The notes under the pieces: generated by a model
Told to the model about the DNA's origin: nothing
Database searches by the model: none
Seen by the model: the letters and a program-made list of their open reading frames with translations, nothing else
From: a virus
Taxonomy: Duplodnaviria > Heunggongvirae > Uroviricota > Caudoviricetes
Reading direction: 5' to 3' (one strand)
Length of the DNA stretch: 45,506 bases
Virus record (IMG/VR): IMGVR_UViG_2563366923_000008
Span: 1 to 45,506 of that record
Program-made: the position numbers and the translations under genes
Part shown: in pieces, positions 1-45,506 of the stretch
How positions within the stretch are numbered: the stretch's first letter is position 1
Layout of the letters: each line of letters opens with the position of its first letter

Positions 1-1194
1 ATGATCACCGACACAAAGCTCAGGAAGGCGCTCGGCAAGAAAAGAGATGATATCGAGATTATTTCTGATTCGCACGGGCTCAACGCCAGAATCAGCCAGG
101 CCGGAAAAATATCATTTTTCTATCGGTATCGCTGGGCCGGTAAAGCGGTAAAACTCAATGTTGGTGATTATCCTGCAATGAGTATCACCCAGGCAAGAGA
201 GCGTCGCCAACAATTCAGAAACTGGTTAACTGAGGGACTGGATCCGCGAGAGCAGGTGAAGCTGGATAAGCAGACCCGACAGGAAGCGATGTCCGTTGCC
301 GAAGCGTTCAATTACTGGATTGAAAGGCACTGTATCGCTAACGGGCTAGTTAAAGTCGATTACTATCGCCAGGTGTTTGAGAAACATATCGCCGAACCGA
401 TGAAGAATGTCAAAGTCGATAACACAGCGAAAATGCACTGGATCAACGTCTTCGATTCTATAGAAAGCAGGGTGATGGCTCATTACATGCTTTCGCTGTG
501 CAAACGGGCGTTTAGGTTCTGCGTTAACAGAAGTGTGATCGCCTCAAACCCACTCGAGGGATTACTGCCATCTGATGTCGGGCAAAAGCCTAAAAAGAGA
601 ACTCGCAGGATGGACGATGACGATCTGCGCAAAATCTATCAGTGGTTGAAAAGCCATATGTCGATAGAGTCCGTTTTCCTGGTGAAATTTATTATGCTTA
701 CCGGATGCCGTACGGCTGAGATTCGACTTAGTGAGAGATCATGGTTTCGATTGGATGATAATGAGTGGGTCGTGCCTGCGGGCAGTTATAAAACTCGGGT
801 ACATATTAGAAGGGGACTCTCAGACGCCGCCGTTAACCTGGTCAGAAATCACCTCAAGAAAATAAACACCAATCACCTGGTGACTTCACAACGTAAAATT
901 GATGGCGGGATCAAAGATTCGCCCGTTCATTCACCTGTGGCATCCAATTACGCCCGTTCTATTTGGAATGGAACAGGTATGGCAGAGTGGTCGCTTCATG
1001 ATATGAGGCGGACGATAGCCACAAATCTCTCTGAGTTAGGTTGCCCGCCGCACGTAATTGAAAAGCTGCTCGGGCATCAGATGGTGGGGGTTATGGCGCA
1101 TTACAACCTTCATGACTATATCGATGATCAGAAACACTGGCTCCGCGTTTGGCAGAGCCATCTTGAAGAGATCATCGGAGAGCCCTTCAGTTAA
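1..1194 (+). CDS. int: Tyrosine integrase, P4-type (N-terminal arm-binding domain plus catalytic domain)
   Basis: 397 aa; N-terminus LTDTKLRKA...[24 protein letters not shown] typical of P4-family integrases; C-terminal LLGHQ...HY catalytic region; located at prophage end. Confidence 0.85.
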
Positions 1195-1388
1195 TTTATC
1201 TTCTTTTTATCCTCCCACTCTTTGATTGACTCAGAGCGCCAGCGGTTAGGGTTGCCGGGCCAGTCAGGGGGTGGGAACGGGCATACGAAGCCCCGAGGCA
1301 TTGTGTCTGCACTTTGCCATGACCAAAGGGTTTTGCGTGAAATTTTGTAGCGACTGGTCAGGTCTGACGTTACCAAAATATCATCCAT
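1191..1388 (-). CDS. AlpA/excisionase-like small DNA-binding protein
   Basis: Track ORF 1191..1433 begins at TTG; in-frame ATG at 1388 has a GGAGAG SD; product ...[12 protein letters not shown]...[11 protein letters not shown]...IKEWEDK fits AlpA/Xis pattern; overlaps int stop. Confidence 0.55.
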
Positions 1389-1429
1389 AGCTCTCTCCAG
1401 TTGCCCGTTCGGGCCATTCAAAATCTTTT

Positions 1430-1672
1430 TCAACCAACCTGCCCGGGCAGGGAGCGGAGACGGCGCATGCCGGTCATCGCTGTGGCCACGTAGCTCGCCT
1501 TTCGGTTCACCACCTCCACCCAGACTTTCACGCCTTCAACCTTCACCGTATAAGTCTCTTTCATCTTGCTTCGCCCATAGTCGCCATATGTTTGCAAGTG
1601 AGCTGCCAGCGCGATGTCGCATGCTTGGCGAGCTAAAGGTGATTGCTTACTTCCTCGATTGATCAGTCGCAT
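1430..1672 (-). CDS. Hypothetical small protein (early-left operon)
   Basis: 80 aa, ATG with AGGAG SD, start overlaps upstream gene stop pattern; no recognisable motif. Confidence 0.5.
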   Translation of the reverse strand: MRLINRGSKQSPLARQACDIALAAHLQTYGDYGRSKMKETYTVKVEGVKVWVEVVNRKASYVATAMTGMRRLRSLPGQVG

Positions 1673-1710
1673 ATAATCTCCTTGAGGGAGGGTTACCCCT
1701 CCCGGTCTCG

Positions 1711-2829
1711 TCAGGCCACGTATTCCGGTTTCATATCCGCCAGGGTGATGCTGAATTGATCGTGCAGTTCATCGCCTAAGTGACGCTTTGAAGATGCAAG
1801 CATGCGCTCGGCTTCAGCGAACCGTTCGGCTGCATGCGGCTCGTCGGGCTGGGGCAGGGATTTAATAGCCTCCTCAACCTTGTTGCGTGCATCCACTAGG
1901 TAATAACGCTTTACGGCTTTGTTTTTCAGCTCGGTGAATAGTGCGGATCCCAGCGTAGCTTTCGCCGTTTCAATGTCGGCACGCAGCGATTTGGCGCTAT
2001 CCACGTCCTGAGCAGATTCGATGCGTTCGCGGAAATCATCGGCAAGAGAGTCGACATTTACCGACGATTCCTGTGCGCTTTGCGTGGTTGTGACGGTGTC
2101 ACCTGAGATATCAGCCAGGCTAACGCGTTGCGGCGTTGGGTTGATCTCTTTTTCTGTGCGCTGTTCAATCTCATCAGGGGTGTACACACCAAGAACAACT
2201 GCAGGGCAATATAGGCGCGCCCAGTATTTGAGTGCCAGATAAGCGATCTGCTGTTTCGGGTTTGATACCCAAAGTGGAGAATTACGTGTGATTACGCTGG
2301 AGAGGAAAACAGGCTCTCCCCAGGTGATATCACTTTCACCGCGAATAACGGCACCTACCCGTACCGACAGTCCTTGTTCATCAGCACTTTCCCAACCGCG
2401 TACCATTTCTTTCTTGTCGTACGTCCCGCCACCTTTCGCAGGCTTTTTAACGGTTATCTCGCGGCTGCTGGCACATTTCGACCAGTCGCCCTCGTACTCA
2501 TAGTGAAAGCGGCCAACGATGGCGTTTGAGCTGGAGATCACCGCATTAACCAGTTGCGCTTCGTATCCCAGGACACCGTTAACCAGGTGCGTCTTTTGCG
2601 CCACGGCGTAAGGGTTCATACCCCACTGCATCGCCTGCATGATGATGGCCATGCAGTCTGCCGGATTGCCGCGGAGGTGCTCAGGCACCGTTACGGCTGC
2701 CTGTGCCATCAACCCGGCGACAGACTGAAGCTGGGTTAAAGCCTGCACGTTGAAAATGGCATTGCTGGCTGAGATCGTGTTTGGAGTCTGCTGTTCAGCG
2801 GTTACGATATTCGTGTTTTCCATCATCAT
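1711..2829 (-). CDS. Single-strand annealing protein, RecT/Red-beta family
   Basis: 372 aa; segment AIIMQAMQWGMNPYAVAQKTHLVNGVLGYEAQ resembles the lambda Bet/RecT core; immediately downstream of the RecE-like exonuclease on the same strand. Confidence 0.65.
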   Translation of the reverse strand: MMMENTNIVTAEQQTPNTISASNAIFNVQALTQLQSVAGLMAQAAVTVPEHLRGNPADCMAIIMQAMQWGMNPYAVAQKTHLVNGVLGYEAQLVNAVISSSNAIVGRFHYEYEGDWSKCASSREITVKKPAKGGGTYDKKEMVRGWESADEQGLSVRVGAVIRGESDITWGEPVFLSSVITRNSPLWVSNPKQQIAYLALKYWARLYCPAVVLGVYTPDEIEQRTEKEINPTPQRVSLADISGDTVTTTQSAQESSVNVDSLADDFRERIESAQDVDSAKSLRADIETAKATLGSALFTELKNKAVKRYYLVDARNKVEEAIKSLPQPDEPHAAERFAEAERMLASSKRHLGDELHDQFSITLADMKPEYVA

Positions 2830-2834
2830 TCCCC

Positions 2835-5800
2835 TTATGCCTGAGTACGCAGCGCTTCAAGGCGGCGCAGGTCGAAGTCGTTCAGTTCGTCGGTGTAGTC
2901 AGCAGTGATTGGCGCTGGCCATTCACCTGTGTCGAATCCGGTTGCGATATTGCGCATCGCTTTGCGGTACTCGAGCATACCCAGCTCCAGTAGTTCAGCG
3001 GATGCCTCGATGATGGCGATCCAGTGGTAGTTCTCGTCTTTGTTGACGAAAATCCAGAAGAACTGATCCAGCGCTGCGGTTTCGCAGTACATAGCCGCGC
3101 TCAGGTGATAATCACGTTCAATAATTTCCCGGTGTAGCCTGGCGCGCAGGCTTTCCTGCTTAACATTCCACATGCTGATGGTTTTCAGGTCTGCACCTAT
3201 ACGCACGCCATCCAGGTCGATCTCAAGGTCAGGGCGCACACGAACTTCCAAGCCCGTCTCCTCGTCAAAACCAAAGTAGCTCACCTCAACGGCTCGGCTA
3301 GGGTGGGTCAGCAGCATGCCGGCGGTCGGGTGTGCCAGAAGCGCTTTTTGAATATTCAGCGCGGTGCTCAGCTGCTGGCGGGTGACCAGCACTTTTCCTT
3401 CCGGGTTATCGCGCCAGGCATCCAGCAGTTCGTCGGCAAATACGGCATCTGGTTTGACTGCCTTCACGGCCTGGATCATGTCTGCTTTGGTACCGGACAC
3501 TTTCAGTGGTGCCGGTTTCTGTGCTTCCTGAGCCACAAGGTCAGGGTTGATGATTGCCAACTGCTCCAGCAGCGCGTCACGGCTGCCGCTGGTTTTAACC
3601 GGCGGCGGCAGGGTGGCGTTGTACTCTTTAATGCATGCCTTCATTGCCGTCGCCGTCTGCTTCTGGTCACCATCAATACGCTGGAAGTCAGCTGGCAGCG
3701 CCATATAGTTCTGTGCCGTTTCTTCCAGGTTAGCGCCAAGCGGAACCTGCGGCGGCAGGGTGGCGTTGTACTCTTCCAGTAACACCTTGATGTCGTCGGC
3801 AGACAGCAGCGCCGGCAGGCTGGCATTGTGCTCATCGATAAAGGCGCGCAGGGTCGCGGCCGTTGTGAATGCGCCTTCAGGGATCACCGGTTCAACGCTG
3901 AATTCTGCGTCCAGTAGTTCAGGCTGCAACGCCAGCGCATGCACCAAGTTGCCCATGTCCAGCACCGCTGAGCGCTCTTTGACGATGGTTTTCTCTACGT
4001 GGCGCGCATTGAAGTACATCAGCGAAACGCGCGCATCTTTCACCTGGGTTGAGCTGATGCCGTTGGCGGCGTGGTAAACCTCGTTTGGCAGCCCTTCATA
4101 GCGGCCTGGCTCGAAATAAGCGGGATAAACAACAGCTGGTTCGTCAGATTGCGCTTCTGGCTCGGTTTGTGCTGCAACTGGTTCGGTTTGGCTTACAGAA
4201 TCGCTATTTTTGGCGACAGAATCCGTATTCTGGTCTACATCGTCCTTCTGGCTGGTATCTGACTCTTCACCAGACTCCAGACTGCTTTCGCCTGGCTGTA
4301 CTTCATCACCAGCTTGTTTTTCATCACTGACAGTTTCTTGAACCTGCACATTGCTGGTGGTCTCCGTAGCCTTTTTCGTGCCATGAGTTGCTGAGTTCTG
4401 CAGCAAAGCCGTAACGTCGAATATTCCGTTGCCGACATTTTTAACCAGTTCTTGTTCGACTTTCTGCGGTTGTGCTGCCGCTTCCTCTGCGCGGCGGCGT
4501 GCTCCTTCTTCACGCACGCGTTGCAGGTTCTCTTCGTGAGTGCAGAAGGATTTGCGCGGAGACTCCTTACCTTCAGGTTGGGGAATTTCCTGTGCTGCGG
4601 GTTCAGTCTCATGCAACGGCAATAACTCGACCGCGGAATTGAACGCGGCTGTCATGGTCTGGTTAACAAATTCCAGGTGAGCGACAGGAGTTAAATGAAT
4701 ATTTTCCGGTGCGATACGTACCAGGTTAAAAATAGCCGTGCGGTTAACACCCAGAACGCCTGGCTGATTGCGCAGGATGTTGCTCCATGATTTCCATGGT
4801 TCTTCTTTTTTGGTCACGATTTCTTTAGCGCGACGAAGAATGCTGCCCGGGATCTCGAAGTGGTTGAAGTCCATAGGCAGAAGGGCACACGCAATCTCTA
4901 AATCGAGAGTGTCCAGTGTGTGGTGTGCGTCAGGTCCACGGTCAGTGACGTAACCGCCGTCGGCATTAGTGCCGGAATCAGTACGCTGCACACTACTGAT
5001 GCGATTACCGGCGGCCCATTCGCGAACGAGGATACCGCGGTCGATGTGATCTGTAGCGAACCACAATTTCAAAAACTGGATTAAGGTTGCGAGTTCAGGG
5101 ATTTTTCCATCGACAGGGAAGACTTTCTTAACGGCATTCACGACTTTATGAATATCGTGCTCAATGGCTTTTTTGAATGCTTCCACATTCTCAGCTGCCA
5201 GCAGCAGGTTCTGGACGTACGCGTCATCGGTGTCCATCTCAAGGCGGACAATCTCATTTTTCTGCCCTGCGTCGATGTGATAGAGATATTCACCATCACC
5301 GATGAACTGAGCCAGTACGCGCTGGCGGAATGGCAGGGTGGCAACAACGATCAGGTTCGGTTGCTGTGTCTGCTGGGATTGCTCTTCGGTATCGACTTCA
5401 CCATCAACGACGCCACCTTCTGCCCGGCCGTTCTCGTCGGTCTGGATACCGTCCTCAACAGTGAGATCTTGACCCGTTGTAACGTCAGCAGCGTTGCTGG
5501 TTTCAGTTTTGAGCAACTGCAACTTACCACTGCGCCAGTCTTCTACCAGTTGATTGCGGTCACCGGCATCGGTGTTCACCCAGTCAGACATGAATGCAGC
5601 GATCAATCTTGGTTCGTGCTCTTCGTCTGGTGTGAAAATGTCCTTAACCGCCCGAATCATTTTCCACTCAGCATTCAGGCTGAGTTTGGCGGTCGCGGGC
5701 ACATCGTTCCTTGCCACAAGCAGGCTATGGAGATATGTATTGCCTTCATCTAGTGACATTTCGCTGGCAGCCAACTGCTGCTCTTTAGTGACGTGGGTTT

Positions 5801-6224
5801 GGTATTTATCGTTCATCAGATGGACGGCAAAGCGGACCGCTGGAGTACGGTTTTCAACCGGGACAATTTCGGACGCAGTCGCATCTTCAACGATTACGGT
5901 CGGAGTAGGTGTGTAGGGGGCGTCAACGGAACCAGTAGACACACCAGCGGCTTTTGGCAGCCAGGTGCGCCCATCGTCCTGAAGCTCGTAGCGATCACAC
6001 CAGGTAAAATCAACTTCACCTTCTTTCGGCAGGCCGTCGACAACTGGGAAATCAGTGCGAATCGGTTTGGCGTAGTCCTTACCCCGACCTGTTTCGATAC
6101 CTGCATCTTCCAGCGCAACATCCAGCATCAGATTGGCGCGAGCCTCGGTTTTAGCAGTGAACCAGACCACTGCATCTTGCTTTCCGGATTTCTGAGTGGC
6201 TTTAACCACATTAAAGAATTCCAT
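2835..6224 (-). CDS. recE: Exodeoxyribonuclease VIII (RecE-like 5'-3' exonuclease)
   Basis: 1129 aa; N-terminal DFPVVDGLPKEGEVDFTWCDRYEL matches the RecE N-terminus from memory; long acidic linker; C-terminal nuclease domain; paired with the RecT-like gene. Confidence 0.7.
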   Translation of the reverse strand: MEFFNVVKATQKSGKQDAVVWFTAKTEARANLMLDVALEDAGIETGRGKDYAKPIRTDFPVVDGLPKEGEVDFTWCDRYELQDDGRTWLPKAAGVSTGSVDAPYTPTPTVIVEDATASEIVPVENRTPAVRFAVHLMNDKYQTHVTKEQQLAASEMSLDEGNTYLHSLLVARNDVPATAKLSLNAEWKMIRAVKDIFTPDEEHEPRLIAAFMSDWVNTDAGDRNQLVEDWRSGKLQLLKTETSNAADVTTGQDLTVEDGIQTDENGRAEGGVVDGEVDTEEQSQQTQQPNLIVVATLPFRQRVLAQFIGDGEYLYHIDAGQKNEIVRLEMDTDDAYVQNLLLAAENVEAFKKAIEHDIHKVVNAVKKVFPVDGKIPELATLIQFLKLWFATDHIDRGILVREWAAGNRISSVQRTDSGTNADGGYVTDRGPDAHHTLDTLDLEIACALLPMDFNHFEIPGSILRRAKEIVTKKEEPWKSWSNILRNQPGVLGVNRTAIFNLVRIAPENIHLTPVAHLEFVNQTMTAAFNSAVELLPLHETEPAAQEIPQPEGKESPRKSFCTHEENLQRVREEGARRRAEEAAAQPQKVEQELVKNVGNGIFDVTALLQNSATHGTKKATETTSNVQVQETVSDEKQAGDEVQPGESSLESGEESDTSQKDDVDQNTDSVAKNSDSVSQTEPVAAQTEPEAQSDEPAVVYPAYFEPGRYEGLPNEVYHAANGISSTQVKDARVSLMYFNARHVEKTIVKERSAVLDMGNLVHALALQPELLDAEFSVEPVIPEGAFTTAATLRAFIDEHNASLPALLSADDIKVLLEEYNATLPPQVPLGANLEETAQNYMALPADFQRIDGDQKQTATAMKACIKEYNATLPPPVKTSGSRDALLEQLAIINPDLVAQEAQKPAPLKVSGTKADMIQAVKAVKPDAVFADELLDAWRDNPEGKVLVTRQQLSTALNIQKALLAHPTAGMLLTHPSRAVEVSYFGFDEETGLEVRVRPDLEIDLDGVRIGADLKTISMWNVKQESLRARLHREIIERDYHLSAAMYCETAALDQFFWIFVNKDENYHWIAIIEASAELLELGMLEYRKAMRNIATGFDTGEWPAPITADYTDELNDFDLRRLEALRTQA

Positions 6225-6363
6225 GTGAGATCCTCATTTTTGGGTGTTAGAATCCCCGGACCATTGATAGCGCCCATTGGGTTAACTTTGGTTTTAATGT
6301 TGTTTCCGGTGTAACTTTGGTCGGTACCACCGGACGTAGATCCCGCCTTGCGCGGGTTTTACG

Positions 6364-6525
6364 TTAGCCTTCGTGAGCCATCTGGTCGTGCGAAGCGCAA
6401 CGTTTGGAGCAATACTCTTTTTCTTTGCGCGCCAGCTGTGAGCCGTTGCGATAGAGAAGGGTGCTCTTGATTACTTCCTCCGTTTTAACCGGCTTGCCGC
6501 AATATCCGCATTTCTTGTCTAACAT
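6364..6525 (-). CDS. Small zinc-finger-like protein (53 aa, CxxC...CxxxC)
   Basis: ATG preceded by GGAGG SD at 5-nt spacing; MLDKKCGYCGKPVKTEEVIKSTLLYRNGSQLARKEKEYCSKRCASHDQMAHEG; below the 60-aa ORF-track cutoff, found by manual translation. Confidence 0.45.
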   Translation of the reverse strand: MLDKKCGYCGKPVKTEEVIKSTLLYRNGSQLARKEKEYCSKRCASHDQMAHEG

Positions 6526-6735
6526 GACATCCTCCGCTAGTGGCTGAGTCCATGCCCCAACCCGTTCAGATAAACTTCAACCAGCAAGTCGGTTGTGTAA
6601 GTCCGCTCAATCCCACGATGCAGATACAGGCGGCCGCGTTTATTTGCTGATGCTGTCCAGGTGCTTTCCCGATGCTTAACGAGCATCCCTGGGAGAACGG
6701 CGCCGCGGTTAACAGTCTGTGTCCCGTAATGATGA

Positions 6736-6846
6736 CTAACCATTGAACACCCCCGTGAAATGCATAATTTCGACAGCCAGGCCAGCCCAGAAAACCACAC
6801 CAATGGCCAGCGCGATAACCAGTGAGCGAATGCCGTTTCTGCTCAT
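6736..6846 (-). CDS. Putative small single-pass membrane peptide (36 aa)
   Basis: In-frame ATG inside track ORF 6736..6924; product MSRNGIRSLVIALAIGVVFWAGLAVEIMHFTGVFNG is one hydrophobic helix; first coding candidate downstream of PL; weak RBS. Confidence 0.25.
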   Translation of the reverse strand: MSRNGIRSLVIALAIGVVFWAGLAVEIMHFTGVFNG

Positions 6847-7031
6847 ACCGCACCCCAGCACTGAACGCTTACGAATGCGACCAAAGCCAACAACAGAGCC
6901 ACCTTCACCTTGAATCTGTTCCACGCAGGAACCTCATGTTCTCGGATCATCTCTTCACCTTTGCCTTATCGCGGCTAACGGGACGTTTTGACTTCACCCC
7001 GGCGTTGCCGGTGTTGTTTGGATGAGATGAT

Positions 7032-7101
7032 AATACTCCTGGTATTATTTTATATCAATACCGCCAGTATTATTATGTTTAATAAAAATACTAAAGGTAT
7101 G
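7032..7101. promoter_or_regulatory. OL operator cluster (three sites, consensus AATAC-N5-GTATT) with the leftward PL promoter
   Basis: AATACtcctgGTATT (7032-7046), AATACcgccaGTATT (7057-7071), AATACtaaagGTATg (7087-7101); same palindrome as the OR sites next to cI. Confidence 0.6.
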
Positions 7102-7171
7102 ATTTTAAAGTTAATTTATTTTTGTAAAAAGTGCTGTTATGCTCAAAAAAACATCATAAAGGGGTGTTGGC

Positions 7172-7375
7172 ATGTCAAATGAGGATGAGTTTTTCGCAGA
7201 AATGCACCCGCAGATAGCGCAGGTCATCGGGATAGCGGTTATGCAACTGCTGGTTGAGAAGCGCGAGCCCTCAAGAGAGGCGCTGATAGAGATGATTCAG
7301 GTGTTGTGGCAGGAAGACCAGGTCGATCTGGCTGTGGAGTTGGCGCTGGACGTGCTGATGCTGAGGGAAGAGTAG
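7172..7375 (+). CDS. Small acidic helical protein (67 aa), function unknown
   Basis: ATG with AAAGGGG SD; AT-rich promoter-like region overlapping OL upstream; MSNEDEFFAEMHPQ...ELALDVLMLREE is strongly acidic; convergent with the cI-downstream cassette. Confidence 0.55.
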   Translation: MSNEDEFFAEMHPQIAQVIGIAVMQLLVEKREPSREALIEMIQVLWQEDQVDLAVELALDVLMLREE

Positions 7376-7379
7376 GGCA

Positions 7380-7403
7380 GTAAAAACCCGGCGCGGTGGC
7401 CGG
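7380..7403 (-). terminator. Rho-independent terminator ending the cI-downstream cassette
   Basis: Hairpin CCGGC-gcggtg-GCCGG (7388-7403 on plus) followed on the minus strand by GUUUUUA; lies between the convergent genes ending at 7375 and 7412. Confidence 0.4.
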
Positions 7404-7411
7404 ATCAAAAG

Positions 7412-8293
7412 TTATGCTGCAGTTTGCAATATTAACCTTGCTGCATGCTCGGCAGTGCTTACAGAAGTGATTGATACATCGTAGGTGTTAGCCAAGTCCT
7501 GTAAAGAAAGGTACGCACTATTTATTGATGCTATGTGCCTATCATTGTATGCAGGGCTATCATCTTCCGGTTTGTAGATAATCATTTGATGAGTTTCTCT
7601 TGGAAAAATATCGCCTTGCCTTTTTATCATTGATAAGTCAGATATTTTTGCTTTTCCATCCTTAACCTGCTCATTCAAGTTGTGGGGTAACAGTTTTCCG
7701 GTGTTGATAGCTGCATGATCGCTTAGATAGAAAATTTTAGCCGGTCTGTGTCCATCACTAAAGGTGAAGCTTCTATTGAAAAAAATATCCCTGCGTCCGT
7801 CAGCGCTGATAACCGCATCAAAGATTTGAATTGGCCACCTGTCTTTAGTTCTTGATTGCTTAGCTGGCAACCCATCGGAATCTTCTTCAGCCTCAAGGAG
7901 TGATGACAAACTCGATGACAATGATACCGCTTGGCGGAGTATGCCAACAGGGCTTGATGACGCAGCATTCCTTACGGCGCTTATAGTGACGCCTGTAACT
8001 GGAGGATGCCATGATACGAAATCCCCCTTAGCAGCCAGATGCAACTTCAAACTCGACAAAATCAGATCAACCACATTGATAAATGCTGGTGCTTTGAAGC
8101 CATACATAGCTTCTATAACTTCTTTTCTGATTGCCGGCTTAACTAAAATTTCACCAGATGATGTTATCGTGGCAACTGCTACCGTGAGCCGCTCTCCTGA
8201 GCCGATCATTGGTTCAAGATAAACAGATGCCCAGCGCCCTGATGTTGCAGGCATAGCAGGAGCTGACTTAAGAAGCTGATCAAGATTTAGCAT
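7412..8293 (-). CDS. Hypothetical 293-aa protein, second gene of the cI-downstream cassette
   Basis: ATG start overlaps the upstream gene stop by 14 nt (translational coupling); AT-rich; no motif recognised. Confidence 0.7.
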   Translation of the reverse strand: MLNLDQLLKSAPAMPATSGRWASVYLEPMIGSGERLTVAVATITSSGEILVKPAIRKEVIEAMYGFKAPAFINVVDLILSSLKLHLAAKGDFVSWHPPVTGVTISAVRNAASSSPVGILRQAVSLSSSLSSLLEAEEDSDGLPAKQSRTKDRWPIQIFDAVISADGRRDIFFNRSFTFSDGHRPAKIFYLSDHAAINTGKLLPHNLNEQVKDGKAKISDLSMIKRQGDIFPRETHQMIIYKPEDDSPAYNDRHIASINSAYLSLQDLANTYDVSITSVSTAEHAARLILQTAA

Positions 8294-9044
8294 CGTATAT
8301 CATCTGTGTTTGTTGGGGCTTGATTTGATCATAAAGAATGTCTCCTAGTAACTCAATTCTAGATGAAAGGAAAGACATTATTTGATTTTTCTCTTTACCT
8401 TGAACTGTTTCGGATATCTCTCCATCTAATAGCGTTAGGGTGTTACTCTTGCAAGACATGGTCCAAGCTCTCGCCTCATTTGCCATCATCTGAACGGCTA
8501 TATCATTACTTCTATCGAGTATGTAAGTTGCTACCTGCAGCAATTGATTGGAGTAATAATCTATCCCGAAAAGGTCAGGGGCAAGACCTTGGGGAATTGC
8601 CGATTCATGGTCTATCAGGAAGAAACCATCACCATTGAAAAGCAAATTTCCGTTGTGACGGTCATCCATCGCAATCCACTCATCAAAATAGCTAGCTTTT
8701 TTCAATAACGGCCATGATGCCAAAGCATCAGAAACGGCCTGATCTGAAGAGTTAGAAACATACTTCATGAAACTCGGATAGGTAGCATCAACACTACCAA
8801 AAAATGCTTTGTTTGAGCTGTCAAACAGTAGTACTGGCTCGGGTATAGGCAGGGATAGAGCTCTTCCCAAGGCTGCGCAGGTTATTTCTATAGAAATGCT
8901 CCTAGAAGATATTTCTTTTGCAAAAACAACAATCTCTTCTGGTTCGCTATTTTCTTTTATCAAAAGAGCAACGCCCTTTATCGGGTGATGTTGCCCTTCG
9001 TCAATTGCAATGCCGCCAGGTAGTAACCTTCCTATTCTGATCAC
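8280..9044 (-). CDS. HipA-like (PI3/4-kinase-fold) putative Ser/Thr kinase core, 254 aa
   Basis: GTG start with AGAGG SD 7 nt upstream; motif WIAMDDRHNGNLLF followed 8 aa later by FFLIDHESA resembles the HipA catalytic loop (D-x-H-x-x-N) plus downstream Asp; about 100 nt downstream of cI on the same strand. Confidence 0.6.
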   Translation of the reverse strand: MIRIGRLLPGGIAIDEGQHHPIKGVALLIKENSEPEEIVVFAKEISSRSISIEITCAALGRALSLPIPEPVLLFDSSNKAFFGSVDATYPSFMKYVSNSSDQAVSDALASWPLLKKASYFDEWIAMDDRHNGNLLFNGDGFFLIDHESAIPQGLAPDLFGIDYYSNQLLQVATYILDRSNDIAVQMMANEARAWTMSCKSNTLTLLDGEISETVQGKEKNQIMSFLSSRIELLGDILYDQIKPQQTQMIYDAKS

Positions 9045-9145
9045 ATTTAAGCCTCTAAGTTATTGCTATCTTCTCATCACCCAAACACCTTGTCAGTCCA
9101 CTACCGACTACCCATGCTTCCTGTACGTCCGCGGCATGCTGCTGA

Positions 9146-9856
9146 TCACACAAGTCTCAACTTAGTTTCTACAGCCACACCAATGATCCGGCAATTCCCA
9201 TTGATGGGAACCAATGGCCATTGAGGGTTTAAGCCCTTCAGGTACTTCTGGCCCCCATCAATAATCAGCTTTTTGAATGTCGCTTCGTTTGATTCGGATA
9301 GCTTTGCGATCACAAGGCTGCCATTTACTGGCTCTCGGCCGGTATCAAACAAAACGTAGGTACCCTCTGGTATGCTGAGCCCGACCGGGGCAGTCATGGA
9401 TTCCCCCTCGACCAACAACCAGAACGCATCCCCCTGGATGTGAGCGTCTGATTCTAGCCATAGATCGATATCTTTAAGTGCATACGGCTCGCACGCTTCC
9501 GACCAATGCCCAGCCTGAATCTTGCTTAATACAGGGTATTTAATGCCTGGGGTGTACTGGCCTGCATACTTGGCATTCGATGTAGCGGAAGCACTCATTG
9601 CAGATATTTCTTTCGCAAGGCTGGGGCTAAAATCAGAGACATCCACCTGGAGGGCTCTGGCAAAAACAGCAGCCACGGCAGCATTAAGGGCATTCCTGCC
9701 ATTCAAGTAATGCCCAACGCCCCCCTGAGATATGTCTAGCATGTCAGCTATTGATTGCTGTGTTATCCCAAGCTCTTTTTTCTTGGCTTCATAGAGGGCT
9801 TTCAGCCTTTCTGCGTCAGCGATCTGAGCCGATGTCAGTGTCTTTTTCTTTTCCAT
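9146..9856 (-). CDS. cI: CI repressor (Cro/C1 HTH plus LexA-like S24 autopeptidase domain)
   Basis: Near-colinear with lambda CI from memory (LKALYEAKKKELG...SMTAP...FKKLI...LNPQWP...); ATG at 9856 has no SD, consistent with a leaderless PRM transcript; track start at 9862 is TTG. Confidence 0.9.
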   Translation of the reverse strand: MEKKKTLTSAQIADAERLKALYEAKKKELGITQQSIADMLDISQGGVGHYLNGRNALNAAVAAVFARALQVDVSDFSPSLAKEISAMSASATSNAKYAGQYTPGIKYPVLSKIQAGHWSEACEPYALKDIDLWLESDAHIQGDAFWLLVEGESMTAPVGLSIPEGTYVLFDTGREPVNGSLVIAKLSESNEATFKKLIIDGGQKYLKGLNPQWPLVPINGNCRIIGVAVETKLRLV

Positions 9857-9890
9857 TTTCAAATAGTAATACCAATGTTCTTATTTTAAA

Positions 9891-9929
9891 AATACTCGCG
9901 GTATTGCAATGTTTAATACTTGTGGTATT
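9891..9929. promoter_or_regulatory. OR operators (two clear sites) with divergent PRM/PR
   Basis: AATACtcgcgGTATT (9891-9905) and AATACttgtgGTATT (9915-9929) between cI and cro; a third degenerate site may lie at about 9868-9885. Confidence 0.65.
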
Positions 9930-9960
9930 GTTTACTCATGAGTTGATAGGAGCTAACCAC

Positions 9961-10152
9961 ATGAAAATTTCTTTAGCTGAATACGTTGACGAAGTTGGAC
10001 AGGCAAGAGCTGCTGATGCCATCGGCGTTCACCAGACCGCAATTAGTAAAGCTATCCGGGTAGGGCGGAAGATTTTCGTTAACACCCTGCCTGATGGAAA
10101 AATTAAGGCTGAGGAGATCAAGCCTTTCCCACATAACAGAAATCCTGATTAA
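9961..10152 (+). CDS. cro: Cro repressor
   Basis: 63 aa, AGGAG SD; MKISLAEYVDEVGQARAADAIGVHQTAISKAIRVGRKIFVNTLPDGKIKAEEIKPFP resembles lambda Cro; track ORF 9751..10152 is an upstream extension artefact. Confidence 0.85.
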   Translation: MKISLAEYVDEVGQARAADAIGVHQTAISKAIRVGRKIFVNTLPDGKIKAEEIKPFPHNRNPD

Positions 10153-10157
10153 ACAAA

Positions 10158-10199
10158 GCTGAATTGAGCAGTCAGCGGGTTCTGACTGAGTAATTCAGC
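10158..10199 (+). promoter_or_regulatory. Long imperfect stem-loop between cro and cII (tR1/nutR-like position)
   Basis: GCTGAATTGAGCAGTCAG-cgggtt-CTGACTGAGTAATTCAGC inverted repeat. Confidence 0.3.
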
Positions 10200-10231
10200 C
10201 ATTCCAAACACCACCAGAGGAAGTATCACAA

Positions 10232-10453
10232 ATGGAGAGTTCAACGACACGCAACAAAGTGGAGGCTCGCAGGATAGAAAGCTGGTTACACAGCCAGATA
10301 GCTGAACTGGGAACCACGAATATCGCCAAAGTGGCCGGAGTGAATAAGTCGACGGTGAGTCGCTGGCGGGAAAGTCTGCTGCCGAACATGTCGCTACTGC
10401 TGGCCATCCTGATTTCTAACAGGCCGGGAGAGAAAGGTGATTTTGAAGCATGA
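10232..10453 (+). CDS. cII: CII-like transcriptional activator
   Basis: 73 aa; RIESWLHSQIAELGTTNIAKVAGVNKSTVSRWRE...MSLLLAIL resembles lambda CII (RIESALLNKIAMLGTEKTAEAVGVDKSQISRWK). Confidence 0.8.
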   Translation: MESSTTRNKVEARRIESWLHSQIAELGTTNIAKVAGVNKSTVSRWRESLLPNMSLLLAILISNRPGEKGDFEA

Positions 10454-10538
10454 GTGGAAACAGAAGGGCGAAAGCCGCAGTGCGGGAACACTAACGGCTT
10501 TCTACGCGAATTAACTGAACAAATTCACAGGAGTAATT

Positions 10539-11558
10539 ATGGCAAATACTGCCGAAGTAATCAATTTCCCTGTGCCGGAAAAGGTACAGCAGGAGAGTCG
10601 CATGGCTGATCTGGACAATGGCTATCTGCGCCTTGCTAACCAGATTCAGGACGCCTTGTGTGTAGTGGAGCTTTCGGGGCGCGAATTTCGCGTGCTGAAT
10701 GCAATTGTTCGCCTGACGTATGGCTGGTCGAAAAAAGAAGACCGGATCGCTAACAGCCTCATCGCTGACAAAACCATGCTGGCGGTTAAGCACGTTTCTG
10801 AAGCGGTTCTCAGCCTTGCTTATCGCAACATCATCAAGGTTCGCAGGATTGGGCAAACACGATACATCGGGATCAACACCTGTCTGGATGCATGGGCTTA
10901 TACCAAACCGAAATGCCCTAAATGTCCGGTGAGTTTTCCGGTCGCTGAAGTTGAAACGCAGGTTATCACCATCCCTGAAATTAGGGATAGCAGAATAGCC
11001 GCGCCAACCATCCCTGAAAACAGGGATAACCATCCCCAAAAACAGGGAAAGGTATCCCCGGAAACAGGGAACACCAAAGACATTCTTTCAAAGACAAATA
11101 TAAAAACAGATCTAACCCCTATAGTCCCCGCTGGGGACGAGTGTGGAAAACCAGATCCCGATCCGGTTATTCAGGAGCAGCCGAAGACCGACCCTGTAAG
11201 ACTGGTTTTCACCCACTGGCAGAAAGAACATGACCACCCGTCAGCAAAACTCGACGACAAACGCCGCAAGCGCATCAAGGCGCGACTGGCGGAAGGCTTC
11301 ACTGTGGACGAGCTGTGCCGGGCCATAACTGGCGCAAAAGGCGATCCGTGGCTTATGGGAAAGAACCCTTCCAGAAAGCGCTATGACGGCATTGAGACGC
11401 TCCTGCGAGACGCTGCTCAGGTCGAAAAACTTCGTGATATGGCCGGCGATGCTCACGCAATGGCAATTGCTCAGGGCCAGTACTCAGCCACAACGGCTCG
11501 CAACCTTGAAACCCTCCAGCGCTGGGCTGGCGGCACTGATTCAGGAGAACTTTTCTGA
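10539..11558 (+). CDS. O: Replication initiator protein O
   Basis: N-terminus colinear with lambda O (LDNGYLRLAN...RVLNAIVRLTYGWSKKEDRI); iteron repeats embedded mid-gene. Confidence 0.85.
   Translation: MANTAEVINFPVPEKVQQESRMADLDNGYLRLANQIQDALCVVELSGREFRVLNAIVRLTYGWSKKEDRIANSLIADKTMLAVKHVSEAVLSLAYRNIIKVRRIGQTRYIGINTCLDAWAYTKPKCPKCPVSFPVAEVETQVITIPEIRDSRIAAPTIPENRDNHPQKQGKVSPETGNTKDILSKTNIKTDLTPIVPAGDECGKPDPDPVIQEQPKTDPVRLVFTHWQKEHDHPSAKLDDKRRKRIKARLAEGFTVDELCRAITGAKGDPWLMGKNPSRKRYDGIETLLRDAAQVEKLRDMAGDAHAMAIAQGQYSATTARNLETLQRWAGGTDSGELF
10971..11071 (+). repeat. Replication origin iterons (4 copies of about 18 bp) inside the O gene, followed by an AT-rich stretch
   Basis: ATCCCTGAAATTAGGGAT (10971), ATCCCTGAAAACAGGGAT (11010), ATCCCCAAAAACAGGGAA (11032), ATCCCCGGAAACAGGGAA (11054); AT-rich 11078-11110. 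Confidence 0.7.
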
Positions 11559-12148
11559 TGAACGATTCTGAAAAACCAAAGTTCGCCCAGTCCATGGCAG
11601 CGATCGGCGAGATTTACGGAAAGGATATATCCGAGGTGATGGTGGGTATTTACTGGAATGCCCTCAAGCCTTACCCGGTTGAAGATGTGATGCGCTCCTT
11701 CCAGGGGCATACCCGCGATACCGACAACGGCCAGTTTTTCCCTAAGCCTGCGGATCTTCTTCGTCACATCGAAGGCAACAAAGATGGCAAAGCGCTGATG
11801 GCCTGGTCGAAAGCATACAGGGCAATCTGCAGTTATGGGCGCCGCAACAGCGTTGTGTTTGATGATCCGATCATCCATGCGGTCATTGCCGATATGGGTG
11901 GGTGGATTGAATTTGCCGGGATGAGCGAAGAGGAATTGCCGTTCCGTTCCCGCGAGTTCGAAAAGCGTTACCGCTCTTACCTGATAACCGGCGTCAGCAA
12001 GTGCGAAACGGTGATGATCGGCATGGATGATGCGCAGAACATGCGCGCGGGATTCCTGCGCGAACCAATGCCATTTCTGATTGGCGAGAAGGACAAGGCC
12101 AAGCTCATTCGCAACGGACAGGCGCTTCTTGAGAACAGGTGGCAATGA
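11558..12148 (+). CDS. Hypothetical protein in the helicase-loader (P) slot
   Basis: 196 aa, ATGA overlap with the O stop; no resemblance to lambda P by eye. Confidence 0.5.
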   Translation: MNDSEKPKFAQSMAAIGEIYGKDISEVMVGIYWNALKPYPVEDVMRSFQGHTRDTDNGQFFPKPADLLRHIEGNKDGKALMAWSKAYRAICSYGRRNSVVFDDPIIHAVIADMGGWIEFAGMSEEELPFRSREFEKRYRSYLITGVSKCETVMIGMDDAQNMRAGFLREPMPFLIGEKDKAKLIRNGQALLENRWQ

Positions 12149-12441
12149 TGACAGGCAAAGACGCAATTCTGAACTACCTGAAAACGCATAAAACCTGCAG
12201 CTCTCCAGATGTCGCCGCGGCTTCAGGAATGACGCATACCTGCATCAACCAGGCTGCAAATATCCTGGCAAAGCAGGGGGTGCTGGTAGCGGAAGCTCGG
12301 GTGTGGCGTACGGTTTACTACCGGTTGGCCACTGAAGAAGAAATTTCAGGCAGGAAGAGCACCAATCAGATTTTTAACGAGTGTCGGCAAAGCCCGGCGA
12401 TGAAGCGGGTACTGGCTGTTTACGGGAGAACATCAGCATGA
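12145..12441 (+). CDS. Hypothetical small protein, possible winged-helix DNA-binding
   Basis: ATG at 12145 overlaps the upstream stop (track start 12139 is GTG); MMTGKDAILNYLKTHKTCSSPDVAAASGMTHTCINQAANILAKQGVL. Confidence 0.45.
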   Translation: MMTGKDAILNYLKTHKTCSSPDVAAASGMTHTCINQAANILAKQGVLVAEARVWRTVYYRLATEEEISGRKSTNQIFNECRQSPAMKRVLAVYGRTSA

Positions 12442-13061
12442 CTATCACACTACAGGCAGTAAACGAGCTCATCGCCTTCTTGGAGAGCGCAGGCGAGCTG
12501 TCGATCAGAGAGCAGAAGTATCTGGACGTTATGCGCTGGGCGATTCGTGTTGCTGGCGAGCGTGATGCGGCGCTGAATGCAGAGCTTGTATGGGAAAAGA
12601 CCATGATGGAAGCTTGCGGCGAGGATGGCCCTGCGTCGGTAGCCAACGAAATTCGCTCGTTGCGGGCTCTACGGGATACGGCAATTCAGGCGCTTAAGTC
12701 TCAGGTTGAGCAGCTGTCTGCGGAGAATGTGGCGCTGAAGGCAGCCGTTGCGGAAGAAATTGAAGTTATCAATCGTGGTGGACAGCGGTATTGCGTGAAG
12801 GACGGCATGTCTATAAACCCGATATATGCGCGCGGATGGAATGACCACCGGGCTAATTTGACAGCAGTAGAAACCCCCGCCACAGATCGCTTCGTAGTCG
12901 GGATTAAGGCTGATGGGGTGGAAGAGTTTGCAGCGATGACAGAAAAAGTTGGTGATGAAGAGGAGTTTTACGATCACGGGGAGTCTTCTGAGACGCTGAA
13001 ATACACGGCTAAGCAAGCAAGATTATTCGCCCAGCAGCTGCGCGATGGGGCCGACAAATGA
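12438..13061 (+). CDS. Hypothetical protein with coiled-coil segment
   Basis: ATG at 12438 overlaps the upstream stop; 207 aa. Confidence 0.5.
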   Translation: MTITLQAVNELIAFLESAGELSIREQKYLDVMRWAIRVAGERDAALNAELVWEKTMMEACGEDGPASVANEIRSLRALRDTAIQALKSQVEQLSAENVALKAAVAEEIEVINRGGQRYCVKDGMSINPIYARGWNDHRANLTAVETPATDRFVVGIKADGVEEFAAMTEKVGDEEEFYDHGESSETLKYTAKQARLFAQQLRDGADK

Positions 13062-13633
13062 CCAAATCAACCATAACCAGAGAGCGAATAGCTCAGATAG
13101 CAAATCCTGGCGCATGGGTGAAGTGTACGCACGAAGAGGTGCAGGAACTAGCCCGCATGGCTCTGGCCGCAATGGACAGCGAGTCTGAGTGTTTGCCTAT
13201 CGACTACCTACAGGGACACAAAGACGGTCTGGAGTGGGCCGCCAAACTGGCGGAAGCCAACCACCCTGAAACCGGAGACTGGCTTTACGATGACCCTATC
13301 GAGCTGGCAAAAGCTATTCGCAAAGGTCCAGATATGCCGCCAGCGCAGCCGGTAGCGGACAGCGAGCCGGTGGCGGTAATTGACCTGGCTAACCTTGATT
13401 ATCTCCTAAGTGGTGCTGATGCCGATGTGTGGCCTCCTGAGCGCGAAGAGATGGGAGATGTGCTTCTCTGTCGCCACGCGCAGCCAGCGACGGTAGTGCC
13501 GAAAGACCATCAAATCCGCGAACTGGTTAATCAGTTGCGCGATATTGCGATTGAATATCATGGGACACAGCAACTTCGTGAACGCATTGCGCGGGTTCTA
13601 CGCGCCGCCATGCTCAACGGAGGTAAGTCATGA
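13058..13633 (+). CDS. Hypothetical protein
   Basis: 191 aa, ATGA start/stop overlap. Confidence 0.5.
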   Translation: MTKSTITRERIAQIANPGAWVKCTHEEVQELARMALAAMDSESECLPIDYLQGHKDGLEWAAKLAEANHPETGDWLYDDPIELAKAIRKGPDMPPAQPVADSEPVAVIDLANLDYLLSGADADVWPPEREEMGDVLLCRHAQPATVVPKDHQIRELVNQLRDIAIEYHGTQQLRERIARVLRAAMLNGGKS

Positions 13634-14097
13634 AATTCGAAGAATGGTTATCGCAACAAAACGGCGTCATTGAGGTTGATTGCGGCTGTGTTACCTCTGA
13701 AGCTTTTTATCACTGGATGCGCGTAGCTTATGAGGCTGGCAACTCTCAGGTGATTCCGGATGGTTGGACATGCAACGATAAAGCAAACGCAGCGCTGATG
13801 ATGCTTGATCGGATTGAAACGGTAGACCCTGTTGATGATGACCGTATCGACAGCATTAAGCGCATTGTTCGTGAGCTCGCAGCCGCCCCGCAGTCTCCCG
13901 GCAGTGACCCTGCCACCGTGCCGGGTAAATGGATTCCGGTAAGCGAGCGGATGCCGGAGAATGATGTATCTGTTCTCACATTCGACGGAATGTATAAGCG
14001 AGTTCATCATGCCATGTATGGTCATTGGCAGTGCTGGGAGCCAGAGAAAATCACCCACTGGATGCCGCTGCCAGCAGCGCCGCAGGAGGTGAGGTGA
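13630..14097 (+). CDS. Hypothetical phage protein (DUF551-like C-terminal region)
   Basis: 155 aa; C-terminal KWIPVSERMPEND...HWMPLP pattern. Confidence 0.5.
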   Translation: MKFEEWLSQQNGVIEVDCGCVTSEAFYHWMRVAYEAGNSQVIPDGWTCNDKANAALMMLDRIETVDPVDDDRIDSIKRIVRELAAAPQSPGSDPATVPGKWIPVSERMPENDVSVLTFDGMYKRVHHAMYGHWQCWEPEKITHWMPLPAAPQEVR

Positions 14098-14219
14098 TGA
14101 CCAAGTGCAATGCTCTGCTTTATGCCATGGTGATTGGCTTCGGCCTGGTTGCTGGTATCCGGGTTTATATTGCCTGGGAGTCATTAATCAATCTGGCGTG
14201 GAGTGCGATTCGTGGCTAA
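14097..14219 (+). CDS. Small membrane peptide (40 aa)
   Basis: ATG overlapping the upstream stop; MTKCNALLYAMVIGFGLVAGIRVYIAWESLINLAWSAIRG. Confidence 0.35.
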   Translation: MTKCNALLYAMVIGFGLVAGIRVYIAWESLINLAWSAIRG

Positions 14220-14295
14220 ATCCCCCGCAGAACGCAAAGCCGCGCAGCTAATCTGTTAGTGATATATAATCCCCTTCATAACCTGAGGGGGATTT

Positions 14296-14544
14296 ATGTT
14301 TAAAGAAAAAATGAACCTTGAAGCTGGCTACACTCTTTTGGACGATGGAACAGTCAGGAGGGGGCATTTAGCAAGCCGCATAGATAGAAGTTACATTGTC
14401 CTGGATGAGAATCAGAACAAAATTGGCACAGCTACAGTGACTGTTATCGAGCAAACCAAGCCGCCATTTAAGGAAGATGTTCATATTGTGAGAAAGGACC
14501 TTGATGGAAACGTGGTTCTGGATGTGCGATATGTAGATGATTAA
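14296..14544 (+). CDS. Hypothetical protein (low-GC nin insert, gene 1)
   Basis: 82 aa; AT-rich; hairpin ATCCCC...GGGGAT just upstream. Confidence 0.5.
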
Positions 14545-14546
14545 TC

Positions 14547-14804
14547 ATGAGTAAATTCAACATTGCAGCCAAATCGAAAGACGATCAGGACAAGGTCAAC
14601 GTCGACCTGGCAGCGTCCGGCGTCGCTTACAAAGAGCGCCTGAACATGCCGGTTGTCGCCGAAGTGGTGGCCAGAGAGCAGCCTGAGCATCTACGTGAGT
14701 ATTTCATGGAGCGCGTCCGCTACTACCGCGAGCAGAGCATCCAACTCCCCAAGGCATCCGATCCGCGCTATATTGAAATGGCCGAGCAGAACTCTAAGAA
14801 ATAG
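14547..14804 (+). CDS. Hypothetical protein (low-GC nin insert, gene 2)
   Basis: 85 aa; 2-nt gap to the upstream gene. Confidence 0.5.
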
Positions 14805-14823
14805 CCGATTAATCGAGGGTGAA

Positions 14824-15102
14824 ATGAATAAAATTCAATATTTGCTAGTAGGATACGGGCGTGATGGAGAAATCCATGAAGATACAGAATTAAAAAGCAG
14901 GTTGACTATTTTTGAATCATCAGTAGGCAGTAGTCATCGGCCGCCAAACGCACAATTCAATCGTTCATATGATGTTCATTTGATTCCAGTAGATGGCAAA
15001 GTCTACGCGGTTGGTGTTGGGCGAACTTTACATGGCAATGAGTTGCCTGATTTAATTTCTCTATCTGGTATATCTCCTGTTCCCAAGGAATTTACCCATT
15101 AG
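14824..15102 (+). CDS. Hypothetical protein (low-GC nin insert, gene 3)
   Basis: ATG at 14824 with GAGGG SD; 92 aa MNKIQYLLVGYGRDGEIHEDTELK... Confidence 0.5.
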   Translation: MNKIQYLLVGYGRDGEIHEDTELKSRLTIFESSVGSSHRPPNAQFNRSYDVHLIPVDGKVYAVGVGRTLHGNELPDLISLSGISPVPKEFTH

Positions 15103-15192
15103 TTGTCCATTGATTTATAAGCATCAGCCATCCATAATTACTTGGTCAGTCTGGACAACTGACAACTTTACCCCGGCGCCAAGTGGGGACAC

Positions 15193-15789
15193 ATGGCGCA
15201 AACACTGCAATTTGAGAAAAGTTATCAAAACGTACTGATTCCCGCAGAGCCGGGAACCAGCGAATACCTGCAACTTATCCCCGTAGGGCAACTGCTTTGC
15301 GGTGAGTTCCGCAAGCCCAGGAATTACGCATTCCACAAGAAGTTCTTCAAACTTCTGACTCTCGGGTATCACTACTGGACGCCTTCCGGTGGTCTCATTG
15401 AGCCCGCGGAGCGTACCCTCATATCCGGTTTTATCGACTTTCTCTCATCCGACCTCGATCAGCGCGCTGCACTCCAGAATGCCGCGGAGATGTATCTCTC
15501 CTCGGTCGGTATATCCCGTTCCCGCGATATGGCGCTGCTGAAACACTTCGAATCCTTCCGCGAGTGGGCAACCATTCAGGCTGGCTTTTATGACGAATAC
15601 CAGATGCCTGACGGCAGCCGTCGTCGTGTCGCAAAGTCGATCTCCTTCGCCAGCATGGACGACAGCCAGTTTAACGGCGTCTACAAATCAGTGCTGAATG
15701 TGCTTTGGAACTACATTCTGCGTCGCAAGTTCCACTCGCCGGCTGAGGCTGAAAACGCCGCCAGTCAGCTGCTGAGCTTTGCGGGGTGA
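15193..15789 (+). CDS. Nin-region hypothetical protein
   Basis: 198 aa; sits where ybcN/ninB-type genes lie in DLP12-like nin regions; family not verified. Confidence 0.55.
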   Translation: MAQTLQFEKSYQNVLIPAEPGTSEYLQLIPVGQLLCGEFRKPRNYAFHKKFFKLLTLGYHYWTPSGGLIEPAERTLISGFIDFLSSDLDQRAALQNAAEMYLSSVGISRSRDMALLKHFESFREWATIQAGFYDEYQMPDGSRRRVAKSISFASMDDSQFNGVYKSVLNVLWNYILRRKFHSPAEAENAASQLLSFAG

Positions 15790-15995
15790 TGGCGATGAAA
15801 TACTCATGGTTCCAGCATCCCGACTGCACAACCGAGCAGGCCGAACAGTTAGTGTCCAGATATCAGGCGCGAGGCATTGTCACAGAGAAAAGCCTTAACG
15901 CGGATTATCTGAGTTGGACGGTCAGCGCCCGGCTGCCGGTTTGTGTTCGCCCGGAGCATACTCCGCGATCACTTCGTCAACGTATATGGGGGTGA
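15789..15995 (+). CDS. Hypothetical small protein
   Basis: ATG overlapping the upstream stop (track start 15786 is GTG). Confidence 0.4.
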   Translation: MAMKYSWFQHPDCTTEQAEQLVSRYQARGIVTEKSLNADYLSWTVSARLPVCVRPEHTPRSLRQRIWG

Positions 15996-15997
15996 GC

Positions 15998-16288
15998 ATG
16001 GCCAATCTTCGTAAAGCAGCTCGCGGTCGTGAATGCCAGGTTCGCATCCCGGGCGTCTGCAACGGCAACCCTGAAACCACGGTATTGGCCCATATCCGCA
16101 TTGCTGGATTGTGCGGGACGGGGATTAAGCCGCCTGATCTGCTCGCCGCTATCGCCTGTTCATCCTGTCACGATGAAATAGACCGCCGCACGCGCCTGGT
16201 AGATGCGGAGTATGCGAAGGAGTGCGCGCTGGAGGGAATGGCCAGAACGCAGGTTATCTGGATGAAAGAGGGGTTGATAAAAGCATGA
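15998..16288 (+). CDS. YbcO-like small Cys-rich protein (putative nuclease family)
   Basis: [34 protein letters not shown]...[11 protein letters not shown]; lies directly upstream of rusA as in DLP12. Confidence 0.6.
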
Positions 16289-16647
16289 AACAATATCGCA
16301 TTTCATTACCCTGGCCGCCAAGCAACAACCGCTACTACCGGCACAACCGGGGACGCACACACATCAGCGCGGAAGGGCAGGCATACCGCGACAGCGTCGC
16401 CAGAATCATCAAAGACTCGATGCTTGATATCGGCCTGGCCACGCCATTGAAAATCCGTATTGAGTGTCACATGCCGGATCGCCGGCGCCGTGACCTGGAC
16501 AATCTGCAAAAGGCAGCATTCGACGCCCTGACGAAATCGGGTTTCTGGCTCGATGACCAGCAGGTTGACTACTACAGCGTGAAGAGAATGCCTGTCGTCA
16601 AAGGTGGGCGGCTTGAGCTAACCATTACTGAAATGGAGTCCGCATGA
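16285..16647 (+). CDS. rusA: Holliday-junction resolvase RusA
   Basis: [42 protein letters not shown]...[19 protein letters not shown]...[10 protein letters not shown] is near-identical in pattern to E. coli RusA. Confidence 0.85.
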
Positions 16648-16784
16648 GCCGTGACGTTATCGAACGCATCCGCGACCGCTGGCAAAAGCTTCGCCTCCTG
16701 CGTAGCCGCGGCACCGTGCTGGTCGACTACAAAATATTACGCAATTTCGTCCGTATCTATAAGCGCCTGGGAGAAGCAGCATGA
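16644..16784 (+). CDS. Small protein (46 aa), YlcG-like position
   Basis: ATGA overlaps at both ends (rusA stop and Q start); [46 protein letters not shown]. Confidence 0.35.
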
Positions 16785-17470
16785 CAGCTCAATACTTGGA
16801 ATTTGTTCGCCAGCAGCTGATAGTGGCCACCGCCGATCTGAGTGGTGCGACGAAAGGGCAACTGGTAGCTTTTGCAGAGAACGCGCAATTTACCGCTACG
16901 GCGCGCAGCCGTGGCCGGAAGAAGGTGTATAGCGAGGTGAAGCAAAAAATGGTTAACCCGGATGGACCGCCGATGAGCGGCAGCCAGTCCCGCGCTAAGG
17001 GTTCCTCAATCGCTCTCGTTCTGCCCGTTGAATACTCGACAGCCAGCTGGCGCCGCGCCCTCCTGTCGCTGGAAGACCACCAGAAATCCTGGTTGCTGTG
17101 GAACTACAGCGACAATATCCGCTTTGAGTATCAGGTAGCGATAACACAGTGGGCATGGGAAGAATTCCGTGATCAACTCGGCGCTAAGAAAGTGGCCGGC
17201 AAGACGATGGAGCGGCTGAAGAAACTGATATGGCTGGCGGCACAGGACGTGAAAGCAGAGCTGGCGGGTAAGTATGTATATCAGCACCAGGACCTTGCAG
17301 CCCTGTGTGGCGTTAAGCCTGATAACTGGTGCCATAACTACGCTGATTACTGGCGGGCTATGTGCGCCATTTTTAAGCGGCTTGATAGCGACTCTCTTCT
17401 CTGTGCTGTGAGAACACGATCACAACAAAAAGCGACTTTTTCGCAGCAGGGTCTTGCAAAAGTCAATTAA
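16781..17470 (+). CDS. Putative late antiterminator Q
   Basis: 229 aa directly upstream of the PR'/tR' region and lysis cassette; call is mainly positional. Confidence 0.6.
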   Translation: MTAQYLEFVRQQLIVATADLSGATKGQLVAFAENAQFTATARSRGRKKVYSEVKQKMVNPDGPPMSGSQSRAKGSSIALVLPVEYSTASWRRALLSLEDHQKSWLLWNYSDNIRFEYQVAITQWAWEEFRDQLGAKKVAGKTMERLKKLIWLAAQDVKAELAGKYVYQHQDLAALCGVKPDNWCHNYADYWRAMCAIFKRLDSDSLLCAVRTRSQQKATFSQQGLAKVN

Positions 17471-17559
17471 ATACGTCATATTTGAGTCTACTTTGATATG
17501 CTGCCTTAACTTTAAGTGGCGGCATGAAGATGATAGTCATATACCAGTTTGTAAAATTA

Positions 17560-17586
17560 GCCTCGGCAATCCGCCGGGGCTTTTTT
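17560..17586 (+). terminator. Rho-independent terminator downstream of Q
   Basis: GCCUCGG-caauccg-CCGGGGC (one G-U pair) followed by UUUUUU. Confidence 0.4.
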
Positions 17587-17723
17587 ATGCCTGCGATCCG
17601 GTCAGGGCTCTTGGGTAGAGACGTGCTGCACGACACGTCAAAGCCCTTCCGCGCAGAGCCCTGAACCAGATTGAAGTTACTCAGCAATAAGAAAACTGCA
17701 TGTCATCATTTGCTTATATCTTA

Positions 17724-17753
17724 TTGACCAGAAAATTAACATGTTGTTAATCT
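17724..17753 (+). promoter_or_regulatory. Candidate late promoter PR'
   Basis: TTGACC (17724-17729), 18-nt spacer, TAATCT (17748-17753). Confidence 0.45.
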
Positions 17754-17759
17754 ATTCGT

Positions 17760-17923
17760 GTGGTGAATCCCCCTATGCGGAGGGGCGACCAGTCAAACTT
17801 TTTTGTCCAGGTTTGTTTGCGCGGAACTAGTCGGCTGGGGCTGTTCCACCGGGAGGCACCCGGCGCCACCTCCTTGACGGTATTGTTATTTTTCATGCCT
17901 GTTCGTCCGAGCAGGCTTTTTTT
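17760..17923 (+). ncRNA. Putative short PR'-initiated, tR'-terminated transcript (lambda 6S RNA analogue, Q-modification target)
   Basis: Promoter at 17724-17753 and strong terminator GCCTG-ttcgtccgag-CAGGC plus T7 at 17897-17923; no convincing ORF between them. Confidence 0.3.
17897..17923 (+). terminator. tR'-like Rho-independent terminator
   Basis: GCCTGttcgtccgagCAGGC followed by TTTTTTT. Confidence 0.55.
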
Positions 17924-18332
17924 GCCCGCATTATCTTCATTGAAAACTGGCAACTCAGAGAATCATCCAAATTAAAAAAGCAGCAACGAGAGCGATTACT
18001 AATACATTCTTCGCTTTTTCTCTTCTGCTGGCCTTCACAAAAGGATTCACTATCCGGCAGTGGCTACACACAAGTGATTCTGGGTTAATTAACTTTCCGC
18101 AGTAGGGGCAGGGCTTGATAATCATTGGTACTAATTAAGTTGTGAGAACGTAGTCTCATTTAACCACATTTATCGAGTTGTTTTACTAATGGTCTAGTTA
18201 TTTCAGACATATTCATCAATTTCAGGCTCACGGGAATCATCCGCTACGTGCTTTGTTGATAAATCCAGCCCGTGAAGCCTGACCCTTTTCAAACACACAC
18301 ACAGCGCCATCCGAAAAATCGGAGGTGAGGCT

Positions 18333-18610
18333 ATGACCAGAATGAGCACCATTTACAGCAGACTTTCATATGGAACAGGAACCACGCTGACCGCTGCGGT
18401 GTATCAGCGAAGGCATATGCCGAAACAGCTAAAACAGCAAAAGAGGTGTCCTGGATGTTGGCCGACAGAATTGCAGGGTTAAGCCTGAGCGACTGGGCAA
18501 TTATTGTCGGTATCGCATGCACTGTTATTACCTGTGCAGTGAACTGGTATTTCCGCTGGAAAGAACGGGAGGATCGGCGCAATGGCTATGCCACCAAAGC
18601 TGAAGAATAG
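18333..18610 (+). pseudogene. Pinholin (S21-like class II holin) interrupted by a 47-nt insertion, leaving two small ORFs (18333..18482 and 18455..18610)
   Basis: Frame A gives MTRMSTIYSRLSYGTGTTLTAAVY... (SAR/TMD1-like); frame B gives [42 protein letters not shown]... (TMD2 plus basic tail); deleting 18405-18451 restores one S21-like frame. Confidence 0.5.
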
Positions 18611-19154
18611 CGTTATTGCAGCGATACCCGCTGGCGCTATTGCTATCGCTGCGGCGTTGATTACTGGCCCAACGGGTAATGATGGCCTTGAAGGTGTACG
18701 CTATCAGCCTTATCGGGATGTTGTTGGAGTGTGGACTGTATGCTGGGGCCATACTGGTAAAGATATTATCCTCGGCAAGACCTACACCAAAGCAGAGTGC
18801 CAGGCGCTGCTGGATAAAGACCTGAATATTGTCGCCCGACAGATTAACCCATATATCAATGCTCCGATCCCCGAAACGATGAGAGGGGCGCTGTACTCAT
18901 TTGCGTATAACGTAGGCGCGGGAAACTTCAAAACCTCCACACTGTTACGAAAAATCAACCAGGGTGATTCGAAAGGCGCATGCGAACAACTGCGGCGCTG
19001 GATCTATGCTGGTGACAAACAGTGGAAGGGTTTAATCACGAGGCGTGAGATTGAGCGTGAAGTTTGCCTGTGGGCAGAGAAACCTCAGGTTCTGGGGGAT
19101 GGACTCGGGCCGCTTAACCCTGGCATTCCGGTATCAGTTCCGGGGGTATTCTGA
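18582..19154 (+). CDS. SAR endolysin (GH24 lysozyme with N-terminal signal-anchor-release domain)
   Basis: N-terminal [26 protein letters not shown] then [19 protein letters not shown]...[13 protein letters not shown]; near-colinear with phage 21 R from memory; start may be ATG 18588. Confidence 0.85.
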
Positions 19155-19696
19155 TGAAACCCAGAAAAATTACGATTGTTGCGGTTCTGCTGGTGGCTGT
19201 CGTAATCATTATTGCAGTGCTTAGCGTATTACTGGTTCGTAGCCGCTCAGCTCTTGAAACAGAACAGAGTGAGAATCGGGTATTACGTAATGATAACGCG
19301 CTGCAGGCGACGGTGATAACTACACAGGCTTTCAACTTCAATCGGTTTAACCAGATAGCAGAGAACGCCAACCGCCTTAACTCGCTGATCGATGCCGGTA
19401 CTGAGAAAACTGTCATCGAATACCGGGAGATTCTCCGACGTGAAAAGACCTGTGATCTGCCTGTTCCTGCTGATGTCGCTGGTGGGCTGCTCAAATACGC
19501 GTACCGTTTACGTGCCAGCGCAATGCACCCCGATACCGGGAACACTAACGCAACCGATGATAGTACCGCTGCCGCCAGCTCAATGACGTATTGCCAGGCC
19601 GTCCTCTGGATTGAACCTTTGCTGGCAACGATAGAAAAGGGTAATGGCAATTTTTCCGGAATACGGGAAATAGAGAACGTAAGAGCCTCGCAATAG
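19154..19696 (+). CDS. Rz-like i-spanin
   Basis: 180 aa with N-terminal TM helix (IVAVLLVAVVIIIAVLSVLLV) and coiled-coil periplasmic domain; embedded +1-frame lipoprotein ORF. Confidence 0.75.
   Translation: MKPRKITIVAVLLVAVVIIIAVLSVLLVRSRSALETEQSENRVLRNDNALQATVITTQAFNFNRFNQIAENANRLNSLIDAGTEKTVIEYREILRREKTCDLPVPADVAGGLLKYAYRLRASAMHPDTGNTNATDDSTAAASSMTYCQAVLWIEPLLATIEKGNGNFSGIREIENVRASQ
19392..19586 (+). CDS. Rz1-like o-spanin lipoprotein embedded in Rz
   Basis: Lipobox LVGC followed by a Pro-rich mature peptide CSNTRTVYVPAQCTPIPGTLTQPMIVPLPPAQ; start uncertain (ATG 19392 or GTG 19440). Confidence 0.6.
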   Translation: MPVLRKLSSNTGRFSDVKRPVICLFLLMSLVGCSNTRTVYVPAQCTPIPGTLTQPMIVPLPPAQ

Positions 19697-19726
19697 CGGG
19701 GTTCTTTAACAATAAGAGAGGGAGTA

Positions 19727-20020
19727 ATGGAAAAAGAACAAAACGGCGCTGCAATCTTTCCTGTAGCAAAAGACTTTAAATTCTGTCTTGGGCAACTAGT
19801 GAACTTGCGCATTAGTGATGAGTTCGGCGAGGTACAGGCCCGCTCCCAGCATGTGACAGGTGAGAACCAGTACTTTATTTACTACCAGGCCGCCAATAAA
19901 TGTGCGACTGAGCGCTGGTATTCCGAATCGCAACTGGTAGCGGTGGAAGATGACCGTTCTCCGGGTATGCCTGTCTTTGGTTGTGTTGAGTTGCCGGAAG
20001 GTGCGGCGGTTGAAGAGTAA
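19727..20020 (+). CDS. Hypothetical protein
   Basis: 97 aa, good RBS. Confidence 0.5.
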   Translation: MEKEQNGAAIFPVAKDFKFCLGQLVNLRISDEFGEVQARSQHVTGENQYFIYYQAANKCATERWYSESQLVAVEDDRSPGMPVFGCVELPEGAAVEE

Positions 20021-20148
20021 GGCATTACAGCAGGCATTCACTGAGTGCCTGCGACAAAGCTAAATGGCATCAAGCATGCGATGATGATTGATTAATAATT
20101 GAGCTATGCATGGTATAATAAGCCACATTCATTGAAAGGTTAACCACC

Positions 20149-20313
20149 ATGTCATTTTTCGATTATGCAATGCAGCGTGTTGGGCTTGCAGCCAATACGA
20201 CTGTCATGTGCCCGATATGCGGACATAAATCCACACACTCGACCACGAAAGTACGCCAACAACAGGCGTTACTTTGCCCTAAATGTAAATCTCTGTTTGT
20301 CATTCACAGGTAG
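20149..20313 (+). CDS. Small zinc-ribbon protein (54 aa), stand-alone moron
   Basis: MSFFDYAMQRVGLAANTTVMCPICGHKSTHSTTKVRQQQALLCPKCKSLFVIHR; own extended -10 promoter (TGgTATAAT 20111-20119) and a perfect terminator. Confidence 0.5.
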   Translation: MSFFDYAMQRVGLAANTTVMCPICGHKSTHSTTKVRQQQALLCPKCKSLFVIHR

Positions 20314-20338
20314 TGGGTCGCGATACAAATAACCCCAG

Positions 20339-20362
20339 GCCTCGCAATTGCGAGGCTTTTTT
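20339..20362 (+). terminator. Rho-independent terminator of the zinc-ribbon moron
   Basis: GCCTCGCAATTGCGAGGC followed by TTTTTT. Confidence 0.6.
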
Positions 20363-20505
20363 ATACCAGCAGTAAACGCGCATCTCACGCGCATATTAAC
20401 GAGAGCCTTTCAGTAAGCGAGCCTGAGAAATGCCGTTATAGGTGGCGACCTCTCTCGGGCGGCTTTTCTGTGAGACAGGCTCACTTTCTAAAAGGTAAAG
20501 ACGCT

Positions 20506-21003
20506 ATGAAAGCAATCACGCTTTTTAATACACCGATCCGTGTTGATGAATCAGGAATGATCTGCCTCACTGATATGTGGAAAGCCAGTGGTAAAAGTGA
20601 ATCTGAATCTCCGTACCACTACCTGCGAAACAAGCAGACCAAAGAGTTCTTAGCCGAGCTGGAGAAAAACCACGAATCTGTGGTTTTTACTGAGCGCGGT
20701 GTACACGGTGGAACATATGGCGGGAAGTTTGTTGCTTACGATTATGCGGCTTGGTTAAACCCCGGGTTCAAGTACGCGGCCTATAAAGTCCTCGATGACT
20801 ACTTCACTGGAGAACTTCAGCATCGCAACAGCTTAAGTGCGCAGCTCAACATGAAATGTCATGAGTTTGACCAGAAGAAAGACATGGCGAGCTTCTGCGG
20901 ACAAGGGCTGGCGGCATGGCGCTATACGAAGCCAGTGTTGGTCGCTGAGATTAACTCCCTGGCTAACCAGCTGCAGATTACGATCCCCGGGCTTCCGGGA
21001 TGA
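20506..21003 (+). CDS. KilA-N domain protein (antirepressor-like)
   Basis: MKAITLFNTPIRVDESGMICLTDMWKASGKSESESPYHYLRNKQTKEFLAELEK fits the KilA-N pattern; track start 20470 is GTG, ATG at 20506 has a better RBS. Confidence 0.7.
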   Translation: MKAITLFNTPIRVDESGMICLTDMWKASGKSESESPYHYLRNKQTKEFLAELEKNHESVVFTERGVHGGTYGGKFVAYDYAAWLNPGFKYAAYKVLDDYFTGELQHRNSLSAQLNMKCHEFDQKKDMASFCGQGLAAWRYTKPVLVAEINSLANQLQITIPGLPG

Positions 21004-21257
21004 GTGATCGTGTCATTGAATGCGCCTCCAGAGCGGGGCGCGACTTCTCAGAGTTCATGAAAGGCGAGAAGGGCATGATGGAAGCATTGGCCTCGGTGGA
21101 TGAGTTTGGCGAGCAGCTGCGCCTCAACGGCTGTGTCAATCATCACTTTGTTAGCTACATGATGCGGAACTCGATCATGCAGGCATTCATGGACATGGCA
21201 AAAGCCGAGAGGAAAGAAGAGCGCCGGCGTAAGCGAGCGGAAGCAAAAGCGAAGTAG
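21000..21257 (+). CDS. Hypothetical protein translationally coupled to the KilA-N gene
   Basis: ATGA overlap; 85 aa with basic Lys/Arg/Glu-rich C-terminus. Confidence 0.5.
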   Translation: MSDRVIECASRAGRDFSEFMKGEKGMMEALASVDEFGEQLRLNGCVNHHFVSYMMRNSIMQAFMDMAKAERKEERRRKRAEAKAK

Positions 21258-21391
21258 CCATTACAAAGCTCATCTGCGGGTGGGCTTGATAATGGGGATG
21301 AATATCGCAATTTTTATTGTGGTTGACATAATTAGCTGATTTGCAATGATTATTTTGCTGTTGGTATAATTAATCCTCTACTACGAGAGGG

Positions 21392-21676
21392 ATGACTATG
21401 CTGACAATAATTTTGTTTGGTGCTGGCTGGAAAGGTGATGTTTGGGCTCTCGAGAGCTACAGTCCCGTTATTAAGGCTCCTGATCGGACATTTAGGCTTC
21501 TGAAAAGCTCTGGGGGTGCCCCGATCTTCGAGGATGCTGAGTTTGATGTTTTCGAATATCAGCTTGGTGATGAAATTTATCTGGTTGGCTGTCATGGGAA
21601 TAAGCCTAGTGACGATGTGATTATGTCACACATCCAGCATGGTGACCCTAAGCCGAAACCATACAAAACACTGTAA
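21392..21676 (+). CDS. Hypothetical protein (94 aa), stand-alone moron
   Basis: Own promoter TTGCAA-18 nt-TGgTATAAT (21341-21370), SD, and terminator. Confidence 0.55.
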   Translation: MTMLTIILFGAGWKGDVWALESYSPVIKAPDRTFRLLKSSGGAPIFEDAEFDVFEYQLGDEIYLVGCHGNKPSDDVIMSHIQHGDPKPKPYKTL

Positions 21677-21696
21677 CCGCCTCCGGGCGGTTTTTT
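21676..21696 (+). terminator. Rho-independent terminator of the 94-aa moron
   Basis: CCGCC-tccg-GGCGG followed by TTTTTT. Confidence 0.55.
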
Positions 21697-21786
21697 ATTG
21701 CCATCACCGAACAGGCATTACAGCAGGCATTCCCTGAGTGTCTGCGATAATGCTTTATTATCATTGTTAACGACGGGGTAAAAATC

Positions 21787-21984
21787 ATGAAAATTTTAGT
21801 TGAACACAACTCCAAAGTTATCTGGATGCGTGATAATGAAACATCTGAAGGTGTGGCCTGCAGGAGTTATATTAAGGACGGCGTACAGCAAAAGATTATT
21901 GCCGCCCTTGAGGATGCCTTAGCTCAGGCAAAGGGTGAGTTATTATGCTGGAATGACTCTGATGCTGTGAGTGACATTTCCTGA
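21787..21984 (+). CDS. Hypothetical small protein
   Basis: 65 aa ORF with plausible RBS. Confidence 0.4.
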   Translation: MKILVEHNSKVIWMRDNETSEGVACRSYIKDGVQQKIIAALEDALAQAKGELLCWNDSDAVSDIS

Positions 21985-22023
21985 GCCACCACCTAAATCA
22001 ATCGTAACGTTCCAGTATCCCAT

Positions 22024-22278
22024 ATGAGGCGCAACCAACCGGGTCGGAAGTCTCTCGAAGAAACCACCACCACCATGATGATGAAAACCCCGGTTATTTT
22101 TATAACTATTGAAGTTACTGTCGGTAGTGAGAAGGATGTTGCACTGGTGCGAGCAGTCAACAACAACGACATCACCTGCATTCAGGTGCATTCGTTTGTG
22201 AAGAAATTGCATAAGTCTCCTTATCAAGAGGCAATCAGCACTCCTCTCAAGGCTGGTACGCCAACGTCCCACCGCTGA
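22024..22278 (+). CDS. Hypothetical small protein
   Basis: 84 aa ORF; start uncertain. Confidence 0.3.
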   Translation: MRRNQPGRKSLEETTTTMMMKTPVIFITIEVTVGSEKDVALVRAVNNNDITCIQVHSFVKKLHKSPYQEAISTPLKAGTPTSHR

Positions 22279-22380
22279 CGGGCTGAGCCATTACCTTACC
22301 CAGACTCAACGATAAGTAACATCCTGATATTCAGACAGTAACTGTAATCGATAATGCTGAAGAATAGGCAGTAAATACAG

Positions 22381-23028
22381 GTGACTGATATGGCAACACT
22401 GAAGGATTTATCAAACCAGTTAAAGCAACTGCAAAAGCAAATCCCGTTTGCCACAGCTCAGGCGATGACAAAAGTTGTACGCCAGATTGAGTTGGCTCAG
22501 AAGACGGCATTCGAACGACATCTGGAGAGCCCCACGCCGTTTACCGTTAAATCAGTTGGTTCGGTGGCGGCAAGAAAGAACAATCTGACCGCAAAGGTTT
22601 TTGTCCGCGATACCGCTGCTGGTTATCTGGAACCATTCGAGTTTGGCGGAGAGCACAAGCTCAATAGCCAGGCTCTATTAAATCCCAAGAACGTTAAGCT
22701 AAACAAATACGGCAACATGCCGCGTAATAAGCTCTCACAGCTTAAAACAAAGGAAAATGTATTCGTAGGTGAGGTTGATGGCGTTAACGCTGTCTGGCAG
22801 CGTAAGAAGCCGATGAAAGCTAAGAAGCGACGGGCCAAACGTTCCGCTAACGGGACGCGAAGACCGAAACGCAAACAGCGTTCTCCAAAGCTTTTGATCC
22901 GGTTTGGTGATGCGCTACCTGTGACTCCAGTGCTGGGGTATATGGATAGGTCCCATACCATGGCGAACGCACTGCTACCGTCTGCTTTAAATCAGGCGAT
23001 AGCAGAAGCCATCAGGACGGCAAAATAA
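22381..23028 (+). CDS. Hypothetical protein with very basic C-terminal region
   Basis: 215 aa; KKPMKAKKRRAKRSANGTRRPKRKQRSPK tract suggests nucleic-acid binding. Confidence 0.5.
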   Translation: MTDMATLKDLSNQLKQLQKQIPFATAQAMTKVVRQIELAQKTAFERHLESPTPFTVKSVGSVAARKNNLTAKVFVRDTAAGYLEPFEFGGEHKLNSQALLNPKNVKLNKYGNMPRNKLSQLKTKENVFVGEVDGVNAVWQRKKPMKAKKRRAKRSANGTRRPKRKQRSPKLLIRFGDALPVTPVLGYMDRSHTMANALLPSALNQAIAEAIRTAK

Positions 23029-23038
23029 AAGCAGTAAC

Positions 23039-23542
23039 TTATAAGTTAATTTCGCAAGCTTTTATGAAGCTGTTTACTGCAGTTGTCGATCCAGAAACAT
23101 TGGCTGACATGGAATGCTGGTTTCCGCCATCCTTTGTTTGCACACCAACTAACACTTTGGATTTCGCCCCCTGAAGCTGCTTAAGCACTGTTTTTAGTTG
23201 GTCCGCGTCATCCGATTGAATCTGGAGGCTCTGAACATTACGTCTTGAAAGGGTAGCATCGAGCTTCACTGCGGTATTCCCGTCGACCTTCATTATCAGG
23301 TCCATTGGTACCTCTGATAGTGATTCGGTGCTTTTATCCATTTCAACGTATGCCGCCGATAGCTTTTCTTTAGTGCAGTCAAACACAATGGCGCCATTGT
23401 CGGATGAAACCTCGCCAAGCATCATTGCTTTCTTACCACCAGAGAAAAGGTCATCTTCAGTATTAGTTACCCACTGGGCATGAGCAATTGGTGATGCCAG
23501 CACTGCGGCTACGAAAGTTATTTTGATTATATTGTTACCCAT
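23039..23542 (-). CDS. Secreted or periplasmic protein of unknown function (opposite-strand moron)
   Basis: ATG at 23542 with AAGGAG SD at 6-nt spacing; signal peptide MGNNIIKITFVAAVLASPIAHA|QW; AT-rich; only minus-strand gene in the late region before the fibre switch. Confidence 0.6.
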   Translation of the reverse strand: MGNNIIKITFVAAVLASPIAHAQWVTNTEDDLFSGGKKAMMLGEVSSDNGAIVFDCTKEKLSAAYVEMDKSTESLSEVPMDLIMKVDGNTAVKLDATLSRRNVQSLQIQSDDADQLKTVLKQLQGAKSKVLVGVQTKDGGNQHSMSANVSGSTTAVNSFIKACEINL

Positions 23543-23685
23543 TACATTCTCCTTGTATTGAATAGGAATAATCATAGTCGGAGCGAATGGTCGAAGCCAT
23601 AAAAAAATGGGTCCTTCCTGAGACTTTTGTAAGGTACGGGCATTGCGCGCCGCGGTGTTTTCCTAGCTACAACTTTCAGATTTGT

Positions 23686-23832
23686 GTCCCATGTCCCACC
23701 TCTGGCGATCATTACGGACACCTCGCCAGCTCTGGCTATTCCAGTTTATTCCAGTGGGACATTCTGGTGGGACATGGCAAAAATGTCCCAGACGAATGTC
23801 CCACCCCAGAAAATGTCCCAGGTGATGTCCCA
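23686..23832. repeat. Array of ATGTCCCA / TGGGACAT repeats immediately upstream of and overlapping the terS start (candidate terminase-binding or cos/pac-associated sites)
   Basis: GTCCCA at 23686 and 23693; TGGGACAT at 23755 and 23768; ATGTCCCA at 23783, 23796, 23813 and 23825, the last overlapping the terS ATG. Confidence 0.6.
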
Positions 23833-24401
23833 TGACCACGATGAACCAGAGTCAGTACGCACAACATTCAGGTGTGGATCGCAAAACAATTGGCCGGTGG
23901 ATTAAAGCCGGGCGCTTCATTGTGATGGACGGAGACCTGATTGACGTAGAGGCCAGCGATGCGGCATTGAAGAAAAACCGCGATGGCAAAGACCCGCGTG
24001 CCTCGAACGCGAAGAAAAAGAAAACTCCCGTCGTTAGCGATAACGATGATGACGGTGATGAAATCAATAAAACTGTCCGCCAGATAATGCTCACTGAAGG
24101 GGCAGATCTTTCGAGAGAGGAAGCGGGACGTATCCGCGAGAATTACATGGCCCTACAGGCAAAGCTGCAGTATGAAAAAGACAGCGGCCAGCTTATTGAG
24201 CTGACAGCAGCCGAGGAGGTTTTATTCAACGCCTTTCGCCAACAGCGTGATGCCTGGCTTAACTGGCCGTCCAGGGTGGCGCCGCTAATGGCTGCTGATC
24301 TGGATGTACCGGCGGACAGGATGACAGAGGTGCTGATTGAACATGTCCACAAACACATCTCAGTCCTCGGAGAGCCAGAGTTTAACCCGGCAGAAGATTG
24401 A
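23832..24401 (+). CDS. Terminase small subunit (N-terminal HTH)
   Basis: 189 aa; N-terminal QYAQHSGVDRKTIGRWIKAG HTH; acidic linker; directly upstream of the large terminase. Confidence 0.7.
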   Translation: MTTMNQSQYAQHSGVDRKTIGRWIKAGRFIVMDGDLIDVEASDAALKKNRDGKDPRASNAKKKKTPVVSDNDDDGDEINKTVRQIMLTEGADLSREEAGRIRENYMALQAKLQYEKDSGQLIELTAAEEVLFNAFRQQRDAWLNWPSRVAPLMAADLDVPADRMTEVLIEHVHKHISVLGEPEFNPAED

Positions 24402-26466
24402 GCGTCTTGAATTAAGCGTCCGCAAAGGCTGGACACCCCCGCCGCGTATCAGTGTGCCGCAGTGGGCAGATGACTATCGTAAGCTGGCAAAAGAGGCTGG
24501 GAGCACTTCGGGAAACTGGGAAACATCGACGGTAGAAATTGCCCGCGGACCGATGCTTGCCGCGACGGAGTCCGGGGTTCATATCATCACTGTAATGTGC
24601 TGTACCCAGTTGATGAAGACAGCACTGCTGGAAAACCTTTTTGGCTATTTTGCCCACCTCGATCCTTGTCCGATACTGCTGCTGCAGCCGAAAGAAGAAG
24701 CCGCTGAACAGTTTTCGAAAGAGCGTATTAGCCCGCTGGTAAGGGTGACGCCGGTACTGCGTAAAATCATCGGTGATTCGAAACAGAAAAGCTCGAAAGA
24801 AACCATTCTTTACAAGGCATTCACTGGCGGATTTCTGGCGCTGGCGGGTGCTGGTAGCCCTGATAACCTTGCGCGTCGTCCGATTCGTGTCCTGCTGGCG
24901 GATGAAGTGGACAAGTACCCGATAACCCGCGAAGGCGATCCAATTGCGCTGGCCGAAGAGCGTACAGCGACATTTGGCCTGACCTGGCTGTCTGTACGCG
25001 CCTGTTCGCCGACGGTGGAGGATGAGAGCCGCATTGCTGACAGCTACGCCGACTCCGATCAGCGCCGGGCATCTGTGGTTTGCCCGCACTGTGGCCACCG
25101 CCAGTTCCCCGACTTTTTCAAACACGTTCAGTGGCCGAAAGAGGGAGATAAACACCTGACTAAATCGGCGATGCTCTATTGCGAATGCTGTGGTAGTGGC
25201 TGGTCCGAAGGACAGCGCCTCAGAGCTCTGCACACTATTCGATGGCATCAGACGCGCCCATTTGAGTGCTGCGGGGAGCGGCACTCACCGCTGATGGATT
25301 ATGACCTTGCCTGGCGGGCGGCAGACGAGGGCAGCGTTGAAAAGGTCTGGCAATGGTCAGAGTCGGAACGGCATGCGGTCTATCGCGCAATCTGCCCCTC
25401 CTGTGGAAAGGAGGCAGTCGATAACCACCACGCGGGGTACCAGGCATCCAAGCTTTTCAGCCCCTGGCAAAAAGATAAGCCGTCGGATATTGCGAAAAAA
25501 TATATCGATGCGAAGGGCGATCCGGATAAGGAACAGGCGTGGTGGAATACCCAGATGGGGCTTCCGCACCGACCTAATCATGGGAAACAGCTCCCTGTTG
25601 ATGTTCTGCTGGCGCGCCGGGAAATATTTCCGGCCGTCGTTCCGGACGGGGTGGCATTGTTAACAGCTGGAGTTGATACCCAGGACGATCGCTTCGAAAT
25701 TACGATCACCGGCTGGGGGAGAGATGAAGAATCGTGGTCGGTCGCGCATGACGTTATTTATGGTGACCTTGAGACGGAAGAACCCTGGAAGCGACTGGAT
25801 GCATACCTGAAACAGATCTGGCGACGTGGTGACGGGCGCGGCCTGAATATCATGGCAACGTGCATGGACTCCGGCGGCCACCATACGCAGAAGGTATACG
25901 AATTCGCCAAAGAGCGTCTTGGCCGTCGTGTCTGGGCAATTAAGGGGGAGTCTGCACAGGGAGGCAAACGCAATCCTGTCTGGCCGACCAAACGACCATC
26001 ATCGAAAAGCAAAGCCAGTTTCCGCCCTGTCATTCTGGGGGTTAACTCAGCGAAAGACGTGATACGCGGTCGCCTGCATCTTGAGCCACCCAAACCTGGC
26101 GCCGCCGCTGCGGGTTATATGCATTTTCCTGACGATCGCGATCTCGGGTACTTCAATCAGCTGCTGGCGGAGCGACTGGTTTACAAAGTCATTTCCGGGC
26201 AGCGGTACAGTATCTGGGAAGCAATACCAGGACGAGCTAACGAAGCGCTTGACTGCCTCGTTTACAGCTATGCCGCGCTGTGCGGTCTCAAACATATGGG
26301 GTTAAAACTCAACGTCCGGGCCGCCAACCTCGAAGCCGATCCGGATAAGTTCCTGCCAGCGCCAGTTGGACAGGAAGAAAAAATCAATTACGAGCTGCCG
26401 GGTGCGGTTATTGAAGAACCAGCGCCGGTCAAACGTAAGCGAATATCGCAACTCCTGCCGAAATAA
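24343..26466 (+). CDS. Terminase large subunit (lambda gpA family)
   Basis: About 700 aa with ATPase region (VLLADEVDKYP) and C-terminal nuclease; track start 24337 is TTG, ATG at 24343; overlaps terS. Confidence 0.85.
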   Translation: MSTNTSQSSESQSLTRQKIERLELSVRKGWTPPPRISVPQWADDYRKLAKEAGSTSGNWETSTVEIARGPMLAATESGVHIITVMCCTQLMKTALLENLFGYFAHLDPCPILLLQPKEEAAEQFSKERISPLVRVTPVLRKIIGDSKQKSSKETILYKAFTGGFLALAGAGSPDNLARRPIRVLLADEVDKYPITREGDPIALAEERTATFGLTWLSVRACSPTVEDESRIADSYADSDQRRASVVCPHCGHRQFPDFFKHVQWPKEGDKHLTKSAMLYCECCGSGWSEGQRLRALHTIRWHQTRPFECCGERHSPLMDYDLAWRAADEGSVEKVWQWSESERHAVYRAICPSCGKEAVDNHHAGYQASKLFSPWQKDKPSDIAKKYIDAKGDPDKEQAWWNTQMGLPHRPNHGKQLPVDVLLARREIFPAVVPDGVALLTAGVDTQDDRFEITITGWGRDEESWSVAHDVIYGDLETEEPWKRLDAYLKQIWRRGDGRGLNIMATCMDSGGHHTQKVYEFAKERLGRRVWAIKGESAQGGKRNPVWPTKRPSSKSKASFRPVILGVNSAKDVIRGRLHLEPPKPGAAAAGYMHFPDDRDLGYFNQLLAERLVYKVISGQRYSIWEAIPGRANEALDCLVYSYAALCGLKHMGLKLNVRAANLEADPDKFLPAPVGQEEKINYELPGAVIEEPAPVKRKRISQLLPK

Positions 26467-26474
26467 GGAAAATC

Positions 26475-26738
26475 ATGTTCAACCGGAACACCAGCCTGCT
26501 TGCCGGCGCAATGACTGACGATCAGCTCAGGGATGCGCTTGCGAAAGCTCAGCAGGCGTACATTGATTTAGCAACCGGGAGCCACGGTGTTTCGTTTTCC
26601 TATACGCAGGGAGACGGGACGCGATCAGTGTCCTATCAGCAAAGCACCCTGGCTGATCTGCTGGCCCTGATTCAACTTCTGCAGGCGCAACTGGGGATTA
26701 TCTCTCGTCCCCGGAAACCAGCGAGGTTTAGATTCTGA
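26475..26738 (+). CDS. Head-tail joining protein (gpW-like)
   Basis: 87 aa between terminase and portal; pattern similar to lambda W. Confidence 0.6.
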   Translation: MFNRNTSLLAGAMTDDQLRDALAKAQQAYIDLATGSHGVSFSYTQGDGTRSVSYQQSTLADLLALIQLLQAQLGIISRPRKPARFRF

Positions 26739-28375
26739 TGAATAAAGTACAGATACTGGGCTCTGATGGGCAGCCGTTGCGACAGCAGCGTCCCTCTATG
26801 CTGGTGGGGGGGAGCCGCGTACCTTATGACGCAGCTGACTCTTTCAGCGATCAACTGGCGAACTGGCAACCCGCGCTGTGGTCCCCGGACAATGAAATTA
26901 ACATTTACCGGGATCGCATCGTGTCCCGCGCACGCGATCTGGTCCGTAATGACGGCTGGGCAAACGGTGCGGTCACACGTCTGCTGGATAATGCGGTTGG
27001 TGCCAACTTCCGCCCCATCATGAAACCCGATTACCGTGTTCTCAGAATGATCACCGGAAACAAGGCGTTTGATGCGTCCTGGGCGGAAGAGTACGGAAAA
27101 GCACTGGACGGGCACTGGCGGACCTGGAGTAACGATCCTGGCCGGTATTGTGATGTTGAACGAAAACTCACCGTGTCGCAGATGTTGCGCCTGGGATTTC
27201 GTCACAAGCTTATTGACGGGGATGCTCTGGCCATTCTCCAGTACAGAACTGACAGGCTTGGTCCCGGAAGAGGGCGTTACGCCACCACGGTACAGATTGT
27301 CGATCCTGACCGCCTCAGTAATCCTCAGCAGAATTTCGATATGCCAAATGTCCGTGGTGGCGTTGAAATTGATGCGGACGGTGCGCCGGTTGCTTACCAC
27401 ATCAGGGAGGCCCATATCGGTGACTGGTGGAGCGGGGCTAAAACCATGACGTGGCAGCGTATCCCGCGTGAAACTGACTGGGGCCGCCCGCATGTGGTTC
27501 ACGATTTTGATCATGAGCGTGGCGCGCAGCACCGCGGTAACGGCATCCTGACTCCGGTTATTCAGCGTCTGAAAATGCTGGTGAAGTATGACCAGAGTGA
27601 GCTTGAGGCAGCAATTCTTAATGCCATATTCGCCGCTTACATTGAGTCACCCTATGACCCTGCGATGGTTCAGTCTGCCCTGGGCGAGACCTATGACGAG
27701 TCGGAGTTAGGCACTTATCAGGACGGGCGTGTTGAGTTCCATAACGATCGGCGTCTGACACTTCAGAATGGTGCCCGAATGCCCATTCTTTATCCTGGTG
27801 AGAAAATCACGACGGTTAACGCGGCGCGGCCCTACAGCAATTTTGAAGTCTTCGAATCTGCTGTTCTCCGTAATTTTTCTTCAGGAACAGGGTTGTCCCC
27901 ACAGCAGGTCACCCAGGACTGGTCTGACGTTAACTACAGTTCTGCACGCTCCTCGTTGCTGGAGGCATGGAAAACACTGACTCGCCGCCGGGACGATTTT
28001 TCTACCGGCTTCGCTCAGCCCATTCTCACCGCCTTTGTTGAAGAAGTTCACGACAATGAGGATTTACCCCTGCCCGCAGGCGCACCTGATTTTGTTGACG
28101 CCAGAGCCGCGTATTCTCGCGCGCGCTGGATGGGGCCAGGGCGCGGCTGGGTGGATCCGGTTGCAGAGAAAAAAGGCGCCATTCTTGGTCTGGATGCCGG
28201 ACTTTCCACCCTCGAGATTGAGGTGGGTGAAAACGTCGGTGAAGACTGGGAAGAAGTGCTTGATCAGCGCCAGAGAGAAATTGAGTCATGTCTTAAACGC
28301 GGATTACCGCTTCCGAGCTGGGCACAGGCTGACCAGTTTGCGAGCCAGACCATTACCGATCCGGAGGAAAAGTGA
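26738..28375 (+). CDS. Portal protein (lambda gpB family)
   Basis: 545 aa following gpW, ATGA overlap; lambda-B-like N-terminus and size. Confidence 0.85.
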   Translation: MNKVQILGSDGQPLRQQRPSMLVGGSRVPYDAADSFSDQLANWQPALWSPDNEINIYRDRIVSRARDLVRNDGWANGAVTRLLDNAVGANFRPIMKPDYRVLRMITGNKAFDASWAEEYGKALDGHWRTWSNDPGRYCDVERKLTVSQMLRLGFRHKLIDGDALAILQYRTDRLGPGRGRYATTVQIVDPDRLSNPQQNFDMPNVRGGVEIDADGAPVAYHIREAHIGDWWSGAKTMTWQRIPRETDWGRPHVVHDFDHERGAQHRGNGILTPVIQRLKMLVKYDQSELEAAILNAIFAAYIESPYDPAMVQSALGETYDESELGTYQDGRVEFHNDRRLTLQNGARMPILYPGEKITTVNAARPYSNFEVFESAVLRNFSSGTGLSPQQVTQDWSDVNYSSARSSLLEAWKTLTRRRDDFSTGFAQPILTAFVEEVHDNEDLPLPAGAPDFVDARAAYSRARWMGPGRGWVDPVAEKKGAILGLDAGLSTLEIEVGENVGEDWEEVLDQRQREIESCLKRGLPLPSWAQADQFASQTITDPEEK

Positions 28376-29238
28376 ATCTACCCCATCTGGCCCAGCGATT
28401 ATTTAACACCCCGCTGGCGCTGCACCCGAGTAAAGCCGAAGTCATCATGGCATCCGTAATGGACCGATTTGGTATCAGTAAAATCGAATCTTCTCTTGCC
28501 ATGGAGGATGACTGGTACGGATATGACGATAACCGGGGACGTGAATCCCGTAGTGATCCGGGTTATGACAATGTGCTGGGTGTCGCCGTCATCCCGATAT
28601 GCGGAACGCTGGTGCAAAAACTGGGCAGTCTGCGTCCGTACAGTGGAATGACAGGGTATGACGGCATTCGTCAGGCGTTTCTTACTGCGATGGAAGATCC
28701 CGACATTTCGGGCATTTGCCTGGATATCGACTCACCCGGCGGCGAGGTCGCTGGATGCTTCGATCTGGTTGATGTCATTTACGGCTCCCGGGGGAAAAAG
28801 CCTATCCATGCCATTCTGACGGAAAGCGCTTATTCCGCTGCGTATGCCATTGCCAGTGCAGCGGACCGGATTTCTGTTCCGCGCACCGGCGGAGTGGGTT
28901 CTGTGGGTGTGATCACCATGCACCTTGACTGGACGCAGCGGATTAAAGATGACGGTCTTAAAGTTACGATCATCACCTATGGATCCCGCAAGGCTGAAGG
29001 TTCGCCGCTGAGAGAGTTGTCAGATGAAGCGCTGGCCGCCATCCAGCAGGACATTAACACCATGGGCGAATTGTTTGTGAACACTGTTGCCAGAAACCGG
29101 GGGATTAGCGCAAAGGTTATAAAAAGTACCCAGGCCGCCTGTTTTATGGCTGCTGATGGCGTTGAAATTGGACTGGCTGATGAGGTGTGTCCTCCTGACG
29201 CTGCGTTCAAAAACTTACTTGAAAAAACAGGAGCCTGA
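28372..29238 (+). CDS. Prohead protease, S49 (SppA/ClpP-like) family
   Basis: 288 aa; ...GICLDIDSPGGEVAGCFDLVDVIYGSRGKKPIHAILTESAYSAAYAIASAADRI... typical of S49 peptidases; GTG start overlapping the portal stop. Confidence 0.8.
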   Translation: MNLPHLAQRLFNTPLALHPSKAEVIMASVMDRFGISKIESSLAMEDDWYGYDDNRGRESRSDPGYDNVLGVAVIPICGTLVQKLGSLRPYSGMTGYDGIRQAFLTAMEDPDISGICLDIDSPGGEVAGCFDLVDVIYGSRGKKPIHAILTESAYSAAYAIASAADRISVPRTGGVGSVGVITMHLDWTQRIKDDGLKVTIITYGSRKAEGSPLRELSDEALAAIQQDINTMGELFVNTVARNRGISAKVIKSTQAACFMAADGVEIGLADEVCPPDAAFKNLLEKTGA

Positions 29239-29239
29239 A

Positions 29240-29830
29240 ATGGCAAAGAAAAAGACGTTTAGTTTTGCTCACCTCATTGGTCTTGGCCCTTCCGCTTCTG
29301 AGGAAGAAGAGGATAAAAAAGCCAAAAAAGCGAAAGCCCGTCGCGCGGAAGAGGATGAGCGCGAAGATGATGCCGATGATGATGAGCGCGACGACGACGC
29401 GGAAGAAGACGAACGCGACGATGATGCTGAAGATGACTGCGATGATCCGGATGCGTCAGAAGATGATGATTCTGAAGACGACGGCGACGACGATCGCAAA
29501 GAGAGTAAGGCGGTAAAAAATGCACGCGCTGCTGAGCGTAAACGCTGCGCCCGTATTTTCGGCAGTAAGCATGCAGCTGCGAATCCTTCACTGGCCGCGT
29601 CACTGGCTTTCAATACCGGGATGAGTTCTGCGGCAGCAATTAATGTCCTAGCCTCTTCGGCTCCGGCCGCAGCCGCATCTCAGCCATCCCGTAAACGCTC
29701 TCTCGATCAGCGTATGCAGGAAAGCCACCAGGTCCGGCTTAATCCGGATAGCGGACAGAAAGAGACCGGAAAGTCTGCGCTGGTAAGTAAAATGACCGGC
29801 CTCTACAACTCCACAAGAGGAGAGAAATAA
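29240..29830 (+). CDS. Putative scaffolding protein with acidic tandem-repeat region
   Basis: 196 aa between protease and decoration/capsid genes; three 27-bp repeats encoding ER(E/D)DDA(D/E)(D/E)D. Confidence 0.55.
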   Translation: MAKKKTFSFAHLIGLGPSASEEEEDKKAKKAKARRAEEDEREDDADDDERDDDAEEDERDDDAEDDCDDPDASEDDDSEDDGDDDRKESKAVKNARAAERKRCARIFGSKHAAANPSLAASLAFNTGMSSAAAINVLASSAPAAAASQPSRKRSLDQRMQESHQVRLNPDSGQKETGKSALVSKMTGLYNSTRGEK

Positions 29831-30234
29831 TGGATCAGTTTGGTCAGAATGCGTTTGCGCCTGGCATGAAGAGCGCGCTGTTTGTTCCGGATCAGCTTGT
29901 CGCTGGCACGCTCCAGCTGGTGACTGACACCGGGATCATTACGGGCGGTGCCTTTAAGCGTGGTACTGTCCTGGGCCTGGTGGCTGCCAGCGGGAAATAC
30001 ACGCAATGTGTGAAAACGGCTGAAGATGGCAGTCAGTTACCCGTTGCTATTCTGGTTGATGATGTTGATGCATCGTCTTCCGATCAGAACGGCGGCCTGT
30101 ATCTGATGGGGGAATTCAACCAGCACCGAATTATTTTTGATAACTCCTGGACGACCGCTGACCTGAAAAAAGCGCTCCGACCGCTGGCTATCTTCCTGAA
30201 AGACAGTGACCAGGCACCTGTAACCACCTCCTGA
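29830..30234 (+). CDS. Head decoration protein (gpD-like)
   Basis: 134 aa immediately upstream of the major capsid protein. Confidence 0.6.
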   Translation: MDQFGQNAFAPGMKSALFVPDQLVAGTLQLVTDTGIITGGAFKRGTVLGLVAASGKYTQCVKTAEDGSQLPVAILVDDVDASSSDQNGGLYLMGEFNQHRIIFDNSWTTADLKKALRPLAIFLKDSDQAPVTTS

Positions 30235-30331
30235 TTTCCCCCACGGCTCTCCTGACGAATGCTTTAACTGGCAGGGGCTGGCTCGTTTAAATTTTTTGCC
30301 AGCTGCGGCTGGCACTATCAAGAGACTGAAT

Positions 30332-31381
30332 ATGGAAAATATTTTTGATACCAGCGTGCTGGTGCAGGTTGTTCCTAACCTGAAAACCAGTCAGAACTGG
30401 CTGCTCGATCGCTTCTTCCCGAATGTCGTGACTTACGAGACTGAAGAAGTGGCGATTGATGTTGATGTCGGCCTGCGTCGTATGGCGCCGTTCGTCTCCC
30501 CGCTGGTGGAAGGTAAGCTGGTCGAATCCCGTAAATACCAGACCAATACCTTCAAACCGGCATACATCAAAGATAAGCGCGCTCCGGACCTGCGCAAACC
30601 TATCCGCCGCCAGATTGGTGAGCGTATTGGCGGGGAATATACCGCTGCCGAGCGCGAAATGCTGAACCTTCAGTTTGAAATGACTGACCAGATTGACATG
30701 ATCAACCGTCGTCTGGAATGGATGGCGGCGAGTGCGCTGGTGTCTGGGACCGTAACCGTCGCCGGGGAGGGCTATGAAACTAAGGTGGTGGATTTCGGGC
30801 GTGCTTCGGATCTGACCATCACTCTTAGCGGCTCGGATAAATGGCCACTGACCGTTGCAGCTGGCGCTACCAATACCCAGCCATCAGATGACATTGAAAT
30901 CTGGCAGACTACTTTCCTGAAAGAGTCCGGCTCTGTCGCCACGGATCTGGTCTTTACGAATAAGTCATGGCGTGCATTCCGACTGGATACCACCATCAAG
31001 GATAACGCCATTACATTCCCGGCGCTGAGCCCGTTTGGTAACCAGATTAACGCCGGCCCACAGGTAATGAAGGGCGCAATTTATAAAGGGCGCTGGGGTA
31101 ACTTTGACCTCTGGTTATATAACGACTGGTTTATTGACCCGCTGGACAACGTCGAGAAGCCTATGATCCCCGATGGCGCTGTCATTATGAGTGGTGCCGA
31201 TCTGATGGGTACCCGCGCCTTTGGCGTTATCCTGGACCCGGCTTTCAACTACGGTCCGCTGGCTTATGCGCCAAAATCCTGGGTGAAAGAAGATCCAGCC
31301 CAGCGTCTTATCCTGATGCAATCCTCCCCGCTGGTTATTCCGAGCCGGGTAAATGCATCCCTCTGCGCAACGGTGGTCTGA
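30332..31381 (+). CDS. Major capsid protein (lambda gpE family)
   Basis: 349 aa; position and pattern (MENIFDTSVLVQVVPNLK...LVIPSRVNASLCATVV) match E-family capsid proteins. Confidence 0.8.
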   Translation: MENIFDTSVLVQVVPNLKTSQNWLLDRFFPNVVTYETEEVAIDVDVGLRRMAPFVSPLVEGKLVESRKYQTNTFKPAYIKDKRAPDLRKPIRRQIGERIGGEYTAAEREMLNLQFEMTDQIDMINRRLEWMAASALVSGTVTVAGEGYETKVVDFGRASDLTITLSGSDKWPLTVAAGATNTQPSDDIEIWQTTFLKESGSVATDLVFTNKSWRAFRLDTTIKDNAITFPALSPFGNQINAGPQVMKGAIYKGRWGNFDLWLYNDWFIDPLDNVEKPMIPDGAVIMSGADLMGTRAFGVILDPAFNYGPLAYAPKSWVKEDPAQRLILMQSSPLVIPSRVNASLCATVV

Positions 31382-31382
31382 T

Positions 31383-31763
31383 ATGGCAAAACAACCTAAT
31401 ACCGGGCTGGCTGATGATCTGAATGCAGAAGGATCTGCCAAAGACGGCCTGAGCGTTGACAACCTGAATGCTGGCGATAACACCCAGGAAAAACAGCCTT
31501 TGAGCAAAACAGATGATGCCGAATTGTCTGTTGATGACGATGGTGGTGACGAAAAATCCGGAGACACTGAATCGCAGGAGTATGTGGTGTTGAAAGGGAA
31601 TTGCATTCGTCATGACGGGGAGATGTACCGCGAAAATATGCGCATCCCTGTAACCGGCAAAGATGCTGAGCGTCTTCTGCAGTCCGGCGTTATTGCTGAT
31701 GTTGATGTGCTTCGTAAGCGAGTTCTTGCTTCTCAGCCATCAGTTTCAGTTACGACAGGGTAA
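31383..31763 (+). CDS. Hypothetical head protein (FI-like position)
   Basis: 126 aa acidic protein right after the capsid gene. Confidence 0.45.
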   Translation: MAKQPNTGLADDLNAEGSAKDGLSVDNLNAGDNTQEKQPLSKTDDAELSVDDDGGDEKSGDTESQEYVVLKGNCIRHDGEMYRENMRIPVTGKDAERLLQSGVIADVDVLRKRVLASQPSVSVTTG

Positions 31764-31767
31764 TGAC

Positions 31768-32127
31768 ATGGGCGTGGACTGGGATTCTCATCTTCTGAGT
31801 CCGCTGCATGATGTCTTTGGCGATGAGCACGAGTACCGTCCACGTAACGGTACTCCTTTTACAATTAACGGGATTTTTGACCGTGGTTATGCGCAGGTTG
31901 CTGAAAACCTTGATGGCGATTCAGAAATTAACACCTCCAGCCCGATGTTGGGTGTGCGCGATGCTGAATTTCGCAAGCTGGGTAAATCGCAACCTGCTGT
32001 ATCTGACCGGGTATTTATAAAGACGGTCGGTGGTCACATCATCAATCAGTTATTTGTTGTGTCAAACGTCGAACCCGACAGTCATGGCGGATCTCGTCTT
32101 GTCCTCAATGTGGTAAAACCGCGATGA
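31768..32127 (+). CDS. Putative head-tail connector or head completion protein
   Basis: 119 aa; positional call. Confidence 0.45.
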   Translation: MGVDWDSHLLSPLHDVFGDEHEYRPRNGTPFTINGIFDRGYAQVAENLDGDSEINTSSPMLGVRDAEFRKLGKSQPAVSDRVFIKTVGGHIINQLFVVSNVEPDSHGGSRLVLNVVKPR

Positions 32128-32669
32128 ATTCAGCAGCGATACGGCAAATGGTTGTCACTGCACTAACCGGGACAACCAGCGCGGGCGACCGCGTATTCTC
32201 TCCACGCGACTGGTCAACTTCACCAGATATGTATCCTGTGTTGTTGGTTCAGACGCCTTTTGAACAGAAAAAATCACAGGGGCGTAATACCCCTGCTTTT
32301 ACCACCCTCACCACTGTCAGGATCACTGGGCGCGTTCAGGAGTATGACGGCGATACAGTGGATGATGGAGCCATGCGGGCAGAGCTGGCGCTTGAAAGCC
32401 TTCGCGAGCAGGTGGAGCGCGCGGTGATCAACAGCTACGAACTGACGCGGAATATTCAGAAATACGCGGAAGTTCGTTCAACCATCAATGTTGATTCAGA
32501 AGGAGAGGCCCATATGGGGCAGCTTCTTTTCGAGATCGACATAGAGCATTACCAGGGGCCGGAAGATTTTTATCCTGTCCAGTCGGTTCCCCTTGAGGGC
32601 ATGGATATTGCGGTCGATATGCCAGACGGCACAGTTAAACCGGGTATCAGCCTCAATCTTCAGGAGTAA
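32124..32669 (+). CDS. Putative tail completion or neck protein
   Basis: 181 aa; ATGA overlap; positional call. Confidence 0.45.
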   Translation: MNSAAIRQMVVTALTGTTSAGDRVFSPRDWSTSPDMYPVLLVQTPFEQKKSQGRNTPAFTTLTTVRITGRVQEYDGDTVDDGAMRAELALESLREQVERAVINSYELTRNIQKYAEVRSTINVDSEGEAHMGQLLFEIDIEHYQGPEDFYPVQSVPLEGMDIAVDMPDGTVKPGISLNLQE

Positions 32670-32672
32670 TCC

Positions 32673-32870
32673 ATGTTTGTTAAGCCGAACAACGGGCTCA
32701 GCGTTCGCTGCCCCGTCAAGGGCATCCCATTGCCTAAAGAGGGTGCTGAAGTACCTGACAATATTTTCTGGCGTCGCCGTCTGAGCGATGGGGACGTGAT
32801 CCTCTCTAAAAAGGATGAGGGCGCGCCAGAGAAACAATCATTACCTAAAAAAGCGGGAGAAAATGAATGA
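32673..32870 (+). CDS. Hypothetical small protein upstream of the sheath gene
   Basis: 65 aa ORF. Confidence 0.4.
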   Translation: MFVKPNNGLSVRCPVKGIPLPKEGAEVPDNIFWRRRLSDGDVILSKKDEGAPEKQSLPKKAGENE

Positions 32871-34369
32871 CCGTACCTTTCGCTCGTGTTCCCGATAACC
32901 TGCGGGTAGGGCTTTTCTTCGTTGAGTTTGATAACTCAATGGCGAATAACGCCACTGCCACGCAGCGCACCCTGCTTATCGGTGGGATGCTCAGTACCGG
33001 CTCAACCCCCCCTGGTATTCCGCAGCGAGTTTCCTCTTCGGATACCGTCGGTGAGCTGACAGGAAAAGGGGGAATTCTGCAGGCCATGATGGCGGCGTAT
33101 CAGAAAAATGATACCGCAGCCGAAGTCTGGATCCTGCCGCTGGAGGAAGACTCCGATTCCATGGTGGCTGCAACCGGCACCATTAAAGTGAGCAGCGCAC
33201 CGACGGCAACCGGAGTGATCTCCCTTTATATTGCTGGTGAGCGCATTCAGTTGACCGTTGTAGCAACAGATACGGTGGCAGCGATCGCCACCTCTCTGGC
33301 CGCGGCGATTAACGCAAAAACCACGCTACCTGTAACCGCAAGTGCGACTACGGATACCGTAACCCTGACCGCGAAGAATCTTGGTGCTACGGGTAATGGG
33401 ATCGACATTCGCCTGAACTTCCTCGGCTTACCTGGAGGCGAGTCCACACCTGCAGGCCTGGAACTGACGATTACTGCTATGTCTAACGGAGTCGGGGCTC
33501 CGGATATTACCGGCGAGCTGGCAAACCTGCAGGATCGGACATTCGATTTCATCATCAACCCTTACGACGATACAACCTCGTTGAATGTGATGAAGGAGTT
33601 CCTGTCAGACACTGGCGGTCGCTGGGCATGGGACAAGCAGCTTTATGGCCATTCCTTTGGTACCACCACCGGGACTTACGCCCAGCTCGGTACCAAAGGT
33701 GAGCTGCGCAATAACCAGCATGAGACCCTGCTGGGCGTAAATAAATCGCCGTCCCCTTCCTGGGCATGGTCTGCAGCTTACACCGGCGCAGCTGCGGTGA
33801 GTCTGCGTAATGACCCCGGCCGCCCGCTACAGTCGCTCGCTGTTCAGGGGGTGCTTGCGCCAGAACTGCAGGATCGCTTTGAGCTGACCGAGCGTAACAA
33901 TCTGCTGTACAGCGGCATTTCGACATTTACGGTCGATGACGATGGCACGGTGCGCATTGAAAACCTGATCACCACCTACCAGAAAAACAGCTATGGCGAT
34001 GCAGATGACAGTTATCTGGAAGTGGAGACGCTGTTCAGCCTGATGTTTGTGACCCGCTACCTGCGCACAGCGGTGACCAGCAAGTTTGGCCGTATGAAGC
34101 TTGCTGCGGATGGAACCCGATTTGCACCTGGCGCGGCGATCGTCACGCCAAACATTATCAAGGCCGATCAGATTGCCGAGTACCAGACTCTGGTATGGAA
34201 CGGTTATGCGCAGGATGCGGAGGCATTCGCAAAAAATATCATCGTCGAGCAGAACGCCAAAAATCCGAACCGCGTCGATGTGCTGTGGCCGGGAACCCTC
34301 ATGAACCAGTTGCGCATTTTCGCGCTGCTCAATCAGTTCCGCACTCGGGCTGAATCAACAGGAGCTTAA
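32867..34369 (+). CDS. Tail sheath protein (Mu gpL-like)
   Basis: 500 aa; MTVPFARVPDNLRVGLFFVEFDNS... and size typical of contractile-tail sheath proteins; followed by a tube gene. Confidence 0.8.
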   Translation: MTVPFARVPDNLRVGLFFVEFDNSMANNATATQRTLLIGGMLSTGSTPPGIPQRVSSSDTVGELTGKGGILQAMMAAYQKNDTAAEVWILPLEEDSDSMVAATGTIKVSSAPTATGVISLYIAGERIQLTVVATDTVAAIATSLAAAINAKTTLPVTASATTDTVTLTAKNLGATGNGIDIRLNFLGLPGGESTPAGLELTITAMSNGVGAPDITGELANLQDRTFDFIINPYDDTTSLNVMKEFLSDTGGRWAWDKQLYGHSFGTTTGTYAQLGTKGELRNNQHETLLGVNKSPSPSWAWSAAYTGAAAVSLRNDPGRPLQSLAVQGVLAPELQDRFELTERNNLLYSGISTFTVDDDGTVRIENLITTYQKNSYGDADDSYLEVETLFSLMFVTRYLRTAVTSKFGRMKLAADGTRFAPGAAIVTPNIIKADQIAEYQTLVWNGYAQDAEAFAKNIIVEQNAKNPNRVDVLWPGTLMNQLRIFALLNQFRTRAESTGA

Positions 34370-34372
34370 ACG

Positions 34373-34744
34373 ATGGCAGGTGATACTACTAACCGCCTGG
34401 CGGGAACCGCCTATGTCACTGTTAACGGTGTGACGGTAATGGTGGAGGGCTCGTTTAAATACCAGGCTGCCACCGTAAACCGTACCACCCTGACAGGGAT
34501 GGATGGTGTGCACGGATATAAGGAAAAACCTGTGGCGCCATACATTTCTGCCCGACTGCGTGACAGTGGCGGAACGAATGTGCAGGGCTTTAACCAGCAG
34601 ACGAACGTCAACGTGATCGCCGAGCTGGCTAACGGGAAAACTATCATTGGCCGTTCACTCTGGACGGTCAACGTCCAGGAAGTGGAAAGCGAAGATGCAG
34701 TATTTGATGTTCGCTGGGAAGGCCGCGACGTAACGGAGAACTAA
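34373..34744 (+). CDS. Tail tube protein
   Basis: 123 aa directly after the sheath gene. Confidence 0.7.
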   Translation: MAGDTTNRLAGTAYVTVNGVTVMVEGSFKYQAATVNRTTLTGMDGVHGYKEKPVAPYISARLRDSGGTNVQGFNQQTNVNVIAELANGKTIIGRSLWTVNVQEVESEDAVFDVRWEGRDVTEN

Positions 34745-34745
34745 G

Positions 34746-35024
34746 ATGGCTGAGATTGAACGCGTTAAAACCATTCCATTAACCGTAGCGCTGGATGATG
34801 CTGCGGAGAAGACCACTTATACGCAGCTGGAGCTGAAAGCACCCACGCTAAGCCAGGCTGAGCAGTTTTACGAGAAACAGGCTGCGTCAACGTCGCTCGC
34901 GGCGATGCGCCTGCTTATTGCGCTGGTTTCCGGTACGCGTGAAAGCGTACTGCAGCCGATGGATTTTCTCGACTTCCGTAAGTGTGAGGAGTATCTGCTC
35001 AGTTTTTTGACCTGGAAGCCCTGA
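34746..35024 (+). CDS. Tail assembly chaperone with predicted -1 frameshift extension to 35173
   Basis: Slippery heptamer T-TTT-TTG at 35003-35009 near the 3' end; the -1 frame stays open for 50 codons to TAA at 35171-35173, overlapping the tape-measure start. Confidence 0.6.
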   Translation: MAEIERVKTIPLTVALDDAAEKTTYTQLELKAPTLSQAEQFYEKQAASTSLAAMRLLIALVSGTRESVLQPMDFLDFRKCEEYLLSFLTWKP

Positions 35025-35165
35025 CAACCTGGCAGGAAATGGCCGCTGACGTCACCTTCTATTTCCGCTGGTCTGAGGACAGGGCGTGGGGAATGACCCG
35101 CGCCCGGCTGAAATGGTGGGTGGCGCAGGCATCCCGGATAAACAAGCTTAGGAAACCTGAAGACG

Positions 35166-37094
35166 ATGAGTAATTCTTTTGATTTTGAGCTGGTGGCCAG
35201 CGACCAGGTTAGCGAGGCTATAGACCGCATTAATGAGGCTGTCCGTGACCTGGAGCCGAAGCTAGATAAAACTAAAGAAGGGCTCAAGTTAGGCGGTCAG
35301 GAAACAGCCGACGGACTGAGCGGTTTTATTTCTCGCCTCGAGAATATGTCGAAGAGCGCGCGGGATAACGTGCAGTTTATTGGCGACATGGTTCCCCCAC
35401 TGAAAATGGTGGGGGAGCTCACGGGGAAGATGGGGGCGCTGGGGTTAGCCGGTGCTGCCGGCTACGGACTGAAACAGGTCGCTTATGGATTTCGGGAGGC
35501 ATCCCGTCAGGCCTATAATCTTGATGTCTCGGCAAAAAATGCGGGAATGCGCGTTGACGATTTTACCCGACTTTCCGGGGCAATGCGTATTCTTGGGGCA
35601 GACAGCGAGAGCGCTAATGCATCAATAGAAGGTATTTTCAAAGCATTCAATGAGGCTGCCAGTGGTAAAAACGAGGGGGTTATGGCAGCGATGGCGCAAA
35701 TTGGTGCTCAAATCCAAAAAAACAGCGATGGTTCAGTAAATACCCTTAAAACACTGGAGTCTATCGCAAAAATTTTTCCAACCTTGCGACCTGAACAGCA
35801 GAAGTCCGCCGCTGATGCACTTGGGCTGACGCCCGAATTGCTGGCGCTAATGCGTGACGGTGAGCGCATGAAAAAGCTGCTGGCGAAATCGGATGAATTT
35901 GGTCTGACTGTGGATCCGGCACTAAATCAGCAATTGAGTGAAGTGAACGGCACTATGAATGAGCTCAGCGCATCCTGGGATGGTCTGTGGCAACGTTCAA
36001 AAAACAAGGCACTTAAGACCATTCTTTCGGATGGTTCAGTCAAAGACGGCCTTGAAGGTGTTACCGATCTGTTCACTAATGGTGATTTTACTGGGCTGTC
36101 TCATGCTCTCGGTTTTATCAACAGCAATGATGCTGAGAAACTACGGCGCATTCAGAACGATAAGGAACTTTATAACAGCTTACCCCGCAGTGAACGTGGG
36201 CAGGTTGACGCGGGTTTCATGACTGATGCTGTAAGAAAGCGGTACGATGCGAATTACCGCGCGACCGATTCTGCGATTCAATTGCAGAATGACTTATCCG
36301 CTATCAGCCAGCCACAATCCAACGTTGCACGCGGCAATGTTCCTTACGGGGAAACAAGGAATAACGCAATTGGCTTCAGAAATAATAATCCCGGTAATTT
36401 GAGGGTTGCAGCAAACGCAACGGGTAAAAATGGCGGATTTTCTACCTTTGCGAATGATGCCGACGGAAGAACTGCAATGGCGAGACAGCTGATGTTGTAT
36501 GGTGACAGGGGGAATAATACTCTGGATGGGATTATTCATACCTATGCTCCGCAATCAGAGAATAATACTCGTGCATATATTGACTCCGTCTCAAAAGCCA
36601 CTGGATATGGAGCCAAAGAGCAAGTAAATCTGCACGATCCGGAAACATTAAAAACGATAATGGCAGCCATGATTAAACATGAGAATGGCGCACAACCTTA
36701 TACTGAGGAACAACTGCTAAACGCCATCCAGACCGCCATTACTGATGATCGGTGGTCAGGGAAGAGAAATCCGGATGTGCTGGCCCAGCAGCGGTATGAC
36801 ATTATCTCAGGTTCGCAAACTGGAAATCGTGACTCCAGCACTCTTAGTAACCCGAGTGATGAAACTGATATTCTCTCAGGCTCGCAGAACAGAAATCGGG
36901 AATCCATCATTCTGAGTGATACGGGTAAGAAAAGTGATGAAAGTGTACTCGGCGACAATCTGGCTAAGTCTCTTAAAGAGGCAATGTCAGAACAACCACT
37001 TAAGCTCGAAATCACAATGGTTAATGATAAGGGTGAGCGAAAAACCTATAATGCGGAAAATAATGGCAGAATAACAACGGCCATGAATTACTGA
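35166..37094 (+). CDS. Tail tape measure protein
   Basis: 642 aa, helical and Ala/Gly-rich, downstream of the frameshifted chaperone; C-terminal repeats (ISGSQTGNRDSS / LSGSQNRNRESI). Confidence 0.7.
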   Translation: MSNSFDFELVASDQVSEAIDRINEAVRDLEPKLDKTKEGLKLGGQETADGLSGFISRLENMSKSARDNVQFIGDMVPPLKMVGELTGKMGALGLAGAAGYGLKQVAYGFREASRQAYNLDVSAKNAGMRVDDFTRLSGAMRILGADSESANASIEGIFKAFNEAASGKNEGVMAAMAQIGAQIQKNSDGSVNTLKTLESIAKIFPTLRPEQQKSAADALGLTPELLALMRDGERMKKLLAKSDEFGLTVDPALNQQLSEVNGTMNELSASWDGLWQRSKNKALKTILSDGSVKDGLEGVTDLFTNGDFTGLSHALGFINSNDAEKLRRIQNDKELYNSLPRSERGQVDAGFMTDAVRKRYDANYRATDSAIQLQNDLSAISQPQSNVARGNVPYGETRNNAIGFRNNNPGNLRVAANATGKNGGFSTFANDADGRTAMARQLMLYGDRGNNTLDGIIHTYAPQSENNTRAYIDSVSKATGYGAKEQVNLHDPETLKTIMAAMIKHENGAQPYTEEQLLNAIQTAITDDRWSGKRNPDVLAQQRYDIISGSQTGNRDSSTLSNPSDETDILSGSQNRNRESIILSDTGKKSDESVLGDNLAKSLKEAMSEQPLKLEITMVNDKGERKTYNAENNGRITTAMNY

Positions 37095-37227
37095 TCACTG
37101 TCGTCATTTCGTTAAGGAAGAAGTTATGAATGAAAAAGTTTTTGGAGCAAAAGCCATTTAGACTCCAAAGGTTTTTGCGCTTGTTTACCTGGTAATTGGC
37201 ATTTTCCTCGTTTTTTCTGTTGTCTCA

Positions 37228-37374
37228 ATGAATTTCACGGCGATTACGATATCGGTGGTAAGTGCATTGCTTTTACGTGTGCTTTATGAGTTCCTAATGA
37301 ACTCATTCAAGGCGACTGAGCATCTTTACAGGATCGCCGAATCTCTTGACCGTAATGGATCCAGCGATAAATAG
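37228..37374 (+). CDS. Possible small membrane protein (48 aa) inserted between tape-measure and baseplate genes
   Basis: MNFTAITISVVSALLLRVLYEFLMNSFKATEHLYRIAESLDRNGSSDK; AT-rich; followed by a strong terminator; no clear SD. Confidence 0.25.
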   Translation: MNFTAITISVVSALLLRVLYEFLMNSFKATEHLYRIAESLDRNGSSDK

Positions 37375-37397
37375 ATAAGTCATTTCAGTGCATATGT

Positions 37398-37423
37398 AAA
37401 CCGCCGACATGGCGGTTTTTTTA
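37398..37423 (+). terminator. Rho-independent terminator inside the tail operon
   Basis: AAACCGCC-gacat-GGCGGTTT followed by TTTTTTT. Confidence 0.55.
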
Positions 37424-37437
37424 TTTCCGGAGGCGTG

Positions 37438-38841
37438 ATGCCGTCAATTATCCAGGACGCAATAACTTCTCTTTTGGGGGGAGATACCAGCGATGACTGG
37501 CAGGGGCAGTTACGGCCCAGCTCATTCAGAGGTGTGCCATTTGCAATTGTTGCTGAGGAAGGGAGCCACGGCCGACGCCAGGCGGTACATGAATATCCCT
37601 ACCGTGATACAGCCTGGATAGAGGATATCGGGCGGGCAACACGGCGATTTGTTATTCGCGGTTTCTTGATCCAGAACAGCCAGGTTTACGGCGGCGGCGA
37701 TGCTATCACGCAGCGCCAGTCACTGATTGAAGCCTGTGAACAAAAAGGTAGCGGTACGCTTGTCCATCCGACACTGGGCGAATTAACGGTTTCCATCCCT
37801 GAGAATGGTTTGCGTATTTCCGGTTCGATGGAGAACGGGCGAGTATTTGAATTTACCCTGATGGCAATTGAATCAGGGCTTAAAGTGTTTGCTGTCACGG
37901 GCAGTACCGTTGCAGGCGCCACGGTGAAAACCAACTATCTGAAACTGGTCAGCACTGCTGTGCTGAGCACGATTGCCAGAGTTAAGAGTGAAATCCGCGG
38001 TGTCACACAGGCTATAAACACCATCAGAGGCACGGTCACGTTCTGGACTAACATGGTTGACAGCACCATCAGTCAGGTCACGAATCTCAGCAATGTCCTG
38101 AACTCCACGTTCGGGAATACCCGGTACGGACGTTACAGTAAAGGCTCTGTGGGCGGTAGTTCCTCTGCTGTTGCTGGCAAATCGTCAGTTGCTGATGTGG
38201 ATGATGAGAGAGCACTGGCTGACAAGGTAACAGCCCAGTCGGTAATGGACCGGAAAAATGTTACCGACAGGTCGAGCCAGCTTAGCAGCTCCAACACACC
38301 TGATGAGTTTGTCCAGGGCGTCGCCGACGTGGTAAACGCAATTCTTAACAGCGCCGGCAGCGTTAATGACCGAATCACAGCGCTGGAAAAACTGGCTAAT
38401 TCAATCAGCACGGAGTACCAGCAGTCCGACAGCAGCAAAGCGATTTCGGCGACCATGAACACGCTGATTGTTGTGCTATGTACTGGTGCCATGACCAGTG
38501 CCGCTGCGGACTCCAGACCAGCCAGTACAGACGAGGCAGAAGAGTTAACTCAACGAGTTTCTGTGCAACTTGATACGGCGCTGGTTCTGGCTGGAGACCG
38601 CGCAGACGATGATATGTATAACGCGCTTCTCGCCGTCAGATCGGCATTCCTTTCTACGATGAGTGAGCGTGCTTCTGGTCTGAGCGAGCTTCTGCAGGTT
38701 ACTACCGCTCAGCCGCTTCCGGCGCTGACGCTGGCAAACCGATTATACCAGGATGCCACCCGTGCAGATGAACTGGTACAGGAAGCGCGCGTACCGCATC
38801 CGGCGTTTATGCCGACAACCATGAAGGTACTGAGGCAATGA
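37438..38841 (+). CDS. Mu gpN-like DNA circulation protein
   Basis: 468 aa; ATG at 37438 with GGAGG SD (track start 37435 is GTG); position after the tape measure in a Mu-like tail module. Confidence 0.65.
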   Translation: MPSIIQDAITSLLGGDTSDDWQGQLRPSSFRGVPFAIVAEEGSHGRRQAVHEYPYRDTAWIEDIGRATRRFVIRGFLIQNSQVYGGGDAITQRQSLIEACEQKGSGTLVHPTLGELTVSIPENGLRISGSMENGRVFEFTLMAIESGLKVFAVTGSTVAGATVKTNYLKLVSTAVLSTIARVKSEIRGVTQAINTIRGTVTFWTNMVDSTISQVTNLSNVLNSTFGNTRYGRYSKGSVGGSSSAVAGKSSVADVDDERALADKVTAQSVMDRKNVTDRSSQLSSSNTPDEFVQGVADVVNAILNSAGSVNDRITALEKLANSISTEYQQSDSSKAISATMNTLIVVLCTGAMTSAAADSRPASTDEAEELTQRVSVQLDTALVLAGDRADDDMYNALLAVRSAFLSTMSERASGLSELLQVTTAQPLPALTLANRLYQDATRADELVQEARVPHPAFMPTTMKVLRQ

Positions 38842-39923
38842 ATGCAGACAGCGATCTGGATGTTGTTTCTTTGACGGTCGACGGCAAAATCATCGAGGGG
38901 TGGGATTCTGTCCGGGTAACGCGGGGTATTGAGCGTTTTCCCTCTGATTTCGATCTTGGGCTAATGGATTACTTCCCTGGCAACGAAGATCGTCAACTCG
39001 TTGAAGAGGGAATGTCTTGTGAAGTTCGTATCGGAGATGATCTGACACTGACGGGATATGTTGATGACTGGGAACCCGCACTATCGCGCTCCCGCCATGA
39101 GGTCCGCGCCACGGGCAGGAGCAAATGTCAGGACCTGGTGGATTGCTCAGCCGAGTGGCCTAACAACGTCATCAATGCCAGTAATGCGCTTGAAATTGCT
39201 TCTCGCCTGGCATCCTACTACGGCATCACCGTAACCACGGATGTTGATGAACTTGTGAAGGTACCCCAGTTCACTCTGAACTGGGGTGAGTCTCCGCAAG
39301 AAGTCATCGATCGGGTGGCCAGATGGTCTGCTCTGCTTTACTACGATCAGCCCGATGGAAACCTGTTACTGACCCGGGTGGGAACACGTCGTGCGGCAAG
39401 TGGGATAGCCGAAGGGGTAAATGTCGAGCAGGCATACTACCGCAAATCGATGGCTGACAGGTTTTCAGATTATGTCGGTGTATCAATGAGCGTTTCTCCA
39501 ATTGCAGGGTATTCGCCTGATACGGCCTATGACGCTGTGACTCTGGCAACGGCGAGAGATCCGGAGGCCGCCCGCATGCGGTACCGAAAACATATATCGA
39601 TTGTGGAAAGTACCCTGATGGCTACTCAACAGGCACAAAGTGCGATCGACTGGGAAATGAACCGGCGGTACGGACGTTCAAAACAGCTCTCGGTAACCAT
39701 CGATTCCTGGCGGGATAAAGACGGGAAACTGTGGGAACCAAACACATTGATCCCCGTTGATCTTCCCACCTTACGGTTGCCGAAGACTGAATTGCTACTG
39801 GCAGAAGTCACCTATATGCGCGATGACTACGGCACCCATGCACGCATGACGCTGATGCCGCCTGAAGCATTCTCCGTTCAGCCATATGCCTTCTACCAGA
39901 ACCTGGCGGGATTCAATACATGA
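38838..39923 (+). CDS. Baseplate hub protein (Mu gpP / gpD-like)
   Basis: 361 aa; ATGA overlap; positional and size match. Confidence 0.6.
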   Translation: MNADSDLDVVSLTVDGKIIEGWDSVRVTRGIERFPSDFDLGLMDYFPGNEDRQLVEEGMSCEVRIGDDLTLTGYVDDWEPALSRSRHEVRATGRSKCQDLVDCSAEWPNNVINASNALEIASRLASYYGITVTTDVDELVKVPQFTLNWGESPQEVIDRVARWSALLYYDQPDGNLLLTRVGTRRAASGIAEGVNVEQAYYRKSMADRFSDYVGVSMSVSPIAGYSPDTAYDAVTLATARDPEAARMRYRKHISIVESTLMATQQAQSAIDWEMNRRYGRSKQLSVTIDSWRDKDGKLWEPNTLIPVDLPTLRLPKTELLLAEVTYMRDDYGTHARMTLMPPEAFSVQPYAFYQNLAGFNT

Positions 39924-40504
39924 AGCAACTATTTAAACATGCAGCGACCAGGATCGCCGGCATGCTGGGGATTGGCCGGATCACGGCTATGAAAGATGGT
40001 GGGGTGGTGCAGTCTATCCAGTACCAGACTCCGCTGGAGGTGGCCAGCGCTCCGCGGATGGCAGAATTTGGCTTTTCATCCGGCCTGCCGTCAGGGACTG
40101 ACGTGGTTCTGGCTTTTATTGGCGGTGATCGTTCCAGCGCGGTGGTAATTGCGTCCAACCATCAGGGGTTCCGTCATACAGGCCTGAAAGCGGGCGAAAC
40201 GGTCATGTATAACCAGTGGGGCCTTAATATTCTCCTGACGGAGAAGGGGATCTTCCTGGATGCAAAGGGCCAGAATGTTGAGGTCAATAACGCCACTAAC
40301 GTGACCATCAATGCCAGCCAGGGGATCCTTGCAAATACCCCGATCCTGAGGTGCACGGGTGACATTGTTGATAACTGTGAAACCAATACCCGAACACTGA
40401 AAGAGCTGCGGGATGCACATAATGACCATGATCATGTGGTTAAAAATGCCCAGAGTGGCAATGACAATATCCGCAGCCAAAAAACAGAGGATCAGGTGAC
40501 ATGA
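39920..40504 (+). CDS. Baseplate assembly/spike protein (gpV-like)
   Basis: 194 aa; positional call. Confidence 0.6.
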   Translation: MKQLFKHAATRIAGMLGIGRITAMKDGGVVQSIQYQTPLEVASAPRMAEFGFSSGLPSGTDVVLAFIGGDRSSAVVIASNHQGFRHTGLKAGETVMYNQWGLNILLTEKGIFLDAKGQNVEVNNATNVTINASQGILANTPILRCTGDIVDNCETNTRTLKELRDAHNDHDHVVKNAQSGNDNIRSQKTEDQVT

Positions 40505-40938
40505 GTGACATCGCTTCATTCTGGAATGTGGATGAGATGTTTGCTGACTGGCAGAAAGGGCTGGGTGAACTCACCACGGGGAACGATTTACAGACTGCAA
40601 TACTGGACAGCCTGTTTACCGACAGGCTGGCGCGCGCTGACGATGATTATGAGGATAGCGATCGCCGCGGCTGGTGGGGGGATTCCGGGGAGGAATCCCA
40701 ACTGGGATCCCGGCTGTGGCTGCTACGGCGGAAAAAACTGACCCCGGATGTAGCAAAAAAAGCGGAGGAATACTCGAGTGAAGCGCTCAACTGGTTAAAG
40801 GTTGATGGCGTTGTCAGCGAGGTTATTCCTGTTGCAAGGATCGTCCTGCCTGACCGGCTCAATCTCATTATCCGCTATCAGGCACCGGGGAAGGACTGGC
40901 AGGAATTCAGGTTTTACTGGATATGGGAGCAACGTTAA
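40501..40938 (+). CDS. Baseplate protein (gp25/GPW-like)
   Basis: 145 aa; positional call. Confidence 0.55.
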   Translation: MSDIASFWNVDEMFADWQKGLGELTTGNDLQTAILDSLFTDRLARADDDYEDSDRRGWWGDSGEESQLGSRLWLLRRKKLTPDVAKKAEEYSSEALNWLKVDGVVSEVIPVARIVLPDRLNLIIRYQAPGKDWQEFRFYWIWEQR

Positions 40939-40939
40939 T

Positions 40940-42082
40940 ATGCCGTTTAAACGACCGACGCTGAGCGAACTCCGCGACGGAAACCGGAAATTTATGCAGG
41001 CGGAGCTTGAGGATGTTGGTGCGCTCCTGCGCTTCGCGAACCTGAAGGTACTGGCTGACATGGATGCGGGGATGGGGCATCTGCATTACGCCTACCTTGA
41101 CTATATTGCCCTGCAGACAAACCCGTTTACCTCTACCGATGAGTATCTCGCCGGGTGGATGGCCCTTAAGCAGGTATTCAGAAAACCAGCTGCAGCGGCG
41201 AAGTCGCCTGCGGTACAGGCTAGTGGCAGTGTTGACTGTATTATCCCTGTTGGCTCGATCATTAACCGCGGGGACGGATACCAGTACCGGACGGATGCAG
41301 ATCTTAAAATTCAGGCAGATGGATTTGGTATCGTCGCGGTGACGGCCATACTGCCGGATATTACCAGTGATGTAACGGGTGGAGGCGCGCGCGGTAACGC
41401 TGATGCCGGGACCATAATGACCCTGGACGCGAATATTGCTGGCGTGGATCCACAGGTAACGTTACTGTCCGCTGCGACCGGCGGAGCCGATATTGAAACG
41501 GAAGAGGATTTTCGCAGTCGTGGCTTGCTGGCATGGCAGAATCCGCCTCAGGGTGGAAGCGACGCCGATTATAAAAAATGGGCGCTTGAGGTTTCGGGCG
41601 TCACCCGCGCGTGGGTAAAGCGGCGTCTGAACGGGGCCGGGACCGTTGGCGTGTATATCATGTGTGATCGGAATGACAATGGTGGGTTTCCGGTCGGTAC
41701 CGACGGAATATCCCAACTTGAGGACTGGGGGGCTGTTAAAGCCACCGGAGACCAGCTCGCTGTCGCCGACCACATCTATCCGCAGCAGACAGACACTGCC
41801 ATTGTTTTCGTATGTTCCCCGATCAAGAAAGTCATCAATATTGAAATCTCTGGGATCAAAAATGCCGACAGCACCACAGTTCAGGGGATAAAAGACGCGC
41901 TGACGGCGCTGTTTTTTGATGAAGCTAACCCTGATGGTTCCGGGAAAGTTTACCTCTCTGATATTAACGGGAGTATCGGCGGTGTTAGCGGCACGACGGG
42001 CTATATTCTTAACTCTCCGACGGCCAATATCACCTTTGCTGTTGGCGAAATTCCGGTGCTTGGCGGGGTGAATTTTGTATGA
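40940..42082 (+). CDS. Baseplate J-like protein
   Basis: 380 aa; ATG at 40940 directly after the upstream TAA; size and position fit baseplate J. Confidence 0.7.
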   Translation: MPFKRPTLSELRDGNRKFMQAELEDVGALLRFANLKVLADMDAGMGHLHYAYLDYIALQTNPFTSTDEYLAGWMALKQVFRKPAAAAKSPAVQASGSVDCIIPVGSIINRGDGYQYRTDADLKIQADGFGIVAVTAILPDITSDVTGGGARGNADAGTIMTLDANIAGVDPQVTLLSAATGGADIETEEDFRSRGLLAWQNPPQGGSDADYKKWALEVSGVTRAWVKRRLNGAGTVGVYIMCDRNDNGGFPVGTDGISQLEDWGAVKATGDQLAVADHIYPQQTDTAIVFVCSPIKKVINIEISGIKNADSTTVQGIKDALTALFFDEANPDGSGKVYLSDINGSIGGVSGTTGYILNSPTANITFAVGEIPVLGGVNFV

Positions 42083-42672
42083 GCCTCTTTTCAAAAAATG
42101 ATTATGCCGGTGCGCTTGGTGCGCTGCTACCGACGGGCAGGGCGTGGCCCCGGTCGCAAAGAACGGTACAGGCTGCGGTATTACGGGCACTGGGCAGCGC
42201 GTTTCAGCGTTCTGACAACGATGCGCAAAGCCTGATTACTGGTGCTTTTCCCCCTACAGCGACGGTAATGTTGTCAGAATGGGAAAGCTCTCTGGGGTTA
42301 CCAGATGATTGTGCGATTGGTGAATCCGGTGGCGTCAGCGATCGCCAGCGCGCCGTGGTGGCAAAGTTAATCAGCACCGGCGGCCTGAACCGCGATTATT
42401 ACATCCGGGTGGCTGCAGCTCTTGGTTATACCATCACTATCACACAGTTCCGGCCCGCTATGAGTGGCATGTCAGTATGCGGTGATGCGCTTAACGGTGA
42501 CGAGTGGCCATTTACCTGGCGGATAAATGCGCCACAAACAACGATCAAGTATTCGCTTGCTGGCGCGTCCTACTGCGGAGATCCGCTCGCATCGTGGGGC
42601 AATAAACAACTGGAGTGTTCAATCAACAAAATTGCCCCATCCCATCTGAACATCATTTTCAATTATTCATAA
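42079..42672 (+). CDS. Tail protein (Mu gp48-like)
   Basis: 197 aa; ATGA overlap with J. Confidence 0.55.
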   Translation: MSLFSKNDYAGALGALLPTGRAWPRSQRTVQAAVLRALGSAFQRSDNDAQSLITGAFPPTATVMLSEWESSLGLPDDCAIGESGGVSDRQRAVVAKLISTGGLNRDYYIRVAAALGYTITITQFRPAMSGMSVCGDALNGDEWPFTWRINAPQTTIKYSLAGASYCGDPLASWGNKQLECSINKIAPSHLNIIFNYS

Positions 42673-42723
42673 CTGATATTTCCCCCTCTGATTTTATCGC
42701 TTAACACTAAGTGAGGATTAACT

Positions 42724-43398
42724 ATGCTCCGAATCGGGCAAGTCGAAGCCACTGCAACGCAGGATGGCAAATATACTGATGGAAGTGTTGCTGGTGGTAT
42801 TGCCGCAACGAGGCTGCGGGCAGCAGCGTTTAATGCCATGCAGGAAGAGTTAGCGCATATCGTAGAGTCAGCAGGATTGGCGCTCGACATTAACGATATG
42901 ACTCAGGTTTTAAAAGCCATTCAAAAACTCACACTGAGCCGTGCAAACCCATTTGCCGATATCAAATCAGATGGTGCAGCGGCGATTTCTACGGCTCTCA
43001 CAAACCTTGGTTTGGGAGAAGCGGCAACGAGGAACGTCGGAACGGGTACCGGCCAAGTACCAGATATGAGCAGTTTTACAACGGGGCACTCTGGAGCAGC
43101 AGACTGGCCGATTCCTAAATCTGGATGGAGTAAGGGGCCGGATGGGGTAATTACACAATGGGGTACTTTCGGTTTCCCCGTTGGACAGACAGGGACGAAT
43201 GTTGTTTTCCCGCTACCTTTCCCCGCGCGGGTCGAATCAATTACACTGACAATGGCAGATATCCAGGAGTCTCTGCTTTCTCCAGCAACCATGCCTGCTT
43301 ATGGAGTTAACTCAACTGGTACTTCAAGAACGGGTTTTACAGCCCGTATGTCAGGCGCCGGTGGGTTTAATCTTTGCTATATAGCGAAAGGGAGATAA
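42724..43398 (+). CDS. Tail fibre protein (constant N-terminus plus variable C-terminus, currently expressed orientation)
   Basis: N-terminal MLRIGQVEATATQDGKYTDGSVAGGIAATRLRAAAFNAMQEE typical of fibre N-termini; inversion crossover site inside the gene at about codon 95. Confidence 0.7.
   Translation: MLRIGQVEATATQDGKYTDGSVAGGIAATRLRAAAFNAMQEELAHIVESAGLALDINDMTQVLKAIQKLTLSRANPFADIKSDGAAAISTALTNLGLGEAATRNVGTGTGQVPDMSSFTTGHSGAADWPIPKSGWSKGPDGVITQWGTFGFPVGQTGTNVVFPLPFPARVESITLTMADIQESLLSPATMPAYGVNSTGTSRTGFTARMSGAGGFNLCYIAKGR
42995..43020. promoter_or_regulatory. Left gix/hix-like inversion crossover site
   Basis: CTCTCACAAACC-TT-GGTTTGGGAGAA; shares the half-site GGTTTGGGAGAA with the inverted copy at 44873-44898. 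Confidence 0.6.
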
Positions 43399-43402
43399 CA
43401 GA

Positions 43403-43846
43403 ATGAATAAAGTTAAAAGTGTTTACAGCCCGTCCGAAAATGCAATCTACAACGCAGCGCTATATGAAAGTTATATCAAGGAGGGGACATGGCCGCAGGA
43501 TGGTATTGAAATCAGCGATGAGGATGCTGTCAGATTTAATGGGGGAAATAAGCCAACAGGAAAAATGCTGGGAATGGTTTCAGGGACCCTTGCATGGGTT
43601 GATGAGCCGCCGCTTTCACCAGAACAGAAAATATCAGATGCAGAAAACATGAAAGCCACATTTCGTGCAAAAGCTGACAGTGAAATATCCTGGCGTCAGG
43701 ATGCTGTTGATGCTGGTATCGCAACTGATGAAGAAACTTCAACTCTCACCCAATGGAAGAAATACCGTGTGCTGCTGATGCGTGTTGATACGTCAACAGC
43801 ACCCGATATTGAATGGCCTACGCCTCCGGCAGCTCAGGCCAGATGA
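43403..43846 (+). CDS. Tail fibre assembly protein (Tfa)
   Basis: 147 aa; C-terminal ...TSTAPDIEWPTPP motif shared with the opposite-strand Tfa'. Confidence 0.7.
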   Translation: MNKVKSVYSPSENAIYNAALYESYIKEGTWPQDGIEISDEDAVRFNGGNKPTGKMLGMVSGTLAWVDEPPLSPEQKISDAENMKATFRAKADSEISWRQDAVDAGIATDEETSTLTQWKKYRVLLMRVDTSTAPDIEWPTPPAAQAR

Positions 43847-44420
43847 CATCAGGCGCGGTGCTGGTATCTGTTGCCGTCACCGCGTCAATGTAATCCAGCA
43901 CGACGTTAAGTCGGGTTGTTTCTGCCTGCGTCAGTTTCCGCCCGGCCTGTAATTTCAGCTGAATCAGACTAATGGAAGCCATTGCTGCATCAATCAGTGA
44001 CTGGCGCTGTGCTTCTGCCGCGTCTACTGCGGCACTGTGTTGTGCCTCAGTGTCTGTCACCCATTTCTCACCATCCCATTTATCGTATGGCGTTAACGGG
44101 GCGATAGTGGTTGTATTTTCGGGGTAATCACCCAGAGCTGTGATTTCTTTGGCGTCTCCCGTTTCGGTGTTATAGACGATTTCACCGCGATGGTCTGGCA
44201 CATATTCCCATGAGTTTAAATCTGCCGAACGGCAGATTGCATAACCAGCCTTATGTATACCAGGTTCATCCAGACAGGAATATGCCGGGATACCAACACC
44301 AACGGCAAGATATTCATTTGAAGTGGAAATATATTCCCGAGTTTCACCATCATAGCTATAGACGGTAATATCCCCCGCCTTCGTGGCAATAAGCTCGCTA
44401 TTTAATACAGCGTTATCCAT
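43818..44420 (-). CDS. Alternative tail fibre assembly protein (Tfa'), inverted orientation
   Basis: 200 aa; C-terminal ...TSTAPDVIWPELPEA; convergent with and overlapping Tfa. Confidence 0.65.
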   Translation of the reverse strand: MDNAVLNSELIATKAGDITVYSYDGETREYISTSNEYLAVGVGIPAYSCLDEPGIHKAGYAICRSADLNSWEYVPDHRGEIVYNTETGDAKEITALGDYPENTTTIAPLTPYDKWDGEKWVTDTEAQHSAAVDAAEAQRQSLIDAAMASISLIQLKLQAGRKLTQAETTRLNVVLDYIDAVTATDTSTAPDVIWPELPEA

Positions 44421-44905
44421 TATGCAGCCCTCACGATAAAGTTAAATGCAATATTTCGCGCACGTGTTTCCGTTGATGTTCTGGCAACAAGTGATGCATC
44501 AAAATAATAATTCGCCTGTTTATATGTACCACCTGTCGCAATTGATGCGAGATTTGGTGTCAATGTTGAAGAGGTAAATGCGCCGAAAGTATTATTATTT
44601 GTCCCCGTGGTCATATCAAAAAAGCTACCTGTAATATTTTGCAGCGTATCGCTCTGAGCACTCAATAACGCTCGCCCACTGTCCACTCCACGCCCATCAT
44701 CCCAGCCACGAATAAACTCACCACGTAAATCAGGCAATTTATTTGTCGGGTAAGCCTTTGCCAGCTCCGGGTATTCTTCAGCAGAAAAAGCTGCACCATT
44801 GCATTTCAACCAGCCTGTCGGTGGTGTAGCTGAAGGCCACGGAACAGGCACACCAACCGGTAATGCAGAGCCTTCTCCCAAACCAACCTTTTTTATAACC
44901 ATCAA
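44420..44905 (-). CDS. Alternative variable tail-fibre C-terminal segment (Sv'), currently silent orientation
   Basis: 161 aa; ORF runs leftward through the right crossover site (...VGLGEGSA... matches fibre ...LGLGEAA...); would fuse to the constant fibre N-terminus after inversion. Confidence 0.6.
   Translation of the reverse strand: MMVIKKVGLGEGSALPVGVPVPWPSATPPTGWLKCNGAAFSAEEYPELAKAYPTNKLPDLRGEFIRGWDDGRGVDSGRALLSAQSDTLQNITGSFFDMTTGTNNNTFGAFTSSTLTPNLASIATGGTYKQANYYFDASLVARTSTETRARNIAFNFIVRAA
44873..44898. promoter_or_regulatory. Right gix/hix-like inversion crossover site
   Basis: Reverse complement reads TTATAAAAAAGG-TT-GGTTTGGGAGAA, comparable to Mu gix (TTATCCAAAACC-TC-GGTTTACAGGAA). 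Confidence 0.6.
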
Positions 44906-44957
44906 AAATCTGGTGATGCTTCGCCGTTTCTCCTGTTTTCATAACAGGAGAAATCCC

Positions 44958-45506
44958 ATGATTTACGGTTATGCCCGAGTATCAACAAACCACCAGGACA
45001 CTGAATTGCAACTAACGGCGCTCAAGTCAGCGGGTTGTGAGAAAATTTTTGAAGAGCATGCCAGCGGGAGGAAATCGAATCGGCCGGTTCTAAAACGGCT
45101 CATCGCCACTATGCAGCCGGGGGATGAACTGGTGGTCTGGAAGCTGGACAGGATAGGCCGCAACGTTCTGCATGCGCTGTTGATGTTCCAGCAGTTACAG
45201 GAAAAGGGTATCAACTTCCGCAGTATTACCGATGGCGTGGATCTCAAAACAGCCAGCGGCCGCTATAACTTTCGTAACATCCTTTCCGCAGCACAATATG
45301 AATCTGATCTTAATAGCGAACGTACCTTAGCAGGGCTGGCCGTAGCCAGGGCAAAAGGGCGAGTTGGTGGTCGCAGGCCTAAGTTCACGGATGAGCAATG
45401 GCGGGAAATGGGGGAGCGGATGGCAACCGGTGAATCACGACAAAGCGTATCAAAAACGTATGGAGTAGGGCTCTCAACTCTGTATAAAAAGTTTCCAGCT
45501 AGCTGA
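44958..45506 (+). CDS. Serine DNA invertase (Hin/Gin/Cin/Pin family)
   Basis: MIYGYARVSTNHQDTELQ... catalytic Ser motif; C-terminal HTH; AGGAG SD; adjacent to the invertible fibre segment. Confidence 0.9.
   Translation: MIYGYARVSTNHQDTELQLTALKSAGCEKIFEEHASGRKSNRPVLKRLIATMQPGDELVVWKLDRIGRNVLHALLMFQQLQEKGINFRSITDGVDLKTASGRYNFRNILSAAQYESDLNSERTLAGLAVARAKGRVGGRRPKFTDEQWREMGERMATGESRQSVSKTYGVGLSTLYKKFPAS

Follow-up and report, generated by a model that had tools for sequence, protein, structure and literature searches.

Six palindromic sites in the 45,506-bp window, i.e., the whole stretch of viral DNA analyzed here, are very probably the left and right operators of a lambda-type lysis/lysogeny switch of the HK620 specificity class, OL comprising the sites at 7032, 7057, and 7087 and OR those at 9915, 9891, and 9868 (Table 1). 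The operator reading proposed earlier from the letters of the DNA alone is upheld, in that the sites lie between a lambda-family cI and a divergent cro, overlap the leftward early promoter PL, and, as a motif, track the recognition helix of CI, which is predicted to bind them. As judged from sequence, the host element is a Klebsiella-type lambdoid prophage and a new member of the HK620-type operator class. The finding is an ordinary one because operators of this type are already annotated in coliphage HK620, and they reveal no new regulatory principle; its significance lies in delimiting the immunity region of a very common Klebsiella/Enterobacter-type prophage and in setting out the logic of that region.

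Table 1. Predicted operators, promoters, and genes of the immunity region (positions in the window).
Feature	Position	Strand	Sequence or product	Remarks
PL	7030..7058	-	TTGATA-17-TATTAT	Promoter scan, 10/12 to consensus
PL -10	7035-7030	-	TATTAT	Overlaps OL1
PL -35	7058-7053	-	TTGATA	Fused to OL2
OL1	7032..7046		AATACTCCTGGTATT	Exact match; overlaps -10 of PL
OL2	7057..7071		AATACCGCCAGTATT	Exact match; final two bases begin PL -35
OL3	7087..7101		AATACTAAAGGTATG	One mismatch; 30 bp from OL2
Small acidic gene	7172..7375	+	67 aa, phrog_3946	Divergent from PL; context, not operator
tIMM-like hairpin and T-run	7382..7406	-	Stem GAUCCGGC/GCCGGGUU, then UUUUU	Putative terminator
Two overlapping cargo genes	7412..9044	-	293 aa, unknown; 254 aa, weakly HipA_2-like kinase	
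cI repressor	9146..9856	-	236 aa, HTH_3 + Peptidase_S24 (Pfam)	44% identical to lambda CI
PRM -10-like hexamer	9863..9868	-	TACTAT	Read from sequence; 6 nt before cI ATG
OR3	9868..9882		AATACCAATGTTCTT	Two mismatches; one good half-site, GGTATT (cI orientation)
OR2	9891..9905		AATACTCGCGGTATT	Exact match; gives TT of PR -35
PR	9904..9931	+	TTGCAA-16-TATTGT	Read from sequence; 8/12 to consensus
OR1	9915..9929		AATACTTGTGGTATT	Exact match; gives TATT of PR -10
cro	9961..10152	+	63 aa, Pfam Cro (PF09048)	1.3e-23; AGGAG ahead

The motif AATACNNNNNGTATT (AATAC-N5-GTATT) occurs in four exact copies (OL1, OL2, OR2, and OR1) where 100 dinucleotide-preserving shuffles give an expectation of 0.02 and not one of them reached four, and the fifth site (OL3) differs from it at one position; the five near-identical palindromes listed in the sequence-only reading are therefore real. 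An independent repeat finder returned the same copies, which are spaced 25 and 30 bp apart in OL and 24 bp apart in OR. No further copy with zero or one mismatch is present on either strand of the whole window, so the random scatter of equally good matches outside the two clusters, which that reading had named as grounds for rejecting it, is not observed. Its count of two sites at OR was too low, since the degenerate sixth site, OR3, had been overlooked. In 137 sites of the family, positions 6 and 10, which played no part in site selection, are Y and R in 96%, and almost no information resides at the three central positions; the motif is, on these sites, better given as AATACY-N3-RGTATT. This form has 10 matches with up to two mismatches in the window, against 3.2 expected, and six of the 10 lie inside the two clusters. 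In each of the five sites listed earlier, one half is AATACT and the other AATACC. An oriented asymmetric operator of the lambda kind was considered for the family and rejected, as half-site pairs (CT 68, CC 32, TT 28) follow chance.

Information regarding the relation between sites and repressor was obtained from 80 related loci, including 29 distinct loci with the recognition helix GxVGHYLNGR and 28 with other helices. Sites at about −73, −49, and −26 occur in all 29 GxVGHYLNGR loci, and an OL cluster lies 24-2336 bp beyond cI in 26 of them, whereas the upstream site is present in none of the 28 other-helix loci, including some that share the CI C-terminal domain. Across the 80 loci, the motif as read from the DNA tracks the CI recognition helix, and the operator matrix AATACY-N3-RGTATT linked to helix GxVGHYLNGR can be used to annotate immunity regions in at least a dozen Enterobacterales genera. 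Among eight loci with an identical CI, substitutions within the sites are confined to the central N3, except for GTACT in OR2 of one locus (L092) and CATAT in OL3 of two others (L089 and L090). OL1 is retained in all eight, with variation in the central triplet alone (AGG/CGG), and OL2 is unchanged in all eight. OL3 is considered the least constrained OL site because it degrades to two mismatches in L089 and L090; the closest relatives, the pair L006 and L007, share its C-for-A variant (CATACC..., cI orientation) and the 30/25 spacing. Furthermore, L006 and L007 show 72-74% identity to the window over the OL patch (7006-7163) and likewise over the cI-cro block (9140-10141), while for the surrounding DNA heteroimmune Klebsiella phages give matches of up to 100%, indicating that the operators travel with cI and cro.

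Between cI and cro, three tandem symmetric operators, of which OR3 is weak, overlap PR and PRM. Measured from the cI ATG (9856), the centres of OR3, OR2, and OR1 (9875, 9898, and 9922) are at 19, 42, and 66 bp, exactly as in lambda. A one-mismatch site is found at the OR3 offset in 17 of 28 other distinct prophages, and because the site at 9868-9882 stands at an offset conserved among relatives, OR is regarded as tripartite, not bipartite. PR was not flagged by the promoter scan, 8/12 being below the scan threshold; its fused architecture recurs among the relatives, with a −35 of TTGnnn in 25/29, a −10 of TATTnT in 28/29, and a spacer of 16-17 in 28/29. OR2 adjoins a weak PRM −35 (TTTTAA, 9886-9891), and OR3 overlaps the PRM −10. 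The cI start is assigned to ATG 9856, not to TTG 9862 of the mechanical ORF list, and relatives start with MEKKK or similar at the aligned ATG. On the cI strand, the start is preceded by TACTAT-TTGAAA-ATG, and the upstream sequence contains no Shine-Dalgarno (SD) sequence. A −10 hexamer likewise stands 6 nt 5′ of the cI ATG in lambda (TAGATT-TAACGT-ATG), and a TANNNT hexamer lies 5-7 nt ahead in 24 of 29 relatives. The earlier remark that an SD-free cI start is consistent with a leaderless PRM transcript agrees with this arrangement, and the sequence is fully consistent with a leaderless cI mRNA. SD-like tetramers in four of 29 relatives were rejected as genuine cI SD sequences, since they belong to the −10 hexamer or to the half-site of OR3 and stand off SD spacing.

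The second operator cluster, OL, overlaps the leftward early promoter PL. The operon leading left from PL comprises a 62-aa gene, kilR, ydaE, and a recE-like gene, in accordance with Pfam assignments on the identical arrangement in one related locus (L088).

The repressor has an N-terminal HTH (HTH_3, 1.3e-8) and a C-terminal S24 domain (Peptidase_S24, 2.7e-22) with an Ala-Gly site and a Ser/Lys dyad, and its 44% identity to lambda CI extends end to end over 232 aa. Residues Q33, D38, Q44, N52, N55, and the KKK arm align with those of lambda, as do QAG, SMTAP, and FKKL with lambda A111-G112, S149, and K192, and lambda repressor (3bdn/1lmb; 3bdn, 2.8e-53) ranks first among the PDB matches. Because the lambda positive-control residue E34 is Q in the window CI, activation of PRM from OR2 is less certain than repression. 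Cro, encoded divergently from cI across OR, is 49% identical to lambda Cro and 50% to HK620 Cro. Public assemblies contain 905 indexed blocks with the identical CI protein; the allele is absent from deposited phage genomes, in which the best match is 75.6%.

By analogy with lambda, CI dimers on OR1/OR2 and OL1/OL2 would block PR and PL in the lysogen, and CI at OR2 (−42) would activate PRM with its weak −35. The PRM transcript would begin at the A of AUG, giving a leaderless cI mRNA that probably covers both cargo genes as well and runs as far as the 7382-7406 hairpin. OR3 and OL3, being weak, may permit negative autoregulation, possibly with the aid of looping between OL and OR over 2.8 kb. 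Repression would be lifted when CI, stimulated by RecA, cleaves itself at the conserved QAG, the Ser/Lys dyad being conserved as well, after which Cro would bind the same sites. The switch reading is weakened by the two mismatches and single good half-site of OR3, the mismatch in OL3 and its further decay in two otherwise identical loci, the 8/12 score of PR, and an OL2-OL3 distance of 30 bp against 20 bp in lambda.

HK620 was reportedly described by Clark et al. 2001 (J Mol Biol 311:657). The sites annotated as OR1, OR2, OL1, and OL2 in HK620 (GenBank AF335538) share the AATAC-N5-GTATT core with the window, which answers the comparison with known lambdoid operators suggested in the sequence-only reading. 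Its statement that the sites define the immunity specificity holds as far as they are operators of the cI/cro switch; the core itself is not new. The HK620-type immunity region is also found in HK140, mEpX2, HK630, and several Stx2c-converting phages. HK620 and the window have in common the operator consensus nAATACY-N3-RGTATTn, the DNA-reading CI residues (helix 3 and the following loop), the CI family, a lambda-family Cro, a degenerate OR3 centred 19 bp from an SD-less cI ATG, and cargo between cI and OL. Full-text searches of the literature yielded no binding, footprint, or transcript-end study of HK620-type operators; their known status hence rests on the GenBank annotation, and they appear to have been annotated by position and symmetry. 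HK620 and the window differ in cargo, which is hkaS in the former and a kinase-like pair with a small acidic gene in the latter, the left operon carries N, a sieB-like gene, and cIII in HK620 and Rac-like kilR, ydaE, and recE in the window, and the host genera differ.

Despite their common core, these two phages may be heteroimmune, and we regard this as a possible but doubtful alternative; the window's CI and Cro would then discriminate against HK620-type sites by means of protein-protein contacts, spacing, flanking bases, or the central triplet, and the region would represent an immunity type of its own, new and outside the HK620 class. CI and Cro have diverged by 25 and 50% (75 and 50% identity), position 46 of the recognition helix is G in the window and A in HK620, position 34 is Q in the window and Y in HK620, the OR spacing is 24/23 bp against 25/24 bp, and OL3 is placed at 30 bp against 45 or 22 bp, all of which would suit a distinct specificity. 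Within the recognition-helix region (window SQGGVGHYLNGRNALN, HK620 TQGAVGHYLNGRNALN), however, the one difference inside the helix is conservative (G in the window and A in HK620 at position 46), the helix QG(G/A)VGHYLNGRN being otherwise identical. Furthermore, the contacted site positions are the same, the central three positions are nearly information-free in the 137 family sites, and the sites of the window and HK620 are interchangeable under the family matrix.

Assignment to the HK620 class also separates the window from other immunity types. Lambda has a tripartite OL overlapping PL and accessory genes between cI and OL, as does the window, although the OL-OR separation is about 2.8 kb in the window and about 2.36 kb in lambda, and OL2 and OL3 are 30 bp apart instead of 20 bp. 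The half-site nAATACY differs from TATCACCGC of lambda at base pairs 3 and 4, and the helices differ at residues that are S45, A49, L50, and I54 in lambda and G, H, Y, and R, respectively, in the window. The 17-bp lambda operators differ from those of the window at base pairs 3, 4, and 8-9; no AATAC-type site is present in the lambda immunity region, and, unlike lambda, the window shows no N gene to the left of PL. A predicted operator, WTACRAWWTGTAT, has been given for Salmonella phage epsilon34 (PMC2629481). Sister CI subfamilies, including that of epsilon34, resemble the window in the ATAC...GTAT core and in the two-cluster layout around a CI/S24 repressor, whereas a purine, not a pyrimidine, occupies position 6 (TATACR-N3-YGTATW; AATACA-N3-TGTATT), and their loci have the helices GAVSHWLNARR and GAVGHWLNGKR; these subfamilies are probably separate specificities.

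The sequence-only reading had the operators on either side of a segment with cI, the cassette, and the acidic gene, and this layout is borne out by the loci with identical CI, in which the contents of the cI-OL gap differ and both operator clusters are retained. The gap is a variable cargo slot, holding BstA and other cargo in sister prophages with the same CI. In the window, the two overlapping cargo genes occupy the slot used by rexAB in lambda, which would place the kinase-like cassette in the lysogen-expressed cI operon and is useful context for testing it as a defence system. The two cassette proteins are both missing from the 80 CI-relative loci (one genome per species) and were found only in loci with identical CI. 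Sequence searches of Pfam, NCBIfam, PADLOC, PHROGs, and PDB with the cassette and acidic-gene products gave only a weak HipA_2/PDC-M66A match for the 254-aa protein and PHROGs of unknown function. The hairpin downstream of the cassette would terminate the cI-cassette transcript; its fold (−14.7 kcal/mol, z = −2.15) lends modest support, its sequence is common to four related loci (L001, L002, L006, and L007), and it was missed by a consensus terminator scan. An Rfam scan of the whole window gave nothing within the immunity region.

The acidic gene is found with 92.5% amino acid identity in the heteroimmune Klebsiella phage ST101-KPC2phi6.1. It is unlikely that the cluster at 7032-7101 mainly controls this divergent gene, instead of or besides PL, in a bidirectional manner like OR. 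A rightward promoter-like sequence, TTTATA-16-TATTAT (7049-7076), does overlap OL2, and a small gene divergent from PL adjoins OL in the window, in all eight loci with identical CI, and in L001, L006, L007, L014, and L047. However, the best promoter of the cluster is leftward (10/12) and is fused to OL1/OL2 as PR is to OR1/OR2, and many family members possess an OL cluster and lack such a gene. In the heteroimmune L001, moreover, the operator patch has been replaced, yet the 60 bp before the gene, with an extended −10 (TGnTAnGCT), stays with it, suggesting that the acidic-gene promoter is independent of the operators. Such a gene repeatedly lies divergent from PL, its start codon 30-113 bp from the first OL site; besides phrog_3946 in the window, heteroimmune Klebsiella phages and prophages of Siccibacter, Enterobacter, Providencia, and Yersinia carry look-alikes. 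It is a long shot that OL forms a second bidirectional control region with the acidic gene as an unrecognised CI-influenced part of the switch or as lysogen-expressed cargo; were OL bidirectional, OL3, at its unusual 30 bp from OL2, would set acidic-gene expression.

Finally, it is scarcely credible that the palindromes arose by chance in AT-rich promoter DNA, or serve a host factor, instead of being operators of CI and Cro: both clusters do lie in AT-rich intergenic DNA (GC 0.38-0.40) and the half-site GTATT does resemble a −10 hexamer, but the excess of exact copies over the shuffled expectation, the co-variation of the motif with the CI helix, and the fixed offsets from the cI ATG all speak against it, and a heteroimmune phage with 100% identical flanks carries different repeats at the same place.

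Exact copies of AATACNNNNNGTATT occur at 7032, 7057, 9891, and 9915 (four observed vs. 0.02 expected, and no shuffle gave four), and a mismatch scan of the 45.5-kb window detected only one further copy with fewer than two mismatches, AATACTAAAGGTATG at 7087, with a single mismatch. A pattern-blind repeat finder recovered three left copies spaced 25 and 30 bp and two right copies spaced 24 bp. Since the exact-match excess, the mismatch scan, and the repeat finder agree, the palindromes are real, their coordinates are correct, and their number is far above chance. The five near-identical operator palindromes proposed in the sequence-only reading are therefore upheld as four exact copies and one near-exact copy, with no equally good copies scattered through the window; a third right-hand site was overlooked.

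Features of the immunity region and the early-left operon
Feature	Position	Strand	Description
Early-left operon	2835-6924	-	62-aa hydrophobic protein, KilR, YdaE, 1129-aa Exonuc_VIII/RecE-like protein
YdaE	6364-6525	-	
KilR	6537-6743	-	
Small acidic gene	7172-7375	+	67 aa, phrog_3946; divergent from PL
Hairpin + T-run	7382-7406	-	would end cI-cassette transcript; modest z-score
293-aa cargo gene	7412-8293	-	phrog_21150 as sole family match
254-aa cargo gene	8280-9044	-	weak HipA_2 (9.6e-6) and PADLOC PDC-M66A (2e-6) matches
cI	9146-9856	-	HTH_3 + Peptidase_S24
Predicted OR3	9868-9882		AATACCAATGTTCTT; 2 mismatches, one half-site intact
cro	9961-10152	+	63 aa, Pfam-Cro; right of OR; followed by a CII-family gene

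The right cluster closely follows that of lambda. Counted from the first base of the cI ATG (9856), the three site centers (9875, 9898, and 9922) have offsets of 19, 42, and 66 bp, exactly equal to those of the annotated OR3, OR2, and OR1 from lambda cI; on position and sequence, the overlooked site is identified as the predicted OR3, and this offset carries a one-mismatch site in 17 of 28 other distinct prophages. Over its full length, CI shares 44% identity with lambda CI, and its best solved-structure match is lambda repressor (3bdn and 1lmb); Cro shares 49% identity with its lambda counterpart. PR (TTGCAA-16-TATTGT) is found on the strand opposite cI; the final TT of OR2 opens its -35 element, the -10 element starts within the GTATT of OR1, and this fused design is kept in 25 to 28 of 29 relatives. 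The cI strand reads GGTAT-TACTAT-TTGAAA-ATG before the start, with a -10-like hexamer 6 nt ahead of the ATG and, as had been claimed from the sequence alone, no Shine-Dalgarno sequence; the lambda counterpart is TAGATT-TAACGT-ATG, and a TANNNT hexamer 5-7 nt ahead of the cI ATG is found in 24 of 29 relatives. The PRM -35 element, 17 bp upstream of this hexamer, is poor (TTTTAA) and adjoins OR2, an arrangement as in the activator-dependent PRM of lambda.

At the left cluster, the strongest match in a promoter scan is a leftward TTGATA-17-TATTAT (10/12). Because the elements of this PL are merged with the 7057 and 7032 sites just as those of PR are with the OR sites, 7032 is OL1, 7057 is OL2, and 7087 is OL3. 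PL reads through the 62-aa membrane-like gene, kilR, and ydaE into the RecE-like gene (Pfam assignments made on the identical arrangement at locus L088), and no N-type antiterminator gene is evident along this stretch; the operon looks Rac-like, not lambda-like. For the DNA flanking the left cluster, all 26 matching records (26 of 26) are Klebsiella phages. Adjoining OL3, an AT-rich block at 7113-7127 (ATTTATTTTTGTAAA on the + strand, TTTACAAAAATAAAT in the cI orientation) is conserved at the equivalent position in HK620 (L003; within its annotated tIMM), in the two closest CI relatives (L006 and L007), and in L008, L009, L014, and L072; it could be a PL2-like -35 element (TTTACA-18-AATCAT), an IHF or UP element, or part of the small-gene promoter.

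The motif was compared across 80 CI-relative loci from a scan of one genome per species, with sites accepted at ≤1 mismatch in the 260 bp preceding cI. All 29 loci whose recognition helix reads G[AG][VI]GHY[LI]NGR carry at least one such site and 24 at least two, located -71 to -76, -47 to -51, or -25 to -27 relative to the cI ATG, whereas loci with other helices carry none (0/28), including loci up to 79% identical in the shared C-terminal domain. In 26 of the 29, two or three further sites form a second cluster 24 to 2336 bp past the cI stop. Of 137 sites, 96% have Y and R at positions 6 and 10, neither used in site selection, and the central three positions hold about 0.08 bit each; the operator consensus from these sites is AATACY-N3-RGTATT. 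The eight loci with identical CI keep both clusters while the DNA between cI and OL is swapped, and their within-site differences fall in the central triplet except in OR2 of L092 and OL3 of L089/L090 (CATAT). The L092 OR2 (GCA_053078535.1), AATACCGCGGGTACT (GTACT), has a T-to-C change in the conserved half-site and may be an operator-down variant. The sister CI subfamilies (L030, L031, L033, L036, L044, L073, and Pseudomonas L049-L066) retain an ATAC/GTAT core with a purine at position 6, helix GAVSHWLNARR pairing with TATACR-N3-YGTATW and the Pseudomonas helix GAVGHWLNGKR with AATACA-N3-TGTATT; they provide a ready natural series for mapping the helix residues that read position 6.

Comparison with known lambdoid operators places these sites with HK620 (AF335538), a type that the sequence-only reading, otherwise borne out in its substantive points, had not recognized. 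The annotated OR1, OR2, OL1, and OL2 of HK620 are 17-mers with exactly the window core, and its CI is 75% identical to that of the window, with the same recognition helix save one G/A. The HK620-type CI is also common to HK140, mEpX2, HK630, and several Stx2c phages. Judged by sequence, the operator class is therefore already on record and not new, although no binding experiment on HK620-type operators was found in the literature searched. Among public assemblies, 905 indexed blocks contain the exact CI protein; no deposited phage genome has this allele (best match, 75.6%). The annotated HK620 OL3 (5212-5228, TTATCATTATTTCATCA) departs from the family consensus, and AATATCCTTTGTATT at 5190-5204, 45 bp from OL2, fits better; this spacing occurs with perfect sites in L034 and L035, and the GenBank OL3 may be misplaced.

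The region is mosaic. The heteroimmune Klebsiella phage ST101-KPC2phi6.1 encodes a 162-aa repressor and has rexAB. Its DNA shows 100% identity to the window over 6900-7026 and 92.5% protein identity through the acidic gene, yet has different repeats between these stretches in place of OL1-3. Conversely, the two closest CI relatives match the window at 72-74% identity both in OL (7006-7163) and in cI-cro (9140-10141). These reciprocal matches indicate a common history for the operators, cI, and cro, distinct from that of the surrounding and intervening DNA. Frequent cI-cro co-transfer in lambdoid phages has been described previously (PMC9836094).

The sequence data show that both regulators have lambda homologs, that the operators are placed as in lambda and overlap the promoters, and that the motif co-varies with the recognition helix; these features point to a lambda-type switch. 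By analogy with lambda, CI on OR1/OR2 and OL1/OL2 would block PR and PL, and CI on OR2 (-42) would activate PRM, with the caution that the positive-control residue E34 of lambda is Q here while D38 is retained. The weak OR3 and OL3 would mediate negative autoregulation, possibly via DNA looping over 2.8 kb. Repression would be lifted when RecA stimulates cleavage at the conserved QAG site, and Cro would act at the same sites as CI. Judged against lambda repressor on its operator (1lmb), Q44, N55, and the Lys arm, all conserved, presumably pair with the conserved half-site A2 and C6, and S45G and A49H with the changed base pairs 3 and 4.

As the sequence-only reading held, the two clusters bracket cI, the cargo pair, and the acidic gene. 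The cargo genes overlap by 14 nt, have a GC content of 0.38-0.47 vs. 0.50-0.55 in the flanks, and occupy the rexAB slot of lambda. Since no terminator separating cI from the cassette emerged from a promoter/terminator scan, the cassette is probably co-transcribed with cI, as rexAB in lambda. The operator reading is correct but ordinary annotation; its main use is to place the cassette within the lysogen-expressed immunity operon. Slot contents differ among identical-CI loci: two hold this kinase-like pair, one each holds a KilA-N/BstA_C protein, DUF6932 plus a 305-aa protein, or a ParA-like ATPase, and the remainder have small ORFs; the slot is thus a cargo hotspot that includes the known defence gene BstA, and the kinase-like/293-aa pair is a candidate defence or toxin system. 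A promoter-like TTGAGT-17-TATGAT (8328-8356, minus strand), a consensus match only, falls within the 3′-terminal part of the kinase-like gene, a short way ahead of the 293-aa gene, a placement reminiscent of lambda pLIT inside rexA. The acidic gene is preceded by an extended -10 element, TGTTATGCT (7135-7143), within 7113-7171. Its protein is 92.5% identical in ST101-KPC2phi6.1, where the gene adjoins rexAB, and five identical-CI loci encode a truncated 45-aa version; prophages of Siccibacter, Enterobacter, Providencia, and Yersinia have distant look-alikes in the same place. Elsewhere, the sole Rfam family in the window is an STnc100 sRNA match at 17728-17927 (+), scoring 85 bits vs. a gathering score of 47.

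Follow-up and report, generated by a model that had tools for sequence, protein, structure and literature searches.

The two genes located between the cI-type repressor gene and OL, here termed A and B, constitute, as judged from profile comparisons, a sister version of the validated HipAD anti-phage system with a different partner protein. HipAD, which corresponds to DS-6 of DefensePredictor and to the PADLOC candidate PDC-M66, consists of a HipA_2 kinase and a DUF3037/DUF1829 partner; kinase-based defence of the HipA_2 type is already known, and the point of difference in the present cassette is its partner protein. By analogy with that system, A and B would probably act, a reading held with moderate confidence, as a lysogen-expressed kinase toxin and its neutralising or sensing partner, protecting against phages through abortive infection or exclusion. 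HipA_2-type kinase anti-phage systems were validated only in 2025-2026, and the A-B cassette shows a second, widespread branch, ranging from enterobacteria to phages of methanotrophs and of marine Alteromonas. Tools relying on Pfam or PADLOC would miss this branch, since partner B has no model there.

The primary HipAD paper is reportedly that of Brenes and Laub, from 2025. The facts on HipAD used here were drawn from PMC13092281 and PMC12548924. DS-6/HipAD, cloned as a two-gene transcription unit, protected E. coli MG1655 against phage, and the D139A mutant of its kinase lost defence (PMC13092281); a complex between its A and B proteins was predicted by AF3 (PMC13092281). In a pair linked to Retron-Sda1, deletion of HipA abolished defence, while deletion of the DUF3037 gene was toxic (PMC12548924).

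Organization of the cassette and transcription signals

The features of the immunity region within the window (the whole 45,506-nt stretch analyzed) were as follows:

7032-7046, 7057-7071 and 7087-7101, unstranded: three palindromes forming OL, left boundary of the immunity region
7172..7375, plus strand: 67-aa ORF, phrog_3946, function unknown, in the interval between OL and the cassette and convergent with B
7382..7403, minus strand: putative intrinsic terminator of the cI-A-B transcript (hairpin 7403-7388 and T5 at 7386-7382)
8293..7412, minus strand: gene B, ATG start, 293 aa, kinase partner, phrog_21150
9044..8280, minus strand: gene A, GTG start, 254 aa, predicted HipA_2-type Ser/Thr kinase core
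9045..9145, minus strand: cI-A spacer, 101 nt, with a GAGG ribosome-binding site
9146..9862, minus strand: cI-type repressor, HTH_3 and Peptidase_S24 domains
9891-9905 and 9915-9929, unstranded: two exact palindromes forming OR, between cI and cro
9961: ATG of cro

Both reading frames and their overlap of 14 nt, as obtained from ORF calls and from direct reading of the sequence, agreed exactly with the preliminary description, and the same two CDS are annotated in RefSeq in an identical E. coli prophage, where cI starts at 9856, two codons later than 9862. Direct reading also placed a Shine-Dalgarno GAGG 7 nt 5' of the GTG of A. The distance from A to the cI stop (9146), previously given as about 100 nt, was 101 nt, and the presence of HTH_3 and Peptidase_S24 domains in the upstream protein bore out its identification as a genuine cI. 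The operator palindrome AATAC-N5-GTATT had five matches in the window (0.69 expected), three of them at OL, two at OR and none elsewhere; these operators flank cI plus the cassette, which confirms the proposed location of the latter between cI and OL. The 67-aa ORF probably lies outside the kinase module. The cassette had a GC content of 0.424, compared to 0.516 in the remaining window, and was the lowest among 439 windows of equal size, confirming that it is AT-richer than its flanks.

The cassette had also been credited with a hairpin terminator of its own. A GC-rich hairpin followed by T5 was indeed found, beginning 9 nt past the stop codon of B (fold energy -12.3 kcal/mol), yet its stability was only modestly above that of shuffled sequences (z = -1.95; 8 of 200 shuffles folded equally well) and the consensus terminator scan did not flag it. 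In the 101-nt gap between cI and A, no terminator-like or promoter-like match was detected, an absence of signals that is consistent with read-through into the cassette from the cI transcript and from which we infer that A and B are co-transcribed with cI. A promoter-like site was observed within A, just 5' of B (8356-8328), recalling lambda PLIT; it was set aside, as promoter-like matches in the region were no commoner than chance (7 vs. 7.0 expected).

Family, fold and conserved residues of the kinase

Sequence profiles and structural modelling identified the product of A as a predicted, catalytically competent protein kinase of the HipA_2 family. Its marginal match to Pfam PF20613 (HipA_2; 25.5 bits against a gathering cut-off of 27, E = 9.6e-6) spanned only profile positions 27-157 of 240, comprising the N-lobe and the catalytic loop, while the C-terminal helical half was distinct from HipA_2. 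A precomputed PF20613.5 match exists for protein cluster P0001, which is identical to A, and for most homologues. No Pfam family besides HipA_2 was matched by A, and NCBIfam searches with A and B returned nothing meaningful. The PADLOC model PDC-M66A was matched by A (E = 2.1e-6) and by 42/42 members of its family, with a best value of 3.2e-14.

The kinase fold suspected for A was recovered in the AF2 model (pLDDT 88.2), for which Foldseek matches included CtkA, HipA (3dnt/3tpv), HipT-Lp (7wcf), VPS34/PI3K, PI4K and RIO1 (E values from 1e-6 to 1e-4 for CtkA, HipA, HipT-Lp, PI3K and PI4K). At the sequence level, the A profile gave only a weak match to RIO1 among PDB sequences (E = 0.17), with an alignment that covers the catalytic loop and the metal-binding Asp. 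Residues E53, D121, E122, D128, R129, N133 and D145 were conserved in all 44 loci compared, and K43 in 43 of them. K43, E53, the catalytic D128 and N133, and the metal-binding D145, followed by H146, are the key residues of A; the invariance of D128, N133 and D145 upholds the preliminary reading of a HipA/PI3-4-kinase-type catalytic loop with a downstream metal-binding Asp. Two details of that reading required revision: NLLF and FFLIDH are separated by 4 aa (NGDG) rather than 8 aa, and the reported lack of a Gly-rich loop was only partly true, given that the family consensus carries a G-x-G-x3-P element near the N-terminus.

Pairing of A and B and distribution across phages

B is an obligate, co-evolving and translationally coupled partner of A. 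It was located immediately 3' of the kinase gene in 53 of 54 genomic loci, as well as in 76 of the 77 viral loci with room downstream of the kinase, and the A-type and B-type genes usually overlapped. Identity matrices of the two proteins were strongly correlated (r = 0.87), a value not reached in any of 2,000 Mantel permutations.

The A-B pair was found directly behind repressors in many unrelated temperate phages, with HipAD occupying the identical slot. Recurrence beside repressors, an issue raised in the preliminary description, was evident in Alteromonas phage P24 and in prophages of Methylococcales, Pseudomonas syringae and Morganella, all of which share the repressor-A-B order. Among viral contigs, HTH_3 was present in 36 and S24 in 21 of 64 upstream neighbours, and in approximately 20 viral loci the repressor gene overlapped the kinase start by 8-77 nt. 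About a third or more of the genomic loci did not adjoin a repressor, and some A-B pairs were located outside prophage immunity regions, beside transposases and housekeeping genes.

Pairs of this last kind are what would be expected from a plain toxin-antitoxin addiction module, stabilising the prophage through post-segregational killing and with no role against incoming phages, and the same holds for the overlapping genes in a toxin-antitoxin-like architecture, the homology of the kinase to HipA-type toxins, and the toxicity of partner deletion in the related HipAD (PMC12548924). Such a module is nevertheless an unlikely explanation, considering that the closest characterised relative has been validated as an anti-phage system dependent on kinase activity and that in many phages the pair persistently occupies the repressor slot, which is expressed in the lysogen. 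Exclusion genes, rexAB among them, are classically located in this slot.

Less probable still is a module of lysogeny control, in which A and B would tune prophage maintenance or induction through modification of the repressor, of some other regulator of the phage, or of a nucleoid protein of the host. The 36 of 64 viral loci with the pair directly 3' of a repressor and the approximately 20 repressor-kinase overlaps point in that direction, and a precedent exists in KKP, a kinase-phosphatase module found in Pf prophages. Kinases of prophages are known to control lysogeny (PMC11341870). However, kinases 99-100% identical were found behind unrelated repressors sharing 17% identity, and kinase identity followed that of the upstream protein poorly (r = 0.43, vs. 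0.87 for B), so that no specific partnership with the repressor was evident; moreover, DS-6/HipAD protected MG1655 as a two-gene unit (PMC13092281). The occurrence of near-identical cassettes behind unrelated repressors also led us to reject the repressor as a dedicated HipB-like component, and the interchangeable cI sustains the earlier statement that no HipB-like antitoxin accompanies the kinase.

Domains and family of the partner protein

In the preferred reading B would be the neutralising or sensing partner of a kinase toxin, and it is in this partner that the cassette differs from HipAD. The predicted structure of B comprises two domains: an N-terminal domain (approximately residues 1-125) with the near-invariant motif E27-P28-x3-S32-G33-E34-R35, and a C-terminal domain (approximately 150-293), separated by a disordered linker (131-148). 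The near-invariant residues were confined to the N-terminal domain. From the model, the C-terminal domain would adopt a restriction-endonuclease-like alpha/beta fold, the top structural match of B being ERCC1 (central domain), a nuclease fold that is itself devoid of catalytic activity. With respect to PD-(D/E)xK catalytic residues, no conserved acidic residue or lysine was found on the core strands in the B family (D, E, S or T occurs at position 192, and K200 is unconserved). B as an active PD-(D/E)xK-type nuclease effector, with the kinase as sensor or regulator, is therefore rejected as highly improbable for want of conserved catalytic residues, the more so as its best structural match is inactive, its only near-invariant residues lie in the other domain, and HipAD defence needs the kinase catalytic residue, partner loss being toxic.

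As previously described, the partner is uncharacterised. B matched no Pfam or PADLOC model, including DUF3037, DUF1829 and PDC-M66B, and 0/27 and 0/63 members of its family matched these three at E values up to 10 or 1, while the positive controls, DS-6B and the Shinella partner, matched DUF3037 (85-92 bits) and PDC-M66B (57-67 bits). Searches of PDB sequences with B and broad-B profiles yielded only noise, HipS not being matched. The RefSeq proteins and PHROG identifiers of A and B were absent from the literature searched and from the DefensePredictor supplements. The B family is large and unannotated, with no fewer than 791 clusters when grouped at 50% identity.

Proposed mode of action

The cassette may be regarded as a two-gene accessory "moron" that a lambdoid prophage carries within its immunity region, A and B presumably being expressed in the lysogen through read-through of the cI transcript. 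By analogy with HipAD, in which defence depends on the catalytic Asp of the kinase and loss of the partner causes toxicity, A would be the toxic effector, and B would bind and restrain it in the uninfected lysogen. The E-P-x3-S-G-E-R domain of B and its inactive nuclease-fold domain, the latter probably a DNA- or protein-binding module, would sense an infection cue and free A, again by analogy with HipAD. Freed A would then phosphorylate either a phage protein or some component essential to the host, blocking phage production; a translation factor is a candidate host target, as in the cases of HipA, which acts on GltX, and HipT, which acts on TrpS. No relationship to the HipAD partner was detected for B, whose role as antitoxin or sensor is therefore proposed solely by analogy of position and architecture.

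Two extensions of this proposal, both speculative and rather doubtful, may be considered. Instead of a diverged DUF3037 protein, B could represent an independent replacement partner, HipA_2 kinases being a modular effector core combined with at least two unrelated sensor/neutraliser families that respond to differing infection cues. In addition, given the translational coupling of the B-type pair to the repressor gene in many phages, the module might read the lysogenic state and not be a free-standing toxin-antitoxin pair, in which case the cue might be, for example, loss or cleavage of the repressor, or superinfecting DNA bound by the nuclease-fold domain of B. The two branches, with a common kinase core and prophage slot and a different partner, constitute a natural experiment, and their comparison could show which component detects infection and what part of the kinase determines the choice of target.

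Comparison with known systems

The A-B cassette and HipAD share several traits. The A profile aligned with DS-6A (hhalign probability 97.7%) and with a profile of nine HipAD kinases (98.6%, E = 5e-16), the best BLASTP match between the two kinase clades had an E value of 4e-12 (35% identity over approximately 130 aa), and the catalytic motif FD-x-WI-x-N/M-x-DR ... LIDH is common to both. They are also alike in protein sizes (approximately 250 and 280 aa), in the two-domain partner, in the kinase-then-partner order on the same strand with overlapping genes (4 nt in HipAD vs. 14 nt here), and in the prophage slot directly 3' of an S24 cI. In contrast, the kinases form separate clades in which partner type was never swapped (162 of 162 nearest neighbours), and HipA_2 matched only the N-terminal half of A (25.5 bits) compared to the full length of DS-6A (257.9 bits). 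The partners differ as well, B lacking the DUF3037, DUF1829 and PDC-M66B matches found in DS-6B and its Shinella homologue; the C-terminal part of DS-6B was weakly assigned to DUF1829 by HHpred (PMC13092281). Comparisons of B with the HipAD partner by hhalign, using DS-6B alone, 9-sequence, 56-sequence and domain-split profiles, were not significant (E = 0.045-0.12), and cross-HMM searches between the two gave no match; weak hints were that cognate domains outscored non-cognate ones and that the family-invariant P-x3-[ST]-x-E residues aligned. Of 5,426 E. coli genomes, 284 were found to carry HipAD in a prophage, directly after an S24 cI, whereas the A-B cassette was present in four of the 5,426.

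Among more distant systems, CtkA of Helicobacter pylori, PI3/PI4 kinases and RIO kinases were the best structural matches of the A model, although identities were of 10-16%, TM-scores were approximately 0.45-0.52, and contexts and partners were unrelated. With HipBA and HipBST the cassette shares the HipA-like kinase fold, as reflected in the Foldseek matches of A to HipA and HipT-Lp, but A matched none of the canonical HipA domain families and, at 254 aa, lacks N-subdomain 1 of HipA; no dedicated HipB is present, and the HTH protein encoded upstream, 101 nt away, is an exchangeable S24-type cI. The concept is shared with the short Hip kinases followed by putative antitoxins (HipI-HipN, HipM-HipP and HipJ-HipS) described by Gerdes et al. 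2021, where a short core kinase and a downstream putative nucleic-acid-binding partner were proposed as an abortive-infection trigger (PMC8262856); the order of core kinase and then partner is common to both, although B matched none of the solved structures by sequence, not even HipS.

Lambda RexAB resembles the cassette in its position between cI and OL, on the strand of cI, in the presumed co-expression with the repressor in the lysogen and in its proposed role in the exclusion of superinfecting phages. RexAB is an ion-channel-based system, whereas A and B would be a kinase and a soluble partner, unrelated to it in sequence and fold, with no Rex match for either protein in Pfam, NCBIfam or PADLOC. 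The original proposal of a lysogen-expressed defence candidate in the rexAB slot is strongly reinforced, by analogy, by the homologous and validated HipAD/DS-6 in that same slot. The cassette would be a further case in which the cI-OL interval serves as a hotspot for immunity cargo expressed in the lysogen.

Organization of the cassette and immunity region

The two cassette genes, A (encoding a predicted HipA-type kinase) and B (encoding its partner), are listed below with the elements surrounding them.

Features of the cassette and immunity region in the window
9044..8280, minus strand: A, GTG start, 254 aa
8293..7412, minus strand: B, ATG start, 293 aa
9862..9146, upstream of A: cI-type repressor, HTH_3 and Peptidase_S24 domains
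7032-7101: OL, three AATAC-N5-GTATT palindromes
9891-9929: OR, two AATAC-N5-GTATT palindromes
7403-7388: hairpin with T5 after it, -12.3 kcal/mol

The GTG of A is preceded by GAGG 7 nt before it, and the ATG of B stands 14 nt ahead of the TGA of A, so that the genes overlap; this direct sequence reading and the ORF coordinates agree with the starts, lengths and 14-nt overlap in the preliminary description. Both CDS are also annotated by RefSeq, as "hypothetical protein", in an E. coli prophage of 100% identity. A scan of the 101-nt spacer between cI and A gave neither a terminator-like nor a promoter-like match. The palindrome AATAC-N5-GTATT occurs five times in the 45.5 kb (0.69 expected; at least five in 0/100 shuffles), with none outside 7032-7101 and 9891-9929. 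These sites are OL and OR, and therefore cI and the cassette lie within the immunity region, where lambda has rexAB; the earlier placement of the cassette behind a genuine S24 repressor in that position was thus correct. The low GC noted previously was also recovered (0.424 vs. 0.516 in the rest of the window), being the lowest among 439 equal-size windows. As to the cassette's proposed own terminator, the hairpin and its T5 exist, but its advantage over shuffles was modest (z -1.95) and a consensus terminator scan left it unflagged.

Other elements were observed in the region. A sigma-70-like match (TTGAGT-17-TATGAT, 8356-8328, minus strand) within the 3' part of A, shortly before B, is reminiscent of lambda PLIT inside rexA, although promoter-like matches in the region occur at chance frequency. 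A 67-aa ORF (7172-7375, plus strand), which converges with B in the interval separating OL from the cassette, matches phrog_3946, of unknown function (E 1e-39), and its DNA is 84-97% conserved in a dozen Klebsiella prophages without the cassette. Positions 1-6224 hold a tyrosine integrase at the start and, leftward of the immunity region, RecT and a 1,129-aa RecE-family exonuclease. The identical prophage in E. coli ECCRA-119 has kch beside its integration site.

Protein A as a HipA_2-type kinase

Protein A matched Pfam HipA_2 marginally (25.5 bits, below the gathering score of 27, over positions 27-157 of the 240-position profile) and the kinase model PDC-M66A of PADLOC with E 2e-6. A large protein search retrieved 78 clusters, most with a precomputed PF20613 match and several called "HipA family kinase" by NCBI. 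Residues K43, E53, D128, R129, N133, D145 and H146 were invariant in a 42-sequence alignment; among 44 non-redundant loci, E53, D121, E122, D128, R129, N133 and D145 were kept in all and K43 in 43. Foldseek searches with the AlphaFold2 model (pLDDT 88.2, pTM 0.87) recovered CtkA, HipA, HipT of Legionella, VPS34/PI3K, PI4K and RIO1 (E 1e-6 to 1e-4), and a profile search of PDB sequences placed DR-x3-N ... IDH over RIO1's catalytic loop and metal-binding Asp. Conserved residues and predicted fold identify A as a HipA_2-type kinase, predicted to be competent. The preliminary kinase call is thereby upheld, with two details corrected: the spacer from NLLF to FFLIDH has 4 residues rather than 8, and the family consensus does hold a Gly-rich G-x-G-x3-P element near the N-terminus.

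Pairing of A with a large partner family

Genomic pairing was assessed in 43 loci, which came from Gammaproteobacteria, Betaproteobacteria and a single Verrucomicrobiota MAG, together with additional ones. In 53/54 genomic loci the kinase gene was followed directly, on the same strand and usually with an overlap, by a B-family gene. Among IMG/VR records, 84 viral contigs encode a relative of A, and 77 of them extend far enough downstream to hold a partner gene; B lay next to the kinase in 76 of these 77. The contigs carried no DUF3037 gene. Kinase and partner identity matrices were correlated (r = 0.87, reached in 0/2,000 Mantel permutations), with shared ancestry contributing to the value. 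This correlation shows that A and B are inherited together. B is the obligate, translationally coupled partner of A.

No Pfam, NCBIfam or PADLOC model matched B or any of its relatives (27 close, 63 diverse); the sole match of B was phrog_21150, of unknown function. A family of 791 representatives (50% identity) was recovered at E up to 1e-3 in an exhaustive HMM search, 628 of them at E up to 1e-10; among the matches listed, nearly all measure 280-300 aa. In a Foldseek search against viral models, the B model retrieved ERCC4 and endonuclease folds and a "DUF1828 domain" phage protein (E 5e-4). The order of secondary-structure elements suggests a nuclease-like fold at residues ~150-293. Across 44 loci this region has no conserved D ... 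(D/E)-x-K residues, so the domain seems to be a dead nuclease, like the central domain of ERCC1. All near-invariant residues of B are N-terminal (E27, P28, S32, G33, E34), P28 and E34 being present in 44/44 loci.

One family member, P0136 (307 aa, on a 1.5-kb ENA contig), carries an ArfB/RF-1-like GGQ domain (GTGGQNVNK) replacing the first ~90 residues, and is probably a chimera produced by assembly or gene calling. Faint RF2 matches of the B profile in the PDB (E ~1.7), on a charged linker, look like noise.

Recurrence behind repressors of temperate phages

The recurrence of such pairs beside repressors elsewhere, proposed as a check, was found: the order repressor-A-B recurs across unrelated temperate phages.

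Gene order around the pair in other phages
Alteromonas phage P24: HTH gene, then A and B; 8-nt gap
Methylococcales prophages: HTH gene, opposite a cro/YdaS-like gene and overlapping the kinase by 26 nt, then A and B
Pseudomonas syringae prophages: S24 cI, then A and B
Morganella prophages: cI, DUF3024, A, B, N
Acinetobacter phage vB_AbaS_qsb1 (3619-5804 of its locus): Arc-like repressor, then the pair; cargo island surrounded by tail genes

In the Morganella prophages B is followed by an N-peptide-like antiterminator gene, confirming that the slot is the interval from cI to N. On viral contigs, the same-strand gene upstream of the pair carried HTH_3 in 36/64 cases and S24 in 21/64, and 43/64 fell in one cI/HTH cluster by BLAST; in bacterial genomes HTH_3 was found in 15/43, the remainder being transposases or housekeeping genes. 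On IMG/VR contigs, kinases 99-100% identical to that of the window occur behind repressors only 17% identical (238 aa with a 101-nt gap in L145 vs. 229 aa with a 266-nt gap in L148/L149), implying that the cassette has been transferred as one block from one immunity type to another. Kinase identity was weakly correlated with upstream-protein identity (r 0.43); with the repressor exchangeable, the association is with the slot and not with a particular repressor.

Several loci showed additional arrangements. The DUF3024 gene of Morganella (5632-5973 in L010-L012; 113 aa, 84 bits) lies between cI and the kinase. About 20 viral upstream neighbours, of Xre/cI-type HTH (e.g., L172, L196, L207, L218), overlap the kinase start codon by 8-77 nt, as does the one at 4550-5026 of L004/L005; in these distant relatives HTH, kinase and B form a three-gene translationally coupled unit resembling hipB-hipA. 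In vB_AbaS_qsb1 the island is located between the genes for the tail assembly chaperone and the tape measure; the pair there neighbours a BRO protein and two Arc-like repressors, and the site is a hotspot distinct from the immunity region. In a Methylocucumis oryzae prophage (L004, 6633-7974), B is directly followed by a 324-aa protein without Pfam match and an overlapping DUF4325 (STAS-like) protein, the two possibly representing a further cargo module of this slot.

Proposed mode of action

PDC-M66 is the PADLOC candidate combining a HipA-like kinase with DUF3037. In the Retron-Sda1 operon, defence against Bas51 was lost when the HipA kinase was deleted, deletion of the DUF3037 gene was toxic, and the retron parts were dispensable (PMC12548924). 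DefensePredictor work validated an E. coli pair as DS-6, renamed HipAD with credit to Brenes & Laub 2025; a predicted-catalytic-residue mutant of its kinase DS-6A (D139A in the strain table) lost defence, AF3 predicted a complex of DS-6A with its partner DS-6B (HipD) and, more weakly, DNA binding by DS-6B, and DS-6B comprises DUF3037 (residues 7-125) and a weak DUF1829 (163-260) (PMC13092281).

The cassette occupies a presumed lysogen-expressed slot, and A is homologous to the kinase of this validated defence system. By analogy, A would be a toxic effector held in check by B; B may sense infection through its conserved N-terminal motif and dead-nuclease domain, the latter probably DNA- or protein-binding, and freed A would phosphorylate an essential host or phage protein, aborting infection. 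We consider this overall reading (toxic effector, restrainer/sensor, abortion by the released kinase) fairly probable. A role as a pure addiction TA is unlikely and one in lysogeny control slightly more so, while B as a nuclease effector is highly improbable. The preliminary observation of the cassette is confirmed, and its interpretation as a kinase-based defence candidate is supported.

Comparison with HipAD

DS-6A and DS-6B sequences were taken from the PMC13092281 supplement. Homology of A with HipAD kinases was evident from profile comparison (hhalign 97.7% against DS-6A; 98.6%, E 5e-16, against a 9-sequence profile, over the N-lobe and catalytic segment) and from the best cross-clade BLASTP match (E 4e-12, 35% identity over 130 aa). 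The nearest neighbour had the same partner type for 162/162 kinases, and median scores against own vs. other clade HMMs were 188 vs. 35 bits for B-paired and 298 vs. 36 bits for DUF3037-paired kinases: the two groups form clean sister clades.

Homology between the partners was not demonstrable from their sequences: cross-HMM searches of B and the HipAD partner gave no match, and hhalign against the DS-6B family gave E 0.27 (single sequence), 0.045 (9-sequence profile) and 0.12 (201 vs. 56 sequences). As positive controls, DS-6B reached 85 bits with the DUF3037 model and 57 bits with PDC-M66B; a Shinella pair gave comparable results. Very remote kinship is hinted at by the sole local alignment, in which N-terminal beta-loop-beta elements are in register and family invariants coincide (P28-x3-S32-x-E34 in B; P14-x3-T18-x-E20 in DUF3037), by cognate domain comparisons (C-C E 0.007, N-N 0.12; non-cognate 0.31 and 0.41), and by similar length, two-domain layout and gene order. 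The chances that B is an extremely diverged HipD seem about even; diverged HipD or otherwise, its sequence does not score as the defining DUF3037. Since B escapes the PDC-M66B model, PADLOC would not call the cassette PDC-M66.

DS-6 DNA was found in 284, and the window cassette in 4, of 5,426 complete E. coli genomes. In H9Ecoli the order is cro-like regulator, S24 repressor, 122-nt gap, HipA kinase, DUF3037, kil, gam, bet, exo ... int, placing HipAD in the same slot as the window cassette. This kind of system, validated as HipAD in 2025-2026, is thus already known from the same slot; what is new here is a sister clade of HipA_2 kinases tied to a large partner family without a Pfam or PADLOC model.

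Follow-up and report, generated by a model that had tools for sequence, protein, structure and literature searches.

Genes and Features of the Locus

The window, by which the whole analysed stretch of 45,506 nucleotides is meant, is a lambdoid prophage in which an integrase, RecT, RecE, a cI-like repressor, O, DUF551, DUF1367, YbcO, RusA and Q were recognised through PHROG and Pfam. Its type is that of a Rac-like Klebsiella lambdoid prophage with RecE/RecT, and the best DNA matches of the region 13600-15800 were Klebsiella temperate phages (72 of 90 records). Three small genes, here termed orf82, hot and orf92, occupy a stretch within the nin region, between the replication genes and Q. They are followed by a DUF1367 gene, the first resident nin gene on the 3' side of what is described below as a cargo slot. 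The features are as follows.

1-1194: integrase
minus strand: RecT and a 1129-aa RecE-like exonuclease
9146-9862: cI-type repressor
plus strand: replication protein O, several Ead/Eaa/DUF551-type genes, DUF1367, YbcO and RusA
14212-14259, plus strand: left junction, a 15-codon stub (GTG...TAG) of a 112-aa phrog_536 gene ("transcriptional regulator"), containing the conserved block AATCCCCCGCAGAACGCAAAGCC at 14219-14241
14268-14294, plus strand: terminator-like hairpin AATCCCCTTCA-TAACC-TGAGGGGGATT, with an 11-bp stem, 5 G-C pairs and a 5-nt loop
14296-14544, plus strand: orf82, 82 aa, function not assigned, predicted all-beta; phrog_28488 (E 4e-58)
14547-14804, plus strand: hot, 85 aa, homologue of Pol III theta and P1 Hot; Pfam PF06440, NCBIfam NF008207, PHROG 1105
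14811-15133, plus strand: orf92 module of 323 bp, replacing the 42-bp spacer of phages in which hot lies directly before DUF1367
14824-15102, plus strand: orf92, 92 aa, function not assigned; phrog_23640 (E 1e-58)
15134-15200, plus strand: right junction, a conserved 67-bp leader plus the first codons of the next gene, which is DUF1367 here and NinB in other phages
15193-15789, plus strand: DUF1367 protein; Pfam PF07105 (E 2.7e-70), phrog_319, with the PHROG label NinB/Orf-like recombination mediator
16781-17470, plus strand: antiterminator Q

The presence of three tightly packed ORFs of 82, 85 and 92 aa on the plus strand at 14296-15102, as described in an earlier note on this DNA, was confirmed, with gaps of 2 nt between orf82 and hot and of 19 nt between hot and orf92. 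That note had also claimed an AT-rich composition for all three. The GC and GC3 profile, computed against an overall GC of 51.2% for the window, bore this out for orf82 (GC 41.8%, 4th percentile of 250-bp windows, GC3 0.41) and orf92 (GC 39.4%, 2nd percentile of 250-bp windows, GC3 0.28), but not for the middle gene (GC 53.9%, 66th percentile of 250-bp windows, GC3 0.70), the GC3 of which is equal to or higher than that of the neighbouring genes (0.54-0.66). For the whole 807 bp the GC is 45.0%, only the 6th percentile of 807-bp windows. It is orf82 and orf92, therefore, that are compositionally foreign. Values of dN/dS lie between 0.04 and 0.26 across all three genes (0.04-0.14 for orf82, 0.05-0.26 for hot and 0.13 for orf92), and all three are real genes.

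Elsewhere in the window, a second AT-rich island is located on the minus strand at 7412-9044 (GC 41-43%, GC3 0.37), directly adjoining the cI-type repressor. It encodes a 293-aa protein with no Pfam match and a 254-aa protein with a sub-threshold match to HipA_2, a HipA-like kinase (25.5 bits against a cut-off of 27). Such a placement and base composition suggest a module of toxin or defence type that is expressed in the lysogen. A search of 13000-16500 against Rfam returned no RNA family.

Theta/Hot Family Membership of the Middle Gene

The middle gene can be assigned by sequence to the DNA polymerase III theta/Hot family. Its product scored 120 bits against PF06440 (cut-off 34.6), with model positions 1-68 of 70 covered, and 106.1 bits against NF008207 (cut-off 97). 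The closest solved relative is HOT of phage P1 (PDB 1se7/2ido; E 1.6e-33, 55/74 identical), followed by theta of E. coli (PDB 1du2; E 5e-20, 38/65 identical), and the length of 85 aa fits the theta/Hot size class of about 76-85 aa. The hot annotation is already carried by Klebsiella phages in GenBank, and PADLOC returned only a chance-level match of hot to GajA (E 0.029). The earlier note had seen no recognisable motif in any of the three ORFs; this holds for orf82 and orf92, neither of which matched a family in Pfam, NCBIfam or PADLOC, but not for the middle ORF.

P1 Hot is described as replacing theta and stabilising the epsilon proofreading subunit, and structures of epsilon186:HOT exist (PMC2528190, PMC7556043). 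By homology, the Hot protein of this prophage would most likely bind the N-terminal exonuclease domain of epsilon (DnaQ) in the host Pol III, and would stabilise epsilon while the phage uses the host replicase. The suggestion that these ORFs serve host takeover can be retained loosely, in that Hot would target the host replisome.

Homologues of hot are present in at least 586 viral contigs of IMG/VR. Among the 80 of these loci that were listed, the homologues are at least 89% identical, and hot lies nearly always directly upstream of NinB, DUF1367 or NinE. A separate observation concerns the gene labelled "DNA polymerase III subunit theta" in Klebsiella phage ST974-OXA48phi18.2 (3329-3787 of L004; related loci are given here by L numbers) and in L045-L060. 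This gene of 152 aa is a chimera, in which about 30 hot codons are followed by a TonB_C-like protein with a signal peptide (phrog_36291); the true start of the latter is probably an internal MKKTS. The GenBank label is misleading for this reason.

Left Junction and Hairpin at the Entrance of the Nin Region

The left conserved flank spans 14213-14247. The window has one copy of its block, which was found in at least 119 IMG/VR contigs. In about 30 contexts the same start as that of the stub runs into the full 112-aa ORF, which matches phrog_536 with E 5e-51. Elsewhere, as here, the phrog_536 gene is cut to a stub of 11-25 codons in most related phages. Variation within the block is concentrated at the third codon position (55, against 13 and 6 at the other two), because the block is the 5' end of the 112-aa gene. 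An ATG or GTG start is kept in 95% of the left-block contexts, and full-length copies of phrog_536, for example in L240, L246 and L255, are Cys-rich with no Pfam match. A reading of the block (MPKSPAERKA...) as a regulatory leader peptide, prompted by this third-position variation, was considered and rejected, since the same start leads into the full gene in those roughly 30 phages. Just upstream, at 14097-14219, a hydrophobic ORF of 40 aa (phrog_5525, E 8e-29) overlaps the DUF551 stop codon in an ATGA and reaches as far as the slot's left junction; it was found again in several related phages.

A hairpin ahead of the ORFs had been proposed previously, and the 11-bp stem was recovered as a stable element. 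The 106-nt hairpin region folds at -31.1 kcal/mol, compared with -20.7 +/- 2.9 for shuffled sequences (z = -3.6), and 0 of 200 shuffles were as stable. Downstream of the stem lies the T-rich tract TATGTTT (TATGTTTAAA), and the element has the form of an intrinsic (rho-independent) terminator, namely a GC-rich stem-loop followed by a T-tract. Judged from its interrupted T-tract (ATTTATGTTT), the hairpin may terminate poorly. The 3' arm (GAGGGGG) is at the same time the Shine-Dalgarno sequence of orf82, and the ATG of orf82 is located within the T-tract. The TATAAT immediately 5' of the hairpin was also considered as the -10 element of a promoter. It is accompanied by no -35 element and was not called in the scan, and is better read as the A/T extension of the stem.

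The same arrangement recurs in other phages, where a hairpin of this terminator-like form stands behind the block in 87 of 146 distinct sequences, with at least five unrelated stem sequences in use. Hairpins with unrelated stems at the entrance of the nin region are seen, for instance, in L003 (2486-2510), L069, L092, L075 and L150, among others. In the commonest cargo-bearing type, a GAGGGG 3' arm forms the Shine-Dalgarno sequence and the T-tract holds the ATG of the first gene, whether this is hot, orf82 or another. Empty sites carry the hairpin as well, and it is present upstream of other cargo too; it therefore belongs to the slot and not to the insert. Furthermore, the occurrence of unrelated stems at one position argues indirectly for a conserved terminator function at the nin entrance, as in lambda.

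Modular Variation of the Slot

The slot is bounded on the left by the stub and hairpin (14212-14294) and on the right by the leader of the DUF1367 gene (15134-15200). The right junction is 83-99% identical in L001-L003, L011-L017 and L144-L223, regardless of the preceding cargo. Two small inverted repeats lie in the leader at 15134-15192 (GTCAG...CTGAC and CCCC...GGGG), and the latter can pair with the gene's own Shine-Dalgarno sequence. Depending on the phage, this one conserved leader precedes either DUF1367 or NinB, which are unrelated genes.

That the stretch interrupts the nin region, as had been claimed, was established by phages in which the downstream DUF1367 gene is 95-100% identical and the segment 14250-15133 is missing. 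Because such closely related phages lack the whole stretch, it is a genuine insertion polymorphism, placed where the nin region begins. The spacing of the flanks is 86-88 bp in 21 distinct empty contexts, and only about 70-88 bp separate the same conserved flanks in L144, L154 and L003; elsewhere the spacing is about 360-373 bp where hot is the only cargo, and rises to 1430 bp. With flanks at least 95% identical, the slot was found empty (L144, L154), with hot only (L146), with orf82 and hot (L191), with hot and orf92 (L177), and with all three genes (L153/L157). Among the 74 contigs in which the DUF1367 gene is at least 98% identical, the nin region contains hot in 28 (38%), orf82 in 3 and orf92 in 3.

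The limits of the individual modules could be placed from these comparisons. Homology to L146 and L191 stops at 14810 and resumes at 15134, and L177, which has hot and orf92, is collinear with the window at 98.6%. The orf82 module joins hot inside the first four codons of the latter, homology to other hot genes beginning at 14556-14559, and the orf92 module of L018 brings the last 39 nt of hot with it. Module boundaries are thus located within hot or at its ends, at 14559, 14766 and 14810.

These observations bear directly on the earlier view of the stretch as one three-gene insert, according to which a single low-GC operon was acquired en bloc and acts as a joint anti-defence or host-takeover cassette. 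Such an origin would be consistent with the single strand and tight spacing of the genes, with the orf82-hot spacing that is typical of coupling, with the early accessory location, and with the recurrence of the exact trio in two IMG/VR contigs. However, the GC3 of hot (0.70) is set apart from that of orf82 (0.41) and orf92 (0.28), the module boundaries fall inside hot or at its ends, and hot by itself is the common state. Near-identical phages carry the genes in separate combinations, every sub-combination existing in phages with near-identical flanks. A joint acquisition is largely refuted by these patterns of presence and absence as they stand in the compared genomes, and we regard it as very improbable.

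The interval is instead most probably, at about three chances in four, a cargo slot prone to recombination, located at the head of the nin region and holding three independently acquired small genes, of which hot is a homologue of P1 Hot and theta. In this slot hot is a common resident, whereas orf82 and orf92, one on each side of hot, are rare and were added independently. This is ordinary phage mosaicism and not a new system, orf82 and orf92 being already catalogued as PHROGs with no assigned function.

The Flanking Genes orf82 and orf92

Close relatives of orf82 form 16 clusters in a word-indexed search, confined to Klebsiella and Raoultella, and these close homologues are always immediately upstream of hot. 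Exhaustive HMMER searches added three further small homologues with 28-38% identity. The first is widespread in Cronobacter prophages, in a pL-side accessory region between the recombination genes and int, and is absent from E. coli genomes; the second adjoins SMEK_N and AcrVA2-like genes; the third lies near AlpA/DUF3987. A theta gene is next to none of the three, which all occupy other early accessory regions. A tblastn search of orf82 against GenBank phages gave nothing, as did a profile search of PDB with the widened family alignment. In K. variicola chromosomes (L011-L015, 4001-4700), an orf82 of 80 aa with an in-frame deletion of 2 aa stands beside a truncated hot of 45 aa. This remnant is small and integrase-associated, adjoins a peptidase M3 gene and is accompanied by a colicin-immunity-like gene; its orf82 protein is indexed in 103 blocks of the collection. 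Giant HYR_4C repeat proteins (P0032, P0034-P0036) also matched the orf82 profile, with E values down to 3e-15. They were rejected as relatives, as the matches are inflated by repetition of one short motif (TVxVIDxTKPxF) that recurs 8-15 times, and the case calls for caution over repeat-driven false positives.

For orf92, only three clusters of close relatives were obtained, in Klebsiella and Citrobacter, together with a subfamily at 27% identity, orf92b, in Klebsiella and Enterobacter phages. The strong Shine-Dalgarno sequence of orf92 itself is GAGGGTGA. Of 33 viral loci with members of the orf92 family, 27 have hot next to them, either intact or as a remnant; many of these loci are near-duplicates. 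The gene also occurs alone or adjoining DinI, and it is found without any hot in L018, L039, L043 and L044.

Searches with both genes were extended in several directions. The homology to conserved nin proteins that had been named as a check was sought: orf82 and orf92 matched only phrog_28488 and phrog_23640, respectively, and neither matched NinB, NinE, NinG, NinH, RusA, YbcO or DUF1367 in Pfam, NCBIfam or PHROG. All family members compared with Pfam at E values up to 10 gave nothing consistent, and a PDB profile search with the widened orf92 alignment gave chance matches only. The AF2 models, built from shallow alignments, have a pLDDT of 57 for orf82, which is all-beta, and of 48 for orf92; both are unreliable at these values, and Foldseek searches with them against PDB and BFVD returned nothing below E 0.1.

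It might be argued from their shortness, the lack of family annotation and the low-confidence predicted structures that orf82 and orf92 are no more than spurious reading frames within AT-rich spacer. However, both genes keep their frame and length down to 66-74% identity (and down to 27-38% in the distant homologues), with dN/dS of 0.04-0.14 at dS of 0.3-1.3; moreover, orf92 has its strong Shine-Dalgarno sequence, and a PHROG family exists for each. Both genes are under purifying selection, and the spurious-ORF reading is hardly credible, having already been refuted by this substitution pattern.

A partnership with Hot was weighed next to this, in which orf92, and perhaps orf82, would act together with Hot or DinI on the replisome or in the SOS response, with epsilon, RecA or the clamp as examples of binding partners. 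The frequent adjacency described above can be cited for it, as the 27 of 33 loci, with hot or its remnant on either side, compare with a baseline of 38%, and the adjacency extends over two subfamilies only 27% identical, often with DinI next door; the constant position of close orf82 homologues directly upstream of hot agrees with it too. Yet adjacency of orf92 and hot is expected from position alone, because hot is so common in the slot. Its weight as a sign of a functional link was further reduced by the orf92b lineage, where the neighbouring "theta" is merely the stub of about 30 hot codons fused to the TonB_C-like secreted protein. Similarly, orf92 exists in the four loci that lack hot, the distant orf82 homologues never adjoin hot, and orf82 persists beside the truncated hot of K. 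variicola. Since each of the two genes is found both where an intact hot is present and where it is lacking, neither most likely depends on hot for its action, and a partnership is distinctly unlikely.

Anti-defence activity unrelated to Hot is somewhat less doubtful, though still unlikely. According to this proposal, orf82 and/or orf92 would block a host immune system as new anti-defence proteins. It fits small, AT-rich, sporadic genes in an early accessory slot, and it is consistent with the clustering of one distant orf82 homologue with AcrVA2-like and SMEK_N proteins and with the placement of others in the pL-side accessory region of Cronobacter prophages. These indications are, however, guilt by association only. 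Neither gene matched the PADLOC defence models or the Acr-type families of Pfam, there is no Pfam homology to a characterised inhibitor and no structural match, and marked acidity or DNA-mimic features are lacking in both. At low confidence, the two products can be pictured as early accessory proteins with binding partners among host or competitor factors.

Proposed Expression of the Slot Genes

Promoter-like sites in the region number 2 compared with 2.9 expected, none of them before orf82, hot or orf92, and no terminator-like site was found after orf92. With no promoter above chance and no terminator behind the last gene, the three genes would be transcribed with the early rightward operon, in agreement with the early placement that had been suggested for them. 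The delayed-early rightward transcript would read through the hairpin into orf82, hot and orf92. As the ribosome-binding site and AUG of orf82 are buried in the hairpin, translation of orf82 should be restrained. The gene hot has no Shine-Dalgarno sequence of its own and starts 2 nt past the orf82 stop, so that it is probably translationally coupled to orf82; orf92 would be translated from its own strong Shine-Dalgarno sequence. The identities of the genes, their selection and composition, the indel boundaries and the modularity are results of the analysis; we infer the binding of epsilon by Hot, the terminator activity of the hairpin, the translational coupling and any role of orf82 or orf92.

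A more ambitious interpretation may be mentioned in this context, although we consider it speculative and rather improbable. Here, orf82 and/or orf92 would found new small-protein families that either inhibit host defence or modulate the replisome and SOS response beside Hot and DinI, and the hairpin that buries the ribosome-binding site would be a deliberate device silencing the cargo until antiterminated early transcription.

For annotation, the region is best described as a variable slot of the nin region in which hot, a theta homologue, stands between two hypothetical genes, and the value of the result is mainly housekeeping. Natural phage variants in which hot, orf82 or orf92 is the sole difference provide ready isogenic comparisons for the benefit of a phage-borne theta. 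The products of orf82 and orf92, well-defined small proteins found exclusively on mobile elements of Enterobacteriaceae, are reasonable, if unremarkable, candidates for anti-defence or host-modulation screens.

Comparison with Known Systems

The 85-aa gene resembles P1 Hot and E. coli HolE in passing the Pfam and NCBIfam thresholds and in belonging to the same length class. Its setting is different, since P1 hot is placed among the P1 late genes, whereas the present hot is a gene of the early nin region in a lambdoid prophage. Expression of P1 hot is reported in lysogens too (PMC7556043). The gene described here has no promoter of its own and is therefore, unlike P1 hot, probably expressed only after induction.

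With regard to lambda, the nin region is comparable. The slot lies between the replication genes and Q, a NinB-like/DUF1367 gene, YbcO, RusA and Q are found downstream, and a terminator-like hairpin stands at the entry; the lambda nin region itself has the internal terminators tR2-tR4. The differences are that the slot genes have no lambda counterparts and that the 3' arm of the hairpin doubles here as the ribosome-binding site of the first cargo gene.

Phage morons and the mosaic boundary sequences of lambdoid phages, a concept of Hendrix and Juhala, offer a further comparison. As with morons, the genes are polymorphic in presence and absence between near-identical phages, two of them are of deviant composition, and short conserved junctions flank them. 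They are nonetheless not classical autonomous morons, because they have neither a promoter nor a downstream terminator of their own and the cargo is located inside an early operon. In related Klebsiella and Citrobacter phages, DinI homologues take the same slot beside hot or orf92-family genes; unlike those relatives, the window described here has no DinI gene, its slot being filled by orf82, hot and orf92.

Follow-up and report, generated by a model that had tools for sequence, protein, structure and literature searches.

The window analyzed here is a stretch of viral DNA of 45,506 nucleotides (IMGVR_UViG_2563366923_000008). It contains a late-control and lysis region of the lambdoid type, in which the antiterminator gene Q is followed, after an interval of 862 nt, by genes for a holin, a lysozyme, and an Rz-like protein (Table 1). 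A preliminary description of this DNA had presented positions 17930 to 18330 as an AT-rich, noncoding gap with no forward ORF. The base composition was borne out (a GC content of 41.4%, compared to 51.2% for the whole window), as was the absence of a forward frame: zero plus-strand ORFs of at least 25 aa lie within these positions, and the sole plus-strand overlap is the tail of a spurious ORF at 17760 to 17975. The gap is not noncoding, however, as it carries a conserved minus-strand gene under purifying selection. This gene is the 56-aa ORF to which the preliminary description had drawn attention, and its translation is exactly as quoted there.

Table 1. Features of the Q-to-lysis region and segments of the small-gene product (positions in the window unless residues are given)
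Feature	Position	Strand	Basis or remark
Q antiterminator gene	16781-17470	+	Pfam PF06323, 268 bits
First intrinsic terminator after Q (probable tR')	17559-17590	+	Terminator scan
STnc100 prophage sRNA gene	17728-17927	+	Rfam RF02076; convergent with the small gene
Hairpin common to the convergent pair (STnc100, small gene)	17897-17916	both	38 nt past the ORF stop codon
Small gene (56 codons)	17955-18125	-	ORF listing and conservation
Promoter-like block of the small gene (putative)	18158-18186	-	
Conserved hairpin opening the lysis-gene leader (inverted repeat)	18218-18286	+	Fold, covariance model
Small hairpin sequestering the holin SD (GGAGGTG)	18305-18327	+	Fold; immediately 5' of the holin ATG (18333)
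Class II (phage 21/HP1-type) holin gene	18333-18610	+	Broken by a 1-nt deletion near 18393
SAR-type lysozyme gene	18582-19154		PF00959
Rz-like gene	After the lysozyme gene in the lysis region		
Cys4 zinc ribbon (predicted)	C6, C9, C20, C23		All four cysteines invariant
NPFVKA motif	Residues 27-32		Invariant
Basic stretch	Residues 33-40		
C-terminal hydrophobic helix	Residues 41-56		

The gene just upstream of the gap encodes STnc100, as evidenced by a match of 85.2 bits to the Rfam model (gathering score, 47; E = 4e-18; model positions 1 to 206 of 206). STnc100 is a known prophage sRNA family related to PasD (bioRxiv 10.64898/2026.05.13.724894), and for Stx2 phages its presence between Q and the lysis genes has been reported (PMC12370729). 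According to the RF02076 model and the terminator scan, the hairpin and T-run at 17897 to 17923, previously labeled tR', constitute the terminator of STnc100. The true tR' is probably the terminator that lies closer to Q (a 9-bp stem with 7 GC pairs, followed by a T-run), since it is the first one after Q and since an E. coli locus with the same Q/pR' sequence (L042) has a different terminator in the equivalent position. Scans for tRNAs and sRNAs, both suggested in the preliminary description, gave no tRNA anywhere in the window and one sRNA: a search of positions 16500 to 19500 against Rfam at permissive E-values revealed only STnc100 just upstream, with no match inside 17930 to 18330 on either strand.

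The deletion in the window holin splits the gene into ORFs of 49 and 54 aa; all relatives have an intact holin of 92 aa. The deletion may be a real frameshift, which would make the prophage lysis defective, or an assembly error. Over positions 16781 to 19626, the window differs from two related loci (L013 and L017) only in this deletion and in a (CA)n tract, where there is a 2-nt change. The holin start has the look of a dual start (Met-x-x-Met).

Hairpins in the leader of the lysis genes

The preliminary description had noted a long inverted repeat just before the lysis genes. The repeat is present and folds: CAGGCTCACGGG (18224 to 18235) pairs with CCCGTGAAGCCTG (18270 to 18282) in a stem of 12 bp that has a single bulged A and encloses a 34-nt loop, and the bulge is the reason that a gap-free repeat finder missed it. 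The repeat is not specific to this locus, however. A 19-nt piece of its loop was found in at least 120 IMG/VR viral contigs, and the 121-nt leader matched 42 deposited phages, including HK225, mEp237, Gifsy-2, and many Klebsiella lambdoids. Approximately 90% of the viral contigs with the leader hairpin do not have the small ORF (among the matches listed). A covariance model detected the hairpin at all related loci, including Salmonella, in each case immediately before the holin; loci of a second subfamily of the small gene (subfamily B, described below) have it twice. In most phages, the hairpin starts immediately after the T-run of a terminator. The leader hairpin marks a recombination boundary of the lysis module.

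Does this hairpin act as an RNA structure? Compensatory stem variants were observed between the Klebsiella phages GZ7 and Mulock and in the Salmonella phage UPF_BP1, in which a C-G pair is replaced by U-A. In a model-fitted alignment (fitted to the structure and made of related sequences), 92.7% of cells were paired, and 4 pairs and 9 cells had double-sided changes. The 9 double-sided changes compare to 3.2 ± 1.4 in shuffles (reached in 1 of 500), and the covariation score was exceeded by 0 of 500 shuffles, both for this structure-fitted alignment of related sequences. In an alignment selected by pattern, the covariation signal was weak. Because the stronger signal comes from related sequences aligned to the structure itself, we take the covariation as suggestive, and the element with which the lysis-gene leader opens is probably a structured RNA. 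Reading the inverted repeat as an intrinsic terminator was rejected because of its 34-nt loop and the lack of an adequate U-run on either strand. Since the hairpin arms evolve through compensatory changes, two coding frames that lie over the hairpin were considered spurious: a 49-aa minus-strand ORF (18203 to 18352) and a 39-aa CDS annotated in Klebsiella phages.

A second, smaller hairpin sequesters the holin Shine-Dalgarno (SD) sequence and is kept before unrelated holin families. It resembles the lambda S sdi, a holin leader RNA structure that includes the SD. The larger hairpin differs from sdi in lying ∼50 nt upstream of the start and in its conserved loop of 34 nt, and Rfam has no family for it. 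In the literature, we found no description of such a holin-leader structure or of a helper-embedded satellite att site.

A small antisense gene under purifying selection

Relatives of the 56-aa ORF are few. A protein database of 5.8 billion clusters contained only eight, in E. coli, Citrobacter, and Salmonella, and IMG/VR contained 25 further loci. Together these represent nine distinct alleles, all of them intact, in three groups: the window type (56 aa), the second subfamily (59 to 61 aa, ∼54% identical), and a Citrobacter form (63 aa). Lysogens that have the window allele include E. coli KL53, FAM21845, NCTC9040, and MS 115-1. The ORF is carried by 10 of 5,426 complete E. coli genomes, and at its position there is a RefSeq annotation in 0 of the 10; DNA of subfamily B was not found in the complete E. 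coli genomes. A blastn search of deposited phage genomes with the ORF gave no match. Searching 50,697 phage records with the peptide (tblastn) returned zinc-knuckle noise only (best E = 0.07), and the matches to HNH endonucleases of T5-like phages belong to this noise, so that the ORF was rejected as an HNH relic. Of two scans of genome contigs, one came back empty and the other gave only zinc-knuckle matches of 19 to 25 residues in unrelated metagenome-assembled genomes.

The position of the ORF is the same throughout: at every locus, it is found in the Q-holin interval, on the strand opposite to that of the late operon. In most loci, its start is ∼205 nt from the holin start; in two lineages, in which an sRNA gene is inserted between them, this distance is 650 to 760 nt. 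The flanking genes vary. Three unrelated Q families (PF06323, PF03589, and PF06530) and at least three types of holin (PF16080/PF04971, PF05106, and PF16931 with PF05449) are found beside the ORF. Presence is patchy: of the 69 E. coli genomes with this lysis leader, 10 have the ORF, and of 120 viral contigs with it, 12 do (among the matches listed), and the distance from ORF to leader hairpin is constant. Other loci have in the same slot a terminator, tRNA and HNH genes, or, in E. coli EH09-18-41, a different antisense gene of 136 aa. The view of the Q-holin interval as a cargo slot is thus upheld, with related prophages carrying other antisense cargo there. The order within this interval is late terminator(s), optional cargo facing away from the lysis genes, leader hairpin, SD-sequestering hairpin, and holin.

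Could the ORF be open merely by chance, in a region that is an AT-rich noncoding spacer and has only terminators, an sRNA, and a leader hairpin as its real content? The length of the ORF is within chance, since 20% of the sequences obtained by dinucleotide shuffling of this region contained an ATG ORF of at least 56 aa, and the case for the ORF therefore depends on conservation instead. The missing SD, the lack of a called promoter or terminator for the ORF in the window, and the missing annotation in RefSeq genomes would also suit a chance frame. The substitution pattern contradicts this explanation. For alleles of the window type, pairwise dN/dS was 0.14 to 0.26 in the pairs that had diverged more, and values of ∼0.2 were confined to the ORF frame. 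Variable columns were distributed over the three codon positions as 19/19/42, placing 42 of 80 at the third position, ∼3.6 SD above one-third. The ORF frame was the only one free of stop codons; all other frames contained stops in both sequences compared. Between the subfamilies, synonymous sites were saturated (pS, 0.78 to 0.98), whereas pN was only 0.20 to 0.27 and 54% of residues were retained. The window type and subfamily B both keep the ORF intact, with the four cysteines, the NPFVKA motif, and the basic and hydrophobic segments, and the pattern M-I-x-[KR]-P-C-P-x-C-G-x-L-I...C-x-H-C-x-x-x-N-P-F-V-K-A, with a run of basic residues and a hydrophobic tail after it, is kept in all groups. 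In the Salmonella prophage, DNA similarity is limited to the ORF itself with 9 nt upstream and 20 nt downstream (window positions 18134 to 17935). With the frame intact in nine of nine distinct alleles as well, a chance origin is very improbable.

On this comparative evidence, the ORF is a real gene under purifying selection, fixed in position and patchy in presence. The preliminary description had named a lack of conservation as grounds for giving up the ORF; it is conserved as a protein in prophages of E. coli, Citrobacter, and Salmonella, and so this objection falls away.

Predicted product and expression signals

The product of the small gene was modeled with AlphaFold2 from a shallow alignment of 9 sequences (pLDDT, 82; pTM, 0.39) as beta hairpins bearing the four cysteines (residues 1 to 26) followed by a long helix (residues 28 to 55). 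The Kyte-Doolittle maximum of 3.1 falls at residues 41 to 55, and the hydrophobic segment of the window allele is only 16 to 17 residues long. Five basic residues and one acidic residue are found among the 13 residues that precede the hydrophobic peak. From the model and the hydropathy profile, we are fairly confident that the protein combines a zinc ribbon with a C-terminal membrane helix. On the basis of the positive-inside rule of membrane proteins, the zinc ribbon is predicted to be cytoplasmic and the protein to be tail anchored, with no part beyond the membrane.

The closest Pfam family is DUF2116 (PF09889). The match is full length (6 to 56 of 59 model positions; E = 2.5e-5), and its score of 24.6 bits misses the Pfam cutoff (gathering score, 26.8). 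The layout of the family, a four-cysteine ribbon and then a C-terminal hydrophobic segment in ∼60 aa, was found in the product, with the zinc ribbon as a prediction. Seven of 11 relatives and look-alikes matched DUF2116 at E ≤ 0.01 (best, 9.7e-6), and two homologues are named "DUF2116 family Zn-ribbon domain-containing protein" at NCBI. Given the near miss, by profile score the product is DUF2116-like and not a certified member of the family.

Other collections provided little more. NCBIfam has no family for it (a Lar restriction-alleviation model covers residues 3 to 11 only, E = 0.7), PHROGs gave only a partial match to a family of unknown function, and the PADLOC-DB defense models gave only a zinc-knuckle-level match to a homing-endonuclease model (residues 4 to 25; E = 9e-4; 17 bits). 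Searches of the PDB by sequence and with Foldseek returned nothing significant, the best matches being generic NZF/RanBP2 zinc ribbons (E ∼0.5). A HMMER pass over 1.84 billion representatives revealed ∼12 small proteins that share the layout of the product and contain a (D/N)PF motif; the other matches were mostly multi-zinc-ribbon proteins aligned at the knuckles only. The NPFVKA motif itself is confined to the small clade and a few look-alikes. Three look-alikes could be placed, in a genomic island, in a conjugative element with BrnTA, and on a short contig, and they have no common neighbor. Nor was a conserved partner gene found next to the ORF at the loci compared.

How might the small gene be expressed? 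As the preliminary description had stated, the 20 nt upstream of the ATG (...CACAACTTAATTAGTACCA-ATG) contain no SD, and none was found in any family member. The best-conserved noncoding block upstream, TAAAACAACTCGATAAnTGTGGTnAAAT on the ORF strand, is identical at 25 of 27 positions between the subfamilies, compared to a difference of ∼90% at the synonymous sites of the ORF. In the window, it reads as GTAAAA, a 17-nt spacer ending in TGG, and TTAAAT, with a T at -11. These hexamers are weak, and the promoter scan of the window did not call them because they fall below its thresholds. The homologous block of subfamily B (TTAAAA-17-TAAAAT with a TG extension) was called by a neutral promoter scan. 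A transcription start ∼7 nt downstream of the block would give an A/U-rich 5' untranslated region of ∼26 nt with no SD. From the motif and its conservation, we somewhat favor the view that the small gene has its own promoter and is expressed in the lysogen.

At the other end, the terminator scan found no intrinsic terminator on the minus strand. By its position, the small-gene transcript would meet the back of the STnc100 terminator hairpin, which on this strand reads without a U-run. A relic of this hairpin (GGACGAACAGG) is found 3' of the ORF in subfamily B loci, from which STnc100 is absent. Elsewhere, STnc100 adjoins the ORF (L001, L003, L005, and L021) or, in the Salmonella locus L006, lies on its opposite side. 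In the window, STnc100 ends outside the coding sequence, 31 nt from the ORF stop codon; the untranslated 3' ends of the two transcripts may overlap.

Possible roles of the small gene

A moron has been defined as an independently expressed insert in a phage operon (quoted in PMC2629481). The small gene is present or absent at the same junction, and its base composition differs from that of its flanks. We consider it likely that this gene is such a compact accessory module, placed in a lambdoid prophage downstream of the late terminators and ahead of the lysis-gene leader and encoding a lysogen-expressed, tail-anchored inner-membrane protein. Lambda bor and the lc/nmpC porin gene are lambdoid morons near the lysis region that are expressed in the lysogen. 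The small gene is like them in being patchy at a fixed junction where alternative cargo occurs, with a GC content below that of the flanks, in its putative transcription against or independently of the late operon, and in encoding an envelope protein (in its case, a predicted one). It is unlike them in being much smaller and in encoding a putative inner-membrane tail anchor with a cytoplasmic zinc ribbon and not a lipoprotein or a porin.

As such a module, the small gene would be transcribed leftward from its own AT-rich block; it would face the Q-dependent late operon head-on and converge with the STnc100 gene. Because the gene faces away from the holin, it could be expressed in the lysogen without transcription of the lysis genes. 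A lysogen-active promoter located between the late terminators and the holin must face away, since it would otherwise drive lysis, and both kinds of cargo seen in the Q-holin slot do face away from the holin. After induction, late (Q-modified) transcription would silence the small gene by collision and antisense pairing. The last 16 to 17 residues of the product would span the inner membrane as a tail anchor, leaving the Cys4 zinc ribbon and the basic juxtamembrane helix, from NPFVKA on, on the cytoplasmic side, where the protein might hold or block a partner.

By analogy with known small proteins, a partner-sequestering or exclusion role, either DanI-like antagonism of a regulator or superinfection exclusion at an inner-membrane step, is a tentative possibility. 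DanI, a 69-aa DUF2116 protein, antagonizes the LytTR regulator DanR and is encoded with an autonomous promoter on a mobile element, a pathogenicity island of uropathogenic E. coli (bioRxiv 10.1101/2025.06.10.658900). It is the only functionally studied DUF2116 protein that we found. The small-gene product shares with DUF2116 ("probable treble clef") and DanI a length of ∼55 to 70 aa, an N-terminal CxxC...CxxC ribbon, a hydrophobic C-terminal segment, and carriage on a mobile element. In contrast to DanI, the small gene lies in the late region of a prophage and not in a pathogenicity island, it has no LytTR regulator or other conserved partner beside it, and NPFVKA is specific to its clade and the few look-alikes. 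For superinfection exclusion, the comparison is with HK97 gp15 and P22 SieA, small inner-membrane exclusion proteins of prophages that have no zinc ribbon. They are, like the predicted product, small single-pass membrane proteins that are moron encoded and prophage expressed; we found no similarity in sequence or fold, and only the small-gene product has a predicted zinc ribbon. SieA is mentioned in PMC2629481.

A wider proposal combines the small gene, STnc100, and the leader hairpin into a single guard that is placed before the lysis cassette and active in the lysogen. In it, head-on transcription would prevent leaky late transcripts from entering the holin gene, and the tail-anchored zinc-ribbon protein would belong to an unrecognized class of inner-membrane prophage effectors, acting in superinfection exclusion or in sequestration of a host or phage regulator with no partner gene of its own. 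We regard this combination as doubtful.

Might the act of transcription be what is selected? The gene would then have mainly a role in cis, with head-on transcription damping leaky pR' read-through into the lysis genes of the lysogen and the peptide being secondary. The invariable antisense orientation beside the holin leader, the likewise antisense orientation of alternative cargo in the slot, and a promoter block better conserved than the synonymous sites of the ORF are consistent with such a role. In addition, most cargo-free phages have a terminator directly before the leader hairpin, which suggests that insulation is needed there. A purely cis function, however, does not explain the strong purifying selection on the amino acid sequence, and 90% of the phages that share the leader lack the gene (among the matches listed). 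We thus think it improbable that the role is mainly in cis, although roles in cis and of the protein are compatible and may coexist.

The size of the product, less than 60 aa with a strongly hydrophobic helix, together with the absence of an SD and the carriage on a mobile element, recalls the small membrane peptides of type I toxin-antitoxin systems, such as Hok, TisB, and Ldr, which also have one hydrophobic helix and no strong SD. In such a system, the toxin-like peptide would be silenced by antisense RNA, from the 3' end of STnc100 or from the late mRNA, and would serve in prophage maintenance or abortive infection. The adjacent sRNA gene, convergent with the ORF and sharing a hairpin with it, and the persistence of the hairpin relic where STnc100 is gone point in this direction. 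A type I antitoxin is a cis antisense RNA that overlaps the toxin mRNA and is consistently linked to it, and STnc100 differs on these points: it stops short of the coding sequence, and its linkage is variable, being on the opposite side in Salmonella and missing in subfamily B. Moreover, two-thirds of the protein, and most of its conserved part, is a predicted cytoplasmic zinc ribbon with a basic helix, and to our knowledge the known type I toxins are unlike such a protein. We therefore judge a type I toxin to be quite unlikely.

A role as a regulator of the adjacent lysis cassette, for instance as an antiholin-like or holin-binding membrane protein, is highly unlikely: a predicted single-pass membrane protein whose gene, at most loci, starts ∼205 nt from the start of the holin gene would be well placed for it, but the gene is on the opposite strand and thus not coexpressed with the late genes, occurs with at least three unrelated holin families, and is missing from 90% of phages with the same holin leader (among the matches listed).

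To return to the moron, what is new here is a largely unannotated gene for a predicted DUF2116-like zinc-ribbon membrane protein, along with an undescribed and common leader hairpin; STnc100, DUF2116, and the kinds of moron were already known. The result is an annotation fix and not a surprising new system. The standard pipeline misses a selected gene in all of its complete E. coli carrier genomes (10 of 10), which illustrates how many small membrane proteins of prophages stay invisible. The interval concerned, between Q and the holin of lambdoid phages, also houses Shiga toxin genes, tRNAs, and sRNAs. The leader hairpin, present in more than 100 phages, is a candidate regulatory RNA of lysis timing. 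If the protein does act in the lysogen, whether in exclusion, in regulator sequestration, or in insulation of lysis, it would add a minimal effector of 56 residues to lysogenic conversion.

Elements flanking the small ORF

The elements listed below lie in or near the slot between Q and the holin gene, which holds the 56-codon minus-strand small ORF, or belong to the corresponding region of other loci.

Features in and around the Q-holin slot (positions in the window unless a locus is named)
Feature	Position	Strand	Remarks
Segment directly 3' of probable tR'	17577-17673
STnc100 prophage sRNA gene	17728-17927	+	full-length; Rfam RF02076, 85 bits
(CA)n tract	~18287-18300		between leader hairpin and SD hairpin
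Hairpin sequestering holin Shine-Dalgarno sequence	18305-18332 (region)
Class II holin gene	18333-18610		broken; deletion near 18393
54-aa ORF	20149-20313	+	two CxxC pairs (MSFFDY...CPICG...CPKC...)
Leader hairpin element, two copies	L024 / L028, 2390-2458 and 2840-2908
39-aa "hypothetical protein" CDSs	L002, 1960-2079; L164, 270-389	antisense over leader hairpin	Klebsiella phages
Different gene in Q-holin slot	L042, 1952-2362	antisense	E. coli EH09-18-41

In many Klebsiella phages, the segment following the probable Q-proximal terminator tR' shows 90-100% conservation. Within it, a perfect inverted repeat has 10-nt arms at 17602-17611 and 17655-17664, spaced by 43 nt. The segment has no match in Rfam, and it may be a further structured element of the pR' leader. 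In the window and in E. coli and Citrobacter loci, the STnc100 gene is located between Q and the small ORF; in one Salmonella prophage (L006, 3467-3673), it is on the holin side instead. Downstream of the lysis genes, the product of the 54-aa ORF is a candidate for another small zinc-ribbon protein.

The holin gene and its leader

A 1-nt deletion splits the holin gene of the window into 49-aa and 54-aa ORFs (GACCG-CTGCGG in the window versus GACCGGCTGCGG), whereas the class II holin is intact, at 92 aa, in all relatives. Across 16781-19626, the window is otherwise identical to two IMG/VR loci (L013 and L017) except in the (CA)n tract, which is 2 nt longer in the window; its length differs among loci in what looks like slippage. 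Either the prophage is defective in lysis or the deletion is an error of the assembly. The holin N-terminus (M-T-R-M) resembles a dual-start holin/antiholin motif.

The hairpin sequestering the Shine-Dalgarno sequence is kept upstream of holins from unrelated families, which places the recombination junction at the holin start codon.

Possible cargo exchange between conserved linkers

The arms of the leader hairpin, the conserved element that opens the lysis-gene leader, evolve by compensatory changes, so the two annotated CDSs lying over the hairpin are probably artefacts of annotation. In E. coli EH09-18-41, the slot gene encodes a 136-aa, coiled-coil-like hypothetical protein (WP_016063448.1) with no Pfam or PADLOC matches, and a plus-strand terminator adjoins the leader hairpin.

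Between the two ORF subfamilies, the noncoding block upstream of the small ORF (18126-18217) is conserved far above the synonymous sites of the ORF itself: its promoter-like core is identical at 25 of 27 positions, compared to about 10% of synonymous sites. The small-ORF alleles behave like old cassettes swapped between conserved linkers. Where the leader hairpin is duplicated, cspA-like genes lie nearby. The two copies flank an isrI sRNA match (RF01392, 2497-2593) together with a small ORF. This arrangement suggests a linker function for the element in the recombination that inserts cargo.

Follow-up and report, generated by a model that had tools for sequence, protein, structure and literature searches.

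The product of the short gene at 20149-20313 of the window (the whole 45,506-nt stretch of viral DNA that was analysed) belongs to the YnfU family of zinc-binding proteins. By comparison with other genomes, the predicted promoter, the gene and the terminator form a genuine moron that was added to a lambdoid prophage behind the spanin gene, where relatives have the conserved post-lysis terminator. That the unit is a real moron and that its product belongs to the YnfU family is highly likely. The fuller account, which also takes in the working proposed below, is the best explanation overall and was given a probability of approximately 0.8, a figure weighted to the identity claim. As the family is a named one with an expressed founder, and as RefSeq gives the exact sequence the family name, the finding is correct but already known in kind. 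The features of the locus are as follows.

18582-19154: lysozyme gene.
19154-19696, plus strand: Rz-like spanin gene, the last of the lysis cassette (phrog_214, E 2e-55).
19727-20020, plus strand: accessory ORF of 97 aa without a promoter of its own (phrog_1935, E 2e-47), absent in E. coli G5 and phi80.
20021-20060, plus strand: linker hairpin, GGCATTACAG-CAGGCATTC-ACT-GAGTGCCTG-CGACAAAGC, conserved, and the left edge of the module in about one third of the related loci.
20088-20104, plus strand: A/T-rich -35 and proximal UP region, TTGATTAATAATTGAGC, conserved in most prophage copies.
20111-20119, plus strand: predicted extended -10 element, TGgTATAAT (promoter scan and comparative conservation).
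20134-20139, plus strand: Shine-Dalgarno sequence GAAAGG (read from the sequence), within a conserved leader of ~23 nt, CAYTCWTTGAAAGG.
20149-20313, plus strand: ynfU-family gene for a 54-aa, predicted Cys4 zinc-ribbon protein (Pfam, NCBIfam, dN/dS and RefSeq name).
20337-20364, plus strand: intrinsic terminator with a 9-pair stem, an AATT loop and six T (RNA folding, phi80 annotation and homology edges).
20506-21003, plus strand: KilA-N / ORF11CD3 gene, 3' of the terminator (Pfam), in a backbone common to many E. coli prophages.

The 54-aa reading frame with two cysteine pairs, as given in the original prediction, was confirmed at 20149-20313, and there is no alternative in-frame start upstream of the ATG at 20149. 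The product, MSFFDYAMQRVGLAANTTVMCPICGHKSTHSTTKVRQQQALLCPKCKSLFVIHR, carries the knuckles C21-P-I-C24 and C43-P-K-C46 (CPIC...CPKC). It has a mass of ~6 kDa, a pI of 9.7, a net charge of about +6 and no hydrophobic segment; the pI lies between 9.6 and 10.1 across the three YnfU subfamilies examined. Pfam PF23499 (YnfU) matches residues 18-50 with 32.3 bits against a gathering cut-off of 27 (E 9.5e-8), and NCBIfam NF038384 (zinc_YnfU_fam) matches with 72.9 bits against 36, aligning residues 1-53 with profile positions 1-51 of 52. YnfU alone passed its cut-off among the 25 best Pfam matches listed. Membership of the Lar and YacG families was not indicated by their Pfam models, both of which scored below cut-off (14.5 against 28.6 for Lar, and 13.8 against 25.5 for YacG).

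Searching the database brought up 16 close relatives, and a search with the profile gave 98, all of which carry either PF23499 or the YnfU name. The label 'YnfU family zinc-binding protein' is attached to nearly all of the relatives found, and where a source organism is given it is almost always a member of the Enterobacterales. An identical protein in an E. coli RefSeq genome is annotated under the same name, and the exact sequence is recorded in 323 blocks of the assembly collection. Strains of Citrobacter, Enterobacter and Klebsiella have the identical gene, and NCBI assembly GCA_000351325.1 contains DNA identical to that of the prophage. The gene has been overlooked by phage annotators, for example in Citrobacter phage Chris1; that it is often missed is a practical point for annotation.

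The reading frame is under purifying selection, as judged from 57 distinct 165-nt coding sequences in 127 fetched loci. The median dN/dS was 0.12 over 641 pairs, and the variable columns numbered 41/30/53 by codon position, with the third positions varying most. C21, P22, C24, C43, P44 and C46 were invariant or nearly so in 58 sequences. Conservation of the frame in related prophages, on which the original prediction had staked its claim, is borne out by this dN/dS and by the invariant zinc ligands. An Rfam scan of 19600-20600 gave a best score of 24.2 bits against a gathering score of 50, and all of the matches merely overlapped the terminator hairpin.

The gene order at the locus is Q antiterminator, holin, lysozyme, spanin, the 97-aa ORF, the ynfU unit, KilA-N, small genes and the large terminase subunit. 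From position 20339 onward, the window is 95-99% identical to many E. coli genomes. Two empty sites were identified. The prophage of E. coli G5, 99% identical to the window from 20339 and with nothing preceding the terminator, has the spanin gene, a terminator of the window type and the same KilA-N gene in succession; in phi80, Rz/Rz1 is followed by the same terminator and then the next gene. Compared to these two empty sites, the window carries an additional 640 bp. Citrobacter phage Chris1 and an E. coli prophage contain the stretch from 20040 to ~20310-20364 at 97-99% identity, between unrelated flanks. The module, of 270-320 bp, recurs at this level of identity in at least five unrelated prophage backbones. 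The exact protein is likewise present in at least five prophage backbones, which differ in their holins, endolysins and terminases, and in each its gene lies between those for lysis and packaging.

The edges of homology were located in 113 loci. Left edges clustered around the linker or the promoter, at 20020-20039 (n = 36), 20080-20099 (n = 45) and 20110-20129 (n = 23), and right edges at the stop codon (n = 67) and at the end of the terminator T-run (20360-20369, n = 41). Over 20000-20300 the GC content is 0.44, which differs little from the ~0.51 of the flanks; the lysis genes have 0.48-0.55, and the first part of the terminase genes has 0.50-0.56. Several prophages carry two YnfU paralogues, either on opposite strands or in tandem. 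The empty sites, the unrelated backbones and the sharp edges together support the autonomous promoter-gene-terminator unit that had been proposed for the late region.

The extended -10 promoter, TGgTATAAT, and the Shine-Dalgarno sequence of the original prediction are both present, at 20111-20119 and 20134-20139, and the GAAAGG of the latter is spaced 9 nt from the ATG. The parts of the promoter are a -35-like TTAATA (20092-20097), a 16-nt spacer, the TG at 20111-20112 and the TATAAT at 20114-20119, giving 10 of 12 consensus matches in the hexamers in addition to the extended -10 TG. Within the window, such matches were at chance level. There were 8 promoter-like sites within 4 kb against 5.0 ± 2.6 expected, and 6 terminator-like sites in the scan against 3.8 ± 2.2 expected; TGNTATAAT occurred in 3 copies against 0.99 expected, with 3 or more in 9 of 100 shuffles. 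The case for both elements was therefore made through comparison with other genomes.

The upstream sequences of 28 divergent, non-redundant representatives were aligned by the ATG. In 23 of the 28, the pattern TGnTAnnnT stood at one and the same distance from the ATG, which backs the predicted promoter; in 2 further representatives it was offset by 2-3 nt. In this alignment the -10 hexamer ended ~30 nt 5' of the ATG, and the sequence past about -65 was unrelated between lineages. The extended -10 has been retained even in lineages where, relative to the window, synonymous sites have reached saturation, and it is kept in all of the Buttiauxella copies examined, where the gene is chromosomal, alone and far from a late operon. 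The short leader with its Shine-Dalgarno sequence is also conserved across lineages, and most prophage copies have the consensus TTGrTTAAaAAwT at the -35 and proximal UP position. These comparisons argue strongly that the promoter is functional and moves along with the gene; the predicted transcription start is at ~20126.

The A/T-rich stretch at 20088-20104 may have the role of an UP element or an operator. A repressor might act on the promoter, which is without a good -35, by attaching to the -35 region, which is conserved and partly palindromic; the palindromic element was seen in several lineages and is absent from the window copy. A by-eye comparison of the promoter region with the Fur and Zur boxes showed no fit. 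The sequence at 20090-20104 may resemble the Fis core.

The terminator hairpin, AGGCCTCGC-AATT-GCGAGGCTT, occupies 20337-20358, with the six T at 20357-20362, and its predicted RNA folding energy is -15.7 kcal/mol (z -5.6). The 'perfect hairpin terminator' described earlier is there and very stable, with its T-run, but is not strictly perfect, as the stem consists of 7 Watson-Crick pairs plus a G.U and an A.U pair. The hairpin and T-run begin 23 nt 3' of the stop codon in the window, and 19-25 nt in most prophage copies. Two types of terminator are found behind the gene: type A, that of the window and of the phi80 post-lysis site, and type B, AACCGCCTnnGGGCGGTT followed by a T-run. The type A sequence is annotated in phi80 directly after Rz/Rz1, and is also present in many lambdoid phages without a ynfU-family gene. 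By this comparison, the terminator is a shared, exchangeable element of the backbone and is not private to the gene. With sequences diverging directly past the T-run, the terminator belongs to the functional unit, yet it is an interchangeable piece of the backbone. The unit had been called self-contained; it does hold a promoter, a gene and a terminator, but the last of these is common to phages that lack the gene.

In the window, as in 66 of 74 viral loci, the gene runs in the direction of the long ORFs around it. We infer that it is expressed in the lysogen, from the conservation of the promoter and, by analogy, from the detection of YnfU of E. coli K-12 in the uninduced Qin prophage. As the gene is co-oriented with the late operon, Q-dependent read-through should transcribe it too, and the earlier wording that it is expressed independently of Q is better taken to mean 'not dependent on Q'. 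While the prophage is repressed, the sigma-70 RNA polymerase of the host would initiate at ~20126 from the extended -10 promoter and terminate at the hairpin at ~20362, producing an RNA of ~240 nt. In the lytic cycle, polymerase that Q has modified would come from the late promoter and read through both gene and terminator. As comparison shows, the promoter, leader and gene move between backbones as one block, with the terminator being one of two exchangeable types.

An AlphaFold model of low confidence (mean pLDDT 62.9) has a helix at residues 3-14, strands at 16-20 and 27-31 and, on either side of the second knuckle, further short strands, a predicted secondary structure that would fit a zinc ribbon. 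A Foldseek search of this model against the PDB showed no significant match (E of 0.26 or above). The best of these non-significant matches (E 0.26-1.4) were to HVO_2753 and to archaeal ribosome-bound zinc-finger microproteins, with a TM of ~0.5 over 34-36 residues. A search of solved structures with the family profile had a best E of 0.016, and all of the matches were generic zinc knuckles. An exhaustive HMMER profile search of 1.8 billion representatives returned 138 proteins at E ≤ 0.001; the stronger matches were small YnfU-like proteins, and the weaker ones included longer proteins with repeated zinc-ribbon stretches. No link to a characterised family emerged among the matches that were scanned, and Pfam scans of ten distant HMMER matches gave YnfU or unnamed zinc ribbons. 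The homology and structure searches proposed in the original prediction thus differed in outcome: homology identified the YnfU family, which had been overlooked, and structure gave no significant fold match.

The PADLOC defence models gave no match to the protein at E ≤ 0.01, and in PHROGs it matched only a family without known function. No conserved neighbour or partner gene was identified in any prophage or chromosomal context examined. Single-gene copies are fixed in chromosomes outside prophages in Buttiauxella, Erwinia, Dickeya, Raoultella and one Klebsiella species. An MCP chemoreceptor gene, which adjoins the Buttiauxella and Erwinia copies, was considered as a functional partner and discounted; the Dickeya and Raoultella copies precede a giant GH94 gene, and the Klebsiella copies lie elsewhere.

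From its motifs, the ~6-kDa protein would fold as a zinc ribbon with an N-terminal helix and two beta-hairpins, each with a CPxC knuckle, and the four cysteines would hold one Zn2+. The basic charge, the lack of a partner and the fixed chromosomal copies favour a stand-alone factor acting on a general cellular component. Our best guess is that the protein would act alone on a component of the host, the likeliest target being RNA, DNA or a machine such as the ribosome or RNA polymerase, and that its role would be that of a host-physiology or lysogenic-conversion factor rather than a protein of the phage cycle. Binding to nucleic acid or to a machine that handles it is the action we tentatively propose, with low confidence, from charge and analogy.

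Two alternatives concern whether the gene is expressed as proposed, or is a gene at all. It could be a real gene that is a passenger of the late operon, expressed only in the Q-dependent late transcript, with the promoter-like sequence inactive or shut in the lysogen. Its co-orientation with the late genes, in the window and in the 66 of 74 viral loci, would fit this, as would the poor -35 and a promoter match that is within chance in the window. We nevertheless consider it quite unlikely. The extended -10 and leader are held at a fixed distance despite the saturated synonymous sites, and are kept in the stand-alone chromosomal copies that have no late operon. Other YnfU paralogues are antisense to the late operon and must have promoters of their own, and a terminator directly behind the gene is sensible only for a polymerase that is unmodified by Q. 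A small RNA or a chance ORF in place of a protein gene might be suspected where an ORF is so short and the annotators of Citrobacter phage Chris1 missed it. This reading is effectively already refuted by the dN/dS of 0.12 with its excess of variation at third codon positions, the invariant zinc ligands, the matches to curated family models, the lack of an Rfam match in the region scanned and the translation of a homologue.

The remaining alternatives to a host-directed, stand-alone factor concern what the protein does. Ogr/Delta are zinc-finger activators of P2/P4, and Com is a translational activator of Mu. A small DNA- or RNA-binding regulator of phage genes, similar to these, is an unlikely reading, despite the small, basic Cys4 zinc protein being encoded in a temperate phage and the partly palindromic element in its own -35 region in several lineages being a possible autoregulatory site. 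That palindrome is missing in the window copy, and neither Ogr/Delta nor Com was among the 25 best Pfam matches listed. The gene is dispensable, with closely related backbones lacking it; no fixed target gene accompanies it from one unrelated backbone to another; and it is fixed in bacterial chromosomes outside prophages. The lack of a hydrophobic segment and of a partner, the basic charge and the fixed single-gene copies argue against such a phage-specific regulator and against a toxin-antitoxin system. A toxin of a toxin-antitoxin or addiction module, one of the roles suggested originally, is very improbable and found no support. The protein is a small one from a prophage, and in some prophages lies near a gene that a database names 'GnsA/GnsB family addiction module toxin', but it is highly basic and soluble-looking, no conserved partner gene or antisense unit accompanies it in any context examined, the single-gene chromosomal copies are under purifying selection, and the K-12 homologue is present at readily detectable levels in growing cells. 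For a factor in defence, superinfection exclusion or anti-defence, there is the typical position beside other accessory genes, the neighbouring KilA-N protein with its weak match to a PADLOC candidate, and the frequency of such roles among morons expressed from prophages (the DicB paper). This too is improbable, and the anti-defence role that had been put forward gained no support: the protein itself is without a PADLOC match, its PHROG family is without known function, and its non-prophage chromosomal copies, fixed as single genes and under purifying selection in several genera, argue for a general cellular role. The basic charge, the lack of a partner and these fixed copies count weakly against a defence or anti-defence role.

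The linker hairpin at the left of the module has the general form of 40 nt GGCATTACAG-CAGGCATTC-ACT-GAGTGCCTG-YGATAATGC, and its outer right arm is degenerate in the 20021-20060 copy. The window holds two copies, at 20021-20060 and 21714-21753, with none expected by chance. The second follows another moron-like unit at 21341-21697, which consists of an extended -10, a 94-aa ORF and a type B terminator. There were 99 linker sites in 56 fetched loci, with unrelated sequence on either side, and the element is present, unannotated, in 35 phage records including phi80, ST64B, Fels-1 and phiP27. The folding of the plus-strand RNA is predicted at -19.7 kcal/mol (z -4.2). The element folds far better on the late-transcript strand than on the other, and on the former alone the mismatches are of G.U type. 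Covariation was modest, with one pair found as GC in 11, AU in 5 and GU in 5, and a score of 0.151 compared to 0.127 in shuffles. The linker may function as RNA, or may be no more than a patch for recombination between cassettes. As the element reads ...ALQQAFTECLRQS*, an origin as a relic of the 3' end of a spanin (Rz) gene was also considered, and was rejected, with none of the 99 copies in the 56 loci ending such a long ORF.

Taken jointly, the YnfU proteins might be Enterobacterales-specific, ribosome- or RNA-binding zinc microproteins spread by prophages as cassettes, with the linker a functional RNA of the late transcript. We regard this combined proposal as a long shot. If it were true, the YnfU cassettes would alter host translation or stress physiology, and the linker could be an RNase III-type processing site that doubles as a homology patch for moron exchange. 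Processing sites of the RNase III type lie between T7 genes. No description of a ribosome- or RNA-binding YnfU family, or of a functional linker RNA, was found in the searchable literature.

The unit is not a new kind of element, and its description settles no open question. It does provide a well-delimited example of a moron with comparative support for the promoter, and it places YnfU as widely exchanged prophage cargo, beyond one ribosome-profiling hit in E. coli K-12. As the family is kept under selection and is fixed in several chromosomes, functional studies of small prophage proteins could reasonably turn to it.

E. coli K-12 YnfU (b4776), the founder of the family, is encoded in the cryptic prophage Qin. 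Ribosome profiling led to its discovery, and a tagged form of the protein was detected under uninduced conditions. Its level was the highest among the newly found small proteins, and its pair of CPXC zinc knuckles was noted. It was confirmed as coding by a later genetic screen, PIRT-seq. No functional study of YnfU, of its family accessions or of zinc-ribbon morons was found in the literature, and we know of no demonstration of zinc binding by the K-12 protein. The curated models PF23499 and NF038384 place the K-12 and window proteins in the same family. Both are strongly basic proteins of 54-57 aa with two CPxC knuckles ~18 residues apart, and they share the conserved M1, S2, R10, S28, L41 and F50; both are encoded by single genes near the lysis cassette of lambdoid prophages, with no partner. 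However, they are only ~31% identical and belong to distinct subfamilies, with the N-termini MSFFDYAM in the window and MSERKNSK in K-12. The window gene lies 3' of the spanin gene and along the late operon, whereas that of K-12 is found between the genes for Q and the holin and runs against the late operon, and the upstream promoter sequences of the two differ. Expression has been shown for the K-12 protein only, and because of its ~31% identity, its different upstream sequence and its antisense orientation, that expression supports the family and not the promoter of the window.

The archaeal zinc-finger microproteins, including HVO_2753 and those that are ribosome-bound in 70S structures, are similar to the window protein in size, in the zinc-ribbon core and in being basic. 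The family description of HVO_2753 gives it two zinc-binding pockets. These microproteins have no detectable sequence relationship to the window protein; with the comparison resting on a low-confidence model and on non-significant matches, the likeness may be taken as a lead for mechanism, not as family membership. Lar of Rac and the YacG-type gyrase inhibitor are also short Cys4 zinc proteins, and some are prophage-borne; the window protein is a member of neither family.

Morons, in the sense of Juhala/Hendrix, are extra DNA with a promoter and terminator of their own and a differing GC content (reviewed in 'The moron comes of age', PMC3594210). Similar to the classical lambdoid morons (HK97 gene 15, and lambda bor and lom), the window unit is an addition between genes that adjoin each other in relatives, with a predicted promoter, a terminator and horizontal spread among unrelated backbones; its GC content differs little from that of the flanks. 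It is unlike the classical lambdoid morons in that its terminator is an element shared with the backbone, and in that the YnfU family also has copies fixed in chromosomes outside prophages.

The surroundings of the moron in the window contain the following features, all on the + strand:

19727-20020, +: accessory ORF of 97 aa (phrog_1935), directly 3' of the spanin gene
20021-20060 and 21714-21753, +: two copies of a 40-nt hairpin 'linker', recognised as conserved sequence
21341-21697, +: second moron-like unit, with promoter, ORF and terminator in series
21341-21370, +: putative promoter of this unit, TTGCAA-18 nt-TATAAT with TG, read from the sequence
21392-21676, +: its ORF of 94 aa (phrog_17438)
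21675-21697, +: its terminator, AACCGCCTCCGGGCGGTT plus a T-run, read from the sequence

The 40-nt consensus of the linker hairpin is GGCATTACAG-CAGGCATTC-ACT-GAGTGCCTG-YGATAATGC. The hairpin sits where accessory-gene cassettes join, and the sequence flanking it on either side is unrelated. The second window copy lies directly 3' of the second moron-like unit. It is present in phi80 (L003, 3190-3229) and in many further fetched loci. It occurs without annotation in 35 phage records, among them phi80, ST64B, Fels-1, phiP27, cdtI, mEp390, ZF40 and Klebsiella prophages. An Rfam scan of window 19600-20600 returned no family match for the hairpin. The mismatches are of the G.U type and folding is much better on the late-transcript strand, which suggests an RNA element; covariation was modest. 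Possible roles for the hairpin are RNA processing and service as a recombination patch, which one element could combine.

The 97-aa ORF is preceded by a good ribosome-binding site and lacks its own promoter. As it is missing from the arrangement in phi80 and the E. coli G5 prophage, it is another accessory gene, carried on the late transcript. The 94-aa ORF of the second unit had no match in Pfam or NCBIfam. The KilA-N / ORF11CD3 protein encoded 3' of the moron terminator (20506-21003, +) showed a weak match over a short stretch to the PADLOC candidate-defence model PDC-S22 (E 6.8e-9).

Window 15149-25313 is 100% identical to positions 4023267-4033431 of KB732580.1 (NCBI assembly GCA_000351325.1). 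The likely source of the window is this chromosome or an identical prophage. Citrobacter phage Chris1 (L001) carries ynfU at 3110-3274, with two amino-acid differences (protein about 96% identical), yet the gene is unannotated in the deposited genome. Annotation pipelines for phage records likely overlook ynfU.

Several prophages, and also a single chromosomal island in Dickeya, contain two YnfU-family paralogues, which are of different subfamilies and are placed either in tandem or on opposite strands. The pairs in the comparison loci were:

L002: 490-663 (-) with 3110-3274 (+)
L139: 4617-4814 with 5001-5165
L150: 2010-2177 with 3001-3171
L132-L136: also paired

Chromosomal copies outside prophages (L140-L148, L150-L158) are fixed single genes, among which no shared partner gene was found. 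In Buttiauxella and Erwinia their neighbours are chemoreceptor (MCP) genes; in a Klebsiella species they lie between a citrate synthase and an acetyltransferase gene. In Dickeya and Raoultella, the gene immediately 3' of the ynfU copy encodes a GH94 / glycoamylase protein of 2860 aa, which resembles a cyclic-glucan synthase.

In several lineages (loci L094, L106, L109 and L111), the conserved A/T-rich element at the ynfU -35 position (window 20088-20104) forms an inverted repeat with perfectly matching arms. The versions are TTGGTTA..TAACCAA, TTGATTAA..TTAATCAA, TCGATTA..TAATCGA and CGGTTA..TAACCG, the changes in one arm matching those in the other; the window copy has no palindrome. The element may act as an operator or as an UP element, and it may resemble the Fis core consensus.

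Follow-up and report, generated by a model that had tools for sequence, protein, structure and literature searches.

A covarying intercistronic hairpin at cassette joints in the late operons of temperate Enterobacterales phages

The DNA analysed here (the window, 45 506 nt in all) carries three copies of a hairpin element among small accessory genes, between a lysis cassette and a packaging module. The lysis cassette upstream of this array comprises an endolysin gene (18582–19154) and an Rz-like spanin gene (19154–19696), has homology to the lysis genes of annotated phages, and is followed by a 97-aa ORF (19727–20020) that has no Pfam match and whose stop codon abuts copy 1 of the element. Within the array lie a Zn-ribbon moron (20092–20358), made up of a promoter-like site (20092–20119), an ORF for a YnfU-like protein of 54 aa (20149–20313) and a terminator-like hairpin (20337–20358); a KilA-N/ORF11CD3 gene (from 20470 or 20506 to 21003) and the 85-aa partner that overlaps it (21000–21257), the pair occupying 20470–21257; and a 94-aa moron (21323–21692) with promoter-like sites (21323–21370), an ORF without a Pfam match (21392–21676) and a terminator-like hairpin (21675–21692). 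A 65-aa ORF (21787–21984) is found downstream of copy 2, and the packaging module starts, downstream of the array, with a gpA-type large terminase gene (24337–26466). All of these genes are on the + strand. Elsewhere, the window encodes a prophage integrase (1–1194), which is its sole tyrosine recombinase, and RecT with a RecE-like exonuclease (1711–6224); STnc100 (17728–17927) is the only Rfam 15 family to reach the gathering threshold anywhere in the window.

The first-pass annotation had described a 34-mer, GGCATTACAGCAGGCATTCACTGAGTGCCTGCGA, at 20021–20054 that recurs with two mismatches at 21714–21747, and this duplication is confirmed (no match to the 34-mer arose in 100 dinucleotide-preserving shuffles), with the similarity reaching 42–43 nt at 90% identity (20020–20062 and 21713–21755). 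Both copies are on the + strand and belong to stem class A (GCAGGCA/TGCCTGC). The 7-bp stem first noted is real and neither copy has a T-tract, but the length was understated: RNAfold gives copies 1 and 2 a 10-bp inner helix with a triloop, and copy 2 an 8-bp outer helix besides. The outer helix is intact in copy 2 and degraded in copy 1 (CAAAG in place of TAATG), and a C-to-U change in copy 2 turns a G–C pair into its one G·U pair. Folding energies are −19.7 kcal/mol (z −3.6) for copy 1 and −23.5 kcal/mol (z −5.8) for copy 2; a covariance model scores them at 60.7 and 67.3 bits on the + strand versus 21.4 and 25.9 bits on the − strand. The same model detects a third, diverged copy on the + strand at 21256–21297 (23.8 bits, E 6.5e-4), between copies 1 and 2, in which CATTACA and GATAATG are retained on either side, a tetraloop closes the stem AAGCTCAT/GTGGGCTT, and the fold reaches −20.8 kcal/mol (z −4.5) on the + strand versus −11.7 kcal/mol on the − strand.

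Copy 1 stands directly 3′ of the TAA of the 97-aa ORF, copy 3 directly 3′ of the TAG of the 85-aa ORF, and copy 2 lies 21 nt 3′ of the terminator-like hairpin of the 94-aa ORF, so that the placement first claimed for copies 1 and 2, after a gene or a terminator, holds. The genes between them are also as first described; since copy 3 splits the interval, however, copies 1 and 2 do not bracket a single moron block. Rather, the three copies mark off separate cassettes and delimit four units, including the Zn-ribbon plus KilA-N/85-aa genes, the 94-aa moron and the 65-aa/DUF1883 unit.

Across the family the element measures 38–43 nt and has an outer helix (CATTA/TAATG), a 2×2 internal loop with CA opposite GA, and a 10-bp inner helix in which the middle six pairs covary and a UUC/GAG cap, with a U·G wobble, carries a variable triloop; its ends form the outer half-sites CATTACAG and CGATAATG. 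Single copies combine a 10-bp upper helix, the 2×2 loop and a lower helix of 5–8 bp, in total ~17–20 bp-equivalents. In an alignment of 93 distinct variants, 96% of cells are paired (29–43% in slid controls), compensatory change is seen at seven pairs, and double-sided changes number 66 versus 15.7 in shuffles, with the observed value reached by 0 of 500; RNAalifold recovers the inner helix independently. The stem classes include GCAGGCA/TGCCTGC, GCAGCCC/GGGCTGC, GAAGCTC/GAGCTTC, AAGCTCA/TGGGCTT and AGGCCA/TGGTCT. Most variants were gathered by patterns that fix some positions, where conservation is therefore partly by construction; with the position in question left free, the internal loop ACA/GA is kept in 219 of 230 matches and the U·G wobble in ~92% of 185. 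Selection on the structure, seen in its compensatory changes, does not fit a passive scar, so that the recombination scar among the first suggestions is not supported. The conserved internal loop and hairpin base make the shared RNA- or protein-binding site suggested with it plausible. A coding role was rejected: the frame ALQQAFTECLR-stop is turned by the stem classes into ALQQPFSEGLR or ALQKLFTEELR, and upstream ORFs, read in a different frame, terminate ahead of the element.

The structure is selected on the + single strand. Fold energies run from −19.7 to −23.6 kcal/mol on this strand versus −10 to −15 on the other, and the covariance model gives 57–72 bits in sense versus 24–37 bits in antisense. 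G·U and A·C pairs were counted from a scan with symmetric degeneracy: the pair closing the inner helix at the internal loop is GC in 65 cases, GU in 98, AU in 10 and AC in none, and the fifth inner-helix pair is GC in 133, GU in 37, AC in 2 and AU in 1. Since G·U is tolerated and A·C is not on the strand of the late mRNA, selection acts on one single strand. That strand most likely acts as late mRNA, and compensatory pairing is kept on the transcribed strand, as in structured cis-RNA elements; a hairpin of + strand ssDNA would predict the same covariation and the same G·T asymmetry.

The element is a member of a large hairpin family that temperate Enterobacterales phages carry in their Q-dependent late operon, well-known examples being phi80, HK620, ST64B, Fels-1 and phiP27. 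It occurs in 358 of 5426 E. coli genomes (median one place per genome, maximum two) and in 36 stretches, all from Enterobacterales, in a species-level collection of 185 579 genomes; in IMG/VR each pattern searched matched more than 120 phage contigs. Of 160 contexts, 155 have a same-strand homologue of a lysis gene no more than 2.5 kb upstream, and none has one on the opposite strand; a terminase or HNH homologue lies within 4 kb downstream on the same strand in 125 of 144, and all annotated phage and prophage records examined have the same lysis-to-terminase placement. Wherever orientation could be judged, the element points the same way as the late genes. A stop codon ends 0–4 nt before CATTA in 179 of 317 contexts, whereas the spacing to the following start codon has a median of 34 nt (interquartile range 22–88). 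It is not an intrinsic terminator: it has no U-tract, what follows the hairpin on its 3′ side differs from locus to locus, and the terminator scan picked up 20337–20358 and 21675–21692 but not copies 1–3.

This hairpin family apparently has not been described so far. An Rfam search of 19980–20100 of the window, with E values up to 10, returned merely chance snoRNA fragments beside the element; no Rfam family overlaps the element in phi80, ST64B, Fels-1, HK620, phiP27 or a Klebsiella phage; and literature searches for the sequence strings, or for descriptions of such a hairpin, found nothing. The M3 RNA of phi80, mentioned as a hairpin substrate of RNase P in passages of PMC5499578, PMC10731613 and PMC11143913, was considered as an identity and, as far as those passages go, dropped as unsupported. 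The element has no 3′ RCCA, and the short pR′-to-terminator transcript of phi80 seems the likelier source of M3.

The element coincides with mosaic joints. Homology to other phages begins or ends at its edges, with joints at both, which supports the early reading of a module boundary, and an identical element variant occurs with differing left flanks and with differing right flanks. The 244 contexts combine 70 upstream with 108 downstream protein families in 186 combinations. The Zn-ribbon moron and copy 1 travel together as a 343-bp unit (20022–20364) that recurs at 99.4% identity in many loci with unrelated upstream DNA. The KilA-N/85-aa pair is the hkbK/hkbL cassette of HK620: 20339–21294 of the window matches it at 98.4%, and the homology stops at 21294, inside copy 3. 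The variant of the element seen in copy 3 is also present behind hkbL in HK620 and, in E. coli ET846, behind an Rz1-like gene. ET846 also has the 94-aa moron cassette and is without 21559–21759. Homologues of the 97-aa ORF, including L33 of phiP27, are followed by the element in 20 contexts; in one locus the 97-aa ORF and the element lead directly to window position 22390, with 20058–22389 missing, and in another an identical 65-aa ORF lies 3′ of the element behind a different upstream gene. A relative in which the 1.7 kb from copy 1 to copy 2 is precisely missing, as the first-pass annotation proposed to look for, was not found among ~400 loci; the locus without 20058–22389 and E. coli ET846 come nearest. 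Arrays of two or three direct copies, 311–1693 nt apart, are present in 28 of 370 loci, and in the arrays inspected a small ORF precedes most copies. Stem class is more closely associated with the ORF before the element (AMI 0.19) than with the gene after it (AMI 0.07).

With moderate confidence, we propose that the element is an intercistronic 3′ RNA hairpin in late mRNA whose conserved ~40 nt also serve in RecET/Red-type cassette exchange. The hairpin, directly 3′ of the stop codons of small accessory genes, would function as RNA and, by analogy with the RNase III sites of T7 and with REP stabilisers, would be a signal for processing, stability or insulation of the upstream cistron, its base and internal loop, both conserved, being what is recognised. 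Secondarily, the ~40 nt would offer short homology to single-strand-annealing recombinases, such as might be supplied by the RecT and RecE-like exonuclease that this phage encodes, and recombination at the element would swap, insert or delete the flanking cassettes. There are counterpoints. Conservation of the internal loop is more than an unspecific 3′ stabiliser would require, and points to a specific partner; RNA upstream of copy 2 could already have protection from the terminator-like hairpin there; confinement to one genomic interval might be due to homologous spread alone; and the outer helix of copy 1 is degraded. RNase III substrates usually have ~20 bp or more, and a stem of ~17 bp is short for a classical one.

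A related possibility, to which we give a small chance, is that the hairpin is an RNA operator and not a general stability hairpin: an RNA-binding protein specific to it, of phage or host origin, or a Cas6- or ToxN-like endoribonuclease, would bind the conserved base and internal loop and control translation or processing of the neighbouring genes. In favour of it, the UUC/GAG cap and the unpaired ACA/GA stay constant, although the stem covaries and the triloop is variable, and the + strand evidence (G·U versus A·C, sense covariance scores) applies equally here. Yet no gene consistently co-occurs nearby, there being 73 upstream and 119 downstream protein clusters, and the downstream start codon is found at very different distances; nor is any likeness apparent to the I-E and I-F CRISPR repeats or to ToxI, and a mimic of either was set aside.

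We think it unlikely that the element is an attC-like site whose folded + strand ssDNA is the substrate of a dedicated recombinase, the lysis-to-terminase interval of these phages then being an integron-like array in which ORF + hairpin units, including homologues of the anti-defence genes Acb2/Tad1, would be captured, excised or individually processed by an enzyme of a dedicated cassette system, one recognising the base and internal loop of the single strand once folded. As in integrons, an ORF with an imperfect hairpin recurs in direct repeat; the mid-stem covaries, in contrast to a hairpin base, internal loop and unpaired bases that hold constant; and a single strand is relevant. Also in favour are the arrays, in which most copies inspected stand behind small ORFs, and the tracking of the upstream ORF by the stem class. 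Against this, no recombinase gene is linked to the element, whose neighbours are lysis, accessory, HNH and terminase genes, the integrase lying ~19 kb off, and the arrays hold only two or three units. The same variant has different left and right flanks, with joints at both edges, so that nothing indicates a crossover at one set position. The attC sites have R″/R′ boxes (RYYYAAC ... GTTRRRY), extrahelical bases and a length of ~57–141 nt; the element, at about half the minimum attC length, has no GTTRRRY and lacks the R-box consensus. Strict co-orientation with transcription is also explained more simply by an RNA role. A XerCD/dif-like site was rejected too, on direct inspection of the sequence: some of the XerC arm is recognisable in GCGATAATG, yet the arms are spaced ~27 bp apart, not 6 bp.

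That the element is purely a homology linker, with no function in the life cycle, which persists and spreads by moving useful cassettes and whose hairpin matters in recombination only, for instance through the exposure of single strands, we regard as quite unlikely. The combinatorial shuffling of the flanks, the confinement to one syntenic interval and a length suited to RecET/Red (which can use short homology), in a phage with RecT and a RecE-like gene, all speak for it; homology alone, however, does not select compensatory changes, G·U over A·C, or placement 0–4 nt after stop codons, and the divergent stem classes lower the homology between copies.

Very unlikely is a palindromic dsDNA operator for a dimeric protein: the near-palindrome of ~37 bp with its conserved half-sites would suit one, but the halves differ systematically (ATTC versus ACTC, CA versus GA) and this difference is conserved, the stem sequence changes completely with pairing kept, and avoidance of A.C, with G.U accepted, would be meaningless in duplex DNA. 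A host REP/MITE-like repeat, or a chance or local duplication in one prophage, has next to nothing to recommend it beyond an element that is short, palindromic and repeated in the window, since shuffles lead us to expect no chance match, the element occupies only one or two places in each E. coli genome that has it, it is restricted to Enterobacterales while recurring in many IMG/VR contigs, and all contexts examined are phage or prophage late regions, which disposes of the REP-like origin raised at the outset.

Among known systems, the short conserved PeSL (promoter-early stem-loop) motifs of T4-like phages recur in a hyperplastic region, where they separate small ORFs that the phage can do without, and genes lying between two copies are gained, lost or exchanged by recombination, as described by Arbiol et al. 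(2010; PMC2839356) and Comeau et al. (2014; PMC4122927). PeSLs and the element are alike in that a conserved stem-loop motif flanks variable small ORFs and exchanges occur at the motif; PeSLs, however, combine a sigma-70 promoter with a terminator stem-loop in lytic T4-like phages, and the element has neither promoter nor U-tract. No promoter hexamers lie inside it, the promoter-like sites being 30–70 nt downstream in unrelated cassette DNA. Unlike PeSLs, to which it has no sequence similarity, the element has a conserved internal loop, abuts stop codons and is situated within one long Q-antiterminated late transcript of temperate phages.

The intercistronic RNase III sites of T7 and T3, reportedly described by Dunn and Studier in 1983, are likewise hairpins between cistrons of a long phage transcript; in them an internal loop separates the lower stem from an upper one of ~10 bp, and cleavage in the loop leaves a protective 3′ hairpin on the upstream RNA. 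The element differs from them in its lower stem of only 5–8 bp and its symmetric 2×2 internal loop, and there is no sequence relationship. REP/BIME hairpins, said to have been characterised in enterobacterial operons by Newbury and colleagues in 1987, likewise come directly behind stop codons; these imperfect palindromes can serve as recombination substrates and make the mRNA segment upstream more stable. REPs number in the hundreds per host chromosome, in both orientations, whereas the element is confined, in one orientation, to prophage late operons. The Zn-ribbon and 94-aa units resemble the morons of lambdoid phages, reportedly described by Juhala and colleagues (2000), in being promoter–ORF–terminator insertions in the late operon; morons are defined by their own promoter and terminator and not by a shared boundary hairpin, so that the hairpin is an additional feature, common to otherwise unrelated morons.

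Finally, morons and counter-defence genes of temperate phages, whose hosts here include Escherichia, Salmonella, Klebsiella, Citrobacter, Pectobacterium and relatives, have one of their main hot spots in the lysis–packaging interval. The hairpin, standing behind a large share of the cassettes in it, would be a sequence landmark for accessory and anti-defence cassettes in prophages and would give a testable mechanism for the movement of cassettes between otherwise unrelated phages. It would also be a candidate for a new cis-acting RNA signal, in a field, the processing of late phage mRNA, that has been little studied, and its occurrence in phi80, HK620, ST64B, Fels-1 and phiP27 makes experiments easy to set up.

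The window is a lambdoid-type prophage that runs from integrase (1-1194), RecT (1711-2829), RecE-like exonuclease (2835-6224), CI-like repressor (9146-9862) and O replication protein (10539-11558) genes through the Q antiterminator (16781-17470), endolysin and Rz (18582-19696) and gpA-type terminase (24337-26466) to a tail-fibre invertase at its right end. Given this order of lysis and packaging genes and the presence of Q, the three hairpins described below lie within the Q-dependent late transcript, between lysis and packaging. The 34-bp repeat with two mismatches reported in the first-pass annotation (20021-20054 and 21714-21747) was confirmed, with no match to the 34-mer in 100 dinucleotide-preserving shuffles, and is widened here to three copies in the window and a large family. 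Similarity between copies 1 and 2 reaches 42-43 nt (20020-20062 versus 21713-21755), and a covariance model finds a third, diverged copy at 21256-21297 (23.8 bits, E 6.5e-4). According to RNAfold, copies 1 and 2 (-19.7 kcal/mol, z -3.6, and -23.5 kcal/mol, z -5.8) form a 10-bp, triloop-capped inner helix, to which copy 2 adds an 8-bp outer helix; the opposite strand folds much more weakly (-14.6 and -14.3 kcal/mol, respectively), and copy 3 reaches -20.8 kcal/mol (z -4.5). Copy 1 lies directly 3' of the TAA of a 97-aa ORF, copy 3 immediately 3' of the TAG of an 85-aa ORF, and copy 2 is 21 nt downstream of a terminator-like hairpin belonging to a 94-aa ORF. Copies 1 and 2 enclose a YnfU-like zinc-ribbon ORF, a KilA-N/ORF11CD3 gene with the overlapping 85-aa ORF, and the 94-aa ORF; a promoter-like site and a terminator-like site accompany both the zinc-ribbon and the 94-aa ORF.

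Several other features of the prophage were observed. An STnc100-type leader RNA (17728-17927, + strand; Rfam, 85 bits) lies just 3' of the Q gene, the position of the pR' leader/6S-like RNA in lambdoid phages, and is also matched at the equivalent spot in Fels-1 and in a Klebsiella phage, in the latter beside an isrJ match. Three copies of the 22-nt unit ACCATCCCTGAAATTAGGGATA, each a small palindrome, occur at 10968-11050 in the 5' part of the O gene and look like origin iterons. An ORF beside the CI-like repressor (8280-9044, - strand) matches HipA-like kinases weakly and below threshold (25.5 bits, cut-off 27) and may be a toxin or defence gene of the immunity region. At 23754-23804, four copies of GTGGGACAT form two inverted pairs (arms 22 nt, gap 7 nt) that could be a cos-proximal site or one bound by the small terminase; the cluster is about 30 nt upstream of a 189-aa ORF without a Pfam match (23832-24401), which precedes the gpA-type terminase. 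A 27-nt unit with many GAA/GAT codons is repeated three times in tandem at 29345-29425; the repeats lie within + strand ORFs that overlap one another in the head-gene region, and their predicted product is an acidic repeat. At the right end, 36-nt inverted repeats (42986-43021 and 44872-44907, 1.85 kb apart) adjoin a resolvase/invertase-family gene and tail-fibre sequences matching P2-like phages (44799-45506), which looks like an invertible tail-fibre segment acting as a host-range switch. Close relatives of the packaging, head and contractile-tail region (23600-45506) are almost absent from 50,697 deposited phage genomes: the highest coverage of the region by any record is 7%, confined to the tail-fibre/invertase end. 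The terminase end of the region is matched at 95-99% by IMG/VR loci.

The family shares a block of about 38 nt, CATTA-CA-G[N6]UUC-NNN-GAG[N6']C-GA-TAATG, just beyond which both flanks are wholly divergent. Inner-helix sequence differs among several classes with pairing retained: GCAGGCA/TGCCTGC, GCAGCCC/GGGCTGC (cdtI, phiP27 and Fels-1), GAAGCTC/GAGCTTC, AAGCTCA/TGGGCTT (window copy 3 and the HK620 copy after the gene hkbL) and AGGCCA/TGGTCT (the second HK620 copy). Pairing holds in 96% of cells across 93 distinct variants, compensatory changes occur at seven pairs, and double-sided changes number 66 cells versus 15.7 in shuffles, none of 500 shuffles equalling the observed value; sliding the 3' partner lowers pairing to 29-43%, and RNAalifold independently recovered the inner helix. 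The patterns used to collect variants fixed some positions, and conservation was judged only at positions free in the relevant scan: there the triloop is highly variable, the internal loop ACA/GA is retained in 219 of 230 matches, and a U.G wobble beneath the cap is kept in about 92% of 185 matches.

When the scan pattern was made symmetrically degenerate (R opposite Y), the inner-helix pair closing on the internal loop was GC 65, GU 98, AU 10 and AC 0 times, and the fifth pair GC 133, GU 37, AC 2 and AU 1; since GU is frequent and AC is seen 0-2 times, G.U is tolerated and A.C is not. Read on the other strand, the conserved U.G is a C.A mismatch, and covariance-model scores are 57-72 bits for the sense and 24-37 bits for the antisense orientation. 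It follows that the + single strand, which has the sense of the late mRNA, is the one under selection. The sequence evidence is equally compatible with a + strand ssDNA hairpin, which could be the selected form rather than RNA.

Every annotated phage or prophage record examined has the element between the holin-endolysin-spanin genes and the HNH, terminase or cos that comes next, all on one strand. A lysis-protein homologue lies at most 2.5 kb upstream on the same strand in 155 of 160 unique contexts (on the opposite strand in none), a terminase or HNH homologue at most 4 kb downstream on the same strand in 125 of 144, and no lysis genes were found downstream in the contexts surveyed. In 179 of 317 contexts the end of a + strand ORF of 40 aa or more precedes CATTA by 0-4 nt (mode 2 nt), whereas the distance to the next start codon is loose (median 34 nt, interquartile range 22-88). 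It is therefore with the upstream cistron, at its 3' end, that the element is associated.

Its neighbours are diverse (73 upstream and 119 downstream protein clusters), and the 244 contexts with both neighbours combine 70 upstream with 108 downstream clusters in 186 distinct combinations. Upstream families include DUF2560, Acb2/Tad1-hairpin-domain protein, DUF826 and Rha; downstream families include HNH, TerS, DUF2513 and DUF2560. Two to three direct copies, spaced 311-1693 nt, occur in 28 of 370 loci, and the covariance model detects more; in the arrays inspected a small ORF precedes most copies, and in several, this window included, adjacent copies differ in stem class. The proposal that the repeat marks module boundaries is supported, the element coinciding with mosaic joints. 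The zinc-ribbon unit (20022-20364) recurs at 99.4% identity after unrelated upstream DNA; homology to HK620 hkbK/hkbL (98.4%) stops at 21294, within copy 3; one related locus (L009) joins the 97-aa ORF and element directly to window 22390; another (L375) has a different upstream ORF, then the element, then a 65-aa ORF identical to that of the window; and in E. coli ET846 (NZ_CP100895.1, locus L397) a copy-3 variant directly follows an Rz1-like gene. In ET846 (L397 3001-3310), window 21251-21558 is fused to 21760-24500, 21559-21759 being absent. This strain is a natural deletion variant of the late region that has lost the 3' end of the 94-aa ORF, the terminator and copy 2, with its junction 5 nt past the end of copy 2. 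The suggestion of a recombination scar found no support, and a deletion running precisely from copy 1 to copy 2 was seen in none of the sampled relatives. Genes with the Acb2/Tad1 hairpin domain, the family of anti-CBASS/anti-Thoeris nucleotide sponges, are among the commonest directly upstream of the hairpin (e.g. locus L250; upstream cluster 3, 14 contexts), and the hairpin-delimited interval therefore carries counter-defence genes.

Widespread in phages, the element occurs only sporadically in hosts. In IMG/VR, a first exact pattern matched 85 contigs and each of four others at least 120. Among deposited phage records, 39 had BLAST matches to the element, including phi80, mEp390, cdtI, phiP27, ST64B, Fels-1, ZF40 and many Klebsiella prophages. 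A fairly strict pattern, run over all bacteria and archaea with each species represented by a single genome, yielded 36 stretches, exclusively in Enterobacterales, a group in which genera with the element include Citrobacter, Pectobacterium, Rahnella, Erwinia, Kosakonia and Ewingella. A host REP-like repeat, named in advance as the refuting outcome, is ruled out by this sporadic occurrence, with 358 of 5426 complete E. coli genomes carrying the element at 1-2 places apiece. The enterobacterial hairpin is also contained in OM284015.1 (Elizabethkingia phage EKP1) and PP818812.1 (Actinobacillus phage vB_Apl-pPE4), the latter with a 99% identical KilA-N cassette; such hosts, which lie outside Enterobacterales, are unexpected, which suggests host misassignment or record contamination.

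What is established is a late-mRNA-strand structure under selection, located at cistron 3' ends and coinciding with recombination joints. On the favoured reading it would be an intercistronic 3' hairpin that marks or protects the end of the upstream cistron, or insulates neighbouring cistrons, and a putative partner would recognize it through the conserved base and internal loop. Against this reading, copy 2 is already preceded by a terminator hairpin, the outer helix is degraded in copy 1, and the strongly conserved unpaired bases suggest an interaction more specific than simple protection. Being conserved over about 40 nt in phages that are otherwise unrelated, the element could also serve as a homology patch for RecET/Red-type annealing recombinases; such enzymes are able to use about 40-50 nt of homology, and the window encodes one such system (RecT and the RecE-like exonuclease).

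In its stem and internal-loop geometry the element resembles T7 RNase III sites (10-bp upper stem, internal loop, short lower stem), in its stop-codon adjacency REP stabilisers, and in its architecture integron attC, the defining features of which it fails to show. The closest described phenomenon is that of the PeSL motifs of T4-like phages, conserved cassettes of a promoter plus a terminator that lie on either side of ORFans and bring about modular shuffling (PMC2839356; PMC4122927). The element has the boundary and shuffling role in common with them, but it differs in having neither promoter nor terminator, in its location within a late transcript that temperate phages antiterminate, and in its clear covariation and conserved internal loop. 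No Rfam family overlaps it, and a literature search returned no paper with its sequence or a description of such a hairpin. The hairpin is a structured element with good support and, it appears, no previous annotation, and it sits at the principal hot spot for accessory genes in temperate phages of enterobacteria.
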